DNA of 64,000 nt, from NCBI GenBank assembly GCA_964652775.1, contig CAZZAM010000001.1, positions 128,023 through 192,022 on the forward strand, given 5' to 3'. The stretch comes from an uncultured candidatus Brocadiaceae bacterium. Its GTDB lineage: Bacteria > Planctomycetota > UBA11346. This document shows, piece by piece, positions 1 to 64,000 of the stretch; the first letter of the stretch is position 1; the number at the start of each line of letters is the position of its first letter. A program made the position numbers and the translations under genes. Under the pieces are notes generated by a model. That model saw only the letters and a program-made list of their open reading frames with translations. It did not search any database and had not been told where the DNA came from.

Positions 1-496
1 ATACGAGAAGCACGCCCAAAAGCACAGCGGCTCTTGTGCGACGTGACGACAGCGGGCTCGTCCGACCGTGCTTTTTTCTGGAAATAACAGGCTGTTTTGC
101 GCATATATCAGCCAGTGTCCTGGTCTCAATAAATTTTAAGTAGGCGTTAAGAACCTTCCGCCACGCGTGATGGGTCAGGCAAGATTTTTCTCCGCGATAG
201 ATATGCCTGCTGGTATGCAGACCATGCGGCGCACTTGTGAATCCTTCGATCACGGTAATGACCTCCTTCAAGCGAATTTGTTTTGCTGGCTTGGCGAGTT
301 GGTATCCACCACCGGCTCCTCGAACTGCCGCGACCAATCCTGACTTACTCAAGGTCCAAAGAATCTTCGCCGTATAGTTGACAGGAATACCGCACTGGCG
401 CGAAACATCCTGACCCTGTCTTCGCTCTCCCTCCGGCAACTGAGCAAGATTCGCCAAGGCACGAAGGGCGTATTCAGTGGTAGTCGAGACGATCAT
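1..496 (-). CDS. Rrf2 family transcriptional regulator (3' end runs off the window)
   Basis: Absent from the ORF track because no stop is reached before position 1. My translation from the ATG (complement of 494-496) gives MIVSTTTEYALRALANLAQLPEGERRQGQDVSRQCGIPVNYTAKILWTLSKSGLVAAVRGAGGGYQLAKPAKQIRLKEVITVIEG...CLTHHAW. It has a wHTH and the 'VRGxGGGYxL' signature of Rrf2/IscR-type regulators. Confidence 0.8.
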   Translation of the reverse strand, partial: MIVSTTTEYALRALANLAQLPEGERRQGQDVSRQCGIPVNYTAKILWTLSKSGLVAAVRGAGGGYQLAKPAKQIRLKEVITVIEGFTSAPHGLHTSRHIYRGEKSCLTHHAWRKVLNAYLKFIETRTLADICAKQPVISRKKHGRTSPLSSRRTRAAVLLGVLLV

Positions 497-680
497 TTGT
501 GGATTAGTGTATCAAGATATCCTCTATTTGGCAACGTCAATACAGATGTCATCTAGACCGTTGCATCTATGTGGATGGGCATTGGACGGTGGCGTTCATT
601 ACATGGGCGATGGACTAGGTATGTCCGCGCACACGCCTCCTGTATCCGACATTCCGCAACACAATGGAAATTGAATGTAT

Positions 681-723
681 TGCGACTTTCAGACTCCCGG
701 ACCTCCGGACGGCTGCGTTCAGG
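681..723 (+). repeat. Truncated relative of the hairpin-repeat 3' arm (CCCGGAcc-TCCGGAc-GGCTGCGTTCAGG)
   Basis: TGCGACT..CCCGGACCTCCGGACGGCTGCGTTCAGGATG resembles the minus-strand sequence at 38259-38310 (..TCCGGACTTCCGGACTGCTGCGTTCAGGATG). It also resembles the 3' ends of the elements at 15227, 29909 and 36140 (GACTCCGGTCCTCCGG...TGCTGCGTTTAGG). Confidence 0.5.
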
Positions 724-853
724 ATGATTCCCGAAAGTTTGAAAACCGGGTGGATCACTCAGCGGATAGCCATGTGTTCCTCCAAACCGTTTCTCAGCCT
801 TGCCGATAGAGCCAGTCCATGGACAGCGCCAGCCCTTTCACCGCTTGATTGTA

Positions 854-3184
854 TCAGTACTTGAGGCTGATGTGGTTCTCGGGCCCGGTAACACCACGGA
901 TGTTCTGCGTTGTCGTGGTGATTTTATTTTCGCCCTTGTGCAAGGTCCACGTGAACGTGTCGCCGCTGGGTTGCCAGGGGCCTTCGTTCACCTTGACGAG
1001 GTAGGTTGCGAATCCCGGTGTCTGCGTGGTCATGACCACGTCCAGTTTTCCTACGCCCGCATCATACAAGGCGATCTTCGCCTCACCGAGGGTCCAAAAC
1101 ATCTCGTTCGGATTTGTCGGCGACTCGCGGCGATGCCAAGGGATCTCGCGATTCCAGTCATCGATGAGCATGAAGGCGTTATCACCAAAATCCTTGGGCG
1201 AATCGAGCAGGTTATTATTGCCGATATACATCAGGAATGCGTACTTCGAAACTGACACCAAGGTCGCATCCTTCTTTTCTCGTTTCTCGCCAACCACCTG
1301 CTGCATGTTCTTGTTCTCTGTCTTGATCCGTTCACTGCGAATTTCATACGAACTGAGCGGAATACCTACGTCATCCTTGCGCTCATAGTACGCATCGACG
1401 GTCGCATCAAAAATGACCCATTTACGGAACTGGTTCGACCAGACATCAGTGACCGTGTGCTCGGTGCCTGGTTCACGCAGTCGAATATCCATGAGCCGCG
1501 AGGTATAACCCAGGCTGTTTGCACAGGCCAGCATAACGTCGGCGTACTGCAGGCAGAAAAATCTCCCACCCTTCGCGCCTTCGGGAATTATCTCTAATGC
1601 ACTGTCGCTGACGATGCTGGGATGGTCGAACCGGAAGCGTCCTTTGACCCAGGTCATCAACCGACACATCTTATCGAGTTCGTCTTTACCATCCTTCACG
1701 ACGTCATCGAGTTTATAGGTCTCGCGCAGGAGCTTGAGCTTGGGATTATCTAAACGGTCATACGCAAATCGATCAGCAAATGTGCTGGTGATGATGTCCG
1801 GGTTCAGCACATCGAGGATTTCGATCTCACCGCCGGCCGCAGTCGCTTTTTCTCCTTTGGCAAGCTTGGCGAGATCGGGACCGGTGCGTGCGATAGGCTT
1901 GGCAACAACCGGTAACGGTGCTGGCTTGAATTCTGGCGGCGTCCATCCAGCGGCATAGGTCCCTTTCAAGGCGGCAAATGGATTTCCGCCAGACGTTCCC
2001 GCTGCCTCGGCCATGCCACTCTTGGCCGCGAACGCCGGATACGCACCGCTAGCCCAGTTTCCATTGGCGGCAAAGCCCGTCACCATGTCGTTGGCCTGAT
2101 ACCATCCTTGCTGAGCTTCCGTCGCCGCGCTGCCGCAATTGTAGAAAACATTGTCCTTCACCACGCCATCGTTAGCTCCCTCCAGAAACACGACGGCATG
2201 CGGCTCATCGCGACTTGAGGAGATGAACACGTTGTGTTCTACGGCAACACCAGGGACCGCGACAACTCCGGCGCAGGTCACATCCTCAAACACATTGTCC
2301 TTGATGATGAATCCCCTGCTGCGCGGACTGATCAGCCGAAATGCTTTGGCATGGCAGGTCTTGGCATAGTTGCCCTCGATCAGGATATTCTCGCACACTT
2401 GGCCGTCAGCGAGATAGCGAGCCAAGAATATGGCCGGATAACCCACGCCGCCCTGGTTGACCAAGGTGAAACGATTGTTGCGAATAACATGATTCTTGCC
2501 GGCCAAACGAATGCCGTCCCATATCGTGTCCTGAATCACGTTACCCTCGACGATGTTCCCATCGCCCGTGAGTTGAATGGGAAAGTAATTCACGCGGGTC
2601 AGGATGTTGCCTTTGATCAGGCAATTCCTGGTCTCACCCAGGCACATGACGCCGCTGAGATACTTCCGCCCATGGTGGATATTGTTGCCGATGACCTGAC
2701 ATCCCTCGACGTTGTTCAATTCAATGAATGCCCAGTTCGGATCTGCGGTGCCGGCCTTGTAGTTGAACTTGACAGCATAGCCGGGGACATCGTAGGCGAA
2801 CTCAAATCCCGTCAGGTGGGTGAAGTTTGAGTTGATCGCGACACTCCGAACCAGCACACCCGGACCGCCAACAAAACGGATTGGCTTGTCCTTCGTGCCG
2901 TGGTTTTTCGTCGTTACGCGTTCTTCGTACGTACCCGGGCGGATCTGCACGACGTCGCCAGCCTGCGCCGCATCCGCCGCCTTCTGCATACTCCGGAACG
3001 GATGCGCAGCAGAGCCATCATGCTTGTCGTCACCACTCGGGTCGACCACGATGGTCGGTGTCAACGGAACTGAAATCGGCGTCGCCAGGACGACCGGTGA
3101 ACGATTATCTCCGCACGATGTAGTGACCATCACCACAAGTGTAAGGCCCAGGCTAAGCGACAGGAGGCGTTGCTGGATGCTCAT
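854..3184 (-). CDS. Lipoprotein with an N-terminal right-handed parallel beta-helix domain and a C-terminal transglutaminase-like domain
   Basis: ORF 854..3232. The likely start is Met17 (ATG at 3184), giving the lipobox MSIQQRLLSLSLGLTLVVMVTTS|C. 'HPFRSMQKAADAAQAGDVVQIRPGTYEE' is followed by repeated 'GN.I..N' rungs (NNIHHG, IKGNIL, VEGNVI, IRNNRF), which indicates a pectate-lyase fold. The C-terminal 'FFCLQYADVMLACANSLGY...EHTVTDVW...VIFDATVD' fits the transglutaminase-core Cys/His/Asp pattern. Confidence 0.7.
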   Translation of the reverse strand: MSIQQRLLSLSLGLTLVVMVTTSCGDNRSPVVLATPISVPLTPTIVVDPSGDDKHDGSAAHPFRSMQKAADAAQAGDVVQIRPGTYEERVTTKNHGTKDKPIRFVGGPGVLVRSVAINSNFTHLTGFEFAYDVPGYAVKFNYKAGTADPNWAFIELNNVEGCQVIGNNIHHGRKYLSGVMCLGETRNCLIKGNILTRVNYFPIQLTGDGNIVEGNVIQDTIWDGIRLAGKNHVIRNNRFTLVNQGGVGYPAIFLARYLADGQVCENILIEGNYAKTCHAKAFRLISPRSRGFIIKDNVFEDVTCAGVVAVPGVAVEHNVFISSSRDEPHAVVFLEGANDGVVKDNVFYNCGSAATEAQQGWYQANDMVTGFAANGNWASGAYPAFAAKSGMAEAAGTSGGNPFAALKGTYAAGWTPPEFKPAPLPVVAKPIARTGPDLAKLAKGEKATAAGGEIEILDVLNPDIITSTFADRFAYDRLDNPKLKLLRETYKLDDVVKDGKDELDKMCRLMTWVKGRFRFDHPSIVSDSALEIIPEGAKGGRFFCLQYADVMLACANSLGYTSRLMDIRLREPGTEHTVTDVWSNQFRKWVIFDATVDAYYERKDDVGIPLSSYEIRSERIKTENKNMQQVVGEKREKKDATLVSVSKYAFLMYIGNNNLLDSPKDFGDNAFMLIDDWNREIPWHRRESPTNPNEMFWTLGEAKIALYDAGVGKLDVVMTTQTPGFATYLVKVNEGPWQPSGDTFTWTLHKGENKITTTTQNIRGVTGPENHISLKY

Positions 3185-3285
3185 ATGTATCTGATCCTGA
3201 GTTGATCTGACTGTGAAAGAGGATGGATCCACTCGACTGCTAGTCTATCTCCGCTGGCCATTCATTTCGGACATAAACTTCAGCG

Positions 3286-4341
3286 TTAGAACCCCGCCCA
3301 GATGCGCGGATTCTGCGTGCGACACGTTTCCAGGACAGCAATCGTCTGTCGCACGCTTTCGGGAGTAATGTCCAGGGCGACGCCATCACGGACGGCAGCC
3401 ACGAGGTTGTCAAAGAAACCGGCAAATCCGCGCGCTTTGACCACTGGCACCAACTCGTCCTGCCAAGGTAACACATCGTCATTCTTGTAGCTGCGATTAA
3501 CGGCCGGACCATCTTGGATGGCAATGGCCGGCGCGGCCTTGGGGTCGAACCACTTCAGTTTGATCCCCTCCGGGGTCAGGATCAGCCCACCGCACGTGCC
3601 AGCAATCATCCATGGCGGCTGCGGCGGGAAGGCCATGCAGTTCGAAGACATCACATCGATCACTGCTCCGTTTGCACAACGCAACAGAATTTGGCAATGA
3701 TCGTCGGCATCGCCGGGCGTTACAGTCCGCTGGAGATCCGCGAATACATCGCGTACTGGACTGTCGATCAGGTGCAGGCATTCATCAACCAAGTGCGAGG
3801 CGTGCACATTGTGCAACCCACCGCCCTTGGCCTTGCGCATTACCCAATCATTGCGACGGGTAAACGAGGTGCGATTGCACGACACCTGCACGATTCGTCC
3901 TAAGCGACCGGACTTCAAGATCTGACGAATCGCCACCATGTCATCCGAGTAGCGGTACGGATGATAGCAGGTCAGCAGACGCTTCGCGTGCTGTGCTGTA
4001 GCGATCATGCGGTCTGCCTCGGCGGTGCCCTGACACATGGGCTTATCAACCGCGACGTGGAGTCCGCGTTCAAGACAGTCGATGGCTTCCTGGCCATGAC
4101 CACCGCTAGGCGTTGCCAAAACAATCAACTCACCGATTGGATCCTCGAGGAAGTCAGCAAAGGAGGCATACGTCCGACAACCGATCTCGGCCTCAGCTTC
4201 GGCGCGCCGAGCGGCAACTGGCTCAATGGCCGCAACCACGCGAAAACGTGGATGGCCTTTGAGCATTTGTTTCCAATGGATGTCCCAGCCTGCTCGACCA
4301 AGCCCGGCGATGACCGTGGCGACCGGCGCACTGGATGTCAT
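3286..4341 (-). CDS. Gfo/Idh/MocA family oxidoreductase
   Basis: 351-aa ORF. It has an N-terminal Rossmann segment 'VATVIAGLGRAGWDIHW', 'LATPSGGHGQEAIDCLERGLHVAVDKPM', and a C-terminal alpha/beta dimerisation region typical of the family. Confidence 0.8.
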   Translation of the reverse strand: MTSSAPVATVIAGLGRAGWDIHWKQMLKGHPRFRVVAAIEPVAARRAEAEAEIGCRTYASFADFLEDPIGELIVLATPSGGHGQEAIDCLERGLHVAVDKPMCQGTAEADRMIATAQHAKRLLTCYHPYRYSDDMVAIRQILKSGRLGRIVQVSCNRTSFTRRNDWVMRKAKGGGLHNVHASHLVDECLHLIDSPVRDVFADLQRTVTPGDADDHCQILLRCANGAVIDVMSSNCMAFPPQPPWMIAGTCGGLILTPEGIKLKWFDPKAAPAIAIQDGPAVNRSYKNDDVLPWQDELVPVVKARGFAGFFDNLVAAVRDGVALDITPESVRQTIAVLETCRTQNPRIWAGF

Positions 4342-5420
4342 CAGTATTTCCCATCGGTGGTCTGGAAGTGGGTCGGCTTACCCAAGGATTTACGACCAGC
4401 GGCAAGCCAGTCCGCTGTCCAGCGCACAACGGTGGCCGGGGTCACGGTTGGATAGCCGAACCGTTCCAGCAACCGTCCTCCATCGTTGAGGTACATGCGT
4501 GGCGCCAGCGTCCCAGAAAATTTCGCCTTTTTACCCAGGTATTGTCCCGCATTGATCGCTACGCGCTCGACGGTCAGCGTCTCGGGGCCAGTTAAGTTGA
4601 CGAACGCCGACGGCGAGGCGCACAGTTCCAAGCAGCGCAGAATCATGCGATTCGCATCGCCCTGCCAAATGCCATTGAAGCACGGCACCGAGATATCAAC
4701 TGGCGCATCATCAAGAATCTGCCGGACTACGTCATGGATCACACCGTAGCGTAGATCGAGCGAGTAGTTGAGTCGTACGATGCATACCTTGGTACCAGCA
4801 CTGCGACTCGCGTATTCGAACACGCGCTCACGGGCCAAAGCGGACATCGCGTATTCACCAATCGGAACCGGTGTCACGTTCTCATCGCAACCGCCGCTTG
4901 CGGGTTCGGCCAACGGATAGACGCAGCCAGTCGACATCGCCACGATGTTTGCGTCGGCATAGCGACGCGCGACGTATGCAGGAGCCACCGCATTCATCGC
5001 CCATGTTGCCGACGAATCACCACTGGTGCCAAATTTTTTCCCGGCGAGGAAAACGACCCGCTTGGAGTCGGGCAGCTTATCGACCGCAGTAGGATTCAGG
5101 AGATCGCACGGCACGGTGGTGACGCCAGCCTGCTCAAGCCGCTCGCGCGATCCCTTCTCGCTGAATCGTGAAACACCGATCACCTTTGCTTTTGAACCAG
5201 CCTGCTTGAGCGCCCGCACAGCCAACATGGCCATGCTGATGCCCATCTTTCCGGCAACACCCAGAAGAACGAGGTCGCCTTTCCCAGCGCCAAGACTGGC
5301 GACCAGATCCGGCTGCGGCCTGGCGAGAAAATCATCGAGCGCGTTTTCGTCAGCGAAACCTGTCGGCAATGTTGACTCAGATCCAGGCATGGTCATCTCC
5401 GGTAAGGTGAGCACATGCAA
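4341..5420 (-). CDS. NAD(P)-dependent epimerase/dehydratase-family (extended SDR) protein
   Basis: 359-aa ORF. Its stop overlaps the start of the downstream oxidoreductase at 4341. It has the glycine-rich 'LVLLGVAGKMGISMA' segment and 'MSTGCVYP', with an epimerase-like length. Confidence 0.65.
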   Translation of the reverse strand: MHVLTLPEMTMPGSESTLPTGFADENALDDFLARPQPDLVASLGAGKGDLVLLGVAGKMGISMAMLAVRALKQAGSKAKVIGVSRFSEKGSRERLEQAGVTTVPCDLLNPTAVDKLPDSKRVVFLAGKKFGTSGDSSATWAMNAVAPAYVARRYADANIVAMSTGCVYPLAEPASGGCDENVTPVPIGEYAMSALARERVFEYASRSAGTKVCIVRLNYSLDLRYGVIHDVVRQILDDAPVDISVPCFNGIWQGDANRMILRCLELCASPSAFVNLTGPETLTVERVAINAGQYLGKKAKFSGTLAPRMYLNDGGRLLERFGYPTVTPATVVRWTADWLAAGRKSLGKPTHFQTTDGKY

Positions 5421-5467
5421 CCAGCATGGCAGAGGCTGTCAATCGACGCAGTTCAATGATCACTCTT

Positions 5468-5580
5468 GGTGAGCCGCCAAGGCGACAAGTACGCCAAGAA
5501 TGCAATATTTCACCTGCTCATCGCTCATCGAAAGACGCTTAGGCTGACCCTTGGCGCACTTAGCGCCTTGGCGGCTCACC
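5468..5580. other. Perfect 17-bp inverted repeat (GGTGAGCCGCCAAGGCG / CGCCTTGGCGGCTCACC) with a 79-nt spacer
   Basis: The arms at 5468-5484 and 5564-5580 are exact reverse complements. They lie in the intergenic gap between two minus-strand genes (stop at 5588, start at 5420). Confidence 0.7.
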
Positions 5581-5587
5581 CAATGAC

Positions 5588-6622
5588 TCAGCGTTTCTTA
5601 CCGCTGCCAATTCGCGCTCCAGCGAGCGCTGTCCGCGTTACCGCTTGGGCCTGTTTGATGCGTTGGGCTAATCCAGCCAGCTCTTCTCTGTTCGTGGCAA
5701 ATGATTTACTCCACGATGTGTCGGCCAGCCAACCATCGCACAAACCGCCTGCTTCGTCGAGAAACCGTAGGTGTGCCTCAAGCTTGGGAACACCATCGGC
5801 TACCCGATCTGCCGTACCATTGGCAACCAACCAGGCGCGAATCTCGACCAACTGACGATGTCGTTCCAGCTCGATCTTCATATACGATATCCAATGCGTT
5901 GCGTCGTCGCCGAGCTGATTGGCCAGATCGCTATTGCGAAACACCGACGCGGTCAACGAACGTAACGCAGCCACACCTGCAGGATGAGGCAACAGACGCT
6001 GGAGGCTGGTGAGACAAGCGCTGAGTTCCGGCACCACCGCTAATGCAGGGTCACTCAGATGCGTGAGCACATGCAATCCAAGCAATCGACCGTCATTGCC
6101 GCCGTCGATTAAGTCAGCCACTCCGCGCAACACCTGACCGGCCTCTGCGGCGCGAGCGGGATCGGCTGGCGCCAAGCGCTGAATAAGCGATGCGGTTACT
6201 TCCAGTTCACCGGCAAGGCGAATCGTTTCCGGCCACGAGCGTGCCAACTCAACAACGGTCATCGCCAATCCATCGCACGATTGACGTGAGGCCACGATCA
6301 ACGCCGTTACCACCAGTTCCCGATCAGCTCCACGAACCAGCAACGGCTTGATCGCCCGAGCCAACCGCACGCGCAGTTCCGCGCCGACTATATCCACCGG
6401 CAACGCTCGTTCCTGCATATCGCTCAACGCTGCGGTGTCTCCTGATTCAATAGCAGCAACCACCTCGGCGAGCGAGCGATGTCGACTCGGAGCACTGGTG
6501 TGGCGCGATCCGATGCCCACCAACACCGCAATGACAACGACGCCACTCATGATGACGAGCGGCCAACGTGACCTCGTCACCGCAACGCGATTGACCCGTG
6601 ACGAACCGCGTGATGGAGCCAT
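5588..6622 (-). CDS. Hypothetical membrane-anchored protein
   Basis: 344-aa ORF. It has one N-terminal TM helix (WPLVIMSGVVVIAVLVGIG) followed by an Ala/Leu/Arg-rich, probably helical domain. I recognised no family motif. Confidence 0.55.
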   Translation of the reverse strand: MAPSRGSSRVNRVAVTRSRWPLVIMSGVVVIAVLVGIGSRHTSAPSRHRSLAEVVAAIESGDTAALSDMQERALPVDIVGAELRVRLARAIKPLLVRGADRELVVTALIVASRQSCDGLAMTVVELARSWPETIRLAGELEVTASLIQRLAPADPARAAEAGQVLRGVADLIDGGNDGRLLGLHVLTHLSDPALAVVPELSACLTSLQRLLPHPAGVAALRSLTASVFRNSDLANQLGDDATHWISYMKIELERHRQLVEIRAWLVANGTADRVADGVPKLEAHLRFLDEAGGLCDGWLADTSWSKSFATNREELAGLAQRIKQAQAVTRTALAGARIGSGKKR

Positions 6623-6855
6623 GTCGAGAGGCGTACGTTATGCGCACCACGGTAGCAATTGCCCGTAGCGGAGCCCGAGTTGCTCTGTATTGCGCGCCGT
6701 ATGTGATGCCTCTAGTTCTTGGAAAAATAACCATAAGGCCTTGTTATATAAGTTTTTATAAATTTTTATGCCGACCGTTCCCACTCTATCCACAGCACGC
6801 GCCGCGCGCGATCTCAACACTTGGCGAACGCATCCGTAACCGCACACTCCCGCCC

Positions 6856-7092
6856 ATGGCTTCATACCGGACAGCGCTTCCCTGGTCACACGCAACCCAC
6901 GGCCTGCTGGTGCAGGCGGTCGATGACCAGAACTTCCTCAAGACGGCCCTGCAAGCTGGGTTTTCGTCGCATCAGCTCACCAGCTGGGTGAACCGGGGCG
7001 ACGTCCCGGCCACCTTCCGCGCCGCACTGCGCGCCCTGGTCGATGACTGGTACCACAAGCGCTCATTCGCAACGAACGGTCGGGTCGCCTAA
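6856..7092 (+). CDS. Hypothetical small protein (78 aa)
   Basis: This is an internal ATG of ORF 6598..7092, located after the AT-rich region at 6715-6775. The product is MASYRTALPWSHATHGLLVQAVDDQNFLKTALQAGFSSHQLTSWVNRGD..., which has a possible small HTH. Support is weak. Confidence 0.3.
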   Translation: MASYRTALPWSHATHGLLVQAVDDQNFLKTALQAGFSSHQLTSWVNRGDVPATFRAALRALVDDWYHKRSFATNGRVA

Positions 7093-7094
7093 AC

Positions 7095-7361
7095 GTGGCG
7101 CGGTGGTCGATCCAGAAGCTGGTGACCGCAACGATCAGCTTCCGGATCAGCAGCGATACGCCGAAAGGTTATCGAACTGCCTGTCGAGCCTTGCGTAAAA
7201 AACTCATCTTCGCTGAATCTACTGTATTCGCCGACGACGCTCACGTTATCGCCCAGGTCGGGCGTGCCCGCGTCCGTGTTGGCAAACGCACGCCAACTAT
7301 CCGCCGCCTGAAGGGTGACCGCGATGGACCGTCACTAACGATTGAGGAACGGTCGTCCTAA
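7095..7361 (+). CDS. Hypothetical protein (88 aa, GTG start)
   Basis: An ORF-track entry lying 3 nt after the previous ORF. It looks coding but has no recognisable motif. Confidence 0.25.
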   Translation: MARWSIQKLVTATISFRISSDTPKGYRTACRALRKKLIFAESTVFADDAHVIAQVGRARVRVGKRTPTIRRLKGDRDGPSLTIEERSS

Positions 7362-7384
7362 TTGCGGCACCTCGGTTGAACTGA

Positions 7385-8401
7385 TCACGGGCCAGCTGGG
7401 GTGTAGATCGGGGCAACGCGTAGGACGACCGGTTGGTCATCGCCAGAGCTTGAAATACGTTCAAGAAGACGTCGCACTGCCAGCCTACCCATTGCCGCAC
7501 GCGGTAGAAGAACGCGGTCATACAGCGTAGTTAGCGTGTTTTCACGTTCGGAATCACAGAACATGGCAACGTGCATGTGCGCAAGACGTGGCCACGATGC
7601 CGGTAAATGCTGGCGCAAATAAGGAACGAATTCTGGGGCGTGCCAATCATTTTCAAAAATAATCGCATCCGGCGGTTGGCTGGCCGTTTCGATTAACTTG
7701 CCCGCACATTTGGCGCCTGCTTGGTAGCGACAATTGCCAGACACCACCAAGGTGGGATCCAATTCCAATCCTGCGCGTTCGAATGCGGCGCGAATACCGG
7801 CGAATTTTTCGCTGCTATTGAGATCCTCGATGAGGCAGCGGACCACCGCAATGCGGCGGCAGCCACGGGCCAATAATCCCTCGGCAAGCCAGTAAGCGCC
7901 CATGAAATTATCTGGAGCAACCACATCGCGATCAGTGCGCAGCACCTGATACTCGATCTGCACCTGTGGTAGACCCAAAGGAAGCAGCGCTTGGTAGACG
8001 TCCTCATGTGGTCCGACGATCAAGCCGTCGAGATCCATCTCCGTAACCCGTCGGACTAGATCGGCGACCATTGCCGCCCTGGTTTTGCCGCGTTCTATAT
8101 CAGCCAGAACGAGACCGACCTCATAGGTCGTACCCAGTAATGGCTCGCAGAGTCCGCTAAACGTCCCAACGTGAAACCAACCCAACCGATGTTGCAGCCC
8201 ACAATAGGCGAGGCGGCGGGTCGTGGTCGAGCTAGCCTGATCAACCCGCCGACGCAACTTACGCAACCCAACTTGGTTCCGCTGCGCCATGGCGAGGATC
8301 TTGGCGCGCAGTGCCGTGGAAACCCGGCCTTGGCCATGCAGAACCATGGAGACTACCGCCGGCGAAACCCCCAGTTTTGACGCTATCTCCTTTTGCTGCA
8401 T
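7385..8401 (-). CDS. LacI family transcriptional regulator
   Basis: The N-terminal HTH is 'MQQKEIASKLGVSPAVVSMVLHGQGRVSTALRAKILAMAQ'. It is followed by a periplasmic-binding-protein-like sugar-binding core, for a total of 338 aa. Confidence 0.9.
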   Translation of the reverse strand: MQQKEIASKLGVSPAVVSMVLHGQGRVSTALRAKILAMAQRNQVGLRKLRRRVDQASSTTTRRLAYCGLQHRLGWFHVGTFSGLCEPLLGTTYEVGLVLADIERGKTRAAMVADLVRRVTEMDLDGLIVGPHEDVYQALLPLGLPQVQIEYQVLRTDRDVVAPDNFMGAYWLAEGLLARGCRRIAVVRCLIEDLNSSEKFAGIRAAFERAGLELDPTLVVSGNCRYQAGAKCAGKLIETASQPPDAIIFENDWHAPEFVPYLRQHLPASWPRLAHMHVAMFCDSERENTLTTLYDRVLLPRAAMGRLAVRRLLERISSSGDDQPVVLRVAPIYTPAGP

Positions 8402-8544
8402 GTATGTGTGATCAGCTCCAGGTCAGGCTAAGTCAAGTGCTGCCACCTACCCGTCCTCCTGCTGCGGGGTACGCTCGCGCGCTGACGTCGTAAGCCGTCC
8501 GCCCTGCATGCAGCAGTCCGAAAATCCAGACTGCTCCGGAAAGT

Positions 8545-9510
8545 TCACGGCTGCCCTGCTGGTAACGGGTCACCAGATTCGAGCAGGCGCATCTCCGTGA
8601 CTAATTCAACTGCCTCGCCAGGTGCCAATGCCCGTTCCACCGAGGTCAATTCCAACTCAGCGCTGGCCGGCTCTGCATCCTCGCCCGGCTTGGGCGGCCG
8701 ACCGACCCACACCTTGGCCGGTCCGCCTGAACCACGACGGATCAGCGCCAGACCACTGCCGTCGGCACCACGCCAGGCCAATACCTGGGCTGAAAAGATG
8801 GCTTCACCCGAGCGGATTGGATCGAGCGTCAGTGTGAGTTGTTCGCCATCGGCCGTAGCCTGCGACCAGCGCTCGGCCAATCCAATGGCAGTCTTCGCAT
8901 CCGCGGTACGAGCCAGCACACGCACCGGATAAGGAACCTGGGCGATCTGCCAGACCGCCACCGGTGTCGTGATGAGCGATCCCTCGACCCGTTCGAAACG
9001 AGTACCGCAACGCAGTGCGCCGTTCTCAAGTGTGAAGTCGCGAATCATGCGAACGCCATGGCTGGGCAACATACCGACGAGACGCAGATGACCGAGCTTC
9101 GGCGTGCTGGTGGTCAGCGGCCCATCAGTGCCAATCGGCGGAGGCCAGGCGCGACCAGCTAACGTTTTCCAGCTCGATTGCGGCCACGGCCACACGCGAT
9201 CGCCACCAGGATTATACCACGCCGACAAACAGCGCTCAGCGCGGGTGTTCTCGAACAGACGATTTGCGCCACCAACTTTTCCGAAGCGGGCAACACGGGC
9301 AAAGGCAGGAACCACCACCGCCTCCACGACACCGTCCGTGAGCCGCACGGCTTGTGGGTAAGCAAACACCGTCTGCTCCAAGATCTCACCGGCTACCAGG
9401 CTAGACGCGAGCAGCAGGGTGACGAAGGCGAGTCCGCATTCGTGCAGCGGCACATTCAGTTGGGCTATACGCATGCTGCCATGCTGTATGCATCCCGCTC
9501 TCATGGCCAA
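8545..9510 (-). CDS. Hypothetical secreted protein
   Basis: 321-aa ORF with a signal-like segment (GLAFVTLLLASSLVAG). The rest is rich in beta-strand-type sequence ('YNPGGDRVWPWPQ'). It might be an aldose-epimerase-like/DUF-type sugar-binding fold, but this is unverified. Confidence 0.55.
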   Translation of the reverse strand: MAMRAGCIQHGSMRIAQLNVPLHECGLAFVTLLLASSLVAGEILEQTVFAYPQAVRLTDGVVEAVVVPAFARVARFGKVGGANRLFENTRAERCLSAWYNPGGDRVWPWPQSSWKTLAGRAWPPPIGTDGPLTTSTPKLGHLRLVGMLPSHGVRMIRDFTLENGALRCGTRFERVEGSLITTPVAVWQIAQVPYPVRVLARTADAKTAIGLAERWSQATADGEQLTLTLDPIRSGEAIFSAQVLAWRGADGSGLALIRRGSGGPAKVWVGRPPKPGEDAEPASAELELTSVERALAPGEAVELVTEMRLLESGDPLPAGQP

Positions 9511-9571
9511 GACTCTTTCGCGGCCGACTGGTTAATTAACCAACGCTCATCAGTCCGGCCTCCCCCATGAT

Positions 9572-9583
9572 GATGAATTCACT
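9572..9583. promoter_or_regulatory. Weaker copy of the TGAATTCA palindrome (GATGAATTCACT)
   Basis: It lies in the divergent intergenic region between 8545..9510(-) and 9757..11358(+), 62 nt from the ATG at 9510. Confidence 0.35.
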
Positions 9584-9756
9584 TCCGGCAGTCCGAGTTG
9601 CCCTACTCAGATCCGCGCACCGCTCTAGAGTCACGATGAAGCCACACCGATGATCACATCAATAATCTTCACTCCAGCCTCACCGTTCTCGTTGCCAGCA
9701 AAACGTTCTCTCCCATCACGAGAGGTTGGCGTCAGTCACTGGCGTCTCCACACCCC

Positions 9757-11358
9757 ATGAATCACCAGACTGCCACGCTTCTTTCAGCGACCCCCGAGCC
9801 GCAGGACGCCGCTGTCCTCGCCATGTGGGCCCCCGTCGTCACCCATACGCATCTCCTGCGCACCGGTCGCCTCCCGGCTGTTCAAGTTCCTGATCTACTT
9901 CAGTCCTGGACTCACAACCATCGCGTTCGTGCCATCGGCGTCGGCTCACCGTGGGAATCGGCGTCCTCTGCTGCCTACGCGCGCGGTGAAGCGATTGATC
10001 GCGATCGTTACTATGCAGGCCTCATCCCACCGGCCGAGGTGATGTGCGCCGACGCCGTGCATGGCTTGGTGGCGGGGCTTAACAAGCACAGTTCGGGTTG
10101 TTGTTACTATCTCGACAACGAGACGCCGAAATGCCGCTATGGACACATCTGGTATTTTGGCTGGAAATACCTGTGGCCAGCGTGGCACGATTACGACCAG
10201 GGACGCGAGGTGTGGTTCAATGAATCGGACACTGCTGCTGAAATCAATCCGCTCACCGGCGCTCCGCATCGCCGACGGGCGTATCTTGAGGTCGTGCACG
10301 AGCAGCGCCGTCATGGCGCCCTCGCCATCTGGGCACATCCGACCAGCTGGTGGAAAGACCATGGTCACTTCGTAACCAACATTGCCGCCGAATTGCCGCT
10401 CCAACTCCACGCCGATGGTATGGTCGATGGCATGGCGGTGATGGGGTACGACGCCTGCCATCGCTCGTACCAGGAACTCTGGTTCCATCTCCTTGATAGT
10501 GGCGCTGTGATACCTGGTTTTGCCGAAACCGACGCCTGCTTTGACAATGGCGAACGAAAAGCGGACGAACTGCTGTTAGCGACCCGCTTGCCACTGGGAA
10601 ACGACGCCAGTCTTGAACGCATTATCGCCACCGCCCGCCGTGGCCTCGCCTTCGCTACATCTGGCCCCCATCTCACCATCACCATTGATGGCACCCCAAT
10701 GGGATCATCGCTGCCTACTGCCAGCGGCCGACGACATCGCGTTCGAATCACAGCTTGGCCAGCACCTGGTGAAGCCTGTCTGTCGCGCATCGAACTGATC
10801 GGTCGTGGAGGACGCGTTTTGGCGCAAGCACAGCAGTTTCCCGGTGGCACCATGGAATTCGGTCTCACTGGCCAAGATCAAGCCAACTGGGTTCTGGCTC
10901 GGGCTTGGGGCGAACACGAAGATCCCGACCAGTCCAAGCAACAAAAGATCCGGCAATTCGCCATCACCAATCCTGTCTATTTGACGCACGGAGCGCCATT
11001 CAGCCAAGTTCGCAGCGCCTATCGGCTCACGGTGCGCCCTGGCAGCCAGTGGGCTGGTGGGCTCGTTCGCTTCACCGATCCGCATGGTCTTGAGCTTGAA
11101 CGCGCAGCTCTGCGCGGCGGAACGACCATCGCCTGCGAACTGCCGGGAAATGCCCGCGCCGTGCTGACCAAAGATGGACGCGAACATGCGTTCTTCATCG
11201 CCAGCGAAGACCGCACAGTACAGAAACTCACCCGTCATCTCTGGGCCGGAGAATTTCTTACCGCATGTCCGAACGCCGCTTTCGGCGAAGTCCCCACTGC
11301 CGCCTTCAACCTTGAACCCATGCGCCGAGCCCTCGCCAGCGCCAGCCACACGGTGTAA
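9757..11358 (+). CDS. Hypothetical protein, possibly a PHP/CehA-McbA-like metal-dependent hydrolase
   Basis: 533-aa ORF. His-rich motifs are spaced as in PHP-fold enzymes ('VVTHTHLL', 'YGHIWYF', 'AIWAHPTSWW', 'FAETDAC'). The assignment is tentative. Confidence 0.45.
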   Translation: MNHQTATLLSATPEPQDAAVLAMWAPVVTHTHLLRTGRLPAVQVPDLLQSWTHNHRVRAIGVGSPWESASSAAYARGEAIDRDRYYAGLIPPAEVMCADAVHGLVAGLNKHSSGCCYYLDNETPKCRYGHIWYFGWKYLWPAWHDYDQGREVWFNESDTAAEINPLTGAPHRRRAYLEVVHEQRRHGALAIWAHPTSWWKDHGHFVTNIAAELPLQLHADGMVDGMAVMGYDACHRSYQELWFHLLDSGAVIPGFAETDACFDNGERKADELLLATRLPLGNDASLERIIATARRGLAFATSGPHLTITIDGTPMGSSLPTASGRRHRVRITAWPAPGEACLSRIELIGRGGRVLAQAQQFPGGTMEFGLTGQDQANWVLARAWGEHEDPDQSKQQKIRQFAITNPVYLTHGAPFSQVRSAYRLTVRPGSQWAGGLVRFTDPHGLELERAALRGGTTIACELPGNARAVLTKDGREHAFFIASEDRTVQKLTRHLWAGEFLTACPNAAFGEVPTAAFNLEPMRRALASASHTV

Positions 11359-11361
11359 CCC

Positions 11362-12012
11362 ATGCGACTCGTCTTCATTCGTCACGGAGAAATGCAGGGT
11401 GATCCCTGGTGCCGCCCATCCCGCCCCGTATCCGGCTGTCTCAGCGAACGCGGCATCGCGCAGGCCACCGCAACTGGGCGAGCGCTGGCCGGACGCTCAT
11501 GGCACCACGTGTTTGCCTCGCCACTGGGTCGGGCGCTGCAAACTGCCGAGATTGTATGCGGTCAGACAGCGCCGATTACAATTCTCGATTGTCTCCAGGA
11601 ATGGCTACCCAATCCCGATCTGGTCAAGGCTCCGAGCACGGTCTGGGAAGAGATGATGCGCCGTGATGCGAATCGACCAGTTGAAGAGTTGTGGCAGACC
11701 AATGCCGGTGAGGGCACGTACTCATTCTTCGGTCGTGTTGTACCTGGTGTGTTGCATGCCCTGGATGCGATCGGCTGTCATCCGCGTCACGGCGGATACG
11801 TCCTTGATGATGGACTAGCCAATGCGCAGGTCGCCATCGTCGCCCACGGTGGATCGCTGGGCGTGCTGCTCACGCATCTGCTCGGCCTGCGTCCATTCCC
11901 TGCGTCTTCATTCGGGTTTCAGTTGGCTGGCGTTGCCGAGCTTGAGTTATTTCCGCACGCCGGCGTATGCCACGTGCGGCTCATCTGCTCGGCTCCGGGA
12001 AGCGAAATCTAA
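11362..12012 (+). CDS. Histidine phosphatase family (phosphoglycerate-mutase-like) protein
   Basis: It has the catalytic 'RHG' motif at the N-terminus (MRLVFIRHGEMQGD) and the C-terminal 'AIVAHGGSLGVLL' motif. Length is 216 aa. Confidence 0.85.
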   Translation: MRLVFIRHGEMQGDPWCRPSRPVSGCLSERGIAQATATGRALAGRSWHHVFASPLGRALQTAEIVCGQTAPITILDCLQEWLPNPDLVKAPSTVWEEMMRRDANRPVEELWQTNAGEGTYSFFGRVVPGVLHALDAIGCHPRHGGYVLDDGLANAQVAIVAHGGSLGVLLTHLLGLRPFPASSFGFQLAGVAELELFPHAGVCHVRLICSAPGSEI

Positions 12013-12127
12013 AACGAATGGCGTCACTGCGCACCCGCCAGTGGAGTCCGTGGTCAACGCCACATCGTTACATGCCCGCGCAGTTTGTTCCATGCAATCG
12101 TCAACGATCATACACGGGAGATGCCTC

Positions 12128-15076
12128 ATGCCCATCCGCTTCCTACTCTGCTGTTTGTGCATCGGCCTGCTCGCTGGCAGCGAACCGGTCTACCTCGATC
12201 TCTCTGGTGTCGCTAACGTAGCACGCGAGGACGACGGTATTCCGAACAACGGTCAGGGTGGATGGACGGACGATGGCATCAACGACATGTTCACAAGTCC
12301 GTCGCTGCCACCAGGCACGCAGACAGTCAACGGAGTGCGTTTCCGCACGCTGAACCCCGTTGCCACCGGCGGCTCATCCGTGGTGATGCTCCGAGGCGCA
12401 ACCAGACCTACGCTGCCGCAGTCGGTGACGGTGTCAGCACATGGAGCAACGGGACGTTTTATTTACTTCGTTCACCATGGCGCGGCCCGTCCCAAGGGGA
12501 TAGCGCCAGCGGAGGTCGTCGCCACCTACACTGTCACCTATGCCGACGGTTCATCGGTGGCTATTCCGATCCGCGATGGTCGCGAGCTACGACACTGGTG
12601 GACAGGATCCTGGTGGGACAACAACGGCGCTGAAGCCTGGCCCGTGCTGATGGCGCAAAATGCTTACACCGCAAAGTGGCATCAATGGATTGGTCTATGG
12701 GCCACCTGTTGGACCAACCCCGAACCCGGCAAGGCGATCACCTCCATTACCCTCGCCTCGGCAGGCAGCGTGGCGCCGGCGATCTGGGCAATCACTATCG
12801 ACGATCAGAATTACCGCGAGACGGTCGGGGAAAAATACCAACTCGCAAAACCAGCAGAGGTACCGCCGGGCGCTTTCGACAGCCGCCTTGCCCTCGAACG
12901 CCACCTGATCAGACAAGAGATGCGCGCATCCGGCATGATCGTCGGCATGCGCTCGCTTGAACTGATTCGCCCCGATTTACTGGCCGTGACCATCGATGCA
13001 GCGGTGAGCGATGGCCCAGGCCTGGACGAAACGGCGGCAAAAACGCTACAGAATCCATCACGATTCAGTGTAGTCACCGCCGATACGTCACTGCAACCGC
13101 AGCATCCTGCTCAAGTGGGCCGCCAGTCCTATCTCTTCACCACCGCCGACATCGGACGCTTTCCGGTGAATCCGATTTTCTGGCATGTCTATTATCTGCG
13201 TTTGGCCGAGCCGCTGCGTTCGGGATCCCAGATTTCAGTGCGGGTCTCCGACCTCGCATCTGGACTCGTCTCTGCGCTGCCGCTCACGTTCCAACCTCAG
13301 ACCATGATTACGCCAACGTTAAAGGTCAACCAAGCCGCCTACTGCGCCGCTGCTAGTCGTCGTTACGCCTATCTTGGGTGGTGGGCCGGTGATCTCGGCG
13401 CGGTTGACTTCTCGAGTTTCAATCGCTTTGCCGTGATCGATGAAAAAAATGGAACTGAAGTGCTCGCTGGGGCCATCACCCCACGACCAGCCACCACCGA
13501 CAGCAAACTCACTCCTGCGGCGGATGGCAGCGATCCGCTCAGTGGCGAGCGCGTGTTCCAGATCGACCTGTCACCGCTGAAGCCCGGCCGTTACCACCTG
13601 CTGGTGCCGGGTCTGGGACGCTCGTGGAGTTTCGGCGTCGGCGGCGATGACGCCTGGCAACTCGCGCGAACCACGCTCCGTGGTCTGCTGACCCAGCGCT
13701 GCGGTTGCGATCTGCCCGCTTCCGCCACGTCCTATCCGCGACCTGCGTGCCACGTCAATGTCTATCAGCACGGACGTCTGGTTGGCGGCGTCAACGAACG
13801 CAGGACTGATGGCAAACTGGTCGTTGCTAATGCAGCGCTGTCCGCCGACGAACCAATCCGCTCGTTTCACGGTGGTTATCACGACGCTGGCGACTTCGAT
13901 TTGTTCTCCGGACACCTCGTCGCCACTGCTCGCATGTTGAATTCTTTTGAAGTACAGCCCAACGCGTGGCGCGATGGCGATCTGAATCTACCTGAAAGCG
14001 GCAATGGTATTCCCGATCTGCTCGACGAGGCAGCCTGGGGTCTCGCGTTCTATGCCGACAACCAAGCCGAAGATGGCAGTGTTCCAGCCGGTCGAGGGAA
14101 CGACGAGGACTACCAGAACAAAGAATGGATCAAGGACGGCGGCAAGGAACACGGCGCGATTCCCCGCTTCGGCGTGTTCCCGCCGACCCGCGCAGCGACC
14201 GCCACATTCGCCGCCGTGGCCGCGCAATTCGCGCGACTGGTCGCCCCCTTCGACGCGACCAAGGCCGCCATGTATCGCGAACGCGCCGAACGCGCCTGGA
14301 CCTGGGCGACGAAGGACGGCGGTGGGGATTACCGCAACAAGGGGCTCAGTTACGCACGCTACCTCTTGCCACGCTGTCTGGCCTGGGCCGCCACCGAACT
14401 GTGGGAAACGACCAGCAAGCCGGAATACCATGCATTCGTCATGACCAAACGCGCCGACCCGGAGACATGGGCAACCACTTGGCAGGACGTTGGCGAACTG
14501 GGCTACTTCCAGTGGCCGTTCGCGCGCGCAACGCAGGCAGGAACCGACGTCGGTTATCAACAGGAACTCCGCGCCGCTATCATCAAACAGGCGGATGGTC
14601 TCGTCGCATTGCTCGATCGGCCGTCATACCGCATGAGCTCGCGCACTGATGGTGCGGGCGGTTGGGGTAACCTGGTTGGCGGAGGCAATCGTGGTGGACT
14701 GTGCCTCTATGCATGGTTCCTGACTCGCGACGTGAAGTATCTTGATGCCGCATCGCTCAACGCCGACTACCAACTTGGATGCAATCCGCTCGGCCGCAGC
14801 TTCATCACCGGGGTCGGCAGTCGGCCACCTATCCATCCCGAGTTACGTCCGTGGCTCTATGACAAGAACGACCTGCCTGCACCAGGTGTTCCCGTCTATG
14901 GTCCAGGCGGTGGACCGAAATCGTTGCGCGGTTCCTATCCCGAGGCCGTCCCCACCTGGCGCTGCTGGCTCGACAATCCGGTTTCAGAGCTGCATAGCGA
15001 ATTCGACTTGGTGCGCATGGGTACCGAGGCGGGATTCCACGCGCTCCTGTGGATCGCCGGCAAGGACGTTCGCTAG
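12128..15076 (+). CDS. Glycoside hydrolase family 9 protein with N-terminal accessory and Ig-like (CelD_N-type) domains
   Basis: ORF 11822..15076. I place the start at the ATG at 12128, which gives the signal peptide MPIRFLLCCLCIGLLAGS. 'LKVNQAAYCAAASRRYAYLGWW' fits the Ig-like domain. 'FHGGYHDAGDFD' fits the GH9 DAGD catalytic motif. 'NPLGRSFITGVGSRPP' is present near the C-terminus. Confidence 0.85.
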   Translation: MPIRFLLCCLCIGLLAGSEPVYLDLSGVANVAREDDGIPNNGQGGWTDDGINDMFTSPSLPPGTQTVNGVRFRTLNPVATGGSSVVMLRGATRPTLPQSVTVSAHGATGRFIYFVHHGAARPKGIAPAEVVATYTVTYADGSSVAIPIRDGRELRHWWTGSWWDNNGAEAWPVLMAQNAYTAKWHQWIGLWATCWTNPEPGKAITSITLASAGSVAPAIWAITIDDQNYRETVGEKYQLAKPAEVPPGAFDSRLALERHLIRQEMRASGMIVGMRSLELIRPDLLAVTIDAAVSDGPGLDETAAKTLQNPSRFSVVTADTSLQPQHPAQVGRQSYLFTTADIGRFPVNPIFWHVYYLRLAEPLRSGSQISVRVSDLASGLVSALPLTFQPQTMITPTLKVNQAAYCAAASRRYAYLGWWAGDLGAVDFSSFNRFAVIDEKNGTEVLAGAITPRPATTDSKLTPAADGSDPLSGERVFQIDLSPLKPGRYHLLVPGLGRSWSFGVGGDDAWQLARTTLRGLLTQRCGCDLPASATSYPRPACHVNVYQHGRLVGGVNERRTDGKLVVANAALSADEPIRSFHGGYHDAGDFDLFSGHLVATARMLNSFEVQPNAWRDGDLNLPESGNGIPDLLDEAAWGLAFYADNQAEDGSVPAGRGNDEDYQNKEWIKDGGKEHGAIPRFGVFPPTRAATATFAAVAAQFARLVAPFDATKAAMYRERAERAWTWATKDGGGDYRNKGLSYARYLLPRCLAWAATELWETTSKPEYHAFVMTKRADPETWATTWQDVGELGYFQWPFARATQAGTDVGYQQELRAAIIKQADGLVALLDRPSYRMSSRTDGAGGWGNLVGGGNRGGLCLYAWFLTRDVKYLDAASLNADYQLGCNPLGRSFITGVGSRPPIHPELRPWLYDKNDLPAPGVPVYGPGGGPKSLRGSYPEAVPTWRCWLDNPVSELHSEFDLVRMGTEAGFHALLWIAGKDVR

Positions 15077-15226
15077 CGATTCGGCGGCGCTCCGTGGCAG
15101 CGTGGTTGATCACGTCCGAGCGGATTTATCCACGGATTACGACGATTACGCAGATCTTGCAGGCGCGAGACGGTCAAGAACACGAATTTCGAAATCTGTG
15201 TAAGCTGAGAAATCTGTGAACCGAGT

Positions 15227-15384
15227 CCCGGCGATGGGATCACATGGAGAACCGGAGGAACGGAGCAGGCAGCGGCTTAGAGAATCAACGGCGTTCACCC
15301 AGGAGGTGAGTGCTTCTTTCGCCGCAAACCCAGTGCGACTCCGGTCCTCCGGTTCTCCATGTCGATCGAATGCTGCGTTTAGGG
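15227..15384 (+). repeat. ~158-nt hairpin repeat element, copy 1
   Basis: This copy aligns nearly base for base with 29909-30057 and 36140-36296. The 5' arm ACATGGAGAACCGGAGGAACGGAGC is complementary to the 3' arm GACTCCGGTCCTCCGGTTCTCCATGT. It sits in a convergent intergenic gap. Confidence 0.85.
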
Positions 15385-15409
15385 TGAATACAATCTCGCA
15401 CTTCGGACG

Positions 15410-18400
15410 TCAGGCCTCGAAGGCAAGGTACATGCCGCTCCAAGGCTGAAGCTCCAAGGACAAACGGTGCCAGCCGTTCATCAATCGCTTGGTCGGAATG
15501 CGTCGGCCGGTTGCCAAATCGATTGCTGATCGTGCCGACATTGCCAAGCGCACGCGCACATCTGCTTTCATACGCGTTCGCAAGTGACTGAAGAGCAGGA
15601 AATATTCCTTACTGCCCTTACGAATCAATTCCTTCCAGGCAAAAAGATCATCGGTCTGATAGTCTTTGCCACGGATACCCAAATGCCGACAGAGACGCAT
15701 CAGGGTGTGGTTCGTCATGCGTTCATGACTCTCAAAGTCACGGAACTCGTCGATCGCATCGTCGGCATTGATATCGTAACCAGCGAGAAGCACGGCGCCT
15801 TTCCCAAGTGGTCGGCGAATCAGTACGGGCTTGCCACGGGTATCGGTAAGCAACGGCTCGCCGTCGCCAATGACCTCACTGGCGTTACCGCGCATGGTTC
15901 CCCCACCAAAGCTGGCAGGGAATTTGATCGTACGCTTGGTCCGATCTCCATAGCGCACATCTTCCAATCCGAGCACTTGCCTGAGGAACGTTCGCTGCAC
16001 GCGGCCCGCACCGAGGATCTCGCAGGTCTTGGGGAAGACGAGGAGGTTAAGTCCTTTCTCGATCGACTCACGCAACAGCCAATACCATGGCTCGTCCGAC
16101 GGTAGGGATTGAGATCCTTCGCGGCCGAAGAAATCATTGTCGGGCAGGGTCATCAGCTTGTAGCAGGAAAAATCGTAGCGGTGTTTGTCGCAGATCAGAT
16201 CAACCGGAAAATCCAGGCAGGTAGCGATGTTGGCCAGTGAGCGGCTCTTCCAGGCCATGCGATCGAACACCGCCAACTCAGGAGCCGCACGAACCGCGCC
16301 CATCAATTCCCGACGGATGAATCCCATGCGGGCAATATCTTCGCCATAGACTCCGAGATCGGGTCCGGGGATCGTGTTGTAGGACGCGTTAAGGCGAACC
16401 GATTGAAACAAGGCGTCGTCATACTGCCGGTACATCGCACCCACCTGCCATGCCTCACCACCCCAGCGAACTGAGTGCAGCGGGGCGCTATGCGCATACA
16501 CAGCCGTGGGATCGAATTTGCGTTCTTCGATCCAATGTTTTGCCTTGGCCTCAAGAAAGTACGTGGACACATCGGCAATGGAGCCTGCGCCATGGCCCGG
16601 CGGATCCGATGGCAACTTCGACGGCGCAAATTGACGGACGATGTTGTTGACGTGTCTGACACCAACATCAATTGACCACATGCGGAACTGCACATACACG
16701 CCAAAGGCGTCTTTCTCTTCGGAGTAAGGCACCGGCACATCGTTGAAACTCTGGAAATCCCGCGCAAATAGCCTGCCGACCGTAGCAAGTGACCAGCCCA
16801 ACTCGTCGCGGAGGTAGGCTGCAAAGGCCGTACGCTCGTGCGGAGAATAATCGAAAATCTTGTTGTCGCCCCCGTAATAGTAGTAGCCGTAGGGGAAGTC
16901 GGAGTTGCCGAAGTCATAAATAAAATTGAGCACGCGTGGATGCTCAGCATAGCGCTTGGTCATCGCTTCCAACATGCCGAAGTAGTGCGTGCGATAGAAC
17001 GGACTCCAAATACTTGGGAAGAAACCCGGCTTGCCGTGCCGGTCAATGGCTGGTTCCTTCAAGCTCCACCACGGCACGCCGCCATCGCCCAGGCCCGAAC
17101 CACGCGTGGTCGGGAACATCCATAACTGCAGTTGCAACTTTTCCTCTTCGGCCATCGCTAAAATCTCGTCGGGAATACGCCAGTCGTAAGTTCCAGGCTG
17201 GGGCTCGACATCTTCCCATGGAATGTTGACGCGGGCGTACTGGCAACCACGTGCGCGCATCTCGCGGCAAAAAAACCTGAACTCCTCCGTGATTTTCGGC
17301 TCCTGGAAAGACCAGTAGGTAGAAAACCCATAGCCGATATCGCTGGAGGCTGGCGCGGACAACGTACGCAAGGTGGTGGTCGCCAAGGTCCGAGTTTTGT
17401 TGCCATCACCGACCACGACATCGAGGCGCGAGACACCGAAGCGACGTGGTATGCGCAGCATCGATAGTCGGCGGCTTGCGCCTGCATTGACCGCAAATGA
17501 CCGCCAAACGCCGATCTCGCGGCCATCAGCAAGCACACGCACATCCATTGCCGTTCGCTCATGACCAAGATTGCGAATGGTCACCACCGGTAATTCAGCG
17601 TCGCCTTCAACAACCAACGGCCGCGCCTCAATTCCGGCCGCCAATTCCACCGGCTGGAGCCAAGCAAGCAAACTGAGAACCATGGGCCCAATGCCCTTCC
17701 ACTCTCGAGTAAGCAATCCGGGGTCACGGGTCCACGGCAGTTGGTAAGCACCATCAACATTCTCGCGCGGTTCGCCGCCGATGAATCCGATCACCGCCAA
17801 GCGCGCGCCAAGGAACTTCTTGCAACGTCGTTCCACCACCGTGACCGCAGAAGAACTGTCGGCGTGGCTATTACTTTCGATGCGGAGCAAGGGATGGGCT
17901 TCGTCGGGGGGAAATGCGGTGATGCGTAGCGCGGGAAAGTTTTTCCCGGTAAAGAAAGCGTGATCCTCAAGACGTCCAAGAATCTTCCGTCCGGTTTCGG
18001 TTAGGCCATCACCCGTGATGCGGCAGTCGTCATAGCAACGGGTCAGATGAAACCGCGAGGCGTGCATATTCCGCAGCGGAAACCATTTTCCATGATGTGG
18101 GAGATCACCCAGGAAAAATAACGAACCGCCAGCTGCATGAAAGGCGATCAAGCCCGCGAGCGCCTCCTCAGTAAAATCACCGCGGATATAGGGTATAACG
18201 AGGATGTCCGTATTGGAACGAGTGATCGTCCGCAGTTCCGCATGCCCGAGCAGGCGGAATGGCATGCGCCGGGATGCCAGCAGGGTGGCGATATCCTCGG
18301 CTCCGTACTCCGGCATCGCCTGGAATGCAGCGTCTTTGAAGACAGCTATTTTACCTACTGACCTCATGGGGGGAATCCTGTGTTGTTTTATGTCCGCACC

Positions 18401-18415
18401 GTGAATCAGTTTCAT
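15410..18415 (-). CDS. Large glycoside-hydrolase-like protein (GH42-type TIM barrel flanked by glutamine-amidotransferase-like domains)
   Basis: 1001-aa ORF. 'GCQYARVNIPWEDVEPQPGTYDWRIPDEILAMAEEEKLQLQLWMFPT' resembles the GH42/beta-galactosidase barrel. N- and C-terminal 'ILVIPY...AGGSLFFLGD' / 'GAVLLAGYD' segments resemble the GH42 trimerisation-type fold. Confidence 0.6.
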   Translation of the reverse strand: MKLIHGADIKQHRIPPMRSVGKIAVFKDAAFQAMPEYGAEDIATLLASRRMPFRLLGHAELRTITRSNTDILVIPYIRGDFTEEALAGLIAFHAAGGSLFFLGDLPHHGKWFPLRNMHASRFHLTRCYDDCRITGDGLTETGRKILGRLEDHAFFTGKNFPALRITAFPPDEAHPLLRIESNSHADSSSAVTVVERRCKKFLGARLAVIGFIGGEPRENVDGAYQLPWTRDPGLLTREWKGIGPMVLSLLAWLQPVELAAGIEARPLVVEGDAELPVVTIRNLGHERTAMDVRVLADGREIGVWRSFAVNAGASRRLSMLRIPRRFGVSRLDVVVGDGNKTRTLATTTLRTLSAPASSDIGYGFSTYWSFQEPKITEEFRFFCREMRARGCQYARVNIPWEDVEPQPGTYDWRIPDEILAMAEEEKLQLQLWMFPTTRGSGLGDGGVPWWSLKEPAIDRHGKPGFFPSIWSPFYRTHYFGMLEAMTKRYAEHPRVLNFIYDFGNSDFPYGYYYYGGDNKIFDYSPHERTAFAAYLRDELGWSLATVGRLFARDFQSFNDVPVPYSEEKDAFGVYVQFRMWSIDVGVRHVNNIVRQFAPSKLPSDPPGHGAGSIADVSTYFLEAKAKHWIEERKFDPTAVYAHSAPLHSVRWGGEAWQVGAMYRQYDDALFQSVRLNASYNTIPGPDLGVYGEDIARMGFIRRELMGAVRAAPELAVFDRMAWKSRSLANIATCLDFPVDLICDKHRYDFSCYKLMTLPDNDFFGREGSQSLPSDEPWYWLLRESIEKGLNLLVFPKTCEILGAGRVQRTFLRQVLGLEDVRYGDRTKRTIKFPASFGGGTMRGNASEVIGDGEPLLTDTRGKPVLIRRPLGKGAVLLAGYDINADDAIDEFRDFESHERMTNHTLMRLCRHLGIRGKDYQTDDLFAWKELIRKGSKEYFLLFSHLRTRMKADVRVRLAMSARSAIDLATGRRIPTKRLMNGWHRLSLELQPWSGMYLAFEA

Positions 18416-18470
18416 GCTGCAAAACTACCTGTTCCTGCCCACCTATTCAAACCATGGCCAAGCGGTTCAT

Positions 18471-18482
18471 GCTGAATTCAGC
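18471..18482. promoter_or_regulatory. Perfect palindrome GCTGAATTCAGC (candidate operator)
   Basis: It lies 56 nt upstream of the ATG at 18415. The same core recurs at 20173, 20256 and 23485. Confidence 0.5.
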
Positions 18483-18499
18483 AGCAGCCTACCAGCTGC

Positions 18500-20107
18500 T
18501 CACGCCGCCGTCGCAGCCGGCCGCGTAGTGGATGATGAGTCGCTCGTGGCAACCACGGCAACGGCGAGCATGATACGCTGGATGCACAGCGCGAGATCGC
18601 AGAGAACCGAATTGGCCTCATGCGGCATGCCCGCCAGTCGACGATGCGGATCCCCGTCGCGCAGATCCTCAACCATACGGACAGCCGCAGCAGTCTCGGC
18701 GTACAGCCGTTCCGTTAAACAACTATCGCGGGTAGCGAATACCGTCTCGGCGAGAATGAGAATACCTTCACCGGCAACAAACAACTCCGTAACCGACCGT
18801 TGTCCATCAGGTCCTAATTCATCCTTTCTCGCAATGGCCTCGGCAACCGTTTCGGCCAGTCGGCTCTCCACGACATCACCTGCAGATTCGAGAGCCGCCA
18901 CGTAACGCAGTTGCCGTAAGCATTCACTGCGGACTTCCTCGCTGGATCCGGCACTGCGACTCGCCAGATAATCACGAATGGCAGCATCAAGTGAGTCGAT
19001 GAGGTCGTCGGCCGCCACCGTCGCCCTGGCCGAGGCGCGATCTCCACTCTTCCAAGCAGCCTGGAGCTGCACCAGCATCGTGCGAACAGCCTCGGCCACG
19101 CGCAGTATTTCGCGGTATGATCCGGCCAGGGCCATGCGCGCATCGCCAGTGTCAGCAAATCGCGTGAGATAGCGCGGCGTGAGGCCACGATCGCCAGCCT
19201 CGCCAGACCATGGGCCGAGTCGTTTGATCAGCCAACCTCCACCCAGCATGCCGAATACAGCCGTCGCCAAATTAAATTGCAGATGCAACAGGGCCGCCGC
19301 CCATGACACATCCTCCGCCCATAAGGGTAGGACACCAGCGATGCTCACGGCAACCACAGCGAGCACCAATTTGATCACTGCATTGGCCATAGTGGGAAGG
19401 CGACTCGCCGGATGCCCCCAACCAATGATGAGGGCATTCATGGCAATTCCGGCGTTAGCTCCGGCCACCGTCGGCAGCACTGCTCCAACCGCCACCGCTG
19501 GCCCAGCTCCGGCGGCGATGCCAACCAGTAGAAGAATCGTGGCGGTACTTGACTGCAGTACCATCGTGAGAGCCCCGGCTGCAATCGCGAGCATCACCGG
19601 ATGGTTTGCTGCTACGCCCATCAACGTCCGCATCTCATCGTTGCGCAATCCGGCCGCGTGCTGGGTGATAATATGGAGGCCAAGAAAGACGAAGGCGAGT
19701 GACAGCAGGAGTTGGCCAACACCACGGATGCTCTCGTGCTGGGTGAATTGAAATAGTATCACGCCGACAATGATCAAGGCCGGCCAAGACCCGCCGATGC
19801 CTCCAGCGCCAGCGAGCACCAAAACCGTAATTCCAACGTTGGCACCCAACAGAATGCCAAGGATTCCGCGCGCGGTACCACCCGATTGACGCGCTAGCCG
19901 AGTTGCCACCGCCGCGGCACCAGAGGAAGACGGCGCAAGGCAGGCGAATCCAAATCCAAACATGAATCCACTGCCAGAATCACGCGCAAGACGGGGCAAC
20001 CAGCGTCCGCCATGCTCCTCAAGCAGTCGATCCACTCCCTTACGGAGAAAACGCAATGCGAATAGAATGATGCAAACACCAGCGACGAGTCCGATGAACG
20101 TGGCCAT
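18500..20107 (-). CDS. Na/Pi cotransporter family protein with a PhoU-like C-terminal domain
   Basis: 535-aa ORF. 'LFALRFLRKGVDRL', 'CLAPSSSGAAAV' and 'LGANVGITV' match the duplicated Na_Pi_cotrans motifs (QSSSA.T / GANIGTT). The C-terminal half is helical and PhoU-like. Confidence 0.75.
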   Translation of the reverse strand: MATFIGLVAGVCIILFALRFLRKGVDRLLEEHGGRWLPRLARDSGSGFMFGFGFACLAPSSSGAAAVATRLARQSGGTARGILGILLGANVGITVLVLAGAGGIGGSWPALIIVGVILFQFTQHESIRGVGQLLLSLAFVFLGLHIITQHAAGLRNDEMRTLMGVAANHPVMLAIAAGALTMVLQSSTATILLLVGIAAGAGPAVAVGAVLPTVAGANAGIAMNALIIGWGHPASRLPTMANAVIKLVLAVVAVSIAGVLPLWAEDVSWAAALLHLQFNLATAVFGMLGGGWLIKRLGPWSGEAGDRGLTPRYLTRFADTGDARMALAGSYREILRVAEAVRTMLVQLQAAWKSGDRASARATVAADDLIDSLDAAIRDYLASRSAGSSEEVRSECLRQLRYVAALESAGDVVESRLAETVAEAIARKDELGPDGQRSVTELFVAGEGILILAETVFATRDSCLTERLYAETAAAVRMVEDLRDGDPHRRLAGMPHEANSVLCDLALCIQRIMLAVAVVATSDSSSTTRPAATAA

Positions 20108-20172
20108 GCTGTCTCCTCTTGAGTTTCTACCAAGCCTTTGCGCCAGTCTGCACGGTTAGGTCTAGGATGCTT

Positions 20173-20184
20173 GCTGAATTCACT
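20173..20184. promoter_or_regulatory. GCTGAATTCACT (candidate operator half of a pair)
   Basis: It lies 66 nt upstream of the ATG at 20107. It pairs with the site at 20256-20267, 83 bp away, in the same divergent promoter region. Confidence 0.45.
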
Positions 20185-20255
20185 GATCTGCACATGTCAG
20201 TATGAGTTGCCTTCGCCAAGGAGCGCGACCATCGCTGTCCAGGACAAGGCGGAGC

Positions 20256-20267
20256 GGTGAATTCAGC
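20256..20267. promoter_or_regulatory. GGTGAATTCAGC (candidate operator half of a pair)
   Basis: It lies 95 nt upstream of the ATG at 20362 (SSF transporter). Its 11-mer GTGAATTCAGC is the exact reverse complement of GCTGAATTCAC within the 20173-20184 site. Confidence 0.45.
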
Positions 20268-20361
20268 AGTTCCGAATTGGTCTTCCACCTGTTAGCTTTC
20301 CACCCCGCTACGGTGATCTTGCCGCGGCGCCACATGGCCAACTCCCGCTGCCGGAGATCTG

Positions 20362-22404
20362 ATGAATCTGCATCCACTCGATATCGCAGTCATCGCCATT
20401 CCCCTGCTGGCGGTGTTCACCATCTCGATGGTGATGCGCCGCTATCTGCGCAGCGTTGCCGACTACCTGGCGGCCAGCCGCTCGTGCGGACGCTACCTGA
20501 TCTGCACCGCGGCAAGCGAAACTGGCGTCGGCGTCATCATCCTGGTCATGACGCTTGAGGTGTTCTCCAAGGTCGGCTTCAGCCTGAATCTCTGGCAGAG
20601 CTTCGTCGGTCTCATGTTCGTGATGCTCGCACTCTTCGCCTTCGTCACTTTCCGCTTCCGCGAAACGCGCGTTCTCACCTTTCACCAATTCTTCGAGGTC
20701 CGCTATTCGAAAGGACTGCGCGTATTTGCCACCACGCTCAACGTGTTCTCAGGTCTGTTCAATTTCGGTATCGTTCCCGGGGTCGGCGCCCGCTTCTTCG
20801 TCTACTATCTGAACCTGCCCGAGAACCTAATGATGTTTGGTGCCTCGATCCCCACCTTCTGGCCGGTAATGATCATTTTCATGGCAATCACCGTGTATTT
20901 CACCCTGTCTGGAGGAAACCTCTCGGTGATGATGACCGACTGTCTCGAGGGCGTCATCTCTGGCGTGTTCTATTTGGTCATCGCGTTCACCTTGTTCTTC
21001 TCGCTCACCTACGACCAAATGGGCGGCGCCCTGATGTCAGGTGAACCCGGCAAGTCCTATATCAACCCCTTTGACATATCGGGGCATCAGGATTTCAACG
21101 GTTTCTACATCATCATCGGCGTGGCGATGAGCCTCTATATCTATCGTGGCAACGCCTGGGACAGCGGCATGGCGGCCTCGGCGCGCAACGCCCACGAGGG
21201 GCGCATGGCCAGCATTCTCAGCATATGGCGCAGCCAGGCGCATGTCGCGATGCTGACCTTGGTTGCAGCGGGCGCATTCACCGTCCTCCATCACGCCGAC
21301 TTCACCAGCCAAGCGGAAGCCGTGAAGAATAGCATGACTAACCTGCCGCCACAACTCGCCACCCAGCAGACCATGTCGGCTGCTCTTGGCGTCTTGCTTC
21401 CTGCCGGAGTTAAAGGCGCGTTCTGCGCTGTGCTGCTGATGGGTCTCTTTGCCGGACAAAGTGCCGCTCTACACAGCTTCGGCACGGCCATCGTCCAGGA
21501 TATCGTCGTACCGAACCGCAAGAAGGCGTTCCAGCCCAAAGCCCAGATCCGCCTGCTACGCTGGTCGACCATTGGCGTCGCGGTGTTCGCACTCCTCTGG
21601 AGCATGTTCTATAAGCCAGCAGATTATCTGGTGATGGTGACGGCGGTAATTGGAGCTATCTACCTAGCCGGTGTCGGCGCGGTGGTGCTCGGCGGTCTCT
21701 ATTGGAAGCGCGCCACGACTGCTGGAGCCTGGGCCTCGCTGGGCGCTGGCGCCGTGTTGGCCATTACCGCGTATATCTTGCAACATTACTGGACCTCGTT
21801 GCAACCATTCCTGCTCAGCCTGACCGAAACCGGCAGCACCATCAACGCCTGGCTCAGCGCACACGCCGCTAAGTTTCCCGTCAACGGCCAGATCATGTCA
21901 CTCGTCATCTATGGCATATGCGGGACACTATTCGTCACCGTCTCGCTATGGACCTGCAAGGTGCCGTACGACATGGACCGCATGTTGCACCGCGGCAAAT
22001 ACCGTATTGATGAGGGCTTGGCGCCGGCTGAACCCAAAAAGCGTTGGAGCTTCCTGCGTCTCATCGGCGTCGATGAGAACTATACGAAAAAGGACAAGAT
22101 CCTCGTCTGCGCTACGTTTGGATGGACCCTGACCTGGAACCTCATCGCCTTTGGACTCGTCATGTGGAACATCTTCGTCAATCGCTGGACTGATCTCGAC
22201 TGGTGGCATTGGAAATACGTGGTTGGTATCATTCTGCCTCTCATCGTTGGCACAGTGACGACCATCTGGTTTACCATTGGTGCAGTGATCGACATGCGCG
22301 ACTTGTTCCGTCGTCTGCGCACAGTGAATCCTAACGATCAGGATGACGGTCGCGTCGTCGGCCACCAGAACCAAGGTGAGATTGACCTGGTGAAAAAGGA
22401 CTAA
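20362..22404 (+). CDS. Sodium:solute symporter (SSF) family transporter
   Basis: 680-aa polytopic ORF with an SSF-like N-terminus (MNLHPLDIAVIAIPLLAVFTISMVMRRYLRSVADYLAASRSCGRYL) and at least 13 hydrophobic segments. Confidence 0.85.
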   Translation: MNLHPLDIAVIAIPLLAVFTISMVMRRYLRSVADYLAASRSCGRYLICTAASETGVGVIILVMTLEVFSKVGFSLNLWQSFVGLMFVMLALFAFVTFRFRETRVLTFHQFFEVRYSKGLRVFATTLNVFSGLFNFGIVPGVGARFFVYYLNLPENLMMFGASIPTFWPVMIIFMAITVYFTLSGGNLSVMMTDCLEGVISGVFYLVIAFTLFFSLTYDQMGGALMSGEPGKSYINPFDISGHQDFNGFYIIIGVAMSLYIYRGNAWDSGMAASARNAHEGRMASILSIWRSQAHVAMLTLVAAGAFTVLHHADFTSQAEAVKNSMTNLPPQLATQQTMSAALGVLLPAGVKGAFCAVLLMGLFAGQSAALHSFGTAIVQDIVVPNRKKAFQPKAQIRLLRWSTIGVAVFALLWSMFYKPADYLVMVTAVIGAIYLAGVGAVVLGGLYWKRATTAGAWASLGAGAVLAITAYILQHYWTSLQPFLLSLTETGSTINAWLSAHAAKFPVNGQIMSLVIYGICGTLFVTVSLWTCKVPYDMDRMLHRGKYRIDEGLAPAEPKKRWSFLRLIGVDENYTKKDKILVCATFGWTLTWNLIAFGLVMWNIFVNRWTDLDWWHWKYVVGIILPLIVGTVTTIWFTIGAVIDMRDLFRRLRTVNPNDQDDGRVVGHQNQGEIDLVKKD

Positions 22405-22406
22405 AT

Positions 22407-23453
22407 GTGCTCTCGGGCACCATCATGCCATGCGCTGTCACTACCATCGTTGCCAACGGACGACGACGACTGCTTGAAGAAGCAGACAACGCCAGCACGG
22501 CTTTCAACTGGGGGGCCACAACATTAGCAAACGCGTTGTTACAGGCACACGACCAACTGCACGACGAAAACTACCTGTCGGTGCTGAAATGCTGGGCTCA
22601 GCGATCAATTACGGTTGGGGGAACCCCGCAGGATCCCGGAGGTAGTCTGTGGAAGATGGGTGCCGGATCGATCTTTGCTGCCTTGGCCCATTGCGAATCA
22701 GGCAGCAACGCAGCGTGGAATCTGCATTTGCGTTGTTGGCTGGATCACCTGGATGAGATTCCTCGCCTGCGCAACGGAACGTGGTCAAGCAAGTGGGATG
22801 CCCAGCAGATCTGGGTTGATTCTCTGATGACCCTGTGCCCGACATTATTGGCGGCAGCCGAATGCCTGAATCGCCCGCACTATTTGCAGCAAGCGGTCGA
22901 TACCTGTCTACTTTCTGCTGCAGTCCTCCAGGATAAACAAACTGGCCTGTGGTGGCATGCCTGGGATCAAGATACGCAGAAAACGCTCGGCACCTGGTGG
23001 TGCCGCGGCAATGCCTGGGCGCTTATGGCGATGGTCCAGGTCGCTGCTGTCGCCCCAGTACACTTGCGTGGCGTGGCGGAACTTCGACACCGGCTACAGC
23101 ATCTCGTTGCTGGGCTGTTATTGTTTCAACGCGGAGATGGTTCCTGGGGAACCGTACTCGACGATGCCGAAGCAACGATGGAAACATCTGGCCAAGCATT
23201 AATCGCAGCTTGGCTGGAACGCTATCGTCAGACCGGCTTGGTTGCTGATACGGATCGGATCGCCAGCGCCGCTGTACGCGGTTGGCAGGCGGTGTTACCA
23301 CATCTCGATGCGCACGGCACCTTGTCCGGAGTGAGCCTGGGCACCGGAGTCGGATCTGCTGCGGTATATCGATCGATCCCAACCACCGCCTGGCCGCTCT
23401 GGGGAAGCGCCGCTGCCGTGCATGGCGCACTCGCATTCGCAGATCCTCAATGA
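22407..23453 (+). CDS. Glycoside hydrolase family 88/105 (unsaturated uronyl hydrolase-like)
   Basis: 348-aa ORF starting 3 nt after the SSF gene. It has the 'WWCRGNAWALMAM' (W.RGNGW) motif and 'VDSLMT', consistent with an (alpha/alpha)6-barrel pattern. Confidence 0.75.
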   Translation: MLSGTIMPCAVTTIVANGRRRLLEEADNASTAFNWGATTLANALLQAHDQLHDENYLSVLKCWAQRSITVGGTPQDPGGSLWKMGAGSIFAALAHCESGSNAAWNLHLRCWLDHLDEIPRLRNGTWSSKWDAQQIWVDSLMTLCPTLLAAAECLNRPHYLQQAVDTCLLSAAVLQDKQTGLWWHAWDQDTQKTLGTWWCRGNAWALMAMVQVAAVAPVHLRGVAELRHRLQHLVAGLLLFQRGDGSWGTVLDDAEATMETSGQALIAAWLERYRQTGLVADTDRIASAAVRGWQAVLPHLDAHGTLSGVSLGTGVGSAAVYRSIPTTAWPLWGSAAAVHGALAFADPQ

Positions 23454-23484
23454 TTGATGCTCCGACTGGCTGTCTGCGTTGGTT

Positions 23485-23496
23485 GGTGAATTCAGC
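23485..23496. promoter_or_regulatory. GGTGAATTCAGC (candidate operator)
   Basis: It lies 32 nt after the GH88 stop and 68 nt upstream of the ATG at 23564. Confidence 0.45.
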
Positions 23497-23563
23497 TAGG
23501 AGTGTCCACGTAACCTTGCGTACATCAGGCCCGATCCGACCATCACATCTCATTGGAGAACCC

Positions 23564-25042
23564 ATGCTGGCCGACCACATCGACAATCTCCGCAATCAAA
23601 CTGCACATAATCAATGGTCTAGGCTGGTTCTCCTGCCCGGCCTCATGCTCTTCGCCCTCGTGCACACCGCCCACGCGGAAGACCGAGTGCTGAGTGTCAT
23701 CATCGATGCCGCGACTGCTCAGCCCGGCGAGCGGGGACCGGCCATCGATCCCTGGTTCTGGAACAAAGAGCAACACGAGAAGGCACTCCAACATTCCCAG
23801 TTGTCCTTCACGGATGTGGATGGCACCCGCTGCATGCGTATTGCCGTTAGCAAAGACCTTCCCTGGACGCGTGATCAATACGACATCACCGCAACCAACG
23901 GCCCAGACTACCTGGATCCGACATGCGACGCCATTCGCCTACGCTGCCGAGTAGTTGACGGCACTTTCCGTCTTACGCTGGGTGGCCCAACCAGTTACTT
24001 CGCCAACAGCGACGTCCTCACTGCCCCAGTCACGCTGACTCCGACCACCGAGTGGCGTGATGTCGTCATACCGCTCGACTGTGATCTCAGCCGCAATTTT
24101 CGCCGAGCAGGATTAGGAGCTAAAAACCCCATCGTTTCCTATACCCGTTGGATTCAAGAAGGGATGCGTGCGTATCTCCACTCCGGGAGTCAGGGCGTAC
24201 TCCTGATTCAGCGCATGGAACTCCTTGCCCAGGGTCGCGGCCAACCCTATCCGGTTCCCCCTGCCGGTGGCTTAACTGCGGTTGGTCCAGTGATCGCGCC
24301 CGTCGCCACAGATTTATTTTCCGCCTTCATTCAGCGGGATCTCGCTCTCACCGAACAACCGAAGATACCCAATCGCACCTGGAAACCAGCGACCGCATCC
24401 ATCGACGCTGCTAGCGGTCGTCCTGCGTGGTCGATCCGGATGCAGGGAACCGAAGAGGTGTCGTTCGCCGGTTGCCGCCTGACGGTCCCAGCCGCTGCCC
24501 AGGCTCTCACGATGGACATCAGCGCCGGTCAAATCCCGCGCGATCCCCTCAGTATAGATATCCTCTTCCTCGTGGCTGACGGAGAAGTTCCGTGGGAAAC
24601 TCTGGCCGCTCCACCGGCGTGGAAAGTCATCCCAGAGACGGCATTTAGTGTGTTCTTTACCGGCAAAACGACCGACTCCGTATCGCTCGCGCTCTACCAT
24701 GTCCGCCGCGCTGTGCCGGCAAAAACTACGGCCACCGTACTCATCCCGTGGGAAGACGCAGTCTGCATCTGGGGCGCAGGCACCTGCGCTGAGAGCTTTC
24801 TGCAACAGCGCAAACTCCAGCCCGAACGCATCCGTGCCCTGCTGGTCACGCCTTCGTACCGCCACTGCAGGACCGAAAGCCAGTTTACCATCGCCGCCAT
24901 CCAGTCGGTTGCACTACCCGCGGACTGGAAGCACCTCCGATCGTTCTTCCAACCAGCGCTCTCAGACCTGACCAGCGTACACGATCCCAAGGATGGTGGC
25001 TACGGTGGTCGATTGAATCAGCGCCAAAAGGTCAACCCATGA
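23564..25042 (+). CDS. Hypothetical secreted protein (two beta-sandwich/CBM-like halves)
   Basis: ORF 23282..25042. I place the start at the ATG at 23564, which gives a signal peptide (WSRLVLLPGLMLFALVHTAHA). The stop overlaps the start of the next gene (ATGA at 25039). Confidence 0.6.
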   Translation: MLADHIDNLRNQTAHNQWSRLVLLPGLMLFALVHTAHAEDRVLSVIIDAATAQPGERGPAIDPWFWNKEQHEKALQHSQLSFTDVDGTRCMRIAVSKDLPWTRDQYDITATNGPDYLDPTCDAIRLRCRVVDGTFRLTLGGPTSYFANSDVLTAPVTLTPTTEWRDVVIPLDCDLSRNFRRAGLGAKNPIVSYTRWIQEGMRAYLHSGSQGVLLIQRMELLAQGRGQPYPVPPAGGLTAVGPVIAPVATDLFSAFIQRDLALTEQPKIPNRTWKPATASIDAASGRPAWSIRMQGTEEVSFAGCRLTVPAAAQALTMDISAGQIPRDPLSIDILFLVADGEVPWETLAAPPAWKVIPETAFSVFFTGKTTDSVSLALYHVRRAVPAKTTATVLIPWEDAVCIWGAGTCAESFLQQRKLQPERIRALLVTPSYRHCRTESQFTIAAIQSVALPADWKHLRSFFQPALSDLTSVHDPKDGGYGGRLNQRQKVNP

Positions 25043-27603
25043 AGAATCCCCTCCTCTTGGTGGCGCTTACCGGCATCGTGTCGGTGTCTGCCGCCGACCT
25101 CAATCTCGGCCCTGCTGACGCGCCGTTCCGACTCGACTTCTCGTTGCCCCGTTATGACGGCGTCACCGAGCGGGTGTTCAGCGATCTCCAGGTTATCCAT
25201 CAGCGCATGGTCATCATTGGCAACGATTACACCCAAGAGGCACGGAAGGCGGCTTACGAGTCCAAGAAAACCGAGCTTGATGCGATCATGGCGGAAAAGA
25301 CCGAGCCATGGTCGCAAAAAAAGAAATACGACGCCGTGTTCGAGTCGGCGTTCCGCGAAGTCTATACCCAATATCAGCAACTCGATCAGGTGAACTTCTT
25401 CACCATCACTAGCAGCGATGATCCAACGTATGCTGCGGGCCTGCTGCCCGAGAAGGTAACCCGCTGGTGCATGCCGCGTGGCAACTACCGCGCCTTCGAG
25501 AAAACCCGCGGTCGCGAAACGACCTCGGGCGTCAACCTTGCCAACTTTTCGTATCTGACCCTGAAGGCACCACTCAAGACGGGTTGCACCTACACCATCA
25601 CGCAGGGTGACAAACGCCGAGTTACCTTCCTCTTCGACGAGAACCACACAATCAGCCGCGCACTCAAGGTGAACCAAAGCGGATACAGTCCACTAGCCAA
25701 ACGCAAATATGCGTACCTCGGCGCTTGGCAGGCAGGGTTCGGTGCCGTGTCGTTCGCCGACTGGGACAAGAAACCATTCGAGGTGATTGATGCCGATACC
25801 CGCAAAGTGGTTCACACCGGAACCATCGAGCTCCTTGCCAAAGATCCCAAAACCTGGATCGGCAGGACTGAGAGCTCCGCCGCCGGCGAAGACCTCTACC
25901 AACTCGATCTCTCGACCATGACCGCTCAAGGAGATTTCTACATCCGCGTCGCCGGTATTGGTCGTAGTTGGCCATTCACTCATAGTCCTGATGGCCCAGG
26001 TAAAGCGTTCTATCTCCATCTCCGTGGGCTATTTCACAACCGCAGCGGTCACGCCTTGGATGCCGCTTACACCGGTTGGCCGCGTCCGCTTGCCCACACA
26101 ACGGCATATGTCGGAGATTTCGCCCCGGAATCACCGGGCGCCAAATTTCCCGTCAATGCATTCATGGCCATCGTCAACTGGGCCAAGACCCACCCCGACG
26201 TCGAATGGGGCCCAGCGGGCAAAGGCGGTATCGGCGGTTGGTACGATGCCGCTGACTATGACAAACGGCGATCGCATTATGAAACCGTCTACGATTTGTT
26301 GATCGCCTACGAACTTGCGCCAAAAAAATTCACTGACGGCCAAGAAAACACCTACGAATCGACCAACGGCATCCCCGACATACTCGATGAGGTGGCGTGG
26401 GGACTGCTGGTGTGGCGCAACTCACAAGACAAAGCCGGTGGCATCAGCGGCCATCTTGAGGCTCGTAGACATCCAAATCCGGCCGGAGAAAAACCTGACG
26501 GCCGTCCGCACAATGATCCGGAACATTACTACTTCAGCGCCCGTGGCCGAGAAAGTTCCCTCACCTACGCCGGTGCCGCCGCCCACCTCGCACGATTACT
26601 GAAACCATTTAAGCCGGACGTCGCGCAAGAATGGCTAGATTCAGCGAAGCGCGCCTGGGTATTTGGCAGCGATCCGGCCAATCAGTATAAACGCGACGAC
26701 TACGCTGGCAGCGGCAAGCCGTACGCCGAGGACGATACGTACATCGCCGTTGCCTGGTGCCTGTCTGGACTCGAACTGTACATGGCAACCAAAGAGCAGC
26801 CGTATCTTGATAAGGCGATCGCACTCTTCCCGCAGATGAAGCCGAAATTGCAATGGCCGATCACCTATGCTCATCATAGCTGGTGGTGGGCGTTCTACGA
26901 TGATCCCGCCCTGCCAACTGCAATTCGTGCTGCCGAGCGCGCCGAATGGTGCAAAAAAGCCGATGCTATGGAACGTTTCACGCAGGATCCGTTCTATCGT
27001 AACCCGATCGATCCTCGTCGGGCGTGGCCCACATCCTGGGGCGTGGCAACCGGCACCAACGATGCCCGAACCCTCGTCATGGCCTGGGGTCTGACCCGCG
27101 AACAAAAGTATTTCGATGCCATCGCACTGACCGCGGACTGGCTGCAAGGCTGTAATCCCTTGGGTACCTCGTGGACCTCGGGCATCGGCTACACCTACCC
27201 ATGGTGTTTCTTCTCTGGCGAAAGCGAAGAAGACGGCATCGTCGATCCGGTTCCGGGATTCACGGTCTACGGCGTCATCGGCGGCATGCCGGTCGGCCCG
27301 CGTGTACGCGGATTCAACCTTGCTGAACGGACCAGAGAGGGTTGGACGATGAAGAAACGACTGCTGCCTGAGCACGTCACGCTTGATAAGGATTTAAAAC
27401 CAGCGTTGCCCTACTGGCGCGTGTGGTTCATGGATTACCACGATGCACCTGACATGCAGGAATACACCGTCAACGAGACAGTCTCGCCAAGCATTCTGAC
27501 GTATGCCGTCCTGTTGTCCGACGGTTGGATGCCCAGCGCACGACTCAAGTCGCTCAAGCCACGTGACGAACGCTTTGTCTTCGGCCAATGGCCAACTCCG
27601 TGA
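25039..27603 (+). CDS. Glycoside hydrolase family 9 protein (second paralogue)
   Basis: It has the signal peptide MKNPLLLVALTGIVSVSA. 'LKVNQSGYSPLAKRKYAYLGAWQ' fits the Ig-like domain. 'GGWYDAADYDKR' fits the DAGD-type motif. 'NPLGTSWTSGIGYTYP' and 'YTVNETV' are also present. Confidence 0.85.
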   Translation: MKNPLLLVALTGIVSVSAADLNLGPADAPFRLDFSLPRYDGVTERVFSDLQVIHQRMVIIGNDYTQEARKAAYESKKTELDAIMAEKTEPWSQKKKYDAVFESAFREVYTQYQQLDQVNFFTITSSDDPTYAAGLLPEKVTRWCMPRGNYRAFEKTRGRETTSGVNLANFSYLTLKAPLKTGCTYTITQGDKRRVTFLFDENHTISRALKVNQSGYSPLAKRKYAYLGAWQAGFGAVSFADWDKKPFEVIDADTRKVVHTGTIELLAKDPKTWIGRTESSAAGEDLYQLDLSTMTAQGDFYIRVAGIGRSWPFTHSPDGPGKAFYLHLRGLFHNRSGHALDAAYTGWPRPLAHTTAYVGDFAPESPGAKFPVNAFMAIVNWAKTHPDVEWGPAGKGGIGGWYDAADYDKRRSHYETVYDLLIAYELAPKKFTDGQENTYESTNGIPDILDEVAWGLLVWRNSQDKAGGISGHLEARRHPNPAGEKPDGRPHNDPEHYYFSARGRESSLTYAGAAAHLARLLKPFKPDVAQEWLDSAKRAWVFGSDPANQYKRDDYAGSGKPYAEDDTYIAVAWCLSGLELYMATKEQPYLDKAIALFPQMKPKLQWPITYAHHSWWWAFYDDPALPTAIRAAERAEWCKKADAMERFTQDPFYRNPIDPRRAWPTSWGVATGTNDARTLVMAWGLTREQKYFDAIALTADWLQGCNPLGTSWTSGIGYTYPWCFFSGESEEDGIVDPVPGFTVYGVIGGMPVGPRVRGFNLAERTREGWTMKKRLLPEHVTLDKDLKPALPYWRVWFMDYHDAPDMQEYTVNETVSPSILTYAVLLSDGWMPSARLKSLKPRDERFVFGQWPTP

Positions 27604-29075
27604 AGACGTCCATGCAACCGGTGGCCCCTCTGGATCTGCGGATCCCGATGAGCGACGGTGCATTGATTGCCGTGCATCGTTATCCAGCCCCGAACGGTGC
27701 ACCCGCACCAGCGGTGCTCATGACCACGCCGTACATGAAAGAGGGCAACGCCGGTTGGGCGCGGCGTCTGAATGAGTGCGGCTACGAAGCCTTGATCGCT
27801 GACGTCCGTGGCATCAACGGTTCGCAGGCGCGGTACGAAGGCCTGTTTTCGGAGCGAGAAATTCAGGACGGAGCTGAATTGGTAGAATGGATCGCGCGCC
27901 AGCCGTTTTGTGACGGCGGAGTTGCGCTCGGTGGAGCGTCGTACTGTGGTGCCAACCAACTGCTCATCGCGGCGCGCCAGCCGAAGGGCCTGCGCTGCAT
28001 CGCGCCGACCGTCTCGCCCGTGGATACCTACCGCGATATGTTTCACCGCGGCGCCATGCCCACGCATGTCTGGTGGCCCACCCATACCTACCTGCCATCC
28101 CGCCAGACGGACACCATGCAGCGAGGCTTGGTGGGATTTTTCAACGACGTGCTCTGTCCACCGTGCGACAACGAAGCGCATCGCCGCCGCTCCCCCGAAG
28201 CTGGACTCACGAAAATCACCTGTCCGGTACTCTGCCTCGGTGGCTGGCACGACTATTTCCTGCGCGGCACGATCCGTGTCTTCAACCTCGTCAGCGGTCC
28301 CAAGCGTCTCGTTGTCGGACCGTGGGGACATTGCGAGTCTGATGCCTTCGATGAATTGATTCCGTGGCTCGACTACTGGTTGCGTGGACGTGGTCCTAAT
28401 CCGACCACGAGCGAACGAGTGCGACTATTTCGCACCGGCATTGATCGCTGGGAAAGTCGCGACGATTGGGTCAACACGGCGCGTATGCAGTGGCAACGCT
28501 GGCATCTCATCACTACAGCCGCAGCTATTCCCGTTCACGCGAACATCAGCACGGTCGGTGCCGCACTCAATCCCAAACGGCAACACGCCGGCGATGCCCG
28601 CGATGGTATCTCGGTGTGGGCCGAGGATGGCGTCTTCGATGGCGAACCTGTTACCGCCGTAACTGATCTCACCGGGCCGATCGGCGTCCGCCTCGTCATG
28701 TGTTCATCGGAATGTCGTGATCTCGACCTGCGTGTTCGTCTATCTGTGGTCGCCGCTGATGGCTCCTGCCTGCAACTCGTGGAAGGACGACTGCGCGCCA
28801 GTCATCGCGCAACCAACGTAGAAAAAAGTTGGCGCACGAACGACGGTGAGGTCGTCGTTCCCTGGCATGAACACGAGCGCGAGGAATTGCTGCCGCTGGG
28901 TGAATCGGTCGCCATCGATATGGAAGTTGATCCGATCTGCCACCGACTGGCACCCGGCGATCGCTTACGCATGGGCATCACCATCGTCCGCGCCGACGAC
29001 GTGGTCGCCCCCTCCAGCGTGATCATCGATCCGCAGACCCGCATCCTGCTGCCGGTTGAAACTCATACGAACTGA
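27588..29075 (+). CDS. CocE/NonD family (S15 X-Pro dipeptidyl-peptidase-like) hydrolase
   Basis: 'IPMSDGALIAVHRYPAPNG..PAVLMTTPYMKEG' is followed by 'DVRGINGSQARYEG' and 'GGASYCGANQLL' (nucleophile elbow). The C-terminus is a beta-sandwich. An alternative start at 27612 would avoid overlapping the GH9 gene. Confidence 0.75.
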   Translation: MANSVKTSMQPVAPLDLRIPMSDGALIAVHRYPAPNGAPAPAVLMTTPYMKEGNAGWARRLNECGYEALIADVRGINGSQARYEGLFSEREIQDGAELVEWIARQPFCDGGVALGGASYCGANQLLIAARQPKGLRCIAPTVSPVDTYRDMFHRGAMPTHVWWPTHTYLPSRQTDTMQRGLVGFFNDVLCPPCDNEAHRRRSPEAGLTKITCPVLCLGGWHDYFLRGTIRVFNLVSGPKRLVVGPWGHCESDAFDELIPWLDYWLRGRGPNPTTSERVRLFRTGIDRWESRDDWVNTARMQWQRWHLITTAAAIPVHANISTVGAALNPKRQHAGDARDGISVWAEDGVFDGEPVTAVTDLTGPIGVRLVMCSSECRDLDLRVRLSVVAADGSCLQLVEGRLRASHRATNVEKSWRTNDGEVVVPWHEHEREELLPLGESVAIDMEVDPICHRLAPGDRLRMGITIVRADDVVAPSSVIIDPQTRILLPVETHTN

Positions 29076-29087
29076 CCAAGGAACCCT

Positions 29088-29867
29088 ATGGCTCTCGCTC
29101 ATCTCCACTACTGGAGTCCCGCTCTGCAAAAGCAGTGCGGCATGTTTGTCGCCATGCCTGATGCAGCGAGCAAGCCGCGACCGGTCGTGTATCTCCTGCA
29201 CGGTTTATCCGACGACCACACAATGTGGCAGCGTCGCTCGTCGATCGAGCGATACGCTGAGCGCTGCGGACTGATCGTCGTGATGCCCGATGGCGCACGT
29301 TCCTTCTACACCAACGCTGCTGATGGCTCTGGTAACTACGAACAACACATTCTGGATTCCATCGCCTATGTCGAACGTACCTTGCACTGCCGCAGTGATC
29401 GTGCAGCACGCGGCATCGGCGGTCTGTCCATGGGTGGCTACGGCGCGCTGAAAATCGCCCTCAAACATCCAGAACTCTTTTCTTCGGTGGCGATCCACTC
29501 CGCCCCCCTGGACATCGACAAGTGTCGCATCAGCAAGGACCGCAAGTCGCTATTCAACCGCGTTTTCGGCCCGGCCATCACACCGACCGAGGACTGCTTT
29601 GCTCTCGTCCGCAAGCTCAAGCGCATGAAGACGCGCTTCCCGCGTCTGCGCATCGATTGCGGCACCGAGGATGGTCTCATCGGACACAATGATCGGATGC
29701 ATGCGCTACTCAAACAACTTGGTGTCGAACACCATTACGGAACCCCGCCGGGTGGGCATGATTGGGAATACTGGGATCTCCATGTGCAATCAGCACTGGA
29801 GTTTCACCGCGACACGTTCGCGGGAATTTCCCGACGCGTCAGCCACCGCCGTCGCGCAAAAGCCTAG
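29088..29867 (+). CDS. Esterase (esterase D / CE1-like alpha/beta hydrolase)
   Basis: 'PVVYLLHGLSDDHTMW', 'GLSMGGYGALKIAL' (GxSxG) and 'GGHDWEYW'. Length is 259 aa. Confidence 0.85.
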   Translation: MALAHLHYWSPALQKQCGMFVAMPDAASKPRPVVYLLHGLSDDHTMWQRRSSIERYAERCGLIVVMPDGARSFYTNAADGSGNYEQHILDSIAYVERTLHCRSDRAARGIGGLSMGGYGALKIALKHPELFSSVAIHSAPLDIDKCRISKDRKSLFNRVFGPAITPTEDCFALVRKLKRMKTRFPRLRIDCGTEDGLIGHNDRMHALLKQLGVEHHYGTPPGGHDWEYWDLHVQSALEFHRDTFAGISRRVSHRRRAKA

Positions 29868-29908
29868 AGTCCATAAGCCTCATGTCGGCGTTTGAAAAAA
29901 GTTCTAGC

Positions 29909-30057
29909 TCCGGCGATGGGATAACATGGAGGACCGGAGGAACGGAGCAGACATGGGCTTAGAGAAACAACGGTGTTCGCCCAGCAGGCAAGTGCTCCTT
30001 TCGCCACAAATCCTGTGCGGCTCCGGTTCTCCATGTCGATCGAATGCTGCGTATAGG
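29909..30057 (+). repeat. Hairpin repeat element, copy 2 (one 8-nt arm unit shorter)
   Basis: It aligns with 15227-15384 and 36140-36296. The 3' arm is GGCTCCGG------TTCTCCATGT. It sits in a convergent intergenic gap. Confidence 0.85.
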
Positions 30058-30058
30058 T

Positions 30059-31156
30059 TTAACGATCACTGGTCGCTGACGGCACTGATCCAACCGCCAC
30101 ATCTGCAAATGTCGCAACCGCAGGATCGGTTACGTCTTCGTTGCTCACTACCACACCTGCGAGCAACGGCCCAGTGAAACTGGGAACCGTCATCGACTTT
30201 CCGACGCTGATCCAGGTCCGTCCATCATGGGACATTCCAGCGCTGATTTCCCTTTCACGGCGAACGAGGCGCAACCAGAGCGGATATGCTTCGTTCGCAA
30301 GCACCACTGATTCAATACGGCGGCCAGGGGTGTAACGACAACCCACTCTGACCCCATGATCCTTGTCTTGACCAAAAAATACCTTCGCGCTGTCTGTCTC
30401 CGTGGACAACCGGAGCATGATTCCAGCAAAGCCCTTTCCCTTGGCGCTCAGCGACATCAGCCGGGTGCTGACCATGCCGTCACCGATAAGCGTTGTTGCC
30501 GCCACCCGACAGATATCGCGATCATTCCAAATCACCTTTCCAACTCCACGCAGCGTCCAAATTCCAGCTGCTATATCTGGTCCTGAACCCATGTTGGGAA
30601 GACCAATATCGTAGCATGTCCAACCGGACAATCCCGTTATTGGTGCTGTAGTCGTCTTAGCGCGTGACGGCGGCGGCTGGATCGGACGAGTCGCCACCGG
30701 TACTGTAGGTACTGAAACCGGAGCTCGCTCGGTAGCGGATGGGCTTTGCAGCGGAGGCGCCTGAGTGACCGGGGTAACCGGGACTATCGTCGCAGCCGCG
30801 CTGGATGTCTCTGGTCGTCGCAACAACGACCACATGGTCACGAGAGACAGAGTGACAACGGCCACGACTGCCAAGAGCACCAATTGACGGGATCCGCCCG
30901 TCGATTGACGCACCTGCTGGCGGTCTTTCTGCATGCGATCCGAGGACGTTTCACGCTCCCATGAAGCCAACATCGAGGACACGGTTCCCAGCGGATGTCC
31001 AAAGATATCCCGTATCTGATCTTCCGACTGCGCTTCACCCTTGCGAAAAAGTTCGCGGACCCCAGCACGATCGAACGGACCACGGTCACCACGCAGGGTC
31101 AGAACGAAAAACGACTTGGCCGCTGGATCAGACATGGATGTCTGGGTAATATCCAA
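30059..31156 (-). CDS. Hypothetical single-pass membrane protein (GYF_2-like N-domain, Pro-rich linker, ConA/LamG-like C-domain; tentative)
   Basis: 365-aa ORF. It contains 'FFVLTLRGDRGPFDRAGVRELFRKGE', the TM segment LVLLAVVAVVTLSLVTMWSLL, a P/T/A-rich linker, and a C-terminal beta-rich segment of about 170 aa. Confidence 0.5.
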   Translation of the reverse strand: MDITQTSMSDPAAKSFFVLTLRGDRGPFDRAGVRELFRKGEAQSEDQIRDIFGHPLGTVSSMLASWERETSSDRMQKDRQQVRQSTGGSRQLVLLAVVAVVTLSLVTMWSLLRRPETSSAAATIVPVTPVTQAPPLQSPSATERAPVSVPTVPVATRPIQPPPSRAKTTTAPITGLSGWTCYDIGLPNMGSGPDIAAGIWTLRGVGKVIWNDRDICRVAATTLIGDGMVSTRLMSLSAKGKGFAGIMLRLSTETDSAKVFFGQDKDHGVRVGCRYTPGRRIESVVLANEAYPLWLRLVRREREISAGMSHDGRTWISVGKSMTVPSFTGPLLAGVVVSNEDVTDPAVATFADVAVGSVPSATSDR

Positions 31157-31286
31157 GGCGGGCCTCAGCCCGCAACCACCCCAAATATACCGTAATGCAA
31201 CACAATCACCGCTTTAATTGCGATGTTTAGGTGGCTTATTCGCCGCAGAGCTCGTCATCCCGTCCTTTGAACTGCGGATTATGGGA

Positions 31287-34200
31287 TTACGGCGATGTAA
31301 ACGCTTCGGTACGGCCCTGCGTCGTTGGACCCATCCTGGGATCGACAATCGGATTTCCGTGCCAACGGCTGAAAATAGAGTGAGCCCCGGTCATCGATCC
31401 ATCACCGGCCGGATCAACCGCGATAACCCGTTCAAGACTGGCCTCGGTCGCCAACTTGTCATTGCGACGATCCCAGAGTTCAGACCGGATGAACAGGCGC
31501 CACTTGTTGCACTGGCCGATATTCCAACGACCGGTTACCGAAAAATGTAGCTGCGGATCACCAACAGTGACAATGCCAGCGCCGGACACCGTTGTGGCAT
31601 CGACGATGCCGTCGCCATTGAGGTCAAGTGCCGGAGTGCCAAAGAGGCTCATACGAACGTCGTTCAAACGGTGCTCCAATTGACGCGACAGTGCCGCCCA
31701 GGTGGGCTTGTAATCAACATAGATCCCACTGGCGGCCGGATTTTCAATGGTTGGCCAGCCGAGGGACGTGTAGAGCTTGGTACCTGGATCGCGAACTCCC
31801 TTCACCGCGTAATTACGATATCCGTATTGACCAGGGTTACCGTCCTGGTTCAGAGCCATTCCACCACTCGACGTACAGCCTGCCGATCTGGTGGTACCAA
31901 TTTCAGTAGTGATGCCCGATAGCGCGTTCAACTGGTTCATCCGACCGAGTGGATACGGTGCCGAGTGGTCATTGGAGGGTGCCCCCAGATACACGGAATA
32001 ATCACTCGCGCTCATGGCTGTTGTACTCGCGTGGCTCGCTGCGTTGGTGTAGGCGATGGAAATACCCAAGTGGGCTAGGAACACCGTTTCCACGTCCTCA
32101 ATCTTGTCGTAACCCGTACTCAGTCCGGAAACTAATTTTCCATACTTGCGGTCAGACAAACAATCAACCAGGGTTTTCCAGAGCGCTGCAGTAATATCGT
32201 TCTGATATGACAACCGCTCATCCACCGTGTCGTTATTGTTACTCAGCAACGAATCACCCCCATTATCTGGCCGATTGCGGAAATAGTGGGTCTGGGAGTT
32301 ACTGTTCTGATAAAATTGACCAAAGACAAACACGTGGAACATATCTTCACCCGACCCTTGGCCAACGAATGGTGCCAATGGCGTGGTGTATTGCGTGGTC
32401 GCAGGAGCCGTAACGCTTGAATTCATCGCACGCTGGCACGAGGCAATGCCACCACCGTTAGCGTTTTGTAAATATGGAAAGCGAGCATAGCCAAACACCT
32501 CTGCAGGGGTAGCGACCACCTTAACGGCATGGCCAGGTGGGCTGGTGACGTACGCTACATAGGCAGTCGAATCGACACCGTTCAAGGTGAACACGCTGGT
32601 GCTGACCACCGTGACCGTATAGGGGCCACCATTCACCATAGTCATCCCCAGAACATCAGAAATATTTACCTGGTCCCCAGTAACCAATCCGTGAGATGCC
32701 GCTGTTACTGCGCACGGATTCGCCCTAGTAATTGCCGTAATATCCCGTCGCACTTCATCCACGGCGACCAATTCATCACGCACGGGATTCTTCCACACCA
32801 ATGGAGCATCGCCGGCGAAGGCATCGTTGCGGAAATAATACGTGCCCACCTCGGTACCATTCGCTGGCGGTCGCTTGTAGGTCGTGGTCAACACCACTGT
32901 ATTGCCTGCGCCGAGTGGAGGCAGCGCGCCGCCCTCAATGCCATCAGCGCCAGTTTTGGCCATACCGTCATCCCACACCGCAGCGAAAGCATCGCCCATC
33001 GTCGGACAGGCCTTGCGCGGGGGTATGGGTAACAAGTTACGCTGGTTCATCGAATAATTGAGGTGCGCCGAGCCGCTGCGCGACCGCGTGATGTAGTTAT
33101 CGATCTGACTATACCAATCCCCGGTCATGCCCGCGACCATGGCGACGCCCATTTCACGGGGCATCAATAGCATATTGACGTACCAGGGACAATCGATGTC
33201 CGCCAAACTGCCGTCGCCTTGGTTTCGTTTGGGCGACTTGGTTCGATCCAGATCAACTCCAAATGGGGTCGTACTGAAACAGCAGAGATCGACTGCGCGC
33301 GTTTGCGTACTGAGACTTTGCGTCAGGTCCGTAGATACCGAGCTCGACTCAAACCCCAATTTGGTGTGATACTGTGCCCAGCTCGCATTGGGTCCGGGTT
33401 GGAATTTCATCGGCGATGCCGGCGCTGACCACGGACTGCCGGGATCGGACGCCATGTCGTAGTTATAGAAATTACCTAACCAGCCCTGTCCCACAGCGAT
33501 ATTCATCATGCGGGTCAGCACGCCAGGAACGGCACTGCCCTTGTTGAGGCTCATGCTTACGCCATTGATCACAACCGTGGTTTTCACGTACGTTGGCGTG
33601 GCCCCCGACCAAGCATAAAATGCCGTGTTACCCTCTTGTCCGACGGGACCAGTGTACACCAAGCTACTGTTCTTTTTCACCCGGCCGGTTGATGAACCAT
33701 CGGTGACGCCCATGGCTCCGAACATGTTGCCGAGGGCCGTCGCATACTGCTGGGCCAGTGGGAAACTCGCACCGACCCAATCGGTATCGACTGGATCAAC
33801 CATGAAGGTCTGCTCGGCATTTGCCTGACTCAGACTGATCGTGGCGTTCGATCCTACAGCATACGACAAGGCCGCCGTTTTTCCCGAACCGAAGTAGGCC
33901 GCATCGCTCAGAAAAGCGACTGTTCCAGAGGCGATGGCAGCGGTTTCACCAGCACTGGGGGACGCAAACACTTCACCTGCGCCAGAGGGAACAATCTGAT
34001 TGCGTAGTCCATAGCGGAAGCGACCGCCGGTGGTCTTGGATAAAATATCCGGTCTGAAGTTGATGCTCATGTTCCCATCGAGGGGCAGCGCCATCACGGA
34101 AATCCGCGCCTCGTAGGCTGCTGATGCACGACTGGTCACCGGTAGGGGAATGAAGTTCTGATCATAATAAGCCATGGTGAACCATTTGGGCCAAGTCGCC

Positions 34201-35099
34201 GCGTTGGCGTTGTTGTACACCAGGCCGCGGAATCCATCGTAACTGTTCTGTGATTGCCAACTGGCGTTATCGCTGCCATTTTGGAACCAACCGGTGTTCA
34301 AACTGTTGCGCCACGGAGCGTACTGCATCGGCACCGCCAAAGTCCGCGCATCCATGCTGTCAACGATCGTCGGCCGCGTCGGATCACTCCAGGGAGTTGG
34401 GCTGCCCGCTCCTACGGCAATGAGGTTCCACCGCGTACTCGCCGGCGGGACCGTGGCGGTTGGACCGTTGGCAGCGTTACAGAGATAGTATGCCCCCGAG
34501 TAGAAAACATACTGGCCAGCGCTGTAACTAAGACTCGCCGACCACACCCTTGATGGGCCATACTGGTTGGCTGGCCATTGGCTGCTGGTCGTGCCCAGCG
34601 CATTGATGTCGGTGGTGCCGTCGGTCGCGCCAACCCGGCCTTCAAAGAAAAACTTCCAATTGAGACCCGTCCGCGCGGCAGGCACGACGGGGATCGGCCC
34701 ACCGTAATTATACATGACCTGACGCTCGGTTTGATTGGGAATATACACGTCCGGATAGCGCTGGGGTAGCTGCGCGGTGAACGCCGCTTGGTAGTCACTC
34801 ATCAGGATCTGCTGCGCGTACATCGCTCCAGCAATGGCTGTTTGCGCCGCAATTTGTCCAGCCGTTTGACGGGTTCCGCTCTCGCGCTGACTAGCCATCA
34901 AACCGACGAAGGTACCAGCCAACATCACGATCGTCCCCAGAATGAGCAGGACCATGAGTGCTACTGACCCGCGACGCGCAGTGTCGCCTGGGGGTGTGCA
35001 TGGCTGACGGAAACGCACGAACTGCAACGACACAGTCCGGACTTCTACATTCGCGATGGACAGACGCTGCTTGCTCTGAACTTGATAGCACATGATCAC
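31287..35099 (-). CDS. Giant GspK/PilX-like minor pseudopilin (1270 aa)
   Basis: The N-terminus 'ARRGSVALMVLLILGTIVMLAGTFVGL' is GspK-type, with no Glu at +5. The start (GTG 35099 or ATG 35093) abuts or overlaps the stop of the upstream pseudopilin gene. Confidence 0.7.
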   Translation of the reverse strand: MIMCYQVQSKQRLSIANVEVRTVSLQFVRFRQPCTPPGDTARRGSVALMVLLILGTIVMLAGTFVGLMASQRESGTRQTAGQIAAQTAIAGAMYAQQILMSDYQAAFTAQLPQRYPDVYIPNQTERQVMYNYGGPIPVVPAARTGLNWKFFFEGRVGATDGTTDINALGTTSSQWPANQYGPSRVWSASLSYSAGQYVFYSGAYYLCNAANGPTATVPPASTRWNLIAVGAGSPTPWSDPTRPTIVDSMDARTLAVPMQYAPWRNSLNTGWFQNGSDNASWQSQNSYDGFRGLVYNNANAATWPKWFTMAYYDQNFIPLPVTSRASAAYEARISVMALPLDGNMSINFRPDILSKTTGGRFRYGLRNQIVPSGAGEVFASPSAGETAAIASGTVAFLSDAAYFGSGKTAALSYAVGSNATISLSQANAEQTFMVDPVDTDWVGASFPLAQQYATALGNMFGAMGVTDGSSTGRVKKNSSLVYTGPVGQEGNTAFYAWSGATPTYVKTTVVINGVSMSLNKGSAVPGVLTRMMNIAVGQGWLGNFYNYDMASDPGSPWSAPASPMKFQPGPNASWAQYHTKLGFESSSVSTDLTQSLSTQTRAVDLCCFSTTPFGVDLDRTKSPKRNQGDGSLADIDCPWYVNMLLMPREMGVAMVAGMTGDWYSQIDNYITRSRSGSAHLNYSMNQRNLLPIPPRKACPTMGDAFAAVWDDGMAKTGADGIEGGALPPLGAGNTVVLTTTYKRPPANGTEVGTYYFRNDAFAGDAPLVWKNPVRDELVAVDEVRRDITAITRANPCAVTAASHGLVTGDQVNISDVLGMTMVNGGPYTVTVVSTSVFTLNGVDSTAYVAYVTSPPGHAVKVVATPAEVFGYARFPYLQNANGGGIASCQRAMNSSVTAPATTQYTTPLAPFVGQGSGEDMFHVFVFGQFYQNSNSQTHYFRNRPDNGGDSLLSNNNDTVDERLSYQNDITAALWKTLVDCLSDRKYGKLVSGLSTGYDKIEDVETVFLAHLGISIAYTNAASHASTTAMSASDYSVYLGAPSNDHSAPYPLGRMNQLNALSGITTEIGTTRSAGCTSSGGMALNQDGNPGQYGYRNYAVKGVRDPGTKLYTSLGWPTIENPAASGIYVDYKPTWAALSRQLEHRLNDVRMSLFGTPALDLNGDGIVDATTVSGAGIVTVGDPQLHFSVTGRWNIGQCNKWRLFIRSELWDRRNDKLATEASLERVIAVDPAGDGSMTGAHSIFSRWHGNPIVDPRMGPTTQGRTEAFTSP

Positions 35100-36109
35100 G
35101 GCGCCTTGGTGGTAAAGGTAAATGCCTGACGCAGACCGGTGGCCCGGTCCACCAGGGTCAAGGCAATCTGCAACTGCCGGGGACGCAGCAGATTCGACGC
35201 GGTGTCCGTCGTGGTATAACCCTCACCATCGATGCTCGTATTGTATCCGCCCCCAGCATCGGCCACGGTCACTCCCGCACGGGTGAGCATGCTGATCGAA
35301 CAGTCTTCGACGTTATCGACGAGAACCCGCGTTTGATCTGGAATGGGAACCGCATCCCAAATGCTGGTCAATGCGGTGTTAGACAACGATAAGTTGAGTT
35401 GATCTGCTGCGATCATCGAGTTAGGAACCTGGTTGCTGATGGGATTGGTGGTCCGCTCAGCGGTCATGCCCAAATAATTACGGGTTGTTCCATCGGCATC
35501 GACGCCGGTCAGAAACAGCATATCGTAGATCTTCACTTGTCTCGCCACGGCGGGGGTGGCGGACAGTGGATCGTAGAAGCTCATTATGCCATTGAGGAAT
35601 TCGCTATAGGTACGGACCGCACTGGGGCGCGCTCCGATAACCGGCCGGAACATCATACCAATGTCATTGATGGTGAACATGCGCAGATTCGGATACCAGA
35701 CATAGCCATACGCCGGGGGTGACGCCGCCCGGGTCAGGCTCCGCGAAGCGGCCTTCCACTCCCAGCGCACCCAACCGAAATCCACGTCCTTAGGAAAATT
35801 GTAAGAGGCCTGTTCCCAAAATTCGCGCGCTGAACGCATACCAGTGAACTGGACTATCGACTTAACGCCACCGCTGTAGGTGGTGGTCCCATTGCAGGCG
35901 ACATGCTGCAAGAGACAGGCCATGTCGCGTTCCCATTGCTCGGCGATGTCCCCGGCTTGGCGATGCAAACGAACGGTGGCTTCAGCGCGTTGGATCAGGC
36001 GCTTGCTGTGTTGATACGCCGCCATGGCCAATCCCATGACGGCCATACCCAAGGCCATGGCCACCATCATTTCGATCAGCGTGAAACCACGACGTGACAT
36101 CACCGTCAT
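35096..36109 (-). CDS. GspJ-like pseudopilin (about 337 aa)
   Basis: ORF 35096..36310, but residues 1-67 are a read-through of the repeat element. The start is probably Met68 or Met71 (36109/36100), giving MTVMSRRG|FTLIEMMVAMALGMAVMGLAMAAY, a prepilin cleavage/methylation motif. Confidence 0.75.
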   Translation of the reverse strand: MTVMSRRGFTLIEMMVAMALGMAVMGLAMAAYQHSKRLIQRAEATVRLHRQAGDIAEQWERDMACLLQHVACNGTTTYSGGVKSIVQFTGMRSAREFWEQASYNFPKDVDFGWVRWEWKAASRSLTRAASPPAYGYVWYPNLRMFTINDIGMMFRPVIGARPSAVRTYSEFLNGIMSFYDPLSATPAVARQVKIYDMLFLTGVDADGTTRNYLGMTAERTTNPISNQVPNSMIAADQLNLSLSNTALTSIWDAVPIPDQTRVLVDNVEDCSISMLTRAGVTVADAGGGYNTSIDGEGYTTTDTASNLLRPRQLQIALTLVDRATGLRQAFTFTTKAP

Positions 36110-36139
36110 GGATGCGGACGTTGCGACACGCCTGCTAGA

Positions 36140-36296
36140 TCCGGCGATGAGATCACATGGAGGAACGGAGGAACGGAGCAGGCATGGGCTTGGAGAATCA
36201 ACGGCATTCACCCAACATGTGATTGCTTTCTTCGCCGCGCATACCGTGCGACTCCGGTCCTCCGGTTCTCCATGTCGATCAGATGCTGCGTTTGGG
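36140..36296 (+). repeat. Hairpin repeat element, copy 3 (inside the pseudopilin operon)
   Basis: It aligns with the copies at 15227 and 29909. It occupies the 197-nt gap between the I-like and J-like pseudopilin genes, in the orientation opposite to transcription. Confidence 0.85.
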
Positions 36297-36306
36297 ATCA
36301 TGGAAC

Positions 36307-36753
36307 TCATCGGCTCACCACGCTGACGAGGCCAGCCAGTTTCTGCCCGCTTTCACCCCAGAACACATTCACTTGGACCAGATCGACACTGTGGCTCATC
36401 GCCTGGAGGATAGTCCGCTCGACATAGTAACCGTTGAGGAAACCGGTAACCGGCGAATCCGCCATGGTCTTCGCTGCATCAACGAGCGCGGGGTCAACCA
36501 GGGCCGTACGCGCGGTTGATTCGGCGGTGGCCATGCCAACGGCAATGTGCGACTCGCGCGTTCCGATGGTCGTCAGGGCCAGGACCGACAGCAAACCCAT
36601 GGACAGCAAGAGGAGCGCGATGATGACATCGATCAGGGTGAAGGCCCGACGAATAGGCGAACCACGACGAGCAATAGTCCGGACTTCCGGACTTCCGGAC
36701 TTCCGAACGACTTCGCCTCGGTTCACAGCACGATGCGTGTGATTGGTGCTCAT
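36307..36753 (-). CDS. GspI-like pseudopilin (148 aa)
   Basis: 'RRA|FTLIDVIIALLLLSMGLLSVLAL' prepilin-type N-terminus. The ATG at 36753 overlaps the upstream stop (ATGA). The size is typical of GspI. Confidence 0.75.
   Translation of the reverse strand: MSTNHTHRAVNRGEVVRKSGSPEVRTIARRGSPIRRAFTLIDVIIALLLLSMGLLSVLALTTIGTRESHIAVGMATAESTARTALVDPALVDAAKTMADSPVTGFLNGYYVERTILQAMSHSVDLVQVNVFWGESGQKLAGLVSVVSR
36678..36707. repeat. Tandem octamer array TCCGGAct x3 plus a degenerate unit
   Basis: TCCGGA occurs at 36678, 36686 and 36694, and TCCGAA at 36702. The array lies inside the 5' coding leader of the I-like pseudopilin. Confidence 0.9.
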
Positions 36754-38330
36754 GGCTTGGGCTTGATCCAGGGGTACGGGTCGTGTTGCTGCAGCATTTC
36801 GGGCTCAAGGGCACCAGTAACGCGGATCTTGTTCGCATCCCCATCAGTAACGGCGCAATACACCCAGCCATTGCCCCAGATCCGATCGGCGGTGGGAACA
36901 TTGACCTCGATGGCGTCAAGCCAGGCCTGAATACTCGCAAATGGTCGAATGCTGCGGACTGCCCCGGTTGGTTCGCTGACCACGATCCGGCGCATCGGCA
37001 GTAGCGACTTCAATGCGATGCTTGGGCTGGTAAAACTCGTGAGGTCGTCTGGTGCATCCTTGGCGACGGTGACCGATGGACCGCCAATCGCATCGCCCGC
37101 GAAGTAGATGATGCCATCGTCACGGCCGTGAAAGACATAGTTACTCGTCACAGCACCGTATTGCGGCTGGGCAATTTTCTTGGGCGCTGCGAGACCCGTG
37201 GCATCCATCCACGCCCAGGCCGAGTACAACGCCGCACGATTATAAAACGTCAGGGCCCGAGCCTGACCGTCACCAAGGAAGACGATGGCGAAATCCATCC
37301 AGTACCCATTGAGGACCGGACGCGGCGTACCGATTTGCGTCGCGTCACAACAGGGCCGCATCTCCTCTTGCGCACTGTTCCGCGCCGGAGTTTGCGCCGC
37401 GTTGCTGGGGGTGTACCAGCAGTCGCACAAGGCCGCATTGGTGCTGTTGGTCACCGGGATCGCTGTTTGCGCGTCATTCCATCTAAAAACACCTGGGCGA
37501 CCAGGGTTACCAGTTTGGAAAGCGTCGTGATTGGCGCCGCGATAGGTGCATTCGTAATCCAACCCCGAACCATAGATGGTGGTGTCGTAGCCAGCAAAGG
37601 CGCGCATCGTGTAGGCTGAACCCGAACCGGTGAGGTAGCCAAACCAGGGGCGGGGATAGGTGGTGCTGAGCGCCGCGATGCCGGTGCGGGTTGGCGTATC
37701 CTGGGACCACGCCGTAGCAGCAATGCCATACTGGGCGCGATCAACCGGAATCTGCGCCACCGCCGGGGTGTGGAGATTGTCCTCGACATCGCCCAGCGCC
37801 AAGAACCGCGTCCCCCTTGGCAAATAGAATGGTTCGCCGATTTGCGCGCGTTGGACGGTTGCAGCAAAGCGCTGAGCTGATCCGCGTGAACCCATCTTGG
37901 TGGACTCGGGAGCGCCGCTCATGCGTGGCAACAGGTCGTAGCCTTTCTCTGGTCCGATGATGGCGCACCAGTGCCGGCCAGGAAAGACTTTTGGATCCGA
38001 CTCATCCCAGTTGCGGAGGATGGCTCCCGAACCTTTGTTCTCGAGGTGAAACACCACGCAGTGGGGCTTGCCCGACGTGATGGCCAGATTGCGCGCCTTG
38101 AGCAGCATGCGTTCCACCCCATTCGCGGCCTGCTCAACCTGGATCTCAGCCTGGCCTTTGCTCAGCATCCCGCTCGACATCGTGATCCCTGCGAGGATTG
38201 AGATAATCCCGATGACGACCAGCAGTTCGATCAGCGTAAACGCACGGGTAATACGGCTCATCCTGAACGCAGCAGTCCGGAAGTCCGGAAGTCCGGAAGT
38301 CCGGACTGCGTCAATGAGGTTAATGATCAT
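36750..38330 (-). CDS. GspH/FimT-like pseudopilin (526 aa)
   Basis: 'ITRA|FTLIELLVVIGIISILAGI' is followed by 'AANGVERMLLKARNLAITSGKPHCVVF' (GspH-like). The start is either the ATG at 38330 (3 nt after the upstream stop) or the internal ATG at 38261. Confidence 0.75.
   Translation of the reverse strand: MIINLIDAVRTSGLPDFRTAAFRMSRITRAFTLIELLVVIGIISILAGITMSSGMLSKGQAEIQVEQAANGVERMLLKARNLAITSGKPHCVVFHLENKGSGAILRNWDESDPKVFPGRHWCAIIGPEKGYDLLPRMSGAPESTKMGSRGSAQRFAATVQRAQIGEPFYLPRGTRFLALGDVEDNLHTPAVAQIPVDRAQYGIAATAWSQDTPTRTGIAALSTTYPRPWFGYLTGSGSAYTMRAFAGYDTTIYGSGLDYECTYRGANHDAFQTGNPGRPGVFRWNDAQTAIPVTNSTNAALCDCWYTPSNAAQTPARNSAQEEMRPCCDATQIGTPRPVLNGYWMDFAIVFLGDGQARALTFYNRAALYSAWAWMDATGLAAPKKIAQPQYGAVTSNYVFHGRDDGIIYFAGDAIGGPSVTVAKDAPDDLTSFTSPSIALKSLLPMRRIVVSEPTGAVRSIRPFASIQAWLDAIEVNVPTADRIWGNGWVYCAVTDGDANKIRVTGALEPEMLQQHDPYPWIKPKP
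38276..38305. repeat. Tandem octamer array TCCGGAag x4
   Basis: TCCGGA occurs at 38276, 38284, 38292 and 38300. On the coding strand it is followed by CTGCTGCGTTCAGGATG, where the ATG is the internal start at 38261. Confidence 0.9.
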
Positions 38331-38333
38331 GAC

Positions 38334-40211
38334 TCAGTGTTTCCGCGTGACTTGAGGGCGTAGATTATCTGTGTTGGCCGCGTTCGTACGTACGGCATGA
38401 AACAAGCTGTCGCGGCCCGCGCTTAACAGTTCGAAATCCCGTTCTTCACCCATGGGCGCACACAAACGGATATCGTAAGCCGCGACGTTGGTATCATACG
38501 CGCCGTTACGCACGCGATCATAGTAGAGTTCACTGCCCCCCTGTTCACCATCGCCATTGTCATCCTTCCACGGTTCGACCAGTTTACTTCCGTCTTTGGA
38601 CACACAGTAGTACACCACGCCGCCGCGCTTGTGGGTTGGTACCGACTGAACCGCAACCCGACTGGGAATGGCGGTGCCGAATATCGGATAGGGATCGCCG
38701 CATTCCTCCATGTCGATGCCGTGCAATGCCCACACATGCGGACCACCGATCATGGGCGAAGGAGGTGACGTTGCCGAGGGGCAGTGGTAGTCGATGAGGG
38801 ATATATCCATGGCATCGGCCCGCACAGGCACTCCACGATCATTCACCCGATCAGTGACATAGCAGTAGCCGGGCGTGTAGAGCGGCGGAGCGTGATAACC
38901 GGTAATCATACCCGAGGTGTCGCCGGCCAGCGGAATGAGACTCGTCAAATCCGAACTCGGATCTGGGTGATAAAGTAACATGCAGCCCTTGCCATACATG
39001 CTCTGTCCGCGCTGATTGGGACTAGTGCCTGAGATAAACGCATTGCCGTTGAGCTGGGCAAGACGGCAATTGATCGTCTTCTTCGCCGGCAGACCTTCGT
39101 TGATATAGACCAGCGGCTGTCCGTAAGCATCCAGGATATCCACCTTCGTGTCGCCATCGAGATCCGACTTCAGGTAATTGTCCAACTGACCGCCAAGGTA
39201 GTCATCATGCCAGGGATCGCTCAAGGTCGCAACGTTGATCGTCTTGGAAGCACTAGTCTCACCCAACGAAACGCCTGATGCATCCGTACCGCTGTCGTAG
39301 GTGTAATTGCCGGCGGCAACACCATGACGCAAACCACGCAGATACGCATCTGCCGCATCGCGCGGCCGAGCATAACTGACATAAATGGGGAAGAGCTGGT
39401 TGATCCAACTCGCAAAGTAACCGAGGCCACCAGCAACGTGATAATCGCCGCTATATGGCGTCGGCTGCCGGGACATCAACATCGGGGCCACGCGGAAGTG
39501 ATCGAAAATCCTTTTCACTTCGCGTTCGCCCAGTGACACCGGTCCGGTGGCATCATAGTGCGCCCAGTCCTTTGCGGGCGCCGCGGTCACCGTCTGGGTC
39601 ATATTGGCCGCGTTAAACAGCGGTGGCAAATCCAGCCCAGCACACACCACATTCCCGTAGCTGCCGATGTGGTAGAAGCGATCGAGTTCGATGGTGCGCA
39701 TGGAATTCGCATTATTGAGCGCCAAGGTTTTGTCAGCTGCGACCATCGGGGTTCCCAAACTATAAAACAGGCCATTGCCAATCGCCCAGGTCGTCGGCGT
39801 ACTTGCCGGCGCCCACACCGTGTCGTTGTCCGGCGTCGGCAGTCCGGTTGCTGCGGCAACCTTGACCAGCCCATCATCAAAGCCGCCGCTTTCCGTCTGT
39901 ACTGGTGGCGCGGAATAAAAGCCCCTGGGATAGAAACCCATTTCGCTCCGGAACGTACGCAGGGCGGTATCAACCTTGTCCAACACCAATTGAGTCTGGG
40001 ATCGCTTGGCCGACTGGCGCACGCTCATCAGCCCGCCGTAGGTCATGGACGACAAAATCGCGATGATGCTGATGACCACCAACATCTCGATCAGCGAAAA
40101 CCCCCTCCGCCCAGACCCAGGACATGACGGCACACTTCCGAACCGGGAAACAAGCTCACATGAAGAAACGTATGGCATGGTACTGTGAATTGTGTCCATC
40201 CAGGCCATCAC
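38334..40211 (-). CDS. GspG-like pseudopilin with large insertions (625 aa)
   Basis: 'GRRG|FSLIEMLVVISIIAILSSM' is followed by 'AKRSQTQLVLDKVDTALRTFRSEMGFYP'. The later 'DGDTKVDILDAYGQPLVY' and C-terminal 'DFELLSAGRDS' mirror the GspG landmarks (DPWG.PY.Y / F.L.S.G.DG). Confidence 0.75.
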   Translation of the reverse strand: MMAWMDTIHSTMPYVSSCELVSRFGSVPSCPGSGRRGFSLIEMLVVISIIAILSSMTYGGLMSVRQSAKRSQTQLVLDKVDTALRTFRSEMGFYPRGFYSAPPVQTESGGFDDGLVKVAAATGLPTPDNDTVWAPASTPTTWAIGNGLFYSLGTPMVAADKTLALNNANSMRTIELDRFYHIGSYGNVVCAGLDLPPLFNAANMTQTVTAAPAKDWAHYDATGPVSLGEREVKRIFDHFRVAPMLMSRQPTPYSGDYHVAGGLGYFASWINQLFPIYVSYARPRDAADAYLRGLRHGVAAGNYTYDSGTDASGVSLGETSASKTINVATLSDPWHDDYLGGQLDNYLKSDLDGDTKVDILDAYGQPLVYINEGLPAKKTINCRLAQLNGNAFISGTSPNQRGQSMYGKGCMLLYHPDPSSDLTSLIPLAGDTSGMITGYHAPPLYTPGYCYVTDRVNDRGVPVRADAMDISLIDYHCPSATSPPSPMIGGPHVWALHGIDMEECGDPYPIFGTAIPSRVAVQSVPTHKRGGVVYYCVSKDGSKLVEPWKDDNGDGEQGGSELYYDRVRNGAYDTNVAAYDIRLCAPMGEERDFELLSAGRDSLFHAVRTNAANTDNLRPQVTRKH

Positions 40212-40297
40212 TAACAGAGGCCAGACAGATTGACCGCCCTGCGTATGACACGCGCTCGAGACCTATCTGAGCATTGAACCTTTAAGGAGCGCTTGAT

Positions 40298-40434
40298 TCA
40301 CACGGAGGAACGGAGGCAACGGAGCAGACCGGGTTTGCCGGTCTGATGTCCATCACCCGTGGATGAATAGGTCACAATGTGTAACCCAATCGCTCGAACT
40401 TCGTTACCTCCGTTCCTCCGTGTGAACTGCTCCG
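40298..40434 (+). repeat. Variant hairpin repeat element (AACGGAGG-type arms)
   Basis: TCACACGGAGGAACGGAGGCAACG (40299-40322) pairs with CGTTACCTCCGTTCCTCCGTGTGA (40402-40425) at 23 of 24 positions. There is an inner hairpin CAGACCGG-gtttg-CCGGTCTG at 40325-40345. The element lies in the divergent region upstream of the pseudopilin operon. Confidence 0.75.
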
Positions 40435-40553
40435 TCTAGGTTGAACCCCAGTCTGCCTGAGACCCGTGGCTCATTCGCCAGTCCAGCCCGCCCAACCTGG
40501 GTGTTCTCTACCTGCGGTCTCCCTGCATTCTCTGCTGCCGAGAGGATTCCTGC

Positions 40554-41894
40554 ATGCGCCCCCTGTTCCTGATATTCCTCGCCTCAATCACGATGGCTGC
40601 TCAAGCCCCAGCCAAACAACCCTCGGTCGAGGAGGGCGTCATCCTCGACCTGTGCAATCAATACCGCACCGATCAGCAGCGGATCCGTTTTCGTCTGGAA
40701 GACATGGTCCGACGCAATGAGCTCCCGACCGACAAAGCAACCAAGGACGCTTGGCTACTCGCCAATACCGGCCATCGGCAAGCCTTAGCACCGGTAGTTA
40801 TGAATCCGCTCCTCAATGCGGCTGCGCGGAATCTACTGATCTCCAAAGTCCTTCCCGAGCGACTCAAGGCCATTGACGCCATCGCTCCCCTCAAGGCGGT
40901 CAACTACACCCCGGACAGCAGTGGCCTGGTGGTGATTGGACGCGATGCCAGTTCAGCATCGGTAGCCTTCTTGACCGCCCTCATGGCAGTCACCAGTGAA
41001 AAGGAGATTCGCCCAGGATACGTCATGCCGAGCTTCACCGCCGCCCAGGTATTCCAACCCCAATGGCGGGAAGTTGGCATCGCGGTCATTGTGGAGGGAG
41101 CCAAGTTTCACACCGCCATGGTCTTCGGTTTGGGATCGGCCCAACGCTATGTCGGCGGAGTCGTTTTCGCCGACGCCAACCACAATGGTCGCTTCGATGC
41201 GGGTGAAGGCCGTCCGGGTATTGAGGTCAAGTCCGGCGGCATCGGGATGACCACCGGACCTGCAGGCGCGTGGTGGATGTTCTTGGACAATGGCGATCCC
41301 GTCACAGTGGAATTCAACGGCGAAGGATTCACGGCCAACCGTCCGGTGGTACGCGGCACGGCGAACCTCTGTATTGATTGGCGCATGCCGCTGGCAGCGG
41401 ACAATAAATCCGCCGACAAATTGATGGCGGACGTGAAACGGGCCGTCGGCCCGGATCCGCAACGGAAAGCCTTAGCCGCGCTGATCGCCGGAACCCGGGT
41501 CGCCATTCTTGATGAGGCACACCAGACCAAAGTGACCGCGCTTGTGGCTGGCATGATGGGCGAATACACGACGGCGGTCAAACGCTGCATGGATGCGCTC
41601 ACCGACACCCATCAGAATTTTCTCGCACGTTTCGACCGTATTAAAGCGACCTGCCGCGGGTCCTTCGTCGCTATGTTCAAGGAAATCGAGGACATTCATC
41701 GCTTGGGGCAACTGGTCGCCGCCTTCCAAGCAGCGCCCCCTGATCAGCAGACCAAGCAAGGGCCTGATTTACTCAGGGACATCACGAAAGCCCGCGAGGC
41801 CTCCGGCGAACCGCTGCTGGATCAGCAGTATGTTTTCATGCTCGAAGGCGTCGCTTCCGTCCTCAACACGTTGGAACCGGTGGCAAAACCTTAA
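40554..41894 (+). CDS. Secreted protein with a CAP/SCP-like N-domain (tentative)
   Basis: 446-aa ORF with the signal peptide MRPLFLIFLASITMAAQA. 'LCNQYR...LNAAARNLL...GIAVIVEGAKFHTAMVFG' resembles a CAP domain. 'DANHNGRFDAGEGRPGIEV' resembles an SdrD-B/CarboxypepD_reg-like segment. The C-terminus is helical. Confidence 0.55.
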   Translation: MRPLFLIFLASITMAAQAPAKQPSVEEGVILDLCNQYRTDQQRIRFRLEDMVRRNELPTDKATKDAWLLANTGHRQALAPVVMNPLLNAAARNLLISKVLPERLKAIDAIAPLKAVNYTPDSSGLVVIGRDASSASVAFLTALMAVTSEKEIRPGYVMPSFTAAQVFQPQWREVGIAVIVEGAKFHTAMVFGLGSAQRYVGGVVFADANHNGRFDAGEGRPGIEVKSGGIGMTTGPAGAWWMFLDNGDPVTVEFNGEGFTANRPVVRGTANLCIDWRMPLAADNKSADKLMADVKRAVGPDPQRKALAALIAGTRVAILDEAHQTKVTALVAGMMGEYTTAVKRCMDALTDTHQNFLARFDRIKATCRGSFVAMFKEIEDIHRLGQLVAAFQAAPPDQQTKQGPDLLRDITKAREASGEPLLDQQYVFMLEGVASVLNTLEPVAKP

Positions 41895-41908
41895 CCGCCA
41901 CCGTTAAC

Positions 41909-42625
41909 CTAGGGACGATAGATCCACGTACACGGGTCGGTCGCACTCCCCTTTTTGCCCCACGAATAGACATACGGATACGGTCGCGCTTTGGTGATGT
42001 CGCGACCGTTGCGCGCTTTCTCGTAATTGTTGGTCGCATCCCAATTCCAATCCGGCAAGGTCAGGTCAACGCTCGAGCCGTGCGTACAAGCGAAGGCGCT
42101 GCGCGTCGCCAACGGTAAGCTGAAGCGGTAGCGATAGGGATGCTTCCAGGGATCGAGCAACCGACGATCCGTATCACCAGGATCGTGGTGCGGAACGGGC
42201 AGCGGAAGACCTGCAGTGTCCAGCAAGGTAATAACGCCATCGATTACCGTGCCTGCCCGATTGTCGTGCCGACATAACGAGAAGGCTAATTCAGGATCAG
42301 TGGCCTCGTCGTAATGATGATAGGTGATTGAAGCAGGGACGGCTGGCAACGCAGGGCCGTAGGGATTCAATATCCCCAATGGCCCCGGGAACGGATAGCG
42401 TTTCTGGTCATCGTTTGATGCGTATTGTTCAATCGAACTTACCAACTGCGCCACGGCTTGTTTCGCCTCTGCCACCCGCGCATTTTCCCGCACCAAGCTA
42501 ATTGCTGGAATAAGCATACCAGCCAACACGGCAATGATCGAGATCACGATCAGCAATTCCACCAGGGTGAACCCCCAATGAGATCGCTGCGTCGGCAGGT
42601 AAGTACAACAATGGTGGCGGCTCAT
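41909..42625 (-). CDS. Orphan GspG-like pseudopilin
   Basis: ORF 41909..42790. The likely start is the ATG at 42625, which gives MSRHHCCTYLPTQRSHWG|FTLVELLIVISIIAVLAGML. 'LLDPWKHPYRY' and 'VYSWGKKGS' are GspG-like landmarks. Confidence 0.7.
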   Translation of the reverse strand: MSRHHCCTYLPTQRSHWGFTLVELLIVISIIAVLAGMLIPAISLVRENARVAEAKQAVAQLVSSIEQYASNDDQKRYPFPGPLGILNPYGPALPAVPASITYHHYDEATDPELAFSLCRHDNRAGTVIDGVITLLDTAGLPLPVPHHDPGDTDRRLLDPWKHPYRYRFSLPLATRSAFACTHGSSVDLTLPDWNWDATNNYEKARNGRDITKARPYPYVYSWGKKGSATDPCTWIYRP

Positions 42626-42717
42626 GCATCCTCGCGGCAGCTTTCGCCGTGGCCTTGGTGTCCACGAGTCGAAGGATGCAGAAACGTTTGCGGGCGGTGA
42701 CATACGGAAGTCCGTCA

Positions 42718-43662
42718 TCACCCTCCCCCGGTCCTGCGGAATATCCGACTGCTGAATACCGGGCCAAGCGTATGATGCAGCGGGATCCAACCAAGCTGCT
42801 GTATGGGGACATCCAAGCGTTGACCGGCCGGTAATCTGCGTGGCTCACCGCCAACCGGATGAACTTCCACACTGCCCCGACTCACCGCGATCGCCGTTCC
42901 CGCCGCTACGACCTGGATCCGCACGGCAGCATCCTGCACGGCAATGGAAGCGGCCTTGGTTTGCACAGCGAGGGGCACGTCTGTTGGCGACACTTCGCTG
43001 ATCAGTTCACCACGTACCAAGGAAAAGCTGCGTCGGAGACCTTCAACTTCTTCGACAACCGCTTCGGTATTTGCCGCCAACTCGCAGGTACCACCACGCA
43101 GCGATATCTTCACGTGGCTATCGGGTTCGATGTGCAGGCGATCTCCAACCCGCAGACTTGTGCCGGCCTTCAGGGCTATTGTCATTCCGTCACGCACGAT
43201 GAATGCGCTTCCTTCGGTTTGGGCGATGATCGGGACCAGGTATTGCGCGCGCAGCGCCATGGCACCCAGAGCCAATGTAATGATGCCCGTGACAATCAGA
43301 ATTGATGCGGCCGCAGCCCAACCAGCCCAGCGGCGGGTGACGTTGGTCCGTGCTGAGGGACGCGGCGGCGATGATGACGGACCAGGTGCCAACAGCCGCG
43401 CGCTATCAACCGATCCGGCAGCGGCATGGCGACCAATTTCAGCAAGATGCCCGTGCATGCGTGCCAGGACGGTAAATCGTGCGCGATAGGATGGATCGGA
43501 TTGCAGGAGCGCGTTGAGCTGGGCGACTGCGGCAGCGTCGGCATCGCCAGCGAGGTACTGCGTGGCGAGATCAGCGAATACATCGGCGGACTCGTCGAGG
43601 ATGAGAGGAGCACCTTCATTGCCACGGGCCACGCTGGAGCGTGGCGTTCCCAGGGGAGTCAT
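42718..43662 (-). CDS. FecR-family anti-sigma factor
   Basis: The ATG at 43662 overlaps the sigma-factor stop (ATGA). The N-terminus is 'LATQYLAGDADAAAVAQLNALLQSDPSYRARF'. There is one TM (WAGWAAAASILIVTGIITLALGAMAL) and a C-terminal FecR-like beta domain. Confidence 0.75.
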   Translation of the reverse strand: MTPLGTPRSSVARGNEGAPLILDESADVFADLATQYLAGDADAAAVAQLNALLQSDPSYRARFTVLARMHGHLAEIGRHAAAGSVDSARLLAPGPSSSPPRPSARTNVTRRWAGWAAAASILIVTGIITLALGAMALRAQYLVPIIAQTEGSAFIVRDGMTIALKAGTSLRVGDRLHIEPDSHVKISLRGGTCELAANTEAVVEEVEGLRRSFSLVRGELISEVSPTDVPLAVQTKAASIAVQDAAVRIQVVAAGTAIAVSRGSVEVHPVGGEPRRLPAGQRLDVPIQQLGWIPLHHTLGPVFSSRIFRRTGGG

Positions 43663-44192
43663 GGCGAGCCACGCTGGAGCATGGGGTTCCCAGGAACGCC
43701 CCCCTGCATGCATTGGGCGAGCGCTTTGTACACGCGGCTATAGGCGACCTGCACGGCACCTAGTGTCTTGCCGACGCGCAAGGCGATGGATGCGCCGTCC
43801 AGATTATCGGCAAAGCGCAAACGGATCAGCGACCGCGCAAATGGACTCAGACGATCCAGACAGCGTTCAAGCTGTTCGATATCCTCACGGCCGGACTCAG
43901 GATTATGCTGCGACCATTCCGACTCCAGCATCGCCAAGGTCGTATCATCAAGGCAACGATCGCGGCGGTGACTGCGTCGGGCTTCGTTCAGCGCGAGGTT
44001 GCGCGCTGTCGTGCGAACCCATGCCATGGCGTGTCCCGGGTGATCAAACTTATCACAAGCATCATTGGCGCGGATGAGCGTTTCCTGAAACACGTCCTCG
44101 CCCGCCGTGCGATCGGGCAACACGACAGCGATCCAACCGAGGATGGCACCACGGCGGTCGAGCAACAAATGAAGCAGTTCGTCGCGCTGCAC
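43659..44192 (-). CDS. ECF-type RNA polymerase sigma-70 family factor
   Basis: 177 aa. Region 2 is 'EDVFQETLIRANDACDKFD...AWVRTTARNLALNEARR'. Region 4 is 'LSPFARSLIRLRFADNLDGASIALRVGKTLGAVQVAYSRVYKAL'. Confidence 0.85.
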   Translation of the reverse strand: MQRDELLHLLLDRRGAILGWIAVVLPDRTAGEDVFQETLIRANDACDKFDHPGHAMAWVRTTARNLALNEARRSHRRDRCLDDTTLAMLESEWSQHNPESGREDIEQLERCLDRLSPFARSLIRLRFADNLDGASIALRVGKTLGAVQVAYSRVYKALAQCMQGGVPGNPMLQRGSP

Positions 44193-44238
44193 GGGGTCCT
44201 CAGGGGAGAAGTGTGCTCAGCGAGGGGACAACCAACAG

Positions 44239-44265
44239 GGAACCGAGCTGTAAAGGCCGCGTATC
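44239..44265 (+). promoter_or_regulatory. Possible ECF-type promoter (GGAAC-N16-CGTAT)
   Basis: GGAACCGAGCTGTAAAGGCCGCGTATC lies about 130 nt upstream of the ATG at 44393. This is a motif match only. Confidence 0.25.
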
Positions 44266-44392
44266 ACCGCCGTGTGTGAGACTGCCAGCACCGTGCTCTC
44301 TTGGATTAGAAGTGGGCGGCAACACGCATGAACAGTTGCTACCTCACCTACCTTCTCGACTGGGGATACCTCTGTAGACTGAAGCACCATCC

Positions 44393-47329
44393 ATGACCAC
44401 CTCAGATACTGACGACGAACAACTGCTTGCAGGCTGGCGAGCCGGTCAAGACGAGGTGGCACTCCAGACTCTCTACGCTCGTCATGCCCGACTGGTTGCC
44501 TCAACCTGCCGACGCTGCGGCTCCCCCGACGCTGATGAGGCAACGCAGGCCGTATTCATGGTGCTTATGCGGCGCTCTGGCTCAGTCCCCAACCGCTGCT
44601 TGGCTGGATGGCTGACCATTACTGCACGTCGTGTCGTTCATCATCAACACCGAGCTATTCAGCGTCGGCAACATCACGAACAGGAAGCAGCCATGAAACT
44701 CGCTTGTCAACCTCCGGAACTCGCTGAATCCTCATCCTGGGATGACGCTCGTCAGCACCTCGACGCCGCACTCGCCCAACTCAGCGCTGGCCGTCGCGAA
44801 GCCGTAGTACGCTACTTTCTCGAACAGAAGACCCAGTCAGTCGTAGCCACAGAACTTGGCTGTTCGACTGAGGCCGTGAAGACGCGCGTTCATGAAGGAT
44901 TGGAAAGTCTGCGTGCCTTTTTCACTCGCCGTGGTGTGCCCCTCAGCGTCGCCGCCATTTCCAGTGGTCTTGCTACCGAAATAGCTGCCGCCGAGCCGAA
45001 TCTCATGGCGACGTTCATCAATGTCTCAGCAACGCCAAGTTCCAACGCCTCAGCAACCATCCTCGCTCAGAAAGTTTGTAACGCCATGCTGCTCAACTCC
45101 ATCACCTGGACCGCTGCTGCCGTGATCGTCATCGGTTCAGGACTGACCGCCGCACTAGTCCTTGGTGCCGATACCCAACCGCCTCCGCCTCCAACTGTAA
45201 ATGCACAGCCCGAACTGGTCGAATTAACAAACTTCCGAAGTGGTATTTCACTAACCATCGATGGCCGCCTTGGTCGTGATTATGTCGTTGAACGACTCTT
45301 CCACGACGCCAAGGCCGATGACCACAGCGTCATCTATATGCGCAGTGGGACGAAAATGTCGCTGGCGCATAACGCCCTCAATGTCTACCAGGTCGATTCG
45401 AGCAGCCCCTTCAAGCAAGTGGGCATCAATGGTCCAGACGGCAAGCCCGACAGTGGCGACGAGGGAATCATCAATTTCAAAATTGACCGCGATCAGCAAA
45501 CGGGATCGAATTGGTCCGCTGGATATCAGGATCGCGGCAATACGAAATCCCAGCAATCTTGCCAAGCCTACGTGCATCCGTTCTCGCTTGCGGATTTAGA
45601 GTTTGAGCCTGGCAGCAAAGTTATTGGCAGTGTTGGCCTGCAGCCAGGCGCCGTTCCGGGACCCAACTTCTATTATCGTGGGCAACTCGACGCCTACGGC
45701 GATGAGTGGCACAGCCTGACGGTTGCCGACGACGACAGCTCATTTCAGGGTGCTCACTACACCCACAAGCATTCCAGTGACGGGAAGGTTTTTCTCTTCG
45801 TCGTCGATCCTAAAACGCCCTGTCTCAGTGTGCGTGCGCTTACCGACCAAGCACAATTTTACACCACGCCGGCAAAGACCTATTTTTTGCCGCGCATTCA
45901 TGAGCAGACCACGTACATTGCGAACGACGTCGAGTTGCAGCTACATAATCTTTGCAATGAGCGGACGATCTTTTACCGCATCGATCAAGGGGAGGCGCAG
46001 AACTACCAAGCACCACTGCGGAGCGAGAGCTTCTCCGATGGGGCTCATGTTCTCGAGTACTGGATCGACGGTGGACCGCACCGGACCCGTGCCGTGGTCA
46101 AAAACCCCGTCTCGCCCGGCGCCCAAGAAACGCATCCTCGGCTGCTGTGGGCTGATGACGCTGAACTCGCCACGATCCGTGCGCGACTTGGTCGAGAGCC
46201 ATATAAAACCATCTACGATGGAAGCCGAACGTCTGCGAAAGGTGCTGGGCACACGGCTATTGATGCGATCCTTGGGCGTGGCTCACGTAACTGGGTGAGT
46301 GCAGCGCTGGGCAACGCTTTCATTGCAAAAATCGAAGGCCCAGAGGCCAAAACGCCAACCGGAACCCGCACGTTCGCCAGCTATGCCAAACACGTACTGC
46401 TCGACAACAAACTGAGCTTCGATCCGGTCGGCATGGAGTTGAATCACAACTTTGCTCCGATGCCCACCGCCGAGTGGAATGCCTACGGCTATTACGTGGT
46501 GAATGAAGTGTACGATCTGGCCCTGGCCTACGACTTGCTGATCAGCTTCTATCGCGCCGACCAAGCGCCAGGCGGCATTACCCCAATCGAGGATCTGAAG
46601 ATACGCGATCTGCTAGCGCATTGGATCGCGATTCAGACGTACGAACTGCGTGGTTTTGAATCCGCGCCGTGGCCTCCGCGGGCAGATCCCGGCGTCGGGA
46701 TGTGGGATACCGCACGGTTGTCTGGCGCAGCTGTAGCCGCCATGGCCATGCCCGGCTACGACACGCCCTATTACGGCACCAGCGGTTTTGATGGAAAGAG
46801 TACGGCGAAGCACCAGGGCATTCCGTTCACTGGACAAGCGTTCACCTGGAAGGAACTGTTCATCGACGCCAACCAAGAGGTCGCAACGACGCCGCGCCTC
46901 TGCCGCCGATTCAACCAACTTGACGGCGGTCTTATTACCGCCAACGGACAGTTTTTTGATCGGCGTGATTATTTCGCGAATCCTCTCATGGGTCACTGTT
47001 TCCAGATCTTGGCGAACACCGCTGTCAGGACCTGTGGGAAACGCTGGCCTCTGCTTGAGCGCGCATTTGCACATGCAGCAGCCGGCCTGCTGGAAGGCGG
47101 AAAAGTTGCCGACGCATCAGACAAAGGGCCGGCCATGTTCGCCCTGCCATTGATCGTGAACCACCAGTTTCCCGCCATCGCAAACCTCATGCGCGACAAC
47201 ATAGACAAACAACCCGTCAATTACGACAACGGCAGGCGCAACGTTAACTCTCGTGGTTATATACTGTACACGGTCGGCGTGCTGGGCCTGATCTGGTACC
47301 AGGATGACATTGGGAAGGAACGGCCCTAA
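44393..47329 (+). CDS. ECF sigma factor fused via one TM helix to a large heparinase II/III- or alginate-lyase-like extracytoplasmic domain
   Basis: 978 aa. Region 2 is 'ATQAVFMVLMRR'. Region 4 is 'REAVVRYFLEQKTQSVVATELGCSTEAVKTRVHEGLESLRAFF'. The TM is 'ITWTAAAVIVIGSGLTAALVLG'. 'HPRLLWADDAELATIRARLGREPYK' is typical of the N-terminus of heparinase II/III-type lyase folds. Confidence 0.75.
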   Translation: MTTSDTDDEQLLAGWRAGQDEVALQTLYARHARLVASTCRRCGSPDADEATQAVFMVLMRRSGSVPNRCLAGWLTITARRVVHHQHRAIQRRQHHEQEAAMKLACQPPELAESSSWDDARQHLDAALAQLSAGRREAVVRYFLEQKTQSVVATELGCSTEAVKTRVHEGLESLRAFFTRRGVPLSVAAISSGLATEIAAAEPNLMATFINVSATPSSNASATILAQKVCNAMLLNSITWTAAAVIVIGSGLTAALVLGADTQPPPPPTVNAQPELVELTNFRSGISLTIDGRLGRDYVVERLFHDAKADDHSVIYMRSGTKMSLAHNALNVYQVDSSSPFKQVGINGPDGKPDSGDEGIINFKIDRDQQTGSNWSAGYQDRGNTKSQQSCQAYVHPFSLADLEFEPGSKVIGSVGLQPGAVPGPNFYYRGQLDAYGDEWHSLTVADDDSSFQGAHYTHKHSSDGKVFLFVVDPKTPCLSVRALTDQAQFYTTPAKTYFLPRIHEQTTYIANDVELQLHNLCNERTIFYRIDQGEAQNYQAPLRSESFSDGAHVLEYWIDGGPHRTRAVVKNPVSPGAQETHPRLLWADDAELATIRARLGREPYKTIYDGSRTSAKGAGHTAIDAILGRGSRNWVSAALGNAFIAKIEGPEAKTPTGTRTFASYAKHVLLDNKLSFDPVGMELNHNFAPMPTAEWNAYGYYVVNEVYDLALAYDLLISFYRADQAPGGITPIEDLKIRDLLAHWIAIQTYELRGFESAPWPPRADPGVGMWDTARLSGAAVAAMAMPGYDTPYYGTSGFDGKSTAKHQGIPFTGQAFTWKELFIDANQEVATTPRLCRRFNQLDGGLITANGQFFDRRDYFANPLMGHCFQILANTAVRTCGKRWPLLERAFAHAAAGLLEGGKVADASDKGPAMFALPLIVNHQFPAIANLMRDNIDKQPVNYDNGRRNVNSRGYILYTVGVLGLIWYQDDIGKERP

Positions 47330-47347
47330 CGATTATTGCGACTATGC

Positions 47348-48451
47348 TCAGGGCCGGATGGCATGCTTGATCACAAACGCCAGCAACGCCTCGCATTGAA
47401 AAAACTTCGGAGCCATCGGATCAGAGACGCTCGTATGGCCGCCACCGGGGATAACGATGACCTGCATGTCACCGCCAATGGCCTTGTAGCGTTTGGCGAT
47501 TTCGGCTGAGTTCTTCTCGAGCGGCACGGTGCCGTCTTTATCGCCGTGGACGTGCAGGATGGGAATATGCGCCTTGGCAATCGGCGCGAGGCGTTCGATC
47601 GGATTGTGCTGCGACAACAGCTTGTCCAACTCTGCGACGGTCATTCCGTACGCCGTCGCGGCCTTCTCCATGCCGGGATAGCTACGCAGATCGCCAACCG
47701 GATAGATGCCAGCGATCGCAGCAACGCACTCGGGATGTTCCGCGGCCCAGTTGTAGAGCATGAGACCACCGCGACTTTGTGGCAGCAGCACCACCTTCTT
47801 GGCAAGTCCATGCTTGCTGGTCGCCACGTCGTAGAACTCGGTGAACGCGGCGCGGCCAGCCGGATTGCCCATGCTTTCGCCGACCGAAACAGACACGACG
47901 GCGATGCCGGCATCGAACAATCGTTTGCACATCCACGCGTTGGCTTGGCTGAGTCCATTGGGCGCGTACCAGACCCAGGGCAGCGGCCCCTTGTTCGTCC
48001 GCTGCGTGGGCACGTAGATCACTGCCTGCGTTGGCTTGCCACCAATGAGCGCGGCCAGCAGAACCGTGACAGCCGTGCTGCCCATCATGGTCGCATTCCA
48101 GTACTCCGGCTTTTTCGCTTTCAGAACCAGCGTGCCGGCACTCCAAGTTGGCTCAAAGCCACTGAGAAAACCAACATAATCCATTGCCTTGCGCAGCGTC
48201 ATGCCCTTGGCGAGTGGAACCACCCACGGCTTGGTGGCATCACCCTCGAAGGTCACCTGCATGGGGATTCCGGTCTTCTGCGTCAGATCAAGGACAACGT
48301 CATGGACCGATTTCCACTGTTCGTACGTTTCGCTCAGCGGTTTGTTCCACCCATCGCCAGGCAGTTCAGCCGAATGCAGTGCTATGACCATACTCAGCAA
48401 GCTCCCGATAACACTGATACAGAATGTTGAGCGGATCATGTCAGATCCCAC
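47348..48451 (-). CDS. Secreted alpha/beta hydrolase (dienelactone hydrolase/prolyl-oligopeptidase-like)
   Basis: 367 aa with a signal peptide (FCISVIGSLLSMVIALHSA). It contains 'LLPQSRGGLMLYNWAA' and 'ILHVHGDKDGTVPLEKNS...GGGH'. Confidence 0.65.
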   Translation of the reverse strand: MGSDMIRSTFCISVIGSLLSMVIALHSAELPGDGWNKPLSETYEQWKSVHDVVLDLTQKTGIPMQVTFEGDATKPWVVPLAKGMTLRKAMDYVGFLSGFEPTWSAGTLVLKAKKPEYWNATMMGSTAVTVLLAALIGGKPTQAVIYVPTQRTNKGPLPWVWYAPNGLSQANAWMCKRLFDAGIAVVSVSVGESMGNPAGRAAFTEFYDVATSKHGLAKKVVLLPQSRGGLMLYNWAAEHPECVAAIAGIYPVGDLRSYPGMEKAATAYGMTVAELDKLLSQHNPIERLAPIAKAHIPILHVHGDKDGTVPLEKNSAEIAKRYKAIGGDMQVIVIPGGGHTSVSDPMAPKFFQCEALLAFVIKHAIRP

Positions 48452-49223
48452 GTTGCTTCAACCACGCACGGTCGGCCGCTGCGTGATCCCAGGTTGGTCC
48501 CTTCCAGCAATGTTCGACCGACATGGTGCCGCTGTAGCCGTCACGCAGTACTTCAGCGAAGAGCGGCGTGAGGTACTCGCTGCCATCGTTCAAATAACCA
48601 GTTTTTTCAGGGCCATACGGATGCTGGAGATGGAAATGCTGAATGTCTGGCTTGAGCAAACGATAGCCGATCAACGGATCACTGACTCCATCCGCCTGGT
48701 ACAGCACTTTCAGATTCGCGGCTTGAACCAGATCAAACAACCGCCGCGTTGATACTGGCGTATCGGCCAGCGTATGTGCGTGGGTTTCGACCACGAAGAG
48801 GATATCCGGGGCAAGTGACGTGATCTTTTTGAGATTGGTCACCGCACGCTGCCACTGTTCCGGCGTCGCAACTGCCGAGCCGATGCCGTCGTTTCCAGCA
48901 TCAACGAATGTGCGAATGCGTTTGGCGCCCAGTCGTCGAGCATAGCCAGCAAAACGAGCGGCAGACTCAATGGACTCTTTCACCAGATCGGGCAGATCGC
49001 GAGTCAGCCAGAAGTACGGCGACACTACTTCGATGCGCAGCTTCTTGGACTCAGCCAAGCGCCGAATCGCGTCAAGTTCAGCGTCGGTTTTGCCGTTGAT
49101 GTGCTGGGCGAAGATCTCGACTCCGTCATAGCCGATATCCGCCAGACGTGGAATGATCTCCTCAATTGGCTGGTCACGAAAGGCGAGAGAACAGTAACAG
49201 AGAACAGGGCGCGGCTTGTTCAT
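48441..49223 (-). CDS. Sugar phosphate isomerase/epimerase (xylose-isomerase-like TIM barrel)
   Basis: ORF 48441..49289. The start is probably the ATG at 49223 (ATGA overlap with the upstream stop), giving MNKPRPVLCYCSLAFRDQPIEEIIPRLADIGYDGVEIF...VETHAHT...EH. Confidence 0.7.
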   Translation of the reverse strand: MNKPRPVLCYCSLAFRDQPIEEIIPRLADIGYDGVEIFAQHINGKTDAELDAIRRLAESKKLRIEVVSPYFWLTRDLPDLVKESIESAARFAGYARRLGAKRIRTFVDAGNDGIGSAVATPEQWQRAVTNLKKITSLAPDILFVVETHAHTLADTPVSTRRLFDLVQAANLKVLYQADGVSDPLIGYRLLKPDIQHFHLQHPYGPEKTGYLNDGSEYLTPLFAEVLRDGYSGTMSVEHCWKGPTWDHAAADRAWLKQRGI

Positions 49224-49975
49224 GTCGTGGCCTTCTTCTTGGTTGAACCTTCTGGAGCCAGCCAACTGAAATCGTAGCGCGGTTTCCACTTCAAGCGTTC
49301 ACAGGTGTATTTCACCGCAGCGCGTTCCAACGATTCCTGCGTACTCATGACGTTGAACATTTCGAAACCCAGGTCCGGGCATTCCAGACACAGACGCGCA
49401 ACCTCGCCGATATCGCGACGATCGGTGTCGGCATAATTGATCTCGCCGATCTTCTTGCCGTACTTATCGACATTCGCCTCGCCATCGAGGATGTAGCCGA
49501 CGCGCAAACATGCGATCTGCATCTTCTCAACACGGGCAAATTGTTCGGCGATGACTTCCTGCAGCACCTTGGACAACGAGTAGTACTCGGTGCCACGGAG
49601 CGGCTGCTCGCTCGGCTTGGTACTAATGTTCGCCACCGATGTACTAGAGATAAGCACGATCCGTTTCACGCCACACGCCTTAGCCGCATGGAACAGATTG
49701 GCCGTACCCGTGACATTGATATCGAACGGCATCTTCGGTGTTTGGTAGTTGATGTTCTTTTCACCACGCGGCGCCATGTGGCCGATGACCAACGCATCCA
49801 TGCCGCGCATTGCCGCTTCGACTTGGGCGTAGTTCTCAACGCTGCCAACGACAACTTCGTGGCGCGAGGTGAACGGTACGACATCCATCAGTCGCAGCGT
49901 GTGATTGTGTTCTTCAAATGGGATAACTAAGCCGCGGCCAAGGAATCCACCAGCACCGGTGATGAGGATTTTCAT
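49220..49975 (-). CDS. NAD-dependent epimerase/dehydratase (SDR) family protein
   Basis: ORF 49220..50197. The start is probably the ATG at 49975, giving MKILITGAGGFLGRGLV (a GxxGxxG Rossmann motif). 'YSLSK' is the catalytic YxxxK. Confidence 0.8.
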   Translation of the reverse strand: MKILITGAGGFLGRGLVIPFEEHNHTLRLMDVVPFTSRHEVVVGSVENYAQVEAAMRGMDALVIGHMAPRGEKNINYQTPKMPFDINVTGTANLFHAAKACGVKRIVLISSTSVANISTKPSEQPLRGTEYYSLSKVLQEVIAEQFARVEKMQIACLRVGYILDGEANVDKYGKKIGEINYADTDRRDIGEVARLCLECPDLGFEMFNVMSTQESLERAAVKYTCERLKWKPRYDFSWLAPEGSTKKKATT

Positions 49976-50106
49976 GCTGCTTACTCCTGTGGCGAGAATG
50001 GTGGCAGCATGATCGGCAATGCCAGCGGCGCTGGGAAGGTCAAGCGCCTGCTTGACCTTGAGCATCGCATTGCCCCATGGTCGAGCTGGTGCTCGACCCT
50101 CCCAGG

Positions 50107-52368
50107 CTAGAACGCGTCGAAGGAGATCATCTGCAGATCGACGCCAAAAGACGTAAGCATAGCCGTGCATGCCTCGATCATCTTCGGTGGTCCGCACAGA
50201 TAAAACTCAATCGCGCGCGGGTTGGCGTGTGTCGCCAGATATTTCTCACGCACGACCTCATGAATGAACCCAGTTGGACCATCCCAGGCATCCCCTTCCT
50301 GCGGTTCGCTGAGCGCGGGATGGAACGTGAAGTTGCGGTTACGAGCGGCGATCGCAGCAAAGTCCTCGTGATAGAATAATTCGCGGCGCGAACGCGCTCC
50401 GTACCAATAACTCACTCGACGCGCGGTTGGCTCCTGACCGAACAACTGCAATAGATGCGCACGAATCGGCGCCATGCCCGCGCCACCGCCGATGTAAACC
50501 ATCTCGCGCTGGGTCGGCTTGATGTGGAAATCACCGAAGGGACCAATGCCAGTCACCGTGTCGCCGGGCTTGAGGCTGAACACCCACGCTGAACCGACAC
50601 CCGGCGGGATGGTGCCTCCTGGTGGCGGCGTTGCGATGCGGATGTTGAAGCGCAGGCCGCGTTCATTGGGCCCACTGGCGATCGAATAATTATTGCGACG
50701 ACTCGTGCCATCGTGGCTGGCGGCTAACTCCAGCAAACCTTGTGCGCGCCAGGATGCCGCAAAAGGTTCAGGAATGATCAGGTCACGGAAAGCGATGCGC
50801 CCGTAATTCGGAATGTCGAGCTGCAGGTAATCACCCGGCGTAAATGCACAGGCACCGTCAAGCGGCTCTAACACCAACTCGGTGATGAACGTGGCGACCA
50901 AGCGATTGGAGACGACCCGGAAGCGCAACGTGCGTTGTTCACGCGCGCCAGCTCCACCGGCCGCCGCAACGTTCAACCACAGGGTGCCATCGCGGTTCTC
51001 AAGTTGGTAGGTTCGCAGCGCGCGACACACCGGCGCCCGCGCTGGCGATCCGTCGCTCAGTTCGAAGCGCCCGTTGTGCTTCGGACATTCGATCTGCCGA
51101 CCCTTCACTAAACCTTCAGCTAGGTGACTGTTACCGTGGGTACAGATGCCGTCCGTCGCGTGGTACGCGCCTTCATCGGTCAAATAGAGCGCATAGGTAC
51201 GCTTGCCATGATCGCAGCGGATGACCTGACCGCGCGCAAGTTGCGCTGCCGCACCGACGGCCAACCAACCCGCGTTATCGGGTATCCCGGAGACGGCATA
51301 CTGAGTCGGTGATGATCGCGACGGCGGCGTGGGCAGTTGACGATGCACGCACCAGGTTGGTTCACGTCGCTGACGCAGTAGCGCCGGAATGATCTCACGG
51401 AATGCGGCAACGATGCTTGGATAGGGCGTCGGCATGTCGGCCTTCACCGCGGCATGCAGTCTGGGGAGATTATGATACGGCACGAGGGGAAACATATGGT
51501 GCTCGACGTGATAATTCATATTCCAGTACAAGTAGCGGTGCAGCCAGTTCATGTACACCGTGCGGCAGTTGAGCCGGTGATCGAGCACGTCTTCAGCCAG
51601 GCCAGCGTGCTGCGTCAGACCGTACATCGGCATCAACCACGAACCATAGAGGTTCGGCAAACCAATGAACATGAGCGGCAAGATGCTGCCACTGACCAGA
51701 GCTGTTGCGATGACCGCCGCGTAAATCAACGCCGAGATCCGCGCCTTGAAGAAGACCTTGCCGTATTCGCTTTCGGGCACGTACATGCGCTCGTCCGGAT
51801 GCATGACGCCAACGCAATGCATGGCGAGGCGGGTGAAATACATCTTCATCGCCATGACGCCGAAGAAACTCAAGATGAGACCAGTGAAATCCGGCGGACG
51901 AGGCACCGCAATCTCAGGATCACGGCCGGTAATGATCGTGTCGCTGTGATGACGGGTGTGGCTCCAACGCCACGGCGTCGATTCGCGCATGACCATGAAC
52001 GAAGCGATCTCGTACAATACATTGTTCATCCAATCGGTCTTGAACGCCGTGCCGTGACTCGACTCATGCCAACGTGAGTCAGATGTCGTTCCGTAAATGA
52101 CGCCGTAGATCGCAAACGGAATAATCGCCCACCACGACGGCCACAACACATACCCAGCCCAACCGGAAACCCCCAGCAGCGTGAACCAGATCAGCGTATC
52201 GCGGATCGCCGGGCCATCGCGACGCTCAAGCAACCTGCGCATCTCATCACGCGGCACGTGGCAGGTGTACCAATCAGCTTCGGCAAGTCCGCGTTCGATC
52301 GCGCGGCGGGCATTGGCGTCGGAAAGACTGTAGTCGGTGACGGAAGCAGGGGCAGTGGCGGTAGTCAT
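50107..52368 (-). CDS. Three-domain fusion: membrane fatty-acid-desaturase-like di-iron domain, Rieske [2Fe-2S] domain, and NqrF-like FAD/NAD(P)H reductase
   Basis: The start is at the ATG at 52368 (MTTATAPAS). The His boxes are 'HESSH', 'HTRHH' and 'HVEHH'. The Rieske motif is 'CTHGNSH...CPKHNGRF'. The FNR module has 'RNNYSIAS' and 'GGGAGMAPIRAHL', and ends 'YLCGPPKMIEACTAMLTSFGVDLQMISFDAF', which closely resembles the NqrF C-terminus. Confidence 0.8.
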   Translation of the reverse strand: MTTATAPASVTDYSLSDANARRAIERGLAEADWYTCHVPRDEMRRLLERRDGPAIRDTLIWFTLLGVSGWAGYVLWPSWWAIIPFAIYGVIYGTTSDSRWHESSHGTAFKTDWMNNVLYEIASFMVMRESTPWRWSHTRHHSDTIITGRDPEIAVPRPPDFTGLILSFFGVMAMKMYFTRLAMHCVGVMHPDERMYVPESEYGKVFFKARISALIYAAVIATALVSGSILPLMFIGLPNLYGSWLMPMYGLTQHAGLAEDVLDHRLNCRTVYMNWLHRYLYWNMNYHVEHHMFPLVPYHNLPRLHAAVKADMPTPYPSIVAAFREIIPALLRQRREPTWCVHRQLPTPPSRSSPTQYAVSGIPDNAGWLAVGAAAQLARGQVIRCDHGKRTYALYLTDEGAYHATDGICTHGNSHLAEGLVKGRQIECPKHNGRFELSDGSPARAPVCRALRTYQLENRDGTLWLNVAAAGGAGAREQRTLRFRVVSNRLVATFITELVLEPLDGACAFTPGDYLQLDIPNYGRIAFRDLIIPEPFAASWRAQGLLELAASHDGTSRRNNYSIASGPNERGLRFNIRIATPPPGGTIPPGVGSAWVFSLKPGDTVTGIGPFGDFHIKPTQREMVYIGGGAGMAPIRAHLLQLFGQEPTARRVSYWYGARSRRELFYHEDFAAIAARNRNFTFHPALSEPQEGDAWDGPTGFIHEVVREKYLATHANPRAIEFYLCGPPKMIEACTAMLTSFGVDLQMISFDAF

Positions 52369-52378
52369 GGGGATTGGT

Positions 52379-53422
52379 TCAGGAAATCGTGAAACGGAAG
52401 ACGGTGCGTTGATGATAGGGACGTCCCGGACGAACCATGATATCACCGAGATCAGGCCGCGTACTGCCATCGGGATAGCGCTGCGATTCGAGGCAGAAAC
52501 CCGTGTGTTTACCATAAGCACGGCCAGATGGACCGACACAGGAACCATCAAGCATCACGCCGGAATAGAACTGCAAAGCTGGCTCGGTGCTGAGTACTTC
52601 CAACGTACGACCACTCTGCGGATCACGTGCCCAGGCAACCGGAATCGGAGCAGGATTCGGATCGCGCGCGATACAGTAGTTGTCGCCATGCTGTTGATCT
52701 AGATGAGGGATCACGTCGCCAAGCCGACGTGGTCGCCGTAGATCTGCTGGTGTCCCAGCAACAGGAACCAGCTTGCCGGATAAGGTCATCTCAGCACCCA
52801 GCGGCGGCACGCGTTGATCCGCTGCGATCGAGAGATGATGATCGTCAATGCGGCCTGAACCTTCGCCGGCAAGATTGAAATACGTGTGATTGGTGAGACT
52901 GAGTGGCGTTGGCCGATCACCGGTCGCAACATAATCGAGCGTCAGTGCACCAGTGTCATCAAGGCTATAGGTTACGACAACAGCAACGGTTCCAGGATAA
53001 CCCTCTTCGCCATGCGGGCTGGTATAGCTGAGTTGAACTGCATTGGTTGGACTCGTTCCGGGAACATCACTCATCGCCCAGAGCCGCTGATCGAAGCCAA
53101 CAACTCCACCGTGCAGATGGTTCTTACCGTTGTTGAGCGCGAGTTGAATTGCTGTGCCATCAACCAACAGTCGGCCAGCAGTAACCCGACCGGCGATTCG
53201 CCCGACGATGCAGCCGAAGTACGGATGCCGTTTGAGATAGGGCTCCAAGCGATCAAAGCCCAATGCCACCGAGGCCATGCGTCCAGCGCGATCGGGCATA
53301 CTGATGCGCGTGATCGTGCCGCCATAGGCGATGACGTCGACTTCGACGCCGCGTTGATTCTTGAGCGTACGAATGGGAACCGCACGTCCGTCGGGTAAGG
53401 TTCCGAAAATGCGCTCAGTCAT
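52379..53422 (-). CDS. galM: Aldose 1-epimerase (galactose mutarotase)
   Basis: The start is at the ATG at 53422 (MTERIFGTLPDGRAV). It contains 'VIAYGGTITRI', 'NNGKNHLHGG', 'TNHTYFNL' and 'FCLE'. Confidence 0.85.
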   Translation of the reverse strand: MTERIFGTLPDGRAVPIRTLKNQRGVEVDVIAYGGTITRISMPDRAGRMASVALGFDRLEPYLKRHPYFGCIVGRIAGRVTAGRLLVDGTAIQLALNNGKNHLHGGVVGFDQRLWAMSDVPGTSPTNAVQLSYTSPHGEEGYPGTVAVVVTYSLDDTGALTLDYVATGDRPTPLSLTNHTYFNLAGEGSGRIDDHHLSIAADQRVPPLGAEMTLSGKLVPVAGTPADLRRPRRLGDVIPHLDQQHGDNYCIARDPNPAPIPVAWARDPQSGRTLEVLSTEPALQFYSGVMLDGSCVGPSGRAYGKHTGFCLESQRYPDGSTRPDLGDIMVRPGRPYHQRTVFRFTIS

Positions 53423-53495
53423 GGCTGCCTCAGAGAAACAACATCGCAACGTTCAAGACTTACGCGAAAATTTCTAGAACATGCCAGCGGGTTGA

Positions 53496-53669
53496 CAGGG
53501 CCAACGGCCCGAACCCATCCCAGCCCAGGGCAACGCCCTGGGGAATGAGATGCGTAGATATGAGCCCTGTAGGGGCGATCTATTGGGTCGCCCCTACAGG
53601 GCTCACCGAATATTTGAACCATACCCAGGGCGTTGCCCTGGGCTGGGATAGGTCGGGCCGTTGGCCCTG
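53496..53669. repeat. Compound palindromic element (~174 nt, three nested hairpins)
   Basis: The outer arms CAGGGCCAACGGCCCGA...CCCAGGGCAACGCCCTGGG and CCCAGGGCGTTGCCCTGGG...TCGGGCCGTTGGCCCTG are complementary. The central hairpin is GAGCCCTGTAGGGGCGA-tctattggg-TCGCCCCTACAGGGCTC. Confidence 0.8.
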
Positions 53670-53809
53670 CAGGAGAAACGCAGACACGAGTCCGAATTAT
53701 TCTCGCCTGCTTTCTCGTCATGACATCTGGCCGCATGCCGATCAACCTCCTGGGGCGGCTAGGTCATCGGGAATTTGCGTGTGGTCAATGCCATGGTTGG
53801 GGTAGAGGG

Positions 53810-53928
53810 GAATGTAGAATGCTCGAATGTAGAATGCTCGAATGTGTGGGAAACTTCCGTGCCCGGCGTTTTTTAAGGGGTATCCACTCGAGCATTCGAG
53901 CATTCGAGCATTCGAGCATTCTACATTC
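53810..53928. repeat. Long inverted repeat whose arms are tandem GAATGCTC/GAGCATTC octamers
   Basis: The left arm is GAATGTAGAATGCTCGAATGTAGAATGCTCGAATG. The right arm is (GAGCATTC)x4-TACATTC. GAATGTAGAATGCTCGAATG (53810-53829) is exactly complementary to 53909-53928. Confidence 0.85.
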
Positions 53929-53972
53929 AAACTGCCTGGAGCCGCCGCGCATCTGTGCTATGAGGACGCACC

Positions 53973-54833
53973 ATGACCATCACGCCTGAGGGCTGCACCA
54001 TCGTCCAGCTTGCCGTCCCCTCCGCTGCGATGAACCGATCGATCCAGGCAACTGTGGTCTTGCCGCCTGCCTATCAATACGACGCATCACGACGCTTTCC
54101 GATCCTCTACGCGATGCACGGGACTGGCGCGCCACACAATTGCTGGAGCGAAATGATTCCTCTGCGCAAGGCACTAGCCGATCAGCCGATGATCGTCGCC
54201 ATGTTCGATGCCGACAACGCCTCGTGGTATCTCGACTCGCCACAGATTCAGACTAATTATCTGCGGCCGCCGCCAAAAGACGCGCCGGGACAACCCGCGC
54301 AACCGCCCATCCGTTCGCTGTTCACCACCTTCTTCTTCAACGAGTTCATCCCCTACGTTGATCAGCAATTCCGCACCAACTCCAAGCAACGTCTGCTGAC
54401 TGGATTCTCGATGGGTGGATTCGGCGCGTTCCACTATCTGTTGACCAAGCCGGACATGTTTATGTCGGTCAGTGCACTAAGTGGTGCGTTTATGAATTTG
54501 GCACAGCCGGCAAAGGAATTCATCGATCGACTAGCCACCCTGCTCGGCGACTACGACGTTGATCGATCTGGCTACCGTGCCATCGATCTGCAGATGCGCA
54601 TCATCGATCAAACGCTTAAAAACGTACGCCTACCACCGATATTTTTCCACTGCGGAAGCGAGGACGAAGTTCCGCGCTTACTGGAAAGCAATCGTGACTT
54701 CGCCCGATTCCTTGCCGCCATGAAGATCCCTGCCCGCTACTTGGAGACCGAAGGGAAGCACAACTGGCCATTCTGGCGTGACGCATCGGCCGGCATCATT
54801 GACTTCCACTGGCGAACTCTGCACCCACAGTGA
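53973..54833 (+). CDS. Esterase (CE1/esterase-D-like), paralogue 1, no signal peptide
   Basis: 'FPILYAMHGTGAPHNCW', 'GFSMGGFGAFHYLL' and 'GKHNWPFW'. Length is 286 aa. Confidence 0.85.
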   Translation: MTITPEGCTIVQLAVPSAAMNRSIQATVVLPPAYQYDASRRFPILYAMHGTGAPHNCWSEMIPLRKALADQPMIVAMFDADNASWYLDSPQIQTNYLRPPPKDAPGQPAQPPIRSLFTTFFFNEFIPYVDQQFRTNSKQRLLTGFSMGGFGAFHYLLTKPDMFMSVSALSGAFMNLAQPAKEFIDRLATLLGDYDVDRSGYRAIDLQMRIIDQTLKNVRLPPIFFHCGSEDEVPRLLESNRDFARFLAAMKIPARYLETEGKHNWPFWRDASAGIIDFHWRTLHPQ

Positions 54834-55837
54834 TTCGGACACCAGTATCAAGGGATCGCATGCGACGCTCGTTTCTACCAGTCTGCATTATTCTGTTCTG
54901 CTGGTGGTTCGCGGGCTGCGCGACAGATCGACCACCGATCACAAGCAAAGCGATCGCTGCAGTCACGCCCACTGCAGAAGGCTGCACCGTGATGCGTCTG
55001 TCCGTCCCGTCCGCTGCGATGGGCCGACCGGTACAGATCGTTGCGCTGTTGCCACCAACGTACCAGCAAGATCCCACCGCCCGCTTCCCAGTCCTGTATG
55101 CCCTGCATGGCTCCAGTGCCGCGTGTGATTGCTGGGCTGATATGGCTCCGCTGCGCGCCGCCTTGGTCAAGCAGCCGATGATCGTCCTGATGTTCGATGG
55201 CGACAGTGGATCAATGTACCTCGACTCGCCAATCCTGCAGACCGACTACCTGCGTCCACCGCCCAAGGGCTCCCCTACCCGTCCTGCTCCGCCGCCAGCA
55301 CGTTCGTTATTCACCACGTTTTTCTTCGACGAGCTCATCCCCAGCACCGATCTGCTGTTCCGCTCCCATCCGAAACAGCGTATGTTGACCGGTTTTTCGA
55401 TGGGCGGTTACGGCGCGTTCCACTATATGCTGTGCCGACCAGATGCATTTGTCTCGGTCAGCTCACTCAGTGGCGCATTCATGTCGATGGCACACCCATC
55501 CAAAGATACCAGCGAGTGGATGAGCGAACTTCTTGGTGATCCAAAAGTGAATCATGTGCGTTTCCGTGAAGTAGACATCGAGCTGCGCCTCATTGATGCT
55601 GTCATCAGGAAGATTCCGCTACCACCGATATTCCTCCATTGCGGATCAGATGACACTGGACTGGTCGAAGGCAATCGTGACTTCGCCCGCTTCCTCGCCG
55701 CCATGCGTGTTCCCTCACGCTACCTGGAAACACCCGGAGAGCACAATTGGAAGTTCTGGCGCGATGCATCACTTGGAATCATCGACTTTCATTGGCGTAC
55801 CCTGCATCCACAGTCTCAGTCTGCAGCAACCAAGTGA
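54830..55837 (+). CDS. Esterase (CE1/esterase-D-like), paralogue 2, lipoprotein
   Basis: ATGA overlap with paralogue 1. The lipobox is 'LFCWWFAG|C'. It contains 'FPVLYALHGSSAACDCW' and 'GFSMGGYGAFHYML'. Confidence 0.85.
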   Translation: MIRTPVSRDRMRRSFLPVCIILFCWWFAGCATDRPPITSKAIAAVTPTAEGCTVMRLSVPSAAMGRPVQIVALLPPTYQQDPTARFPVLYALHGSSAACDCWADMAPLRAALVKQPMIVLMFDGDSGSMYLDSPILQTDYLRPPPKGSPTRPAPPPARSLFTTFFFDELIPSTDLLFRSHPKQRMLTGFSMGGYGAFHYMLCRPDAFVSVSSLSGAFMSMAHPSKDTSEWMSELLGDPKVNHVRFREVDIELRLIDAVIRKIPLPPIFLHCGSDDTGLVEGNRDFARFLAAMRVPSRYLETPGEHNWKFWRDASLGIIDFHWRTLHPQSQSAATK

Positions 55838-55851
55838 TCCTGGATTCCATC

Positions 55852-56781
55852 ATGCATCGCATCCTGTTCTCCATCGCGACCATCATGCTCAGCTTCGTTT
55901 GCGGAGCCTGTGCAGCGCGACCAGTCGCTCAACCCAAACCGGCAGTCACGGTCACGCCCGAGGGATGTACGGTACGACGCTTCTCGGTTCCATCCGCTGC
56001 GATGGGGCGATCCATCGACGCGGTCGTTGTCTTGCCGCCAGCCTATGAGAAGGATCCGACGGCTCACTTCCCGATTCTCTACGCCCTCCACGGTCGCGGC
56101 GCTGCGTTTGATTGCTGGAGTGAGATGAAGCCGTTGTGCGCGGCGCTGGTCAAAAAGCCGATGATTGTCGCTTCGTTCGATGCCGACAATGCCTCATGGT
56201 ATCTTGATGCGCCGTTGCCGCAGACCAAATACCTGCGCCCCGGAGGCGACGCTGGGCCAAGTTCACCGCCAACCCGCTCGCAGTTCACCACCTTCTTTTT
56301 TGACGAATTCATTCCCTATATCGACCGTGAGTATCGCAGCGAACCCAAGCAACGCATGCTGACCGGATTCTCGATGGGCGGCTACGGTGCGTTCCACTAT
56401 CTACTCTCCAGGCCAGAGGCATTCGTTTCTATAAGCGCACTCAGTGGCGCCTTTCGCTCCATGACGCAGCCGAACAAAGCGCTGGTTCCGCTGATCGGCG
56501 AACATCCCCAGGAGAGCGTTCGCTATCGTGCGGTTGATCTCCAATTGCGACTCATCGATGCGGTCCTTAGGAAAGTCCCACTGCCGCCAATCTTTATTCA
56601 CTGCGGTACCGAGGACAGCGGACTGATCGAAAACAATCGCGACTTCGCGCGCTTTCTCACCGCACTGAACATCCCTGCTCGCTATCTGGAAACCGCTGGG
56701 GAACACAACTGGCCATTCTGGCGCGATGCTTCGCCTGGCATCGTCGACTTTCACTGGCGCTCGCTGCATCCCGTTCAATGA
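55852..56781 (+). CDS. Esterase (CE1/esterase-D-like), paralogue 3, lipoprotein
   Basis: ORF 55747..56781. The start is at the ATG at 55852 (MHRILFSIATIMLSFVCGA|C). It contains 'FPILYALHGRGAAFDCW' and 'GFSMGGYGAFHYLL'. Confidence 0.85.
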   Translation: MHRILFSIATIMLSFVCGACAARPVAQPKPAVTVTPEGCTVRRFSVPSAAMGRSIDAVVVLPPAYEKDPTAHFPILYALHGRGAAFDCWSEMKPLCAALVKKPMIVASFDADNASWYLDAPLPQTKYLRPGGDAGPSSPPTRSQFTTFFFDEFIPYIDREYRSEPKQRMLTGFSMGGYGAFHYLLSRPEAFVSISALSGAFRSMTQPNKALVPLIGEHPQESVRYRAVDLQLRLIDAVLRKVPLPPIFIHCGTEDSGLIENNRDFARFLTALNIPARYLETAGEHNWPFWRDASPGIVDFHWRSLHPVQ

Positions 56782-56784
56782 GCC

Positions 56785-57513
56785 ATGACCACCGTTCGCT
56801 CCATTCGTGCATTCACCATCAACGTCACCGCCGGAACGCGTTGCCTGGAGCATCGACATCCAGTCACCGAGATCGTGGTCAACTTCGGAGCTAGTGGTGT
56901 CCTGCATCAAGACGGCAAACGCCGAACCTATCGTGATGGTGACAGCTTCGTCTATCAACCCGGCAGCTCGCACTGGATTGAGACAACCAAATCCGGCGAA
57001 CAAGTGTGTTTGAATGTTGCTGGTTGTGGCGCTGAAGTCATTCCACCGGGCGTCTATACCTCGGCCAGTGTCGTCGAAGCCGCAAAACGCGTACGCGCAG
57101 CGTTGAGCGGCAGCATGATCCACCAGCAAGAACGCATTGATCTGTTGTCCGGTCTACTTGTGCTTTCCTTAGCCGAAACCATCAAGCCACCGTCCGGACT
57201 CGCTGAACGCGCCCAACATCTGCTCAACGAAGGCTTAGCTGATGGACGCGGCGTGAGTGAAGCCGCTCATGCCTTACGCATCAGCCCCGATCGTCTGCGG
57301 CAAGTATTTCGCAAAGCCTTCGGCATCAGTCCGCTGAACTACCTCATGCAACGCCGGCTCGATCGCGCCCGCGACCTACTGGCATCGTCCGGACTTCCCA
57401 TTCAGGAAATCGCTGAAACCTGCGGTATGCCCGATGCGTTTTATTTCGCGCGCTTCTTCCGCCGCGCTACTGGCGTCACACCAACTGCGTGGCGGCAGAC
57501 TCACGCTTCGTAA
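56785..57513 (+). CDS. AraC family transcriptional regulator (cupin N-domain)
   Basis: The C-terminal double HTH is 'LRQVFRKAFGISPLNYLMQRRLDRARDLLASSGLPIQEIAETCGMPDAFYFARFFRRATGVTPTAWRQ'. Confidence 0.9.
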   Translation: MTTVRSIRAFTINVTAGTRCLEHRHPVTEIVVNFGASGVLHQDGKRRTYRDGDSFVYQPGSSHWIETTKSGEQVCLNVAGCGAEVIPPGVYTSASVVEAAKRVRAALSGSMIHQQERIDLLSGLLVLSLAETIKPPSGLAERAQHLLNEGLADGRGVSEAAHALRISPDRLRQVFRKAFGISPLNYLMQRRLDRARDLLASSGLPIQEIAETCGMPDAFYFARFFRRATGVTPTAWRQTHAS

Positions 57514-58201
57514 CCACCGCTGTGCCGAATTCGACGTCCGCATCGCGGTAGATTCCAATCTTCGTCCAATCAGTCGGCGTGCCGACCGGGAACGCGCGCA
57601 TGTTGATCGATACGCGTTCACGACCGGATTGATTTGGCGTGACGCGGTGCCAGCACAATCCGCTCAGCAGCACCAGGGTTCCCGCGCGCGGCGTCAGCAC
57701 GACCTGACCGGGAATATCTTCCTGCGCTTCGTTCGCTGAAACGCGACCCCTCCGGTGACTGCCAGGAACGACGACAACTGCGCCGTCCTCGGGACGAACA
57801 TCGCTGGTATAAAAGAGGCGGTTGAGATTGAATCGGCCGCCATCAGCACGGCAGTCCTGATGCCATGCCTGACCACGACCGCCTGGCGCAGACCAGAACG
57901 TGATCGAGCTTTTCCCTTCCCAGCCCGCGCCAATCACTGCATCTGTCAATGTGTTCAATGCAGGATCTTGGTGCAGCGCAACGAAATCCGGGTCACCTTT
58001 GGACAATGGATCGCCACCAAAAACATCGCAAGCCGTGTCATAACCGCTGACGACCACCGGATGATTCGTATTCACCGGCTTGTGTCGAGCCAAAGCCTGA
58101 CGCATCACGTCGCAGCGAGTTAGGGAGAGAAAGTTTTCGATCACCACGTATCCGTCAGTGGCGAAGCGCGAGCGTAGGTCGGTGTAGGTCATGGTGGACA
58201 T
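57476..58201 (-). CDS. Phytanoyl-CoA dioxygenase (PhyH) family Fe(II)/2-oxoglutarate oxygenase
   Basis: 'FATDGYVVIENFLS', 'WHQD' (HxD) and 'LLSGLCWHRVTPNQSGRERVS'. The 3' end overlaps the AraC gene convergently by 38 nt. Confidence 0.65.
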   Translation of the reverse strand: MSTMTYTDLRSRFATDGYVVIENFLSLTRCDVMRQALARHKPVNTNHPVVVSGYDTACDVFGGDPLSKGDPDFVALHQDPALNTLTDAVIGAGWEGKSSITFWSAPGGRGQAWHQDCRADGGRFNLNRLFYTSDVRPEDGAVVVVPGSHRRGRVSANEAQEDIPGQVVLTPRAGTLVLLSGLCWHRVTPNQSGRERVSINMRAFPVGTPTDWTKIGIYRDADVEFGTAVVTKRESAATQLV

Positions 58202-58271
58202 TATGCAGACCGGCGTTTGCGATAACCATGGACGAAGCCGTGTTCGTGGGCTGGACTTTTCCGCAGGGACG

Positions 58272-60434
58272 TTATGGCGTGATCGGAACCTGTGCTGACA
58301 GTTCTTTCGCGTAGGCGTCCGCCTTGGGTCGCCAGGTCGTCCACATGACGTTCAGGAATTCGTTGCCCCAGCAGTACTCTACAAAGTTTTTGCCAATGCT
58401 GGGCACGCCCTGTTCTTTGACCCAGCGATCGACGTAGTCGAAGAATGGTGGATGTTTCCAGATGTCCTGCGCACCCATGAGTCGCGCCGCGAGGGCGGGA
58501 CCGATCCAGGTGACGCTGCAGATTTTGCGATAGCCGAAGCTCGGACCGTCGAGTTTGCCGTCCGGATCACGAATGTCTTTGTCGCCACTGGCAGTCATGC
58601 CCTTGGTCATGAGCTGATGGAAGATCACCTGTTGATTGCCCGCATCGTTGCCCCACAGCGGCTTGCCCTGCGGATATTCCGGCGTGGGCACCCCGTACCA
58701 CGTATGTGCATCCTCACCAAACTTGTCGACCGTGCCCGTACGCGAATTGGAGGATGCGACCAGCGCTGGTTGCTCCTGCATCGCTTGGTCATCAAGCATG
58801 ATTCCTGCAAACAGGATCGGCCAGCGACGAGCATTGCCGAAGCCGCCATATCCGCGCCACGCATCGCCGTTGTTCATGCTGATCGCATGTAGATCAATGC
58901 CAAGCTGAACCAGACGAACCGTCAGCGCCTCGCGCTCGGGAATATCTAACAGCACCATCATCGCCATCGTCGAAGCGTCATTGCCAAAATAATACGGCTG
59001 CATGTTCTCACGCGGATGCATCGTCGCGTTTGAGTTTCCCTTGATGGCAATGTGGTCCAACCACACGCGCTGCATCACGGTGCTGACATCGGGCAGGCGC
59101 ACGCCGCTCGGCGGTGGCAGCTTGGGCAGGCGCTTCCATTGCACCTGCGACTCGGTCTTGATCGGTTTATCGCCTGCCACATACGGTGGACGGAACGCGT
59201 CTGCCGGCGGAATCTTGTCGACTACGGTCAATACAGCAGCGGTTTCCAATCCTTCGTAAGCGCCACCGATGCGCGGCGATTCCATACCGATCGTGGACAC
59301 CAATGAACGCACGCCCTCCAGTCGCAATGGGAATGTTGCCCGCAATGTCTCGTCGTACTTGGGACTGAATTTCCACTCCTGACGATAGCCCTGTTTGGCA
59401 GACGGAACTGGATCGACCATGGATCCATGGCGCACACCATCCCACCCCGGACTCACCGCGTTAATCACCACCGGACCAAGCACCCAGTAATCGCCGTTCA
59501 CGAATTGGCCACTGGCAACTGGTTCAGCAAACGTCCAGGTGATGCCGTACTGCGTGATCGAGTCCGTCTTCGTTGCGACGACATGATTGACGGCAGCAAC
59601 TGGCGCCGGGAAGATCGCGCGATTCGGCACTGGCCGCTGATCTGCGCCACGCAGCACGAACGGCAGACAACACGCAATCCCAATGAGTCCGACAGCCACA
59701 CCCGCTGCAGCCGGGCGAGTAGACATGAACAACTGTATTTTCTGGATCACGGTGAGGCGAACAGTCGTCGTTGGCAGATTACCGCCAGCAGCCGACGCAG
59801 CGATGGAGCCTGCCGCCGCCACCACCTGTGGTGACGCCGCATAGGCCGGCTGCGCTGCGAGCAGACTAGCGATAACCGTTGTGGTGACCACCGCACCGCG
59901 CGCACCCAGCAGATCGCGCAACCGCGACCGCGCGCGTGAGAGTCGTTGCGACACCGTATTTTCACTCGCGCCGACAGCGGTGGCGACCTCAGCCTGGGAC
60001 AGACCAGCAAAATAATGCAGGTCGATGACTTCGCGATCGGCCTCGGGCAGGCGTGCCACCAGCGCGCGCACGTCCTCGGCGAGATCATTCGGTTGCGGGG
60101 TCGAACGCTGCAGCGTCATGGCTAATTCCTCTCGGCGTTGCCGCCGTCGATCACTGCGCCGCACCCGCAGACACGCGATCTGCACCAAGCGTCCAACCCA
60201 TGCGGCAAAGGGGACACTGCCGTCGAAGCGGCTGGCCGAGCGCGCGAGCTGGAGGAATGCCTCCTGCACCGCGTCATCAGCATCAGCCTGATTACCCAAA
60301 GCGCGTCGGGCCTGGGTGTACGCCTGATCAGCACAGGCGCGCAGGGCGCGATCCAATGCCGCAGTGTCACCACCTTGCGCGTAGGCGAGGTAGTCGGCAG
60401 CGCCGGGATGCGCGTCAACGACAGTTGGATCCAT
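58272..60434 (-). CDS. ECF sigma factor fused via a TM helix to an extracytoplasmic domain paralogous to the neighbouring lipoprotein
   Basis: 720 aa. Region 2 is 'DADDAVQEAFLQLARSASRFDG..FAAWVGRLVQIACLRVRR'. Region 4 is 'REVIDLHYFAGLSQAEVATAVGASENTVSQRLSRARSRLRDLL'. The TM is 'AAAGVAVGLIGIACCLPFVL'. The C-domain begins 'ITQYGITWTFAEPVASGQFVNGDYWVLGPV'. Confidence 0.8.
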   Translation of the reverse strand: MDPTVVDAHPGAADYLAYAQGGDTAALDRALRACADQAYTQARRALGNQADADDAVQEAFLQLARSASRFDGSVPFAAWVGRLVQIACLRVRRSDRRRQRREELAMTLQRSTPQPNDLAEDVRALVARLPEADREVIDLHYFAGLSQAEVATAVGASENTVSQRLSRARSRLRDLLGARGAVVTTTVIASLLAAQPAYAASPQVVAAAGSIAASAAGGNLPTTTVRLTVIQKIQLFMSTRPAAAGVAVGLIGIACCLPFVLRGADQRPVPNRAIFPAPVAAVNHVVATKTDSITQYGITWTFAEPVASGQFVNGDYWVLGPVVINAVSPGWDGVRHGSMVDPVPSAKQGYRQEWKFSPKYDETLRATFPLRLEGVRSLVSTIGMESPRIGGAYEGLETAAVLTVVDKIPPADAFRPPYVAGDKPIKTESQVQWKRLPKLPPPSGVRLPDVSTVMQRVWLDHIAIKGNSNATMHPRENMQPYYFGNDASTMAMMVLLDIPEREALTVRLVQLGIDLHAISMNNGDAWRGYGGFGNARRWPILFAGIMLDDQAMQEQPALVASSNSRTGTVDKFGEDAHTWYGVPTPEYPQGKPLWGNDAGNQQVIFHQLMTKGMTASGDKDIRDPDGKLDGPSFGYRKICSVTWIGPALAARLMGAQDIWKHPPFFDYVDRWVKEQGVPSIGKNFVEYCWGNEFLNVMWTTWRPKADAYAKELSAQVPITP

Positions 60435-60506
60435 GTTGCTACCCTTTACTTCCCGCCGCTAACCCGGACCTGACATGGAAGTTAGGGGCCAGAAATGCCA
60501 CGGTCC

Positions 60507-60522
60507 AGAAGTCCGGACTTCT
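60507..60522. other. Perfect 16-bp palindrome AGAAGTCCGGACTTCT
   Basis: It is its own reverse complement. It lies 4 nt downstream of the lipoprotein stop (60527) and 73 nt upstream of the sigma-fusion ATG (60434). It carries the same GTCCGGAC core as the octamer arrays. Confidence 0.8.
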
Positions 60523-60526
60523 CCCA

Positions 60527-62200
60527 TTAGCGCGTGGGCCGATCGTCTGCCGGCTGTGCCGGTTTCCCGCCGACCACCGTGCTGCGGTAGGTTTCCCACA
60601 TCGCACGCTGGAAGGCCCCGCTGAAAATGTGCTGGGTCTTCTCCTGATCCTTCCAGTCGGCTTCTTTCATGGCCCACGCCACGTAGCGATCCGTATAGAC
60701 GAACAACGCGTCATGCTTCCAGTTCGCCTGCTGCCCCATCAGCAAAGCAGGCAGGATCAATCCGGGATACGACATGCCGTTGATCGTGCGGTAGAGGTGA
60801 TGAAGAAAGTTGTTCAATGTCTTTGGCCCATCCAAACCCGGCGCGAATCCACCAACGTTCCACTCAGCCATGCCAATGTCTGCCGGCTCATAAGGAACCA
60901 ATTTCTTAGAGCGTTTATCTGGTGCCCAGGCCGCGGAATGGGTCATGTCCACCGCCGCTTGGTCGATGAAACTCGTCTGCCCATCCTCAGCGAATCCCCA
61001 ATACGGCATGTCCTTTGAACGGCTACCGATCGTCTGCATGTGCTGGTTATCGAGCATCAATCCGGCAAAAATTATCGGCCATTTGCGCCCGTGATTCAAA
61101 CCACCCTTGCCCCACCAAAAGCCACCGTTGTCGGCGATGTACGACAGATCAATCCCCAGTTGGACGAAACGGATCAGCAACGCGTCTTTGTTTTGTCCCT
61201 GCTTGGCGATGAGGTCTTCCTCCTTGAGCATCAGCATGAGGGCCGCCTCGCCAACAGCGGCACACCATTCGCGCCCATAGTTGGGCATATTCTCGGACGG
61301 ACTCGCGTACTGCGTGCCATCACCGAGATGACTGAAGTGGTCAATCCACGGGCGTTGGAATTTACTTACCAGTGACTCGAGTTTGGGCATCGGCGTGACC
61401 AGCGGCAGATTCGGGAGCAAATCCTTGCGCAACGACTTGACCGAATACAGCGGCTTGTCGCTGCCACTATATGGCGGTCGAAACGACGTCGCGCCCAGAT
61501 CCGGCGGAACGCTGGCCAACACGGTAAGGACGGCCGCCGAACGCAACTGCGGTCGCCCGCCCATCTCGTGACTGATGGTCGATACCAGTGAAGATGACGC
61601 CGACAACTCCAACGGATGACTCGCACTGACGCCCAGTGCGACGTTTTTGGACGGATCGAAGCGCGCTGGATACATCCGGCCACTGATCGGATGCCAACGA
61701 TAGATGTCTGAATCGTAACCCTGCTGTCCACCAGCAACCGGCATCGGATTCAGCATGGAACCATGCATCATCCGCGGTTGGGGATCGCTGCCACCGAGCG
61801 TAAAACCCTTCAGCGTCGTGGTGCCAATCAGCTCAGCGGACGGCGGGTTAATGGTGATGATCTTCACCGGACCAACCACCCAATAGTCACCATTGGCGAA
61901 CTGACCACTCGGCACTGGCGCAGCAAAAGTCCAGGTGATGCCGTACTGCGTCACCTGGGAAACCATCGGCGCCTGTGCCGAGGACGAGGTCGCCGGAGTC
62001 GTTGTTGGAACAACTGGCGCAGGAACCACAGGTGGAACTGGTGCCGCTGGTGTGGGTGCAGGCGCAGGCGCAGGCGCTGGGGCCGTCGTTACCGGAGTCG
62101 CTGAGGGAGCAGGCGTTGGTGCCTGTGGTTTCTCGTTGCAACTCAGGAGTGCAACCCCGAGACAGCCAAGGAATAGTTTCGCGAGATTCATTTCAGACAT
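60527..62200 (-). CDS. Lipoprotein of unknown family (free paralogue of the sigma-fusion C-domain)
   Basis: 557 aa with the lipobox 'GVALLS|C' and a long A/P/T linker. 'VTQYGITWTFAAPVPSGQFANGDYWVVGPV', 'HGSMLNP', 'FRPPYSGSDKP', 'FVQLGIDL' and 'GRKWPIIFAGLMLDNQHMQ' all have counterparts in 58272..60434. Confidence 0.75.
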   Translation of the reverse strand: MSEMNLAKLFLGCLGVALLSCNEKPQAPTPAPSATPVTTAPAPAPAPAPTPAAPVPPVVPAPVVPTTTPATSSSAQAPMVSQVTQYGITWTFAAPVPSGQFANGDYWVVGPVKIITINPPSAELIGTTTLKGFTLGGSDPQPRMMHGSMLNPMPVAGGQQGYDSDIYRWHPISGRMYPARFDPSKNVALGVSASHPLELSASSSLVSTISHEMGGRPQLRSAAVLTVLASVPPDLGATSFRPPYSGSDKPLYSVKSLRKDLLPNLPLVTPMPKLESLVSKFQRPWIDHFSHLGDGTQYASPSENMPNYGREWCAAVGEAALMLMLKEEDLIAKQGQNKDALLIRFVQLGIDLSYIADNGGFWWGKGGLNHGRKWPIIFAGLMLDNQHMQTIGSRSKDMPYWGFAEDGQTSFIDQAAVDMTHSAAWAPDKRSKKLVPYEPADIGMAEWNVGGFAPGLDGPKTLNNFLHHLYRTINGMSYPGLILPALLMGQQANWKHDALFVYTDRYVAWAMKEADWKDQEKTQHIFSGAFQRAMWETYRSTVVGGKPAQPADDRPTR

Positions 62201-62290
62201 GGACTGATGCTCCGTGATGAGTTCGAGGTGTTATGAGTCTAAACAACGCGATCCAAGGCAACCGCACCGCGCTGCAGTAGGGCATGGCTA

Positions 62291-64000
62291 TTAGAAACTG
62301 CCCAGCGCAGCACCGATATCCATGGGATTCACCGGCGCCAAAGCGGTGAAGTCAAAATCGGGGAAGACGTCGCGCGGATAGAACGCGGCGACGTCCTTGC
62401 CCGCGCCATGCGCCGGACCGTCTGGCCGTAGCGTATAATCGAGCGCAGCGGGATCCTTGAACAACGTCGTCTGGTCTTTGACCACCAACTCCGTTTCGCC
62501 CAACTTCCAACCATAGCGATCGGCCTGAAATGTTCCAAGCGAGGTAAAGATATTGTGGCTGCGTCCGATGCGCTCGGGGGCCTTATGGTTGAATGCCCCA
62601 CCATCAATGATGTTGTTCATGACGATGTATTCCTTCTTGGCATCGCCGCCGATGCTGAGCGACGCACCAACCGTGGCTCGCGCCATCGTATTATTCAGAA
62701 ACACAATCTTGCCCGTCGCCCATGGACCACGACTCGTATTCGGCCATTCGTTGACGTTCTTGTTATTGCCAACGCCATCGGTGACGTTGTTGATGAACCA
62801 TAGATTGCCGCTGTCTTGGAACGTGATCGGGGTCTGCGCCTCGGTGATCAGATTGCCGACCACCAAGATATTTTCGCAAGCGATGTAGAGCGTCAGGCCA
62901 TTGGCATGCGTGGCATAGATATTGGTGATGACATTGCCAATGATCTGAACGCGCCGCCCATGATAGACCGGCAATCCTGTGCCGCCGGAGAACTCGATGC
63001 GATTCTTGCGCACGACGGCGTCCTCGACATCGGACAGAAAAATGCCGCGGTTGCCGATGTTCCAGGCAACGTGGTTGCCCTCGACCAACGCCTTCCGGGT
63101 ATGGGCCAGATGGATCCCGCCATACCCGTTTTCGTCGCTCGCGTTATGGGTGACGACATTATTGCGGACGACAATCCCGGTGCTGGGCTTTGTCGCGTCA
63201 GCGTTCGCGCAGATGCCGGTGCCTTCCAACATGCCAGTGCCACTGAATTTCCTGACCACGAAGCCATCGATCTCGACATAGCTCTGCGTGCCGAGATCGA
63301 ATCCACGCATGCGATGCGAAGCCGAAATCCGCTCGTCAAGCCGCTCAGCGTTCCGCGGCCACAACAGCAGTCGACGCTTGCCGTCAGCAGCCGGACCGCT
63401 GAGAAAAAACTCGCCCGGCGTATCGATCGCATGCGGACTGTTCTTGATCGCAAAAAACTGATCACGCTTGTCATCGTAGATCGCGCCTTTCCCGAGATCC
63501 TTAAATACAATCCGATGTTCGCCGGGAACAAACGCATCAATCTCGCGGATGCGGATGCGATTGTCGTTCACCCACATCAACGCGAGGGCATCCTTAAACG
63601 AGTTCTCTGCGTTCTGCTGCAGATGCTCGGGCGATACAATCGACGTCAGCGTGATGTTGTCGTGCTTCACTGGAAAAAACGAATCCGTCCGGTTGTAGAA
63701 GAAGAAGTCCTTGGGATTCGGATCCTGCGCCGGCCACAGGAATTCGTCGGCTTGCATAGCCGGGTTAAACTCATGGAGATTGATCCGAAACGGAGAGTCC
63801 GCCGCGACCATCGCGGTAAAAATCTCGGAAAATCGCGGACTCCCATAGGCCTCTTCCGGACTGGCGCAACGCTTCCAGCCGGTTACCGGATCCGACCCAT
63901 CAAGTATCGCACGACCGTCGCCCCACCCGGTGCCCTTATAGATGATGCGCGCTGTCGCCGTGCCGCTGGCCGGAACACGAATGCTGCCGCGATACACCAC
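62291..64000 (-). CDS. Right-handed parallel beta-helix repeat protein (N-terminus beyond window)
   Basis: At least 569 aa with repeated rungs 'VVRNNVVTHN', 'VEGNHVAWN', 'VRKNRIEF', 'IIGNVITN', 'VVGNLITE', 'FINNVTDG', 'FLNNTMA' and 'VMNNIIDG'. This indicates a pectate-lyase/polysaccharide-lyase-type fold. Confidence 0.75.
   Translation of the reverse strand: MVYRGSIRVPASGTATARIIYKGTGWGDGRAILDGSDPVTGWKRCASPEEAYGSPRFSEIFTAMVAADSPFRINLHEFNPAMQADEFLWPAQDPNPKDFFFYNRTDSFFPVKHDNITLTSIVSPEHLQQNAENSFKDALALMWVNDNRIRIREIDAFVPGEHRIVFKDLGKGAIYDDKRDQFFAIKNSPHAIDTPGEFFLSGPAADGKRRLLLWPRNAERLDERISASHRMRGFDLGTQSYVEIDGFVVRKFSGTGMLEGTGICANADATKPSTGIVVRNNVVTHNASDENGYGGIHLAHTRKALVEGNHVAWNIGNRGIFLSDVEDAVVRKNRIEFSGGTGLPVYHGRRVQIIGNVITNIYATHANGLTLYIACENILVVGNLITEAQTPITFQDSGNLWFINNVTDGVGNNKNVNEWPNTSRGPWATGKIVFLNNTMARATVGASLSIGGDAKKEYIVMNNIIDGGAFNHKAPERIGRSHNIFTSLGTFQADRYGWKLGETELVVKDQTTLFKDPAALDYTLRPDGPAHGAGKDVAAFYPRDVFPDFDFTALAPVNPMDIGAALGSF

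Follow-up and report, generated by a model that had tools for sequence, protein, structure and literature searches.

A degenerate CBM5/12-like module in a giant pseudopilin-type protein encoded at the GspK position of a planctomycete glycan-degradation locus

The pseudopilin operon and its giant K-position protein

The window analysed in this study, a 64,000-nucleotide stretch from an uncultured candidatus Brocadiaceae bacterium (Planctomycetota), carries on its minus strand a giant minor pseudopilin-type gene (31287..35099, (-)), which encodes 1270 aa from a GTG codon overlapping the upstream stop. Four co-directional pseudopilin genes lie upstream of it (35096..40211, (-)), specifying a G-like protein of 625 aa, an H-like one of 526 aa, an I/PilV-like one of 148 aa (36307-36753), and a J-like one of 404 aa (35096-36310), and the giant gene therefore sits in the K position. 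All four partners match N_methyl and, partially, the GspG/H/I/J models of NCBIfam, whereas the giant protein has no N_methyl match in Pfam. The reading frames of the operon overlap or abut, and the G-H-I-J-then-giant order is also seen at four orthologue loci, being kept despite an orthologue identity of only 42-48%. The surrounding genes encode two GH9 proteins, GH88, a GH42-like protein, an esterase, and an S15 hydrolase, which bears out the glycan-degradation neighbourhood described in an earlier, sequence-only reading of this DNA; at four orthologue loci, the operon is likewise accompanied by CAZyme neighbours. The genome encodes secretins and assembly/retraction ATPases in trans.

The giant protein is one of an uncharacterised family whose members measure 830-1400 aa and are conserved over their whole length, and Pfam and NCBIfam family models run on 20 paralogues matched no family. 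Its N-terminal region (34779..34976, (-), residues ~42-107) comprises an 'RRGS' motif, a hydrophobic helix, and a long alpha-1; in its prepilin-like sequence, RRG|SVALMVLLILGTIVMLAGTF, inspection reveals no Glu at +5, a feature of GspK-type subunits. According to the alignment, RRGS followed by a ~21-residue hydrophobic helix is found across the family (18 paralogues and nine orthologues). At the opposite end lies a family-conserved C-terminal domain (31290..31703, (-)), whose signature, LNDVRMSLFG..DLNGDG..FSxTGR..R.ELWD..RWH, is common to the paralogues; across the genome, the giant gene is the sole match of an HMM of this domain. Besides the insert that is the main subject here, the protein contains another one specific to its lineage, a beta-barrel module resembling E1_FCCH (32547..32702, (-), residues 800-851), which scores 32.1 bits against PF16190 and thus exceeds the cut-off of 29.5. 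At the corresponding position, eight of the nine orthologues have nothing and one (P0154) has a different insert.

The sequence-only reading had designated the product a 'GspK-like tip protein', of which the gene order and the GspK-type N-terminus hold, whereas the GspK models, T2SSK, and the structural database gave no match. Specifically, the NCBIfam T2SS_GspK model (NF037980) reached only E 0.6 and 9.6 bits (cut-off 130), aligning residues 43-106 to profile positions 2-65; Pfam T2SSK had no match in the giant protein at E<=1; and the family profile retrieved no pilin or GspK match among PDB sequences. The label 'GspK-like' is accordingly a putative one that draws on gene order and the N-terminus, and the tip location is presumed from gene order only. 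Like GspK, XcpX, and PilX, the giant protein is encoded last, after G-, H-, I-, and J-like genes, starts with an R-G-x-hydrophobic helix without Glu5, and is the largest of its set, with extra material within the head. Unlike GspK, it is four times larger, has no significant GspK model or structure match, and is not encoded alongside its assembly machinery. The missing T2SSK, N_methyl, GspK, and PDB pilin matches, together with a pLDDT of 28.9 for the full-length model (an AlphaFold run of 1200 aa with a 10-sequence alignment), speak for a host that is not a filament-tip subunit but a giant protein, secreted or anchored in the membrane, whose gene simply happens to follow pseudopilin genes, so that its module would never be displayed at a tip. 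We regard this as very unlikely, given that overlapping or abutting frames in the same order persist at four orthologue loci of such low identity, and that the RRGS motif and hydrophobic helix extend family-wide, as in GspK-type subunits.

The insert and its relationship to CBM5/12 modules

The CBM5/12-like module (34428..34547, (-)) spans residues V185-W224 of the 1270-aa ORF 31287..35099 and has the sequence VWSASLSYSAGQYVFYSGAYYLCNAANGPTATVPPASTRW, in exact agreement with the translation given earlier. The spacing reported with that translation was in error, however, since W-x4-Y should read W-x5-Y, the full pattern being W-x5-Y-x2-G-x2-V-x-Y-x-G-x2-Y. Across the whole genome (47,372 six-frame ORFs, 5.36 million residues), this pattern occurs once, in the insert, with ~8e-5 occurrences expected from residue frequencies; for a relaxed aromatic/aliphatic version, the insert is again the sole site in genome ORFs, with 0.07 expected. 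The core-type residues of the insert are W186, Y192, G195, V198, Y200, G202, Y205, C207, and W224, and 'NAAN' (208-211) occupies the position of the CBM5 aromatic pair.

The Pfam CBM_5_12 (PF02839) scan proposed with the sequence-only reading did return a match, at residues 186-211, which is confined to model positions 2-27 of 44. Its score, 16.9 bits with the whole protein as query and 22.6 bits with the 40-mer alone, remains below the gathering cut-off of 26.2. Run against the whole genome, the model gives the insert 16.3 bits and an E-value of 0.05. These E-values look calibrated, because in 14 control genomes the same model yielded E<=1 in nine and E<=0.01 in two, both of the latter above the cut-off. 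When the PDB was searched with phmmer, all eight matches with E<0.1 were CBM5/12-bearing chains, comprising Vibrio chitin oligosaccharide deacetylases and B. circulans ChiA1 (1ed7). A custom HMM, built from 19 CBM5/12 modules of related genomes, matched the insert at a genome-wide E of 0.0017 (residues 185-222, 38/50 positions covered), and the giant-protein ORF was its sole match outside the training set among the 47,372 ORFs. Alignment of the insert by hhalign with a profile compiled from 18 CBM5/12 modules of related genomes gave a probability of 94.3% and a score of 35.2, whereas 200 composition-preserving shuffles averaged 9.0 (sd 1.9, maximum 14.8), placing the insert ~14 sd above them. 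These comparisons demonstrate a sequence relationship with CBM5/12. The claimed signature thus stands as a relationship recovered by the Pfam, PDB, and profile searches, while the sub-threshold score, the partial model, and the absence of the binding aromatics set its limits. The resemblance exceeds chance and, as far as sequence comparison goes, the insert is a degenerate but real relative of these modules.

Searches for closer relatives of the insert were also carried out. In 48 related genomes, a single-sequence search recovered known CBM_5_12 sites at 33-39% identity, and no close donor of the module was found beyond those sites. A word-based search for a deeper alignment returned only the protein itself and one match on the FCCH module, a profile search for further relatives added nothing, and a related-locus search with the single protein found no close relative.

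The module resides in a lineage-specific expanded loop (34386..34634, (-), residues 156-238), which is flanked by the conserved anchors FEGR and DPTRP and comprises 83 aa. The equivalent loop of the five orthologues in which it was measured is 35-62 aa long and contains a short hairpin (MARxSYxANRY) only; the module is absent from 9/9 orthologues (42-48% identity). MAFFT aligns this hairpin with QYVFYSGAYY of the insert, and in a 21-sequence family alignment the insert stretch coincides with a YDGRGRWIEPGYY element that is conserved. Both alignments, as well as the sub-threshold Pfam score, the partly aligned model, and the low confidence of the fold predictions, would suit an origin without homology, in which a pre-existing aromatic/glycine-rich beta-hairpin grew more elaborate at its original site and came to resemble the CBM5/12 pattern by convergence. 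Such convergence seems distinctly unlikely to us, as the loops of five orthologues and five paralogues gave hhalign probabilities of <1% against the CBM profile, compared with 94% for the insert, which also far exceeds its own shuffles; moreover, three independent searches (Pfam, PDB, and local profile) led to the same family, and the hhalign match extends over 38 columns, taking in W186 and the C207 region beyond the shared hairpin. A related reading of the stretch as a family-conserved hairpin, based on the YDGRGRWIEPGYY alignment, was rejected because the orthologue and paralogue loops lack a CBM signal and the giant protein has ~45 extra residues. Judged from these alignments, the module is a lineage-specific expansion of ~45 residues in the variable loop after the N-terminal helix. 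Since no orthologue has kept it, conservation gives no evidence of function.

Binding residues and fold of the insert

Substrate binding by CBM5 modules relies on an exposed aromatic pair (Y-W or W-W) and a third aromatic; in CjCBM5, Y265 and W299 are the core aromatics, and Y282-W283 and Y296 are the surface aromatics (PMC8449059). In the insert, Y192 aligns with the core Tyr of CBM5 within an ungapped HMM match, and W224 lies at +32 from the core Tyr (expected +34), outside every aligned region. Ala209-Ala210, at +17/+18 from Y192, take the place of the surface pair, inspection of the sequence revealed no aromatic residue between C207 and W224, and none of the three CBM5 surface aromatics has an aromatic counterpart. 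Because the canonical exposed aromatics are absent, the insert is probably incapable of classical binding to crystalline chitin or cellulose. Glycan binding of some kind is nevertheless plausible, and the candidate surface for it would be Y197/F199/Y204, an unusual group of aromatics on the outward side of the central hairpin. Chitin is not favoured as the ligand: GH18 chitinase was not found in the genome, which is 84% complete, so that its absence is not proven, although four GH20 are present.

The nearest known modules are those of the Vibrio deacetylases (PDB 4ny2, 3wx7, 8yh4, and 9jt0; tandem) and the ChBD of 1ed7. The insert shares with CBM5/12 its length class (~40-45 residues), the pattern W-x5-Y-x2-G-x2-V-x-Y-x-G-x2-Y-x-C, a C-terminal Trp at a similar distance, and, in a low-confidence model, strands on YVFY and AYYLCN at the expected central hairpin. 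It differs in its sub-threshold score, its unaligned second half, and the replacement of the binding aromatics by Ala-Ala and non-aromatic residues; it also lies within a pseudopilin-type protein instead of being attached to an enzyme, in a genome where no chitinase was found. The model in question, a single-sequence AlphaFold prediction of residues 147-243, has a mean pLDDT of 42 and places strands at 197-200, 203-208, and 212-215 (pLDDT 50-61). Foldseek with this small, low-confidence model gave no match below E 2; its top two chains tied at E 2.0, which is not significant, and one of them is 8yh4, a CBM-bearing Vibrio deacetylase.

The loss of the canonical binding aromatics (PMC8449059; sequence) raises the possibility that the segment derives from CBM5/12 but no longer binds carbohydrate and instead acts as a structural or protein-contact element, which may, for example, pack on the body of the giant subunit, on partner tip pseudopilins, or on a secreted cargo enzyme. 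In keeping with this, one face of the hairpin, polar in other CBM5/12 modules, is hydrophobic in the insert (Y197, F199, Y204, L206), like a buried interface, and the CBM12-type exposed Trp is missing too in most of the local CBM5/12 variants that giant proteins of this lineage carry. On the other hand, an insert confined to one lineage and placed in a variable loop, probably at the surface, is more what one expects of a ligand-binding decoration, and a sister system in the same genome pairs intact CBM_5_12 with PA14, both carbohydrate-binding types. On balance, we consider a pure contact element possible but rather unlikely, and we give about an even chance to our main reading, in which a degenerate CBM5/12 module, gained in a lineage-specific loop of a giant minor pseudopilin at the GspK (tip) position, serves as an exposed, ligand-binding decoration. 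Residues 185-224 would then fold as a small beta module displayed at the surface of the tip subunit's head and could act as an adhesive decoration of a type IV filament serving the adjacent glycan-degradation locus.

Giant pseudopilin-type proteins and modular filament tips

CBM_5_12 matches also occur in three other members of the giant-protein family and in one N_methyl pseudopilin of the lineage. Two of the paralogue matches score 27.3 and 28.1 bits in a segment-level genome scan and 21.3 and 21.0 bits when whole ORFs are run through hmmscan, and for the latter reason they are treated as near-threshold and not as certified members. A clearer case is a 2562-aa protein of the same genome (G000:C7:3084-10850), which has two CBM_5_12 modules above threshold (45.3 bits), a third CBM5/12 module found by the custom HMM, and PA14. 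Its K-like N-terminus reads ARRGNALVV followed by a hydrophobic helix, its gene is preceded by two ORFs with prepilin-like N-termini, and a PilT-like ATPase is encoded nearby. It resembles the giant protein in this N-terminus, in its place after prepilin-like ORFs, and in having its CBM5/12 modules ~250 residues from the start. It differs in its above-threshold CBM_5_12 and its PA14, and it represents a different family, because the C-terminal HMM of the giant-protein family does not match it.

Binding-type modules on minor pilins are known from other type IV filaments. In Streptococcus sanguinis, PilC has a lectin module that binds glycans and is modelled at the tip, and PilB has a vWA module (PMC9934059, PMC8179133). 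Modular pilin architectures further include carbohydrate-binding modules, ConA-like and PA14 (PMC8179133). The giant protein, whose extra modules are CBM5/12-like (sub-threshold) and E1_FCCH (above threshold), is a candidate member of this known class of modular pilins, with which it would share the principle of a binding-type module presented by a minor pilin at the filament tip, binding here being presumptive. In modular pilins, a small canonical pilin carries the module at its C-terminus via a linker, whereas the giant protein has a short insert within the head of a >1200-aa K-position subunit without a recognisable N_methyl signature. We take IPR003610 to denote CBM5/12. One IPR012902-IPR003610 architecture appears in Dataset S1 of PMC8179133.

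Planctomycete pili-like fibres bind polysaccharide (dextran), and the responsible proteins were not identified in that study (PMC5394234). Giant tip-position pseudopilins with carbohydrate-binding-type inserts in glycan-degradation loci are concrete candidates for the proteins responsible. The present insert, degenerate and lineage-specific, is a weak example, and the G000:C7 protein with its two CBM5/12 modules and PA14 is a much stronger one; together, the two proteins extend the modular-pilin idea to an uncharacterised family that has no Pfam or NCBIfam model. A broader, speculative scheme, unlikely at present in our estimation, would equip each Planctomycetota glycan-utilisation locus with its own type IV filament, the giant K-position tip of which would carry swappable inserts (CBM5/12-like, FCCH-like, PA14) as substrate-specific 'fishing lines' catching polysaccharide for the adjacent enzymes. 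Such filaments could be the basis of the dextran-binding fibres (PMC5394234), and the insert would be one specificity determinant, with a non-canonical aromatic face.

Both inserts of the giant protein, which has no phage context, also bear some likeness to phage tail families, among them tail-fibre receptor-binding modules. The CBM5/12-like insert shows weak matches to the tail-fibre families phrog_5073 and phrog_4398 (E 0.007 and 0.018), which are not significant alone, and the E1_FCCH insert, a type of module that phage tail proteins contain as well, matches the phrog_584 major tail protein with an E-value of 3e-11.

Probable CBM5/12 relationship of the segment

Minus-strand translation of window positions 34428-34547 exactly reproduces the 40-residue segment in which the sequence-only reading had recognised a CBM5/12 signature, corresponding to residues 185-224 of ORF 31287..35099 (1270 aa, counted from the GTG overlapping the upstream stop). 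The spacing described as W-x4-Y is in fact W-x5-Y, as five residues separate W186 from Y192. In the six-frame ORFs of the genome (5.36 million residues), the motif W-x5-Y-x2-G-x2-V-x-Y-x-G-x2-Y occurs once, in this segment (~8e-5 expected), and a relaxed version also has this single occurrence (0.07 expected).

The signature claim was to fall if there were neither a CBM HMM match nor a CBM5/12-like predicted fold, and an HMM match exists: Pfam CBM_5_12 (PF02839) aligns ungapped with residues 186-211 at model positions 2-27 of 44, scoring 16.9 bits (E 0.0067) for the whole protein and 22.6 bits for the 40-mer, so that, with a gathering cut-off of 26.2, it is real but sub-threshold and partial. 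Over the whole genome the model gives E 0.05 at this site, on a scale that looks calibrated, since 9 of 14 control genomes yield a match at E<=1 and two at E<=0.01, both above the cut-off. When a 64-aa segment was compared with all PDB sequences by phmmer, eight chains fell below E 0.1, every one CBM5/12-bearing: Vibrio chitin oligosaccharide deacetylases, whose two tandem modules together give E 5e-5 to 9e-3, and 1ed7, the chitin-binding domain of B. circulans ChiA1 (E 0.07). All further matches had E>6. A custom HMM of 19 CBM_5_12 modules from genomes of the same bacterial family, with the segment itself excluded, was run against 47,372 six-frame genome ORFs and, its training protein aside, found only this ORF below E 10 (E 0.0017, residues 185-222, 38 of 50 model positions). 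By hhalign, the segment matched 18 of these local modules with 94.3% probability and a score of 35.2, against a mean of 9.0 (sd 1.9, maximum 14.8) for 200 composition-preserving shuffles, and single-sequence module searches of 48 related genomes recovered the Pfam-model sites at 33-39% identity. The agreement of Pfam, PDB, custom-HMM and hhalign comparisons indicates that the relationship to CBM5/12 is probably real; convergence on a CBM5/12-like pattern, with the sub-threshold Pfam score on its side and the shuffled null against it, appears clearly unlikely.

A single-sequence AlphaFold model of residues 147-243 has a mean pLDDT of 42, with only residues 190-220 above 50; its strands, YVFY (197-200), AYYLCN (203-208) and 212-215, coincide with the expected CBM5/12 hairpin at a confidence too low to count. 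The full-length model from ten sequences reached pLDDT 28.9, and Foldseek with the segment model returned no match below E 2.

Lineage-specific insertion and binding residues

The stretch from FEGR (residues 152-155) to DPTRP (239-243) spans 83 residues in the window protein and 35-62 in five orthologues measured, which contain only a short hairpin, MARxSYxANRY, and hhalign of the CBM profile with the equivalent loops, from five orthologues and as many paralogues, gave probabilities <1%. It follows that the loop has expanded by ~45 residues, enough for a single CBM5/12 module, and that the module is lineage-specific and not a family feature; an interim alternative, a conserved hairpin with chance CBM resemblance, was rejected on the same grounds. 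A second insert, an E1_FCCH-like module (window 32547-32702, minus strand, residues 800-851; 32.1 bits, Pfam cut-off 29.5), is lineage-specific to the same degree, its position being empty in 8 of 9 orthologues, and matches phrog_584, a family of phage major tail proteins (E 3e-11). An exhaustive search returned 2,387 proteins at E<=0.001; among the top matches listed, most align with this ~70-aa module, in proteins ~100 to 4,400 aa long.

Two core aromatics (Y265 and W299 in CjCBM5) are common to CBM5/12 modules, in which substrate is bound by an exposed pair, Y-W or W-W (Y282-W283), together with a third aromatic (Y296) (PMC8449059). Because the HMM match is ungapped, Y192 can be assigned as the core Tyr, which places Ala209-Ala210 at positions +17/+18; no aromatic residue lies between C207 and W224, and the canonical binding face is therefore missing. 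W224, at +32 from Y192, is a plausible core Trp outside every aligned region. Judging from strand alternation, the central hairpin would point Y197, F199, Y204 and L206 outward, at positions that are mostly polar in the local modules, and this face could either provide a new platform for binding or be buried as an interface. A search of the genome, which is 84% complete, found four GH20 enzymes and no GH18 chitinase.

The sequence-only observation holds, and its interpretation has support in part. The reading we favour, with roughly even confidence, is a degenerate CBM5/12-derived insert that probably serves as a ligand-binding decoration exposed on a tip subunit and would not bind chitin canonically. 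A vestigial or structural module, consistent with the missing face and a hairpin that may be buried, is rather unlikely. We take IPR003610 to be CBM5/12. One survey identified more than 1,200 modular pilins, ConA-like and PA14 architectures among them, with one IPR012902-IPR003610 architecture (PMC8179133). Modular minor pilins are known to display binding modules at the tips of pili, as in S. sanguinis PilC with its glycan-binding lectin module (PMC9934059), and gold-labelled dextran binds to planctomycete pili-like fibres (PMC5394234). The principle is thus already known; the host family, the internal-insert placement and the degenerate binding face are new.

Host family and pseudopilin operon

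Exhaustive HMMER and C-terminus word searches identified nine orthologues (1055-1183 aa, 42-48% identity), and related genomes encode many paralogues, as many as 8-10 in a genome, which are 830-1400 aa long and alignable end to end. An RRGS-plus-helix N-terminus and the C-terminal signature LNDxRMSFFG..DFNGDG..FSxTG..RGEVxD..QRWH are family-wide. The family has no model in Pfam or NCBIfam, and its profile found nothing in the PDB. Copy number differs greatly between genomes: same-genus genomes G005 and G006 have 8-10 matches versus one copy in the window's genome, all being incomplete MAGs. The database gene call (P0003) begins at M49 and excludes the RRGS motif (window 34956-35099, minus strand), which is conserved ahead of the helix throughout the nine orthologues and in the paralogues; the actual start is upstream of M49, possibly the GTG overlapping the upstream stop. 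Within the conserved C-terminal domain, a D-L-N-G-D-G-x-V-D loop (window 31590-31640, minus strand, residues ~1154-1170) recalls dockerin or EF-hand calcium sites, with several residues invariant in 21 family members.

Four genes upstream show N_methyl signatures, match GspG/H/I(PilV)/J in part and lie in abutting or overlapping frames, and this layout, a run of four or five pseudopilin genes with a ~1,080-1,126-aa gene directly after it, recurs at four orthologue loci. The N-terminus, RRG|SVALMV..., lacks Glu5, as in GspK-type subunits. Yet the match to the GspK model reaches only E 0.6 and neither structure nor model supports a pilin fold, so the earlier label 'GspK-like' stands as an analogy by position and N-terminus. 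That the host is not a tip subunit, as the GspK score might imply, is quite improbable in light of this gene order. Elsewhere the genome encodes seven secretins, at least four GspE/PilB-type ATPases and several PilT-like ATPases, one with closest relatives 79-87% identical that include eight MAGs labelled Planctomycetota. On the 15-kb contig of orthologue P0006 (Logan ERR3697022), two pseudopilin operons lie in succession, each terminating in a ~1,060-1,077-aa gene; a LacI-type regulator comes next.

Related modular proteins and carbohydrate-active genes

Mid-protein CBM_5_12 matches also occur in three further family members (G006:C12, G006:C1 and G022:C18) and in an 856-aa N_methyl pseudopilin (L059, G043:C2; N_methyl signal at residues 35-58), with segment scores of 22.5-28.1 bits and whole-ORF hmmscan scores of 19-22 bits. 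L059 and a 927-aa pseudopilin-type ORF, L061 (G047:C363), have a mid-protein CBM5/12-like stretch (HPYGIGTLVTRNGTNYTCLVAH...) and share the tail motif VRLRAV.VARFNFYDP; they are members of a further pseudopilin family with CBM5/12-like inserts. The window's genome has a second pilus-type locus outside the window (G000:C7:1565-13053), where a 2562-aa protein (3084-10850) with a K-like N-terminus (ARRGNALVV plus helix) contains two CBM_5_12 copies (45.3 bits), a third by the custom HMM, and PA14 (60.6 bits). Two ORFs whose N-termini look prepilin-like (SAFTLLEV, VGMSMVEV) precede its gene and a PilT-like ATPase comes after it; the protein is a far cleaner candidate for a glycan-binding tip than the product of the window's gene.

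The glycan-related neighbourhood noted earlier is borne out: two GH9, GH88, a GH42-like protein, a CE-type esterase and an S15 hydrolase adjoin the operon in the window. Genes flanking the orthologue loci encode LacI-type regulators, rhamnosidase, SASA esterase, beta-helix proteins, sulfatase and alginate lyase/heparinase; association with carbohydrate-active genes thus recurs, but the enzymes vary between loci. Directly downstream of the giant gene, a 365-aa ORF (window 30059-31156, minus strand) weakly matches ConA-like/GH43_C2 (E 0.018) and GltJ-like (E 3e-4) models, its place being taken by a SASA esterase gene at the P0156 and P0154 orthologue loci.

Follow-up and report, generated by a model that had tools for sequence, protein, structure and literature searches.

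Repeats built from tandem octanucleotides have been described in Geobacter metallireducens, where the 'class 1 putative global regulator binding sites' each contain about four tandem octanucleotides and occur in dozens of dispersed copies (PMC2700814). These sites mostly form opposite-strand pairs at variable distance, are specific to one species and lacking in its sister species, and have no known function (PMC2700814). The repeat described here, which lies within a minor-pilin-like gene of a candidatus Brocadiaceae bacterium, resembles them in its tandem octanucleotide words (about 3-4 or more) and in its many dispersed copies. It differs in the word itself (GTTGCTYN in G. metallireducens, AAGTCCGG or AATGCTGG here) and belongs to a different phylum, and the copy under study is solo, has a palindromic, self-folding core and sits inside a reading frame. 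Small dispersed palindromes that reside in frame while the host protein survives are known from the Rickettsia palindromic elements (RPE) and intragenic MITEs (PMC10969869), and the present copy is likewise a dispersed hairpin within an ORF, a multiple of 3 in length, free of stops and housed in an otherwise intact protein. There is no sequence relationship between the two; RPE are about 150 bp long with a conserved peptide, compared with a 66-nt tandem-octamer hairpin here. Unlike in RPE, the added peptide would fall in a cleaved leader, and in-frame residence is exceptional in this genome.

Two further groups of repeats invite comparison. REP/BIME, ERIC and Correia elements are, like the present family, abundant short intergenic palindromes, and form RNA hairpins that can affect mRNA processing or the expression of neighbouring genes (PMC10969869). 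REP, ERIC and Correia elements have a conserved full-length consensus, whereas here it is mostly the tandem word alone that is conserved. Mobilising enzymes or TIR/TSD are also known or suspected for REP and Correia elements; for the present family we identified neither an enzyme of this kind nor terminal repeats or target duplications, and 'insertion' is therefore used below as a description and not as a mechanism. In the contingency loci of Neisseria, Haemophilus and Campylobacter, as in our locus, a tandem repeat with a non-triplet unit separates the start codon of a surface-organelle gene from its functional part, and the unit number sets the frame. Contingency tracts belong to single loci, tend to be far longer and vary between and within strains, whereas the tract here, with its 3.5 units, is a copy of a genome-wide repeat and shows no variation in the available data.

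The gene, here called I-like after its place in a pilin operon, lies in a 64,000-nucleotide stretch of DNA that was analysed as a whole (the window). The features of the operon are collected in Table 1, and the arrays in the I-like gene and upstream of the H-like start are referred to as the first and second array, respectively.

Table 1. Features of the pilin operon in window coordinates; a slash marks the predicted prepilin cleavage site.
Feature	Position	Strand	Remarks
Large K-position protein	31287-35099	-	
J-like prepilin-type gene	35096-36310	-	Real start at about 36109
Tandem-word hairpin, I/J junction	36159-36271		
I-like minor-pilin gene	36307-36753	-	148 aa, 37-residue leader
Predicted prepilin cleavage site, Ala(-1)/Phe(+1)	36640-36645	-	Motif RRA/FTLID; from the translation, sub-threshold N_methyl/PilV N-terminal matches and the alignment to P0002
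Predicted hairpin with the first array at its core	36659-36724	-	66 nt = 22 codons; MFE fold
First octamer array (H/I junction)	36678-36705	-	Degenerate extra unit carries on to 36709; peptide RKSGSPEVR
Alternative GTG start, I-like gene	36724-36726	-	Located at the hairpin's 5′ foot and, like the ATG, upstream of the array
ATG start, I-like gene	36751-36753	-	Most probable start; overlaps the H-like TGA stop at 36750-36752 (ATGA)
H-like prepilin ORF	36750-38330	-	Between the two arrays; true start probably ATG 38261
Second, solo array (G/H junction)	38274-38305	-	(TCCGGACT)x4; same word, read on the coding strand
G-like prepilin-type gene	38334-40211	-	
Tandem-word hairpin upstream of the G-like gene	about 40300-40420		

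An earlier note on this DNA had reported TCCGGA at 36678, 36686 and 36694 with a degenerate TCCGAA at 36702, and all four words are present on the + strand. TRF describes the first array as a perfect octamer array, (TCCGGACT)x3.5, of period 8 with 100% matches. On the coding (-) strand of the I-like gene it reads CGGAAGTC x3.5, in the codon context ...GTC GTT CGG AAG TCC GGA AGT CCG GAA GTC CGG ACT ATT.... A 14-mer search allowing at most one mismatch returned seven matches in the window against 0.01 expected by chance, three of which lie at 38276-38305, in the opposite orientation to the first array. The flanks beyond the first array have no further copy anywhere in the genome. The palindromic TCCGGA allows the array to fold on itself, and the array together with its flanks (121 nt) has a minimum free energy of -46.8 kcal/mol (z = -2.2). 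The predicted 66-nt hairpin around it is a multiple of 3 long, contains no stop and keeps the frame open.

The first array belongs to a dispersed family of hairpin repeats whose other copies are mostly non-coding. The genome (4.18 Mb, 78 contigs, 59% GC) contains 163 perfect period-8 arrays of 2.5 units or more, against 57 at period 7 and 25 at period 9. The commonest period-8 words are AATGCTGG (98 arrays) and AAGTCCGG (37), followed by AATGCTCG (11) and AGAGGCGC (6), and the first array is one of the 37 perfect AAGTCCGG arrays, a number that rises to 56 when arrays of at least 2 units are counted. Array length differs between loci, from 20 to 61 nt across the family and from 20 to 44 nt for AAGTCCGG, and the longest of the word arrays is a tract of about 14 units in another genome. 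Close pairs, with arms no more than 350 bp apart, are inverted and hold to one polarity: (+ -) in 13/13 AAGTCCGG pairs, and a single polarity in 39/40 AATGCTGG pairs.

Array location was scored against gene models that were deliberately over-long (longest-ORF) and cover 89% of the genome. Even so, 88 arrays are intergenic, a further 64 fall within the first 200 nt of an ORF model or overlap this stretch, with an in-frame canonical start just after the array, eight lie deeper inside an ORF and three sit at a 3′ edge. Divergent intergenic regions are enriched in elements (31 against about 17 expected) and convergent ones are depleted (eight against about 17 expected). One further array, at C3:83512, was considered as a second obligatorily translated copy and rejected; an in-frame ATG directly follows that element, and translation of the array is therefore not required there. 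The copy in the I-like gene departs from the pattern of the family in being a solo arm and in lying within the sole open frame that links a canonical start to the pilin domain.

The family is patchily distributed. Of 24 other genomes searched in the same taxonomic family, four contain a AAGTCCGG array; it was not detected in five of six congeners, and the 16 genomes searched from other taxonomic families gave no match. At the orthologous region upstream of dut, the element is absent from the four close Planctomycetota relatives that were compared. Tandem words also accompany PF05635 genes (23S rRNA intervening sequence protein): five of the six in this genome have tandem 7- or 8-mer arrays in their flanks, in one case from the AATGCTGG family, and the sixth has only a short 6-mer run nearby.

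The protein that carries the first array had been named GspI-like. This name is loose, since a profile search gave no GspI model match and the match to TIGR02523 PilV falls below its cut-off (30.2 bits against 52.2) and covers the N-terminal helix only; 'minor-pilin-like' is safer. PF07963 (N_methyl) is likewise matched below its cut-off (15.9 bits against 21.2). The motif A/FTLID has Ala at -1 and Asp instead of Glu at +5, and a hydrophobic helix is present. The genome encodes a prepilin peptidase (Peptidase_A24, C9:20946-21608) that scores 37 bits, above its cut-off. With Ala at -1 and Asp at +5, efficient cleavage of the I-like leader has to be assumed.

The 8-base repeat is real and probably translated. 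Ahead of the cleavage motif, ATG 36753 and GTG 36726 are the only canonical starts, as the earlier note had listed them, and Phe+1 is preceded by 37 and 28 codons from these two, respectively. None in the I-like frame falls between the array and the motif, again as the note had stated, and the conclusion it drew, that the array must be translated, is most probably correct: no canonical start follows the array, the ATGA overlap recurs in the closest homologue, and the start has a CC-ATG context. This CC at -2/-1 is typical of the genome's unambiguous starts (57% and 68% C). A Shine-Dalgarno sequence is missing at ATG 36753, which is uninformative because Shine-Dalgarno use is weak in this genome (34% against a 13% background). 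ATG 36753 is also the start in public gene calls. The predicted leader peptide reads MSTNHTHRAVNRGEVVRK... and is an outlier by length, at 28 or 37 residues, since the shortest possible leader of the credible prepilin genes in the genome is 7 residues long at the median and 18 at most. A class III leader of 37 residues would be longer than any known to us.

Alternatively, the array may not be translated, either through the use of a non-canonical start downstream of it or because the insertion severed the start and left the gene silent or decaying. We consider this unlikely, although several observations speak for it. Every other array at the 5′ end of an ORF is followed by an in-frame canonical start, so that these arrays are normally 5′-UTR features. 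Two in-frame ATT codons after the array (36673-36675 and 36652-36654) would give leaders of 11 or 4 residues, which resemble relatives' leaders in length, and both the sub-threshold N_methyl match and the Asp at +5 would suit this reading. ATT starts, however, are very rare in bacteria, and neither ATT has CC at -2/-1. The 37 codons from the coupled ATG are open and in frame, and the length of the hairpin is a multiple of 3. By a rough estimate, the probability that an A precedes the stop, that the frame is right and that all 37 codons are open is about 0.02, and the coupled open frame is therefore unlikely to be accidental. The mature part, moreover, is intact, and aligns at full length with its closest homologue without a stop or frameshift. 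A TTG at 36672-36674 lines up with the ATG found after a similar array at C5:43570; it was rejected as a start, since it lies in another frame and meets a stop after 13 codons.

The closest homologue (P0002, L017) is 48% identical across the whole mature part, aligned end to end. Its ATG shares bases with the stop of the preceding prepilin gene (...gcgATGAac...), the arrangement also seen at ATG 36753, and its locus contains no arrays. Its leader, MNGRHA/FTLIE, has 6 residues, compared with 37 in the I-like gene. Other relatives carry leaders of 7-16 residues, among them MTRLRRA/ (L002, 36% identity), MKRNRTG/ (L004, 47% identity) and MMNNHGRSA/ (L007, 43% identity). The homologues carry the pilin motif, and in none of them does the leader contain a repeat.

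These comparisons lead us to favour, with moderate confidence, an in-frame insertion of a family hairpin into the leader-coding stretch of the I-like gene, which has been tolerated and has not evolved into a switch. The source would be the family of small hairpin-forming repeats with tandem 8-base words, normally found between genes, of which one copy of about 66 nt (22 codons) would have entered the gene after its start codon and ahead of the prepilin cleavage site, keeping the frame and bringing in no stops. Translation from the original coupled ATG 36753 (or GTG 36726) would run through the repeat and give a leader of 37 (or 28) residues instead of the usual 6-7. Prepilin peptidase would then cut off this leader. 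The mature pilin would be unaffected, since the added peptide lies in the cleaved leader, and loss of the leader at maturation would explain why the insertion is tolerated. That an 8-base unit can shift the frame would be a by-product of the nature of the repeat.

Excision of the 66 nt in silico leaves GTG-CCT-ATT-CGT-CGG-GCC/TTC, which encodes MPIRRA/FTLID, a 6-residue leader from GTG 36726 that is like that of P0002 in length and shape. This 'empty site' is reconstructed rather than observed, since P0002 is only 48% identical. The proposed boundaries of the insertion are those of the RNA fold, and the outer stem is weak at the DNA level. What is new here is the in-frame residence of a family hairpin in a cleavable pilin leader.

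The first array is not the only repeat in the operon, and its neighbours bear on a regulatory reading of the hairpin. A tandem-word hairpin is found at each junction between the pilin genes (G/H, H/I and I/J), and another lies upstream of the G-like gene. The second array is separated by 12 nt (38262-38273) from the downstream H-like ATG 38261 (MSRITRA/FTLIE), which is internal to the longer ORF, and forms its own hairpin (fold z = -4.7). A homologue of this array, flanks included, is found at C47:19495-19544 (50 nt, 98%). The two arrays that flank H are perfectly complementary, and their duplex is predicted at about -77 kcal/mol, compared with -50 for both local hairpins. They lie 1.57 kb apart in (- +) polarity, an arrangement unique in the family.

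Such a pair might be taken to bracket a gene cassette, and this was rejected: the (- +) polarity runs against the (+ -) order of the family's close pairs, and a search for a partner-arm remnant at both arrays found none (for the first array, best 14/24 matches against a null mean of 13.7). Word arrays do flank a gene in the PF05635 cassettes, whereas the element in the I-like gene is gene-less and the H-flanking pair has a polarity opposite to that of the family. The arrays on either side of H are best read as two solo arms.

The presence of tandem-word hairpins at every junction of the operon would also suit a selected cis element that acts in H/I coupling, as an RNase III/E processing or stability site or as a binding site for a nucleoid or regulatory protein. 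The bias of the family towards gene 5′ ends and its strict arm polarity suggest sequence-specific recognition, and the complementarity of the H-flanking arrays could serve such a role. There are precedents in the Correia elements, which are RNase III substrates and IHF sites (PMC10969869), and in the IHF/HU binding proposed for the Geobacter sites by Aklujkar et al. (PMC2700814). We nevertheless regard a selected function of this kind as unlikely. The patchy, lineage-specific distribution of the family and its absence at orthologous sites of relatives argue against conserved regulation, and the pair around H is unique in polarity and consists of solo arms with no trace of partners. Between 35000 and 41000, no Rfam family was matched at E <= 1; a consensus scan found no promoter-like sites, and its four terminator-like matches all lie away from both arrays. 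It is more speculative still, and in our view highly improbable, that the two arrays pair in the polycistronic mRNA over about 28-35 bp, so that RNase III-like processing, of the kind known for rRNA intervening sequences and Correia elements, uncouples H from I, and/or that slippage in the translated copy makes the minor pilin of this free-living groundwater planctomycete phase-variable.

The preferred reading of a tolerated in-frame insertion also has to be weighed against the proposal of the earlier note, a contingency locus in which slipped-strand gain or loss of 8-bp units toggles the I-like pilin, possibly with polar effects downstream. Its frame-shift arithmetic holds, in that one or two units gained or lost break the I-like frame. 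With -1 or +2 units there is no start codon upstream of the cleavage site, and with +1 or -2 units the only starts available to the new frame of the pilin domain are at least 50 codons upstream, inside the H gene. Provided that ATG 36753 or GTG 36726, the sole canonical starts, is used, a tract of non-triplet units separates the start from the cleavage motif, and pilus components are classical targets of phase variation. The number of units in family arrays varies from locus to locus, up to at least 14 in another genome, which implies that slippage or expansion occurs over time. At 3.5 units, the tract also passes the permissive in-silico cut-off of PhasomeIt, 3 copies for units of 6-9 nt (PMC5953494).

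The same tract is, however, one of 37 dispersed and mostly non-coding copies (56 at two or more units), and is unremarkable in length within the family. Known phase-variable 7-/9-nt tracts are mostly much longer, and those tabulated for Neisseria reach 22-26 copies (PMC5953494). None of the homologues has a repeat in its leader.

Unit number was compared between assemblies, a check that the earlier note had proposed. The MAG and three separately assembled replicates from the Hainich groundwater well H51 (R1, R2 and R3) all have 3.5 units, and their DNA is identical over both arrays; the sole protein difference is a V to G change elsewhere. Identity between assemblies extends to three arrays at two other loci, of 44, 23 and 45 nt, the longer ones of 5.5 units, and apparent indels proved to be scaffolding Ns rather than repeat variation. 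All four assemblies derive from a single well and have 3-4x coverage, so that minor alleles are invisible in them, and the MAG is possibly derived from one of the others. Two scans of JGI metagenome contigs, with a gap of variable length in place of the array, gave no match. No close I-like orthologue was found for a comparison of unit number, the best being 36-47% identical in 40 related genomes and 48% identical anywhere. As one copy of a dispersed family, the array is not a dedicated contingency tract. We regard a working contingency locus as quite improbable; an on/off switch is formally possible and unsupported.

These results have practical consequences for genomes that contain tandem-word hairpins, in which repeat-based predictors of phase variation would flag many false candidates. 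About 64 arrays sit in the over-extended 5′ ends of ORFs, and start-codon calls beside such elements need care. If switching were true after all, the locus would represent a selfish repeat co-opted as a contingency locus in an environmental bacterium, outside the host-associated pathogens. As we read it, the locus looks like a natural example of a dispersed palindromic repeat tolerated in a coding region by way of a cleaved leader, and it would extend the idea of the Rickettsia RPE to signal sequences and to the Planctomycetota. On this reading the in-frame copy must be transcribed and translated through, which offers a handle on the role of these octamer hairpins.

Paired arrays in the whole genome of the window organism (G000, 78 contigs, cited below by C-number) have a strict polarity. 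Where two arrays lie within 350 bp of each other, the AAGTCCGG or AATGCTGG arm leads in 52 of 53 pairs. AATGCTGG arms usually open with the variant AATGCCA as their first unit, preceded by a G-rich tract, and usually end near TTCGA. The paired elements therefore have defined ends and a handedness. Several contigs start or stop within long AATGCTGG arrays (see table); these repeats therefore break the assembly, and array counts for G000 are accordingly lower bounds.

The short arm of one AATGCTGG pair (C15:46173-46200) was compared with positions 1805-1830 of L027, a locus from R2, one of three separate Hainich H51 assemblies. Periodic substitutions are found in R2, where AATGCTGG AATGCTGG is replaced by CATTCTGG TATTCTGG, with successive units changed alike, and the number of units is equal despite these substitutions. 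The change may be concerted, or it may be an artefact of low-coverage assembly.

Within the window, the 197-nt gap between the stop codon of the I-like gene and the real start of the J gene (ATG at about 36109) holds a further word-hairpin, whose arms consist, on the coding strand, of GGAGNNCC-type octamers, which are Shine-Dalgarno-like, and CTCCGTTC-type octamers, which are anti-SD-like. These words are found again at window positions 15339 and 29928, and further occurrences lie on contigs C25, C34, C5, and C17. The start codon context was computed genome-wide from 217 unambiguous ATG starts and is unusual: 68% of them carry a C at -1, and 57% carry one at -2. The purine bump at -11 to -8 is only weak, and SD-like 4-mers precede 34% of the starts versus 13% in the background.

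Tandem heptamer or octamer arrays also flank five of the six genes in G000 for the 23S rRNA intervening-sequence protein (PF05635), and some of these arrays are compound and very long (up to 57 nt). Upstream of the sixth gene (C8:47772-48077) there is just a short run of 6-mers.

Coordinates of the hairpin, the array-associated sites, and the GspK-position protein
Feature	Location	Strand	Detail
I/J word-hairpin	window 36140-36275		arrays 36159-36178 and 36252-36271
Protein in GspK position	window 31287-35099	-	1270 aa; PF16190 match
Contig ends inside AATGCTGG arrays	C13:1-55, C56:1-54, C67:10644-10697, C74:1-31, C77:6492-6514
Sites of the five array-flanked PF05635 genes	C6:67391-68034, C28:25067-25784, C17:1917-1944, C9:80446-80475, C41:22781-22808

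In the closest relative, the Logan locus L017 (ERR3697023), the gene after the I-like gene is similar to the G-like protein of the window and has the segments RI[FY]DHFR and ARPRDAADAY in common with it; because of this placement, the order of the pilin cluster is permuted relative to window 35096-40211. The protein in the GspK position matches the ubiquitin-E1 FCCH domain significantly (32 bits, above the cut-off) and CBM5/12 weakly, which is a strange combination in a pilus-tip-like protein.

The array element upstream of the H-like gene recurs with its flanks as a 50-nt copy at C47:19495-19544, which is 98% identical and likewise has four units. An ATG follows immediately downstream, and the adjacent frame encodes a lipoprotein-like signal peptide (VIAIVLGLAAC). 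AAGTCCGG tracts are far longer in other genera of the family (about 14 units at G021:C296:1835-1946 and about 9 at G024:C79:557-628). Of the six genomes from the window organism's own genus that were searched, just one has the word, a distribution that suggests either horizontal spread or rapid turnover.

Follow-up and report, generated by a model that had tools for sequence, protein, structure and literature searches.

The window, a stretch of 64,000 nucleotides from an uncultured candidatus Brocadiaceae bacterium, encodes an ECF sigma factor tethered to the membrane, a 'one-component' type found in Planctomycetota and Verrucomicrobiota. Membrane-tethered sigma factors are a known class; what is new is that the outer domain is enzyme-like and has been fused to sigma modules repeatedly and independently. 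The gene is one uninterrupted ORF of 978 codons, from an ATG at 44393 to a stop at 47329. The first-pass annotation had described a single polypeptide in which an ECF sigma factor is joined through one transmembrane (TM) helix to a large extracytoplasmic domain, and the single ORF, the domain matches and the identical protein found elsewhere bear this out. The features of the locus are listed in Table 1.

Table 1. Layout of the fusion gene and of the elements discussed with it; positions are counted from the first nucleotide of the window.
Feature	Position	Strand	Basis
Whole gene: ECF sigma, linker, TM, Pro-rich spacer, family X ectodomain	44393..47329	+	Single ORF, 978 aa; identical protein on two other assemblies
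ECF sigma core: sigma2 ~aa 27–91, sigma4 ~aa 123–175	44459..44917	+	TIGR02937, Sigma70_r4; Sigma70_r2 weak
Conserved cytoplasmic linker, aa 176–236, with conserved Met M232 (nt 45086–45088) just before the TM	44918..45100	+	Conservation in module relatives
Single TM helix ITWTAAAVIVIGSGLTAALVLG, aa 237–258, signal-peptide-like, V-x-G before A-D	45101..45166	+	Hydrophobicity; kept in module relatives
Pro-rich spacer ADTQPPPPPTVNAQP, aa 259–273, containing the fusion junction	45167..45211	+	Module homology stops and family X homology starts
Beta-rich half of the ectodomain, aa ~274–570	45212..46102	+	AF2 beta strands, pLDDT mostly above 90; conservation
Helical toroid half, aa ~575–978, opening with HPRLLWADDAELATIRARLGREPYK	46115..47326	+	AF2 helices; Foldseek 6hzn, 7bjt, 9o3q
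Putative ECF-promoter-like motif GGAAC-N16-CGTAT, 129 nt upstream of the ATG	44239..44264	+	Present by sequence
Divergent conventional ECF sigma gene (43659–44192) and FecR-domain gene (42718–43713)	42718..44192	-	Pfam Sigma70_r2/r4_2 and FecR
Second sigma-linker-TM-ectodomain protein, 720 aa, type B module, family Y ectodomain	58272..60434	-	Pfam sigma domains

At its N-terminus the protein carries a genuine ECF (group 4) sigma factor, with sigma2 and sigma4 only and a score above the cut-off of the curated model. TIGR02937 (sigma70-ECF) matched aa 23–174 with 62.3 bits (cut-off 42.9), and Sigma70_r4 (34.6 bits) and r4_2 (33.7 bits) both scored above their Pfam cut-offs. The ECF regions 2 and 4 previously placed within residues ~1–190 are thus confirmed, though Sigma70_r2 scored 21.1 bits, under Pfam's 24-bit cut-off. 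No sigma3 or sigma1 domain was matched with Pfam or NCBIfam, and the sigma part fell far below the cut-offs of the NCBIfam planctomycete subfamilies TIGR02984 and TIGR02989. In the stretch that separates sigma4 from the TM, a Pfam search with E up to 1 gave no match to an anti-sigma domain of either the ZAS zinc-finger or the FecR N-terminal type, and the linker of about 60 aa has no HxxxCxxC motif. Exactly one segment of the 978 aa is strongly hydrophobic (19-residue windows from aa ~228–243), which upholds the single TM helix of the earlier description. The ectodomain of ~705 aa that follows would lie outside the membrane (C-out topology), since its free homologues carry signal peptides. A lipoprotein signal was considered and rejected, the protein having no lipobox.

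The first-pass annotation had feared that a sequencing or assembly frameshift at ~44960–45130 joined a sigma gene to a downstream secreted-protein gene. Frameshifted calls do occur in this class of genes: P0098, P0099 and P0100 show junk-like tails after sigma4 or the TM. However, the identical 978-aa product is called on two further independent assemblies. The sigma domain, linker and TM lie in one frame and are 53–55% identical in P0097 and P0098, whose ectodomains differ; the N-terminally truncated P0101 is 49% identical over its part of this module. Further related modules, in L006, L007 and L008 (49–51% over the best segment), carry other ectodomains, e.g., an FGE-sulfatase. The linker-TM-spacer region (aa 186–275) is kept in frame across independent metagenomes, with 43–46% identity to P0097, P0098 and P0101 and 41% to P0123. 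After the TM, the ectodomain has neither a signal peptide nor a start codon of its own, and P0054 shares the sigma-TM-ectodomain architecture. An artefact is extremely improbable, and we reject it as far as sequence data allow; the assemblies and the in-frame conservation in relatives dispose of the earlier concern.

The ectodomain belongs to an uncharacterised secreted family, here called family X, which consists of a beta-rich half and an (alpha/alpha) toroid. A search recovered 96 homologues, the closest being free proteins with signal peptides and 52–62% identity; an exhaustive profile search gave 307 representatives, mainly from Planctomycetota and Verrucomicrobiota. The fused copy matches the family profile over its full length (897 bits) and, judging by its retention of 92 of the 94 positions conserved at ≥85%, looks like an intact enzyme-type domain and not a degenerate or specialised sensor. 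Family-invariant residues crowd the beta-rich half (GDEWH, DDD, SDG, YTTP), and the invariant or near-invariant H581, R632, Y700, Y713, R738, D739, Y789, Y860, N875 and N923 are all present. By sequence, the ectodomain is a member of no described lyase family, the heparinase II/III, alginate-lyase and DUF4962 families (PL12/15/17/21) included: Pfam and NCBIfam gave no match to it, Pfam at E up to 1 gave no lyase-family match in 51 homologues, and across 52 aligned family X members the only Pfam matches were to accessory Ig, dockerin, PKD and sigma domains. Searches of PDB sequences, with the single sequence and with the profile, returned nothing meaningful.

The AF2 model of the ectodomain (pLDDT 93.7) places the beta-rich half of ~300 aa first (ectodomain residues ~25–310) and the helical half next (315–708), with the chain ending in helices. 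Foldseek aligned about 435–449 columns with DS-epimerase 1 (6hzn, probability 1.00, E 7e-4), a PL17 alginate lyase (7bjt, 0.99) and a chondroitinase (9o3q, 0.99), so that an (alpha/alpha) fold like that of uronate-polysaccharide lyases and epimerases is supported for the modelled toroid. The heparinase/alginate-lyase-like domain proposed earlier therefore stands as a toroid fold, but not as a match to any Pfam or PDB sequence. The motif quoted for an N-terminal toroid, HPRLLWADDAELATIRARLGREPYK, does open the toroid (aa 581–605, where the helical half begins), but this toroid is the C-terminal half and follows the beta-rich one; the HPRLL motif is no more than the toroid's first element. In heparinase II/III, PL15 and PL17 enzymes, the toroid is followed by a C-terminal beta-sandwich. 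The order is reversed here, and the likeness to known toroid enzymes, lyases as well as epimerases (PL17, DS-epimerase 1, chondroitinase and heparinase II/III relatives), concerns the (alpha/alpha) toroid of the C-terminal ~400 aa and conserved Tyr, His, Arg and Asn as candidate catalytic residues, but does not extend to a relationship at the sequence level.

Nearly all family X members are free secreted proteins. A sigma fusion was found in two of ~300 clusters, those of the protein described here and of P0054, and in 0 of 30 species-representative genomes; other representatives with a long N-terminal extension carry PKD, Big, PPC or unknown domains there and no sigma domain. The two fused members have sigma parts only 28% identical, each on a module 55–60% identical to relatives with other ectodomains. 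This indicates independent fusions, in which family X would have been captured twice by separate sigma modules. The fusion also appears to be evolutionarily labile, since P0065 is 89.5% identical to P0054 and has lost the sigma part. The free P0065 and P0072 start exactly at the conserved Met, the module TM serving as their N-terminal signal sequence, and in L003 ~35 nt of linker-coding DNA remain upstream of the free gene. Such lability fits weak selection or a fortuitous fusion (Pinto et al., PMC7671368). No sigma genes adjoin the free family X genes in L002, L003, the P0072 contig or the 30 genome loci. Even between modules with only 28–31% identity, linker and TM are conserved; in 31 of 38 related modules the TM has a Met before it (28% expected), and a conserved G-S-G/C lies at the helix centre. 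An origin of the P0054 TM from the ectodomain's own signal peptide was rejected, for the second fusion in the window has the same MST(R/H)P-TM on a different ectodomain.

This second fusion lies in the same genome 11 kb from the sigma-X gene, and its module is 60% identical to that of P0054. Its ectodomain family, family Y, has at least 1900 homologues, among which sigma fusion is rare, and Foldseek against the PDB gave no fold assignment for it. Families X and Y are fused to each other in P0183 and adjoin in L043 and L064. The window is also rich in glycan-degradation genes, including one for a GH88 enzyme; GH88 acts on lyase products. The conventional ECF/FecR pair described earlier as divergent from the fusion gene was confirmed by Pfam.

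The most likely mechanism, which we hold tentatively and at slightly less than an even chance, is that of a tethered sigma factor with a lyase-like glycan sensor, released by proteolysis. Tethering to the membrane would hold the sigma factor away from RNA polymerase. Binding or processing of an acidic glycan substrate by the family X domain would make the ectodomain cleavable in or near the Pro-rich spacer, and a site-2 protease would then cut the TM helix with its conserved G-S-G/C centre. The released sigma-linker fragment would switch on a regulon, probably of glycan-utilisation genes together with its own gene. The lyase-like module would stand in for the usual sensor, as the first-pass annotation proposed. 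The occurrence of family X on two different modules, the second sigma-TM fusion in the window, whose family Y is fused or adjacent to family X elsewhere, and the abundance of glycan-degradation genes in the window argue for a non-random coupling of glycan machinery to sigma modules. Proteolytic release has precedents in IutY, by experiment, and in SCO4117, as a proposal (PMC8999054), and also in RsgI (PMC10328401, PMC12203970).

Several observations count against the glycan-sensor model. There is no fused anti-sigma domain to keep the sigma factor inactive, the Sigma70_r2 score is under Pfam's cut-off, sigma fusion is rare in family X and labile, and the ectodomain resembles an intact enzyme. 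The check for site-1/site-2 protease genes suggested earlier covered larger ORFs of the window and found none there. The putative autoregulatory promoter, which also weighs here, is unsupported. The motif GGAAC-N16-CGTAT noted upstream of the gene is indeed present, but it is neither enriched nor conserved in relatives: with one mismatch it occurs at 3 sites in the window against 2.83 expected, and the form GGAAC-N15-17-CGTA at 3 sites against 1.07 expected, a result equalled in 10 of 100 shuffles. The relatives L006, L007 and L001 have no motif of the GGAAC-N16-CGT type in their upstream regions, and a generic scan for sigma-70 promoters and terminators was uninformative.

Two other readings accept the fusion as real and give it a different meaning. 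An unlikely one puts the enzyme first: a duplicated sigma-linker-TM cassette landed by chance before the gene of a secreted enzyme, the product is an anchored or secreted glycan-active enzyme, and the sigma part is constitutive, inactive or independent of the ectodomain. Exactly such a pattern is documented in Planctomycetes (Pinto et al. 2020, PMC7671368), and the free swapping of ectodomains between modules 55–60% identical, the rarity of fusions within both families, the recent loss of the sigma part in P0065 and the full family conservation of the ectodomain all agree with it. However, one ectodomain family was captured by two divergent modules, the partner family Y is also sigma-fused only 11 kb away, which is unlikely under random capture, and the conservation of linker and TM across such divergent modules implies a constrained tethering function.

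The second reading, a distinctly unlikely one, takes the TM for a signal peptide that is internal and cleavable. A cut by signal peptidase I after V-L-G (aa 256–258) would free a soluble periplasmic or secreted enzyme, and a site-2 protease would clear the stub, yielding one sigma factor per exported enzyme. Activation would then report export and not ligand binding, and an internal start at M232 might also yield free enzyme. The segment has the anatomy of a signal peptide: the conserved Met and a basic/polar n-region lead into a hydrophobic core, positions -3 and -1 hold small residues, and A-E/D and a Pro-rich stretch come next; free family members (P0065, P0072) begin at this same Met, and the linker remnant in L003 agrees with this. 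RseP clears signal peptides (PMC8144685). On the other hand, a hydrophobic stretch of 22 aa is long for a cleavable signal peptide, and the Shine-Dalgarno-like GAAAG 11 nt from the ATG at 45086 is weak for an internal start. In its widest form, which we regard as improbable, export of the enzyme-like ectodomain would itself trigger the signal peptidase cut, stub clearance and sigma release; the conserved Met would let genes flip between fused and free secreted forms in evolution, possibly also by internal initiation, and the sigma-X and sigma-Y proteins would couple expression of a single glycan pathway to the delivery of two cooperating enzymes, with X lyase-like.

Under the preferred reading of a tethered, glycan-responsive sigma factor, an ectodomain that senses or processes an acidic glycan would provide a one-protein route from polysaccharide to transcription. 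Glycan regulation in such polysaccharide-degrading bacteria is poorly understood. To our knowledge, proteolytic activation of ECFs with membrane-spanning extensions has been experimentally characterised only for IutY, and SCO4117 has been partly studied. The locus is a tractable test case, with a defined junction, a confidently modelled ectodomain, natural unfused controls and a partner fusion in the same genome. Family X with its ~300 clusters and family Y with its at least 1900 homologues may each represent a new family of carbohydrate-active enzymes. The capture and release of secreted proteins by sigma-linker-TM cassettes at a signal-peptide-like helix refines the published 'fortuitous insertion' model.

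A literature search turned up no publication in which a lyase-like domain is joined to a sigma factor. Pinto et al. 2020 (PMC7671368) had already described planctomycete ECFs whose C-terminal extensions are unrelated to one another and have been swapped. The fusion protein shares with them a conserved sigma2/sigma4 part bearing unrelated extensions of variable length, the lack of an adjacent dedicated anti-sigma gene, several copies per genome (two in the window) and, probably, the phylum-level setting. It differs in that the duplicated unit is demonstrably sigma, linker and TM, not sigma2-sigma4 alone, and in that the extension is an enzyme-like family of ~705 aa with a lyase-type toroid instead of WD40-like repeats, none of which were matched by Pfam; moreover, family X appears on two separate modules, and reversion to free secreted proteins is documented. 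A conserved Cys in sigma2 and another in sigma4 are reported for ECF57 (PMC8999054). The corresponding residues (in AACRR of sigma2 and ELGC of sigma4) are kept only in the close clade of the fusion protein, not in more distant module relatives; the type described by Pinto et al. is possibly group ECF57 (Casas-Pastor et al. 2021), to which the protein may belong.

Among membrane-spanning systems, the sigma/anti-sigma hybrid IutY of Pseudomonas putida (ECF243), activated through regulated proteolysis by Prc and RseP (PMC8999054), is likewise one polypeptide that starts with an ECF sigma, crosses the membrane once and has its C-terminal domain in the periplasm. IutY has a FecR-type anti-sigma and periplasmic domain and a TonB-dependent transducer, whereas in the protein described here a short linker leads to an ectodomain that resembles a glycan enzyme. 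SCO4117 of Streptomyces coelicolor (ECF52), for which proteolytic activation has been proposed (PMC8999054), shows the same succession of sigma, TM, Pro-rich region and carbohydrate-related extracytoplasmic domain; unlike the present protein, ECF52 members are actinobacterial, carry a zinc-finger anti-sigma between sigma and TM, and end in a small carbohydrate-binding module. The RsgI/SigI systems of Clostridium thermocellum, in which CBM or PA14 sensors sit on a single-pass protein subject to RseP-dependent intramembrane proteolysis (PMC10328401, PMC12203970, PMC6852018), would be the functional counterpart, with polysaccharide sensing in control of an alternative sigma factor. RsgI and SigI are two proteins; they include a juxtamembrane domain that is autoproteolytic, and their sigma factor is of another class, whereas the version in the window would unite sensor and sigma factor in one polypeptide with no recognisable anti-sigma domain.

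The window protein is encoded by a single uninterrupted ORF of 978 codons. An ECF sigma factor occupies residues ~23–175 (TIGR02937, 62.3 bits with a cut-off of 42.9); the Sigma70_r4 and r4_2 models pass their cut-offs, and Sigma70_r2 falls short (21.1 bits vs 24). The hydropathy profile contains one strongly hydrophobic segment, ITWTAAAVIVIGSGLTAALVLG (aa 237–258), and this helix is followed by ADTQPPPPPTVNAQP and a ~705-residue ectodomain, which includes the motif HPRLLWADDAELATIRARLGREPYK at aa 581–605 and has zero matches in Pfam or NCBIfam. Hence, the combination of a sigma factor, a TM helix and a large C-terminal part in one polypeptide, noticed in the first-pass annotation, is real, as is the neighbouring divergent pair of ECF and FecR genes. 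No fused anti-sigma domain was detected in the protein. Because the ectodomain is homologous to secreted proteins, the topology is N-in/C-out.

Genes and sequence motifs of the window
Coordinates	Strand	Feature
854-3232		Beta-helix/transglutaminase protein
11822-15076		GH9 with CelD_N domain
15410-18415		GH42-like gene
22407-23453		GH88 unsaturated glucuronyl hydrolase
25039-27603		GH9 with CelD_N domain
31287-35099		1270-aa protein, sole match E1_FCCH
35096-36310		Prepilin-type N-terminal methylation motif protein
36750-38330		Prepilin-type N-terminal methylation motif protein
38334-40211		Prepilin-type N-terminal methylation motif protein
41909-42790		Prepilin-type N-terminal methylation motif protein
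42718-43713	-	FecR-domain gene, divergent from window-protein gene
43659-44192	-	ECF sigma gene, divergent from window-protein gene
44239-44264		GGAAC-N16-CGTAT motif upstream of window-protein gene
44393-47329	+	Window protein, 978 aa
47348-48451		Secreted alpha/beta hydrolase with Peptidase_S9-like matches, convergent neighbour of window-protein gene
48324-48348	-	Second GGAAC-N16-CGTA copy
50107-52551	-	814-aa fusion: fatty-acid desaturase, Rieske 2Fe-2S, NAD-binding oxidoreductase domain
53973-56781		Three tandem Esterase-family (PF00756) genes, of five in the window
58272-60434	-	Second sigma-linker-TM-ectodomain gene, 720 aa (family Y)
60527-62200	-	Sigma-less family Y paralogue
62291-64000		Second beta-helix protein

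The first-pass annotation also considered a frameshift merging two genes. Such an artefact, or a misassembly, was rejected: the 978-aa product is called identically, with the same neighbours, on two more independently assembled groundwater-metagenome contigs (ERZ1292634 and ERZ1292639), and the suspected region, comprising the linker and the TM helix, is kept in frame across unrelated metagenomes. The first 260–275 aa are 53–55% identical to the database relatives P0097 and P0098 and 49% identical to the N-terminally truncated P0101; the best segments at loci L006, L007 and L008 give 49–51%, and the linker–TM–spacer alone (aa 186–275) is 41–46% identical to these relatives. Homology to the ectodomain family (family X) starts ~15 residues past the TM helix, where the mature chain of free homologues begins, and the stretch behind the helix is too short to hold a further start codon and signal peptide. 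As a separate observation, P0098, P0099 and P0100 carry Arg/Gly-rich, out-of-frame-looking sequence after sigma4 or after the TM helix, which points to frameshifts in how this class of genes is called in some public assemblies.

Sequence comparison indicates that the sigma–linker–TM part is a mobile module. Its closest relatives bear differing extracytoplasmic parts: an FGE-sulfatase domain in P0101 (Pfam), whose junction sequence resembles that of L007, an unrelated ~700-aa ectodomain in L006 and L008, and a short unknown one in P0097. More distant relatives carry DUF1080 and Big_5 ectodomains. In the second such gene of the window, the ectodomain (family Y, 430 aa, motif QYGITW...NGDYWVLGP) has no match in Pfam. 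The two window modules are collinear over sigma factor, linker and TM helix with 31% identity, and the tethered architecture is thus ancestral to both. Extension swapping of this kind is largely known already: planctomycetal ECF duplicates bear unrelated C-terminal extensions, and the model of Pinto et al. 2020 has a duplicated sigma factor inserting next to other genes (PMC7671368).

A sequence search with aa 261–978 found 96 homologues, and an exhaustive profile search yielded 307 family X representatives at 50% clustering, 231 of them with E below 1e-30. The hosts are chiefly Planctomycetota and Verrucomicrobiota (a Nibricoccus isolate among them), together with one Omnitrophota genome and a few members of other phyla. 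Nearly all members are free proteins of ~730 aa with an N-terminal signal peptide; some add Ig, PKD, PPC, dockerin, CHB_HEX_C or T9SS-tail domains, as secreted proteins acting on glycans typically do. No Pfam model matched family X in any of 52 members, and PDB sequences gave no match even with the family profile.

The AlphaFold2 model of the ectodomain, built with confidence from the family alignment (pLDDT 93.7, pTM 0.94), consists of a beta-rich half (ectodomain residues ~25–310) followed by a helical half (315–708). Its sole high-probability Foldseek matches in the PDB, over ~435–449 columns each, were human dermatan-sulfate epimerase 1 (6hzn, E 7e-4, prob 1.00), the PL17 oligoalginate lyase 7bjt (prob 0.99) and the chondroitinase 9o3q (prob 0.99). 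DS-epimerase 1 combines an (alpha/alpha)6 toroid with a beta-sandwich, and the structural relatives of this enzyme include heparinase II/III, alginate lyase and chondroitinase AC (PMC8006597). Hence, the lyase-like fold proposed earlier is supported for the helical half, whereas membership of a lyase family was not borne out by sequence in Pfam or the PDB. Compared with toroid lyases and epimerases, the domain order is reversed, with the beta part first. Of 94 columns with at least 85% conservation, the window copy keeps 92; among these are invariant polar and aromatic residues of both halves, namely GDEWH, DDD, SDG and YTTP (beta half) and H581, R632, Y700, Y713, R738/D739, Y789, Y860, N875 and N923 (toroid half). 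The copy thus resembles an intact, functional family member and not a decayed one.

Of all family X sequences seen, sigma fusion is confined to two, the window protein and P0054 (987 aa, locus L001, JGI metagenome). Their ectodomains are 35% and their sigma cores 28% identical. The nearest relatives of the window ectodomain are the free proteins P0002–P0006 (52–62% identity), and those of the P0054 ectodomain are the free P0065 (89.5%) and P0072 (82%). The sigma–linker–TM part of P0054 is 60% identical to the window module bearing family Y instead. The divergent sigma cores and this kinship indicate that family X was joined to two module lineages.

The fused and free forms meet at a conserved Met (M232 in the window protein). 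A Met lies at most ~14 residues ahead of the TM helix in 31 of 38 module proteins vs 28% expected by composition, a count taken over related sequences and not an independent probability. It is followed by basic or polar residues, a hydrophobic core, small residues at −3/−1, and then A-E/D and a Pro-rich stretch, so that the segment is built like a signal peptide. The secreted proteins P0065 and P0072 begin at this Met, with the module's TM serving as their signal sequence. At the P0065 locus (L003, 300–360), ~35 nt ahead of the start codon match the linker-coding DNA of L001 (6280–6320), and beyond them an unrelated gene replaces it. The direction of change is thus readable in the P0054 lineage as a recent loss of the sigma part, and the two forms interconvert at the conserved Met.

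Family Y comprises at least 1911 homologues, and its AF2 model is confident (pLDDT 91.4). It has no Pfam domain, no PDB fold matches its model significantly (best E 0.32), and the family may constitute a new fold or enzyme family. P0183 (1168 aa) joins an N-terminal family Y part to a following family X part in one chain; over ~440 aa, the former shares 28% identity with the Y ectodomain of the window (E 4e-35). Y and X genes also adjoin in MAGs of different phyla, Tepidisphaeraceae L043 (1–534 and 2917–5145) and Deltaproteobacteria L064 (917–2686 and 2752–6087). In the window, the sigma-less Y paralogue is a direct neighbour of the sigma-Y gene. X and Y are probably parts of one pathway. The glycan-utilisation content of the window is dense, chiefly at 854–29867 and 52379–57513, and besides the tabulated genes includes an SSF symporter, LacI and AraC regulators, GFO/IDH/MocA and epimerase genes and an aldose 1-epimerase.

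The proposed GGAAC-N16-CGTAT promoter motif is present, but a promoter role is unsupported: motifs of the GGAAC-N15-17-CGTA type number 3 in the window vs 1.07 expected, which is not significant. The second copy lies ~45–130 nt inside the annotated 5′ end of the convergent hydrolase gene, and could be its promoter if the real start is further downstream. The prepilin-type proteins cluster at 35096–42790, beside the conventional ECF/FecR pair, an arrangement typical of gene neighbourhoods in Planctomycetota. The desaturase–Rieske–oxidoreductase fusion has the predicted architecture of a self-sufficient desaturase or oxygenase.

To the architecture, module conservation, fold and recurrence established for the window protein, a putative mechanism of proteolytic release can be added. 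Tethered to the membrane, the sigma factor would be kept from reaching RNA polymerase; the ectodomain, which we hypothesise to be a sensor, would undergo a glycan-dependent event that licenses cleavage near the Pro-rich spacer, and a site-2 protease would next cut the TM helix. This helix has a conserved G-S-G/C centre, and site-2 proteases favour helix-destabilising features of this type. Against release stand the missing anti-sigma domain, the rarity and lability of the fusion, the unsupported promoter and the finding of no protease gene among the window ORFs scanned. The fusion might instead be functionally neutral, merely anchoring or exporting an enzyme. However, the fusion and adjacency of X and Y, and the sigma tethering of both in the window genome, argue against purely random capture. 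Another alternative is an export-coupled pro-sigma factor, the first cut being made by signal peptidase at a segment with signal-peptide anatomy.

ECF sigma factors with a membrane-spanning extension are a known class, as is planctomycetal extension swapping. New here are the enzyme-like family X and its capture on two occasions by different sigma modules, the X–Y pairing and the signal-peptide-like hinge of interconversion. Proteolytic release has precedents: IutY is cut by Prc and RseP, and proteolytic activation has been proposed for SCO4117 (ECF52), which resembles the window protein in its Pro-rich region and has a carbohydrate-binding domain (PMC8999054). RsgI anti-sigma factors, which sense polysaccharides via carbohydrate-binding modules (CBM, PA14), are cleaved by RseP (PMC10328401, PMC12203970, PMC6852018).

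Follow-up and report, generated by a model that had tools for sequence, protein, structure and literature searches.

We conclude that the gene at 58272..60434 of the window (the whole stretch of planctomycetal DNA analysed here, 64,000 nucleotides long) encodes one genuine single protein, and we propose, with a probability of about 0.6, that this protein is a tethered sigma factor that is freed by proteolysis upon a periplasmic glycan cue and that displays a domain captured from a family of secreted proteins. The polypeptide runs from an ECF sigma factor (σ2, σ4) through a linker of ~60 residues and one transmembrane (TM) helix to a domain of ~440 residues.

Architecture of the fusion protein

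The fusion gene and its parts are as follows.

58272..60434, (-): whole fusion gene, 720 aa, a single open reading frame
60449..60472, (-): leader motif CAGGTCC-N4-TAGCGGCGGGAAG, conserved, 15-38 nt upstream of the sigma start codon
60141..60338, (-): sigma region 2, residues 33-98 (PF04542 Sigma70_r2, 8.4e-11)
59919..60077, (-): sigma region 4, residues 120-172 (PF08281 Sigma70_r4_2, 1e-14; PF04545, 2.4e-12)
59712..59894, (-): conserved cytoplasmic linker, residues 181-241, with the motifs LLAAQPAYAA...LPTTT...QK..LFMSTRP
59724..59726, (-): in-frame Met237 inside the linker, aligning with the start codon of the free-standing relative P0002
59655..59711, (-): single TM helix, residues 242-260 (hydropathy maximum 2.4)
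58293..59576, (-): extracytoplasmic domain, residues ~287-714, an N-terminal β-sandwich plus a helical domain

The preliminary description of this DNA had read the gene as an ECF sigma factor joined by a TM helix to a large domain, and profile searches bear this out. The fusion gene and its lipoprotein neighbour were both confirmed at the given coordinates and strand. Sigma70_ECF (PF07638) matches residues 16-174 in Pfam, and the scores of PF04542, PF08281, PF04545 and PF07638 all exceed their gathering cut-offs; in NCBIfam, TIGR02937 covers positions 2-164 of its 165 on the N-terminus (3.8e-27, 94.9 bits against a cut-off of 42.9). Sigma70_r1 and Sigma70_r3 have no Pfam match in the fusion at E<=0.1, that is, σ1 and σ3 are absent, as for ECF group 4. 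The sigma core is under purifying selection (ω 0.12 against the relative P0121), and the leader motif, found once in the window where no occurrence is expected, also lies upstream of P0121 in its own locus (L002). The modelled fold of the sigma half matches solved ECF sigma structures. The AF2 model shows it as compact, as in anti-sigma complexes (TM-score 0.74-0.77 to CnrH/CnrY and SigW/RsiW, versus 0.35-0.39 to RNAP-bound sigmas), a conformation that may only reflect the training set of the method.

Conservation does not end with the sigma core. Linker and TM helix are conserved with P0121 to about the same level; the linker itself is ~60% identical and under purifying selection (ω 0.19), 20 of its 35 identical residues use different codons in the two genes, and a linker profile from which the window protein was left out matches the window linker at 3e-18. 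The translated linker (residues 181-241) contains no Cys or His, and Pfam and NCBIfam give no match in it to an anti-sigma domain, zinc finger, FecR, zf-HC2 or RskA. Along with the compact σ2/σ4, AF2 places two short helices after σ4 (185-193 and 202-215, pLDDT 77-82) and disorder at 220-226; the helices have no sequence match to known anti-sigma domains. The tether alone may be insufficient to inhibit the sigma factor. Hydrophobicity is weak at residues 181-200, and residues 242-260 form one strong hydrophobic segment (19-residue Kyte-Doolittle mean up to 2.4), which AF2 models as a helix over 241-261 and which is also aligned across the family of related proteins described below; ~460 residues follow it.

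The protein is an exact match to the NCBI/ENA record MEK7412979.1 (‘sigma-70 family RNA polymerase sigma factor’, Planctomycetota MAG). The source is a metagenome-assembled genome, in which a lost stop codon or a frameshift could join two genes, and an overlap with the following gene suggests that P0121 may have a frameshift of its own. An artefact of assembly or sequencing is nevertheless extremely improbable here. A separate Logan assembly contains an identical but truncated copy (P0001) in the same reading frame. Furthermore, the supposed junction is a conserved, selected sequence common to dozens of long relatives.

It could also be argued that one frame yields two products, with an internal start at Met237 giving a secreted or anchored protein of ~484 aa like P0002, so that the locus would be mainly a sigma gene plus an enzyme gene. 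The annotated N-terminus of P0002 coincides exactly in the alignment with Met237, the MST(R/H)P motif that follows and the hydrophobic segment, and in the P0002 lineage the gene evidently functions from the equivalent start. We nevertheless consider this improbable. The sigma part has no stop codon, so the full-length protein is made regardless, and the position of Met237 is Met at a frequency of only ~0.4 across the family of related proteins, which marks it as part of a motif and not as a conserved start. Nothing resembling a Shine-Dalgarno sequence precedes Met237; this is a weak argument, because Planctomycetes often have none.

A widespread extracytoplasmic domain and its lipoprotein paralogue

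The outer part of the fusion belongs to a large uncharacterised protein family. Its AF2 model is of high confidence (pLDDT 93.6, pTM 0.94), and the family profile spans fusion residues 280-714. The preliminary description could place the shared domain in no family, and database searches agree: there is no match in Pfam or NCBIfam, none in the PDB by sequence or by profile, and none by fold (best Foldseek E=0.28, TM<=0.23). At least 1340 homologues exist, mostly free-standing, the best at 69% identity, and the nearest relatives of the fused copy are free-standing secreted proteins of other organisms (60-69% identity). The fused domain retains 106 of the 109 positions conserved in the family and has ω=0.07 against P0002. 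Genes of the family recur beside genes for heparinase II/III-like proteins, PL8, alginate-lyase/chondroitinase-B, GH29 fucosidase and sulfatase.

A second copy lies next to the fusion gene, in a cluster with the following features.

60527..62200, (-): lipoprotein-like paralogue, 557 aa, adjoining the fusion gene
62138..62200, (-): its lipoprotein signal and lipobox, residues 1-21 (from the translation)
61973..62137, (-): its Pro/Ala/Thr-rich tether, residues 22-76 (from the translation)
60584..61972, (-): its copy of the shared domain, residues 77-539 (BLASTP with the fusion)
62291..64000, (-): right-handed β-helix protein, partial (PF13229 Beta_helix, 1.2e-14; NosD, 1.2e-9)
57476..58201, (-): PhyH-type 2OG/Fe(II) dioxygenase (PF05721, 3.4e-15), 70 nt downstream of the fusion gene in the same orientation

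The N-terminus of the paralogue, MSEMNLAKLFLGCLGVALLSCN, carries L18-L19-S20-C21 after a hydrophobic stretch, which by eye fits the lipobox L-x-[GAS]-C, and ~55 Pro/Ala/Thr-rich residues follow. Similarity between the two domains, noted earlier from short blocks, extends over their full length (fusion 287-702 against lipoprotein 77-539; 165/478 identities, 35%, 206 bits, E=1e-62 by BLASTP), and tblastn finds no third copy in the window.

The earlier interpretation took the fused domain for a local duplicate of the enzyme gene next to it that had been coupled to a sigma factor, giving a conserved and previously undescribed self-sensing module. The full-length homology speaks for it, as does the arrangement of two adjacent genes in the same orientation behind a β-helix gene. 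The two copies belong, however, to different subfamilies: the lipoprotein ranks 194th of 204 among relatives of the fused copy, and the fused copy 73rd of 204 among relatives of the lipoprotein, whereas orthologue-like relatives of the fused copy, 60-69% identical and stand-alone, are found elsewhere. The lipoprotein, which keeps 88 of the 109 conserved positions, is the divergent one and the fused copy the canonical member. On these sequence comparisons, the two domains are ancient paralogues and not close relatives of each other.

Nor does the arrangement recur. None of 81 loci encoding the domain has a sigma fusion, an ECF sigma lies within 10 kb in three of them and tandem copies of the domain occur in two; sigma Pfams are absent from the best 120 domain matches except for the self-match, and the window's ectodomain is found in none of 149 relatives of the sigma-linker-TM part. 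The second fusion of the window, moreover, has no paralogue nearby. Taken with the comparable designs in the literature discussed below, these counts leave the earlier interpretation highly improbable as a whole: the genuine fusion, the homologous neighbour and the glycan-like look of the cluster stand, while the duplication, the conserved design and the novelty do not.

Capture of a secreted protein by a portable cassette

An exhaustive HMMER search with fusion residues 1-262 as query recovered 85 representative clusters of relatives at E<=1e-30. Most of these proteins have 400-1300 aa, and their alignment with the query continues through the linker and TM helix, while their ectodomains are many and mutually unrelated; even relatives with 42-66% identity over residues 1-262 bear different ones. 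The evidence strongly supports the view that the σ-linker-TM part is a portable cassette, which was joined in this lineage to a pre-existing secreted member of the domain family, and that this captured member sat in a glycan-degradation cluster beside its distant lipoprotein paralogue and the β-helix protein. The combination of this particular cassette and domain is a singleton, not a conserved arrangement.

The nearest relative of the ectodomain, P0002 (69% identity), is a free-standing gene without a sigma part. Upstream of its start codon lies an in-frame remnant of the linker (profile E=1.7e-6; the same profile gives E>0.5 on ~200 other family members), and the fusion is therefore older than the split of the two organisms. 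As the pairing is a singleton and the sigma half was lost in the closest lineage, the fusion is perhaps dispensable.

The origin of the fusion looks like a case of the capture known from planctomycetal ECF sigma factors, which gain unrelated C-terminal extensions when they insert beside or within other genes (Pinto, Liu & Mascher 2020, PMC7671368). The phylum is the same, a conserved σ2/σ4 is followed by C-terminal extensions that are unrelated to one another and have several origins, and homologues of these extensions without a sigma part occur in related organisms, as P0002 does here at 69%. The present case differs in that the duplicated unit is not σ2-σ4 alone but includes the conserved ~60-aa linker and the TM helix, and this places the captured protein on the outer side of the membrane. 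A captured-extension unit with linker and TM helix does not figure in the text of PMC7671368, where ‘transmembrane’ occurs once, in another context.

Such insertions were called fortuitous by Pinto et al. (PMC7671368), and the present fusion might likewise be neutral, with an ectodomain that goes on acting as an enzyme or binding protein from its membrane anchor, a sigma part that is inactive or constitutively active, and no sensing. The singleton pairing would fit this, as would the P0002 lineage, which lost the sigma half and kept the domain with a signal-anchor, the fully canonical state of the fused domain, and the absence of any anti-sigma domain detectable with Pfam or NCBIfam. Against it stand the purifying selection on sigma core and linker, the persistence of the fusion through 31% amino-acid divergence from P0002, and the fact that no fewer than 85 representative clusters retain large ectodomains, which we take to argue that the tethered architecture is in use across the cassette family. 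A neutral fusion is thus an unlikely explanation, albeit the most serious of those set beside the tethered, proteolytically released sigma factor.

A model for release of the tethered sigma factor

In the model that we favour, the cytoplasmic ECF sigma would be held at the inner membrane by the linker and its one TM helix, with the ~440-residue domain on the periplasmic side. Tethered in this way, and with the two short helices of the linker perhaps serving as a clamp, it would be kept off free RNA polymerase. A periplasmic cue is inferred to act on the ectodomain; the likeliest candidate is a poly- or oligosaccharide of a type that the β-helix protein and the lipoprotein next door handle. This would trigger two cuts, one on the outer side of the membrane and a second one inside it (regulated intramembrane proteolysis, known from IutY and from classical anti-sigma factors). 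The released sigma would then switch on its target genes, probably with this cluster among them. It is possible that the ectodomain senses the substrate of the adjoining putative enzyme. More tentatively, the cassette could be a plug-in device, by which any fused periplasmic protein would become the sensing head of a proteolysis-released sigma factor; the head would here come from a widespread family whose fold is unsolved and whose members would bind acidic or sulfated glycans or act on them. In that case, one polypeptide would read the substrate or products of its β-helix and lipoprotein neighbours and turn the cluster on.

Several known systems combine elements of this design, which the preliminary description had thought undescribed; captured extensions (PMC7671368), TM-fused ECFs (PMC8999054) and RsgI/SigI sensors (PMC10328401, PMC6852018) are all on record. 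IutY of Pseudomonas putida (ECF243), a sigma/anti-sigma fusion activated by Prc/RseP proteolysis (PMC8999054), likewise combines an ECF sigma at the N-terminus with a TM segment and a periplasmic part in one polypeptide. It has, however, a FecR-type anti-sigma part and a TonB-dependent receptor as partner, whereas the window's fusion has no FecR match in Pfam or NCBIfam and no such receptor adjoining. For the ECF48/52/53 groups proteolytic activation is predicted, and in the ECF52 protein SCO4117 of Streptomyces coelicolor the extracytoplasmic extension ends in a carbohydrate-binding domain (PMC8999054, PMC5826349). These groups share the ECF sigma, the TM helix or helices and the long extracytoplasmic extension, but they are actinobacterial, have a different ectodomain and carry a ZAS-like zinc finger (HxxxCxxC) between σ4 and the TM part, where the window's linker is free of Cys and His.

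Polysaccharide-binding sensor modules that resemble enzyme modules are known from SigI/RsgI of Clostridium thermocellum (PMC10328401, PMC6852018), in which the path also leads from an extracytoplasmic carbohydrate module through a membrane helix and RseP proteolysis to a sigma factor for polysaccharide-degrading enzymes (PMC10328401, PMC12203970, PMC6852018). There, however, σI and the anti-σI RsgI are two proteins, while the window's sensor is fused to its sigma; the sigma is of the σI type rather than ECF, with no σI model among the NCBIfam matches listed for the fusion; and RsgI, from Firmicutes rather than Planctomycetota, has an autoproteolytic periplasmic domain. ECF control of glycan-utilisation clusters is shared, finally, with the PUL-linked ECF240 (former ECF10) of Bacteroidetes (PMC7826278, PMC7671368), which works with a separate FecR-like anti-sigma and SusC-like transducers, neither of them present in the window's cluster.

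Gene neighbourhood

The cluster looks glycan-related. As the preliminary description had it, a β-helix gene precedes both the lipoprotein and the fusion gene in the same orientation; it extends past the end of the window, and the best PDB match of its product by sequence is a mannuronan C5-epimerase (E=0.048). The dioxygenase gene may be co-transcribed with the fusion gene. No terminator-like site lies in the intergenic gaps (all matches fall within open reading frames, in numbers at the level of shuffled sequence), and no ECF-type promoter common to the genes of the cluster was found. Elsewhere in the window, a FecR-bearing gene (42718..43713) is a separate locus, and the second sigma-TM-ectodomain fusion stands apart from any paralogue.

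Structure and reality of the fusion

Four minus-strand genes with short gaps between them occupy the fusion locus in the window, and an AraC-family gene lies convergent with the PhyH-type dioxygenase gene:

62291..64000, minus strand, β-helix protein (PF13229), partial, running off the window end
60527..62200, minus strand, lipoprotein-like protein of 557 aa, shared domain at residues 77-539
58272..60434, minus strand, sigma fusion of 720 aa
57476..58201, minus strand, PhyH-type dioxygenase

ECF σ2 and σ4 are both complete in the 720-aa protein (Pfam; TIGR02937, 3.8e-27), residues 242-260 form one strongly hydrophobic segment, and the whole of the ~440-residue C-terminal part can be aligned with lipoprotein residues 77-539 (E=1e-62). 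A preliminary description had read this ORF as ECF regions followed by a TM helix and a C-terminal domain, and Pfam, TIGR02937 and hydropathy bear this out. It had also placed the same domain in the lipoprotein and a β-helix gene before both ORFs, as the full-length alignment and the PF13229 match respectively confirm; the pairwise alignment it had proposed shows similarity spanning the whole domain, at 35% identity.

The closest relative of the fused C-terminal domain is a free-standing protein of 481 aa (P0002, 69% identity), whose N-terminus, MSTHPLAAAARAGLFGLACLVPAL, aligns with the internal Met237 of the fusion ORF, MSTRPAAAGVAVGLIGIACCLPFVL. There is no sigma gene upstream of P0002 on its contig (L001), which is not syntenic with the window. 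The coincidence of Met237 with the P0002 start led us to consider an assembly artefact first, and the same pattern suggested read-through of a sigma gene into the next gene. The linker between sigma factor and TM helix is conserved and under selection, and both explanations were rejected on these grounds. The reading frame is reproduced in a separate Logan assembly (P0001), and a protein from a Planctomycetota MAG (MEK7412979.1) is identical to the 720-aa fusion.

The sigma-linker-TM unit recurs as a cassette. A relative on another contig, P0121, has the sigma core, linker and TM helix in common with the fusion (63% identity across 99% of residues 1-262); the C-terminal part that follows is unrelated. 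At E<=1e-30, an exhaustive HMMER search with residues 1-262 gave 85 representative clusters; the majority are 400-1300 aa in length and align through positions ~250-261. Relative to P0121, ω is 0.19 in the linker and 0.12 in the sigma core, and 20 of the 35 identical linker residues use different codons. The conserved linker carries the motifs LLAAQPAYAA, LPxTT and FMSxHP.

A linker-TM profile built without the window protein matches the fusion at 3e-18 and the in-frame translation 5' of the annotated P0002 start at 1.7e-6; some 200 other free-standing family members have E>0.5 with it. The protein profile thus revealed a linker remnant, where a global DNA alignment of the window linker with the leader upstream of P0002 had been uninformative:

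L001 1556..1849, P0002 linker remnant, …AGTLPTTPTMSVSPRGLLLMSTHP…, without a sigma domain (GCA_043749425.1, contig JAYVDL010000461.1)

The recurring cassette, the constrained linker and this remnant together argue against read-through. Given the remnant, the ancestor of P0002 seems to have been a fusion whose sigma half was secondarily lost, and the fusion event is older than the split of the two organisms.

P0121 itself (399 aa; 1470..2768 of L002, on a contig of 7177 bp) shares an overlap with the gene that follows (670 aa, without a Pfam match), which lies in another frame. In the long relatives P0196-P0198, the P0121 part and the next-gene part form a single protein, so that P0121 probably represents a ~1000-aa fusion that has been frameshifted or split. 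The commonest ectodomain following the cassette (P0195-P0240) is a large uncharacterised region of ~700-800 aa in which certain stretches are conserved, for example 'LLPF(L/I)DP…KPTSLL.DP'. This region very often closes with …DF, …GF or …NF at the C-terminus, an ending that may be a sorting or processing signal.

Kinship of the two copies and distribution of the arrangement

Many relatives of the fused domain are 50-69% identical to it, and the best relatives of the lipoprotein reach 38-45%. Among 204 family members, the lipoprotein ranks 194th for the fused copy and the fused copy 73rd for the lipoprotein. In a conservation alignment, to be read with the caution that the fused copy seeded it, that copy keeps 106 of the 109 positions conserved to at least 85%, with three conservative changes; the lipoprotein keeps 88 of 109, the equivalents of H473, R651, D666 and E674 being among those lost. 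On these ranks and conservation data, the fused 'sensor' copy is the canonical family member and the lipoprotein is part of a divergent subfamily. The two copies are not products of a local duplication, as had been proposed at the outset: the lipoprotein ranks far below fused-copy relatives of 50-69% identity.

Nor did the searches lend support to the pairing of sigma factor and domain as a conserved, self-contained design. Sigma Pfams among the best 120 domain matches came from the self-match only. Across 81 domain-encoding loci (80 from a scan of species-representative genomes, plus L001), none carried a sigma fusion, three had an ECF sigma within 10 kb and two had tandem copies of the domain. 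Conversely, the ectodomain of the fusion was found in 0 of 149 cassette relatives. A junction-spanning protein search found no second fusion, at low power, as it also missed the self cluster. The patterns of a metagenome scan based on the cassette alignment were too generic; the ECFs that came up were ordinary ones at 25-39% identity, and matches extended past σ4 at only three loci. The simplest reading is that the cassette joined one of two family members already side by side in a glycan cluster; most simply, the lipoprotein is adjacent as a side effect of the cassette's landing site.

The window holds a second protein of similar layout, near a FecR-domain gene at 42718..43713 (minus strand):

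44393..47329, plus strand, sigma-TM-ectodomain fusion of 978 aa: σ2/σ4, Ala/Ser-rich linker, TM helix, and ~700-aa ectodomain without a Pfam match

No paralogue of this ectodomain was found within the window. We considered whether the 978-aa and 720-aa fusions have the same cassette and rejected this, since the linker of the former has no match to the profile. It is therefore of a different cassette lineage and supports only the general architecture.

The shared domain family

The shared domain matches no Pfam or NCBIfam model, and sequence and profile searches of the PDB found no relative. An AlphaFold2 model from an 87-sequence alignment (pLDDT 93.6, pTM 0.94) predicts an N-terminal β-sandwich followed by a helical domain. 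Foldseek against the PDB gave nothing significant (top match E=0.28, TM<=0.23), and the few (α/α)-toroid glycan enzymes among its results (PL5, PL17, trehalase, GH95) stood at noise level only. Invariant residues of the domain are D460-H461, H473, Y481, E574-D575 and Y635-R636. The family comprises at least 1340 clusters, with at least 553 loci in species-representative genomes, and spans Planctomycetota, Myxococcota, Bacteroidota, Chloroflexota, Verrucomicrobiota, Spirochaetes and others.

Neighbouring genes over 80 domain loci were clustered and the clusters annotated with Pfam. Recurring neighbours are heparinase II/III-like proteins, PL8 lyases, β-helix proteins of the alginate-lyase/chondroitinase-B type, a GH29 fucosidase, sulfatases and GFO/IDH oxidoreductases; they are suggestive only, because even the commonest companion family is present at no more than 6 of the 80 loci. 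With the window's β-helix protein as query, phmmer detected no homologue at any of these loci, single-sequence searches being too insensitive for β-helices; the neighbour clustering did find β-helix lyases close to some family members. One member, P0008, has Pfam neighbours of the SASA and PIG-L families and a Pel9A-like β-helix two genes off. From this context one may reasonably infer that the domain has a role in degrading or binding acidic or sulfated polysaccharides. With its confident model, no Pfam or solved relative, and lyase and sulfatase neighbours, the family can reasonably be put forward as a candidate new carbohydrate-active family.

Proposed mechanism and relation to known systems

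Both halves of the fusion are intact, and its domain order and single TM helix are established. In the mechanism we propose, the sigma factor would lie in the cytoplasm and the shared domain in the periplasm, and the tether would keep the sigma factor inactive, possibly assisted by two short linker helices (residues 185-193 and 202-215). A periplasmic cue would then trigger regulated proteolysis and release of the sigma factor. IutY is a precedent for such release, and ECF48, ECF52 and ECF53 are predicted to behave alike (PMC8999054). The AlphaFold2 pose of σ2/σ4 is compact, with TM-scores of 0.74-0.77 to CnrH-CnrY and SigW-RsiW versus 0.35-0.39 to RNAP-bound sigmas; this lends weak support to an inhibited sigma factor, because the method may default to the compact state. 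Pfam and NCBIfam searches of the linker found no zinc finger, FecR or known anti-sigma domain.

Pinto, Liu and Mascher described planctomycetal ECF clusters in which σ2/σ4 is conserved and the C-terminal extensions are unrelated and of multiple origins, 159 of 205 extensions having non-sigma homologues; their explanation is that a duplicated sigma gene was inserted next to or into other genes (PMC7671368). Our fusion fits this picture: it is a planctomycetal ECF sigma factor with a captured, membrane-separated C-terminal domain, of a kind already described. What it adds is that, in this lineage, the mobile unit extends to a conserved linker and TM helix, so that the captured protein remains outside the cell membrane. 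The nearest studied mechanisms are those of the fused, TM-containing ECFs IutY and SCO4117 (ECF52), and the nearest polysaccharide-sensing logic is that of SigI/RsgI from Clostridium thermocellum, with its carbohydrate-recognising module. Compared with the IutY, ECF52 and SigI/RsgI types, the fusion lacks a defining feature of each; it may work like these systems, yet it is not a member of their families.

The preliminary description was thus sound in its observations and only partly right in its interpretation. The capture of extensions by planctomycetal ECFs had already been described (PMC7671368), and the case for a new regulatory design is weaker than it first looked. The residual interest lies in the portable sigma-linker-TM cassette and in a widespread domain family tied to glycan clusters. 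If a glycan does release the sigma factor, the fusion would be a compact, one-protein sensor-regulator of polysaccharide use in Planctomycetota, where ECF signalling is abundant yet almost unstudied, and the linker-TM cassette would explain how these bacteria make new sensors by gene capture.

Non-coding features and other genes of the window

A leader of the form CAGGTCC-N4-TAGCGGCGGGAAG (60449..60472, minus strand) sits a short way upstream of the sigma start codon and has no second occurrence in the window. It is kept also upstream of P0121 and may serve as a promoter, an operator or a signal for translation. Comparison of the DNA preceding the two fused sigmas, the lipoprotein gene and P0121 showed no bipartite ECF-type promoter common to them, and scans for σ70 promoters and terminators gave counts at shuffle level. 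The 92-nt gap between the lipoprotein stop and the sigma gene contains a perfect 16-nt palindrome, AGAAGTCCGGACTTCT (60507..60522, 5-20 nt downstream of the stop codon); the lack of a following T-run sets it apart from typical terminators.

Genes for glycan degradation abound in the window. Three paralogues of the PF00756 'putative esterase' family stand in tandem at 53973..56781 (plus strand), where they overlap or abut, with a fourth copy at 29088..29867 (plus strand); the gene at 25039..27603 is GH9 cellulase-like. Several genes in a row have prepilin-type N-terminal methylation motifs (PF07963; 35096..40211, minus strand); they are followed by a gene for a 1270-aa protein (31287..35099, minus strand) with a weak E1_FCCH match and no other annotation found. 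Lastly, an 814-aa fusion (50107..52551, minus strand) combines a fatty-acid desaturase, a Rieske [2Fe-2S] domain and an NAD-binding oxidoreductase domain.
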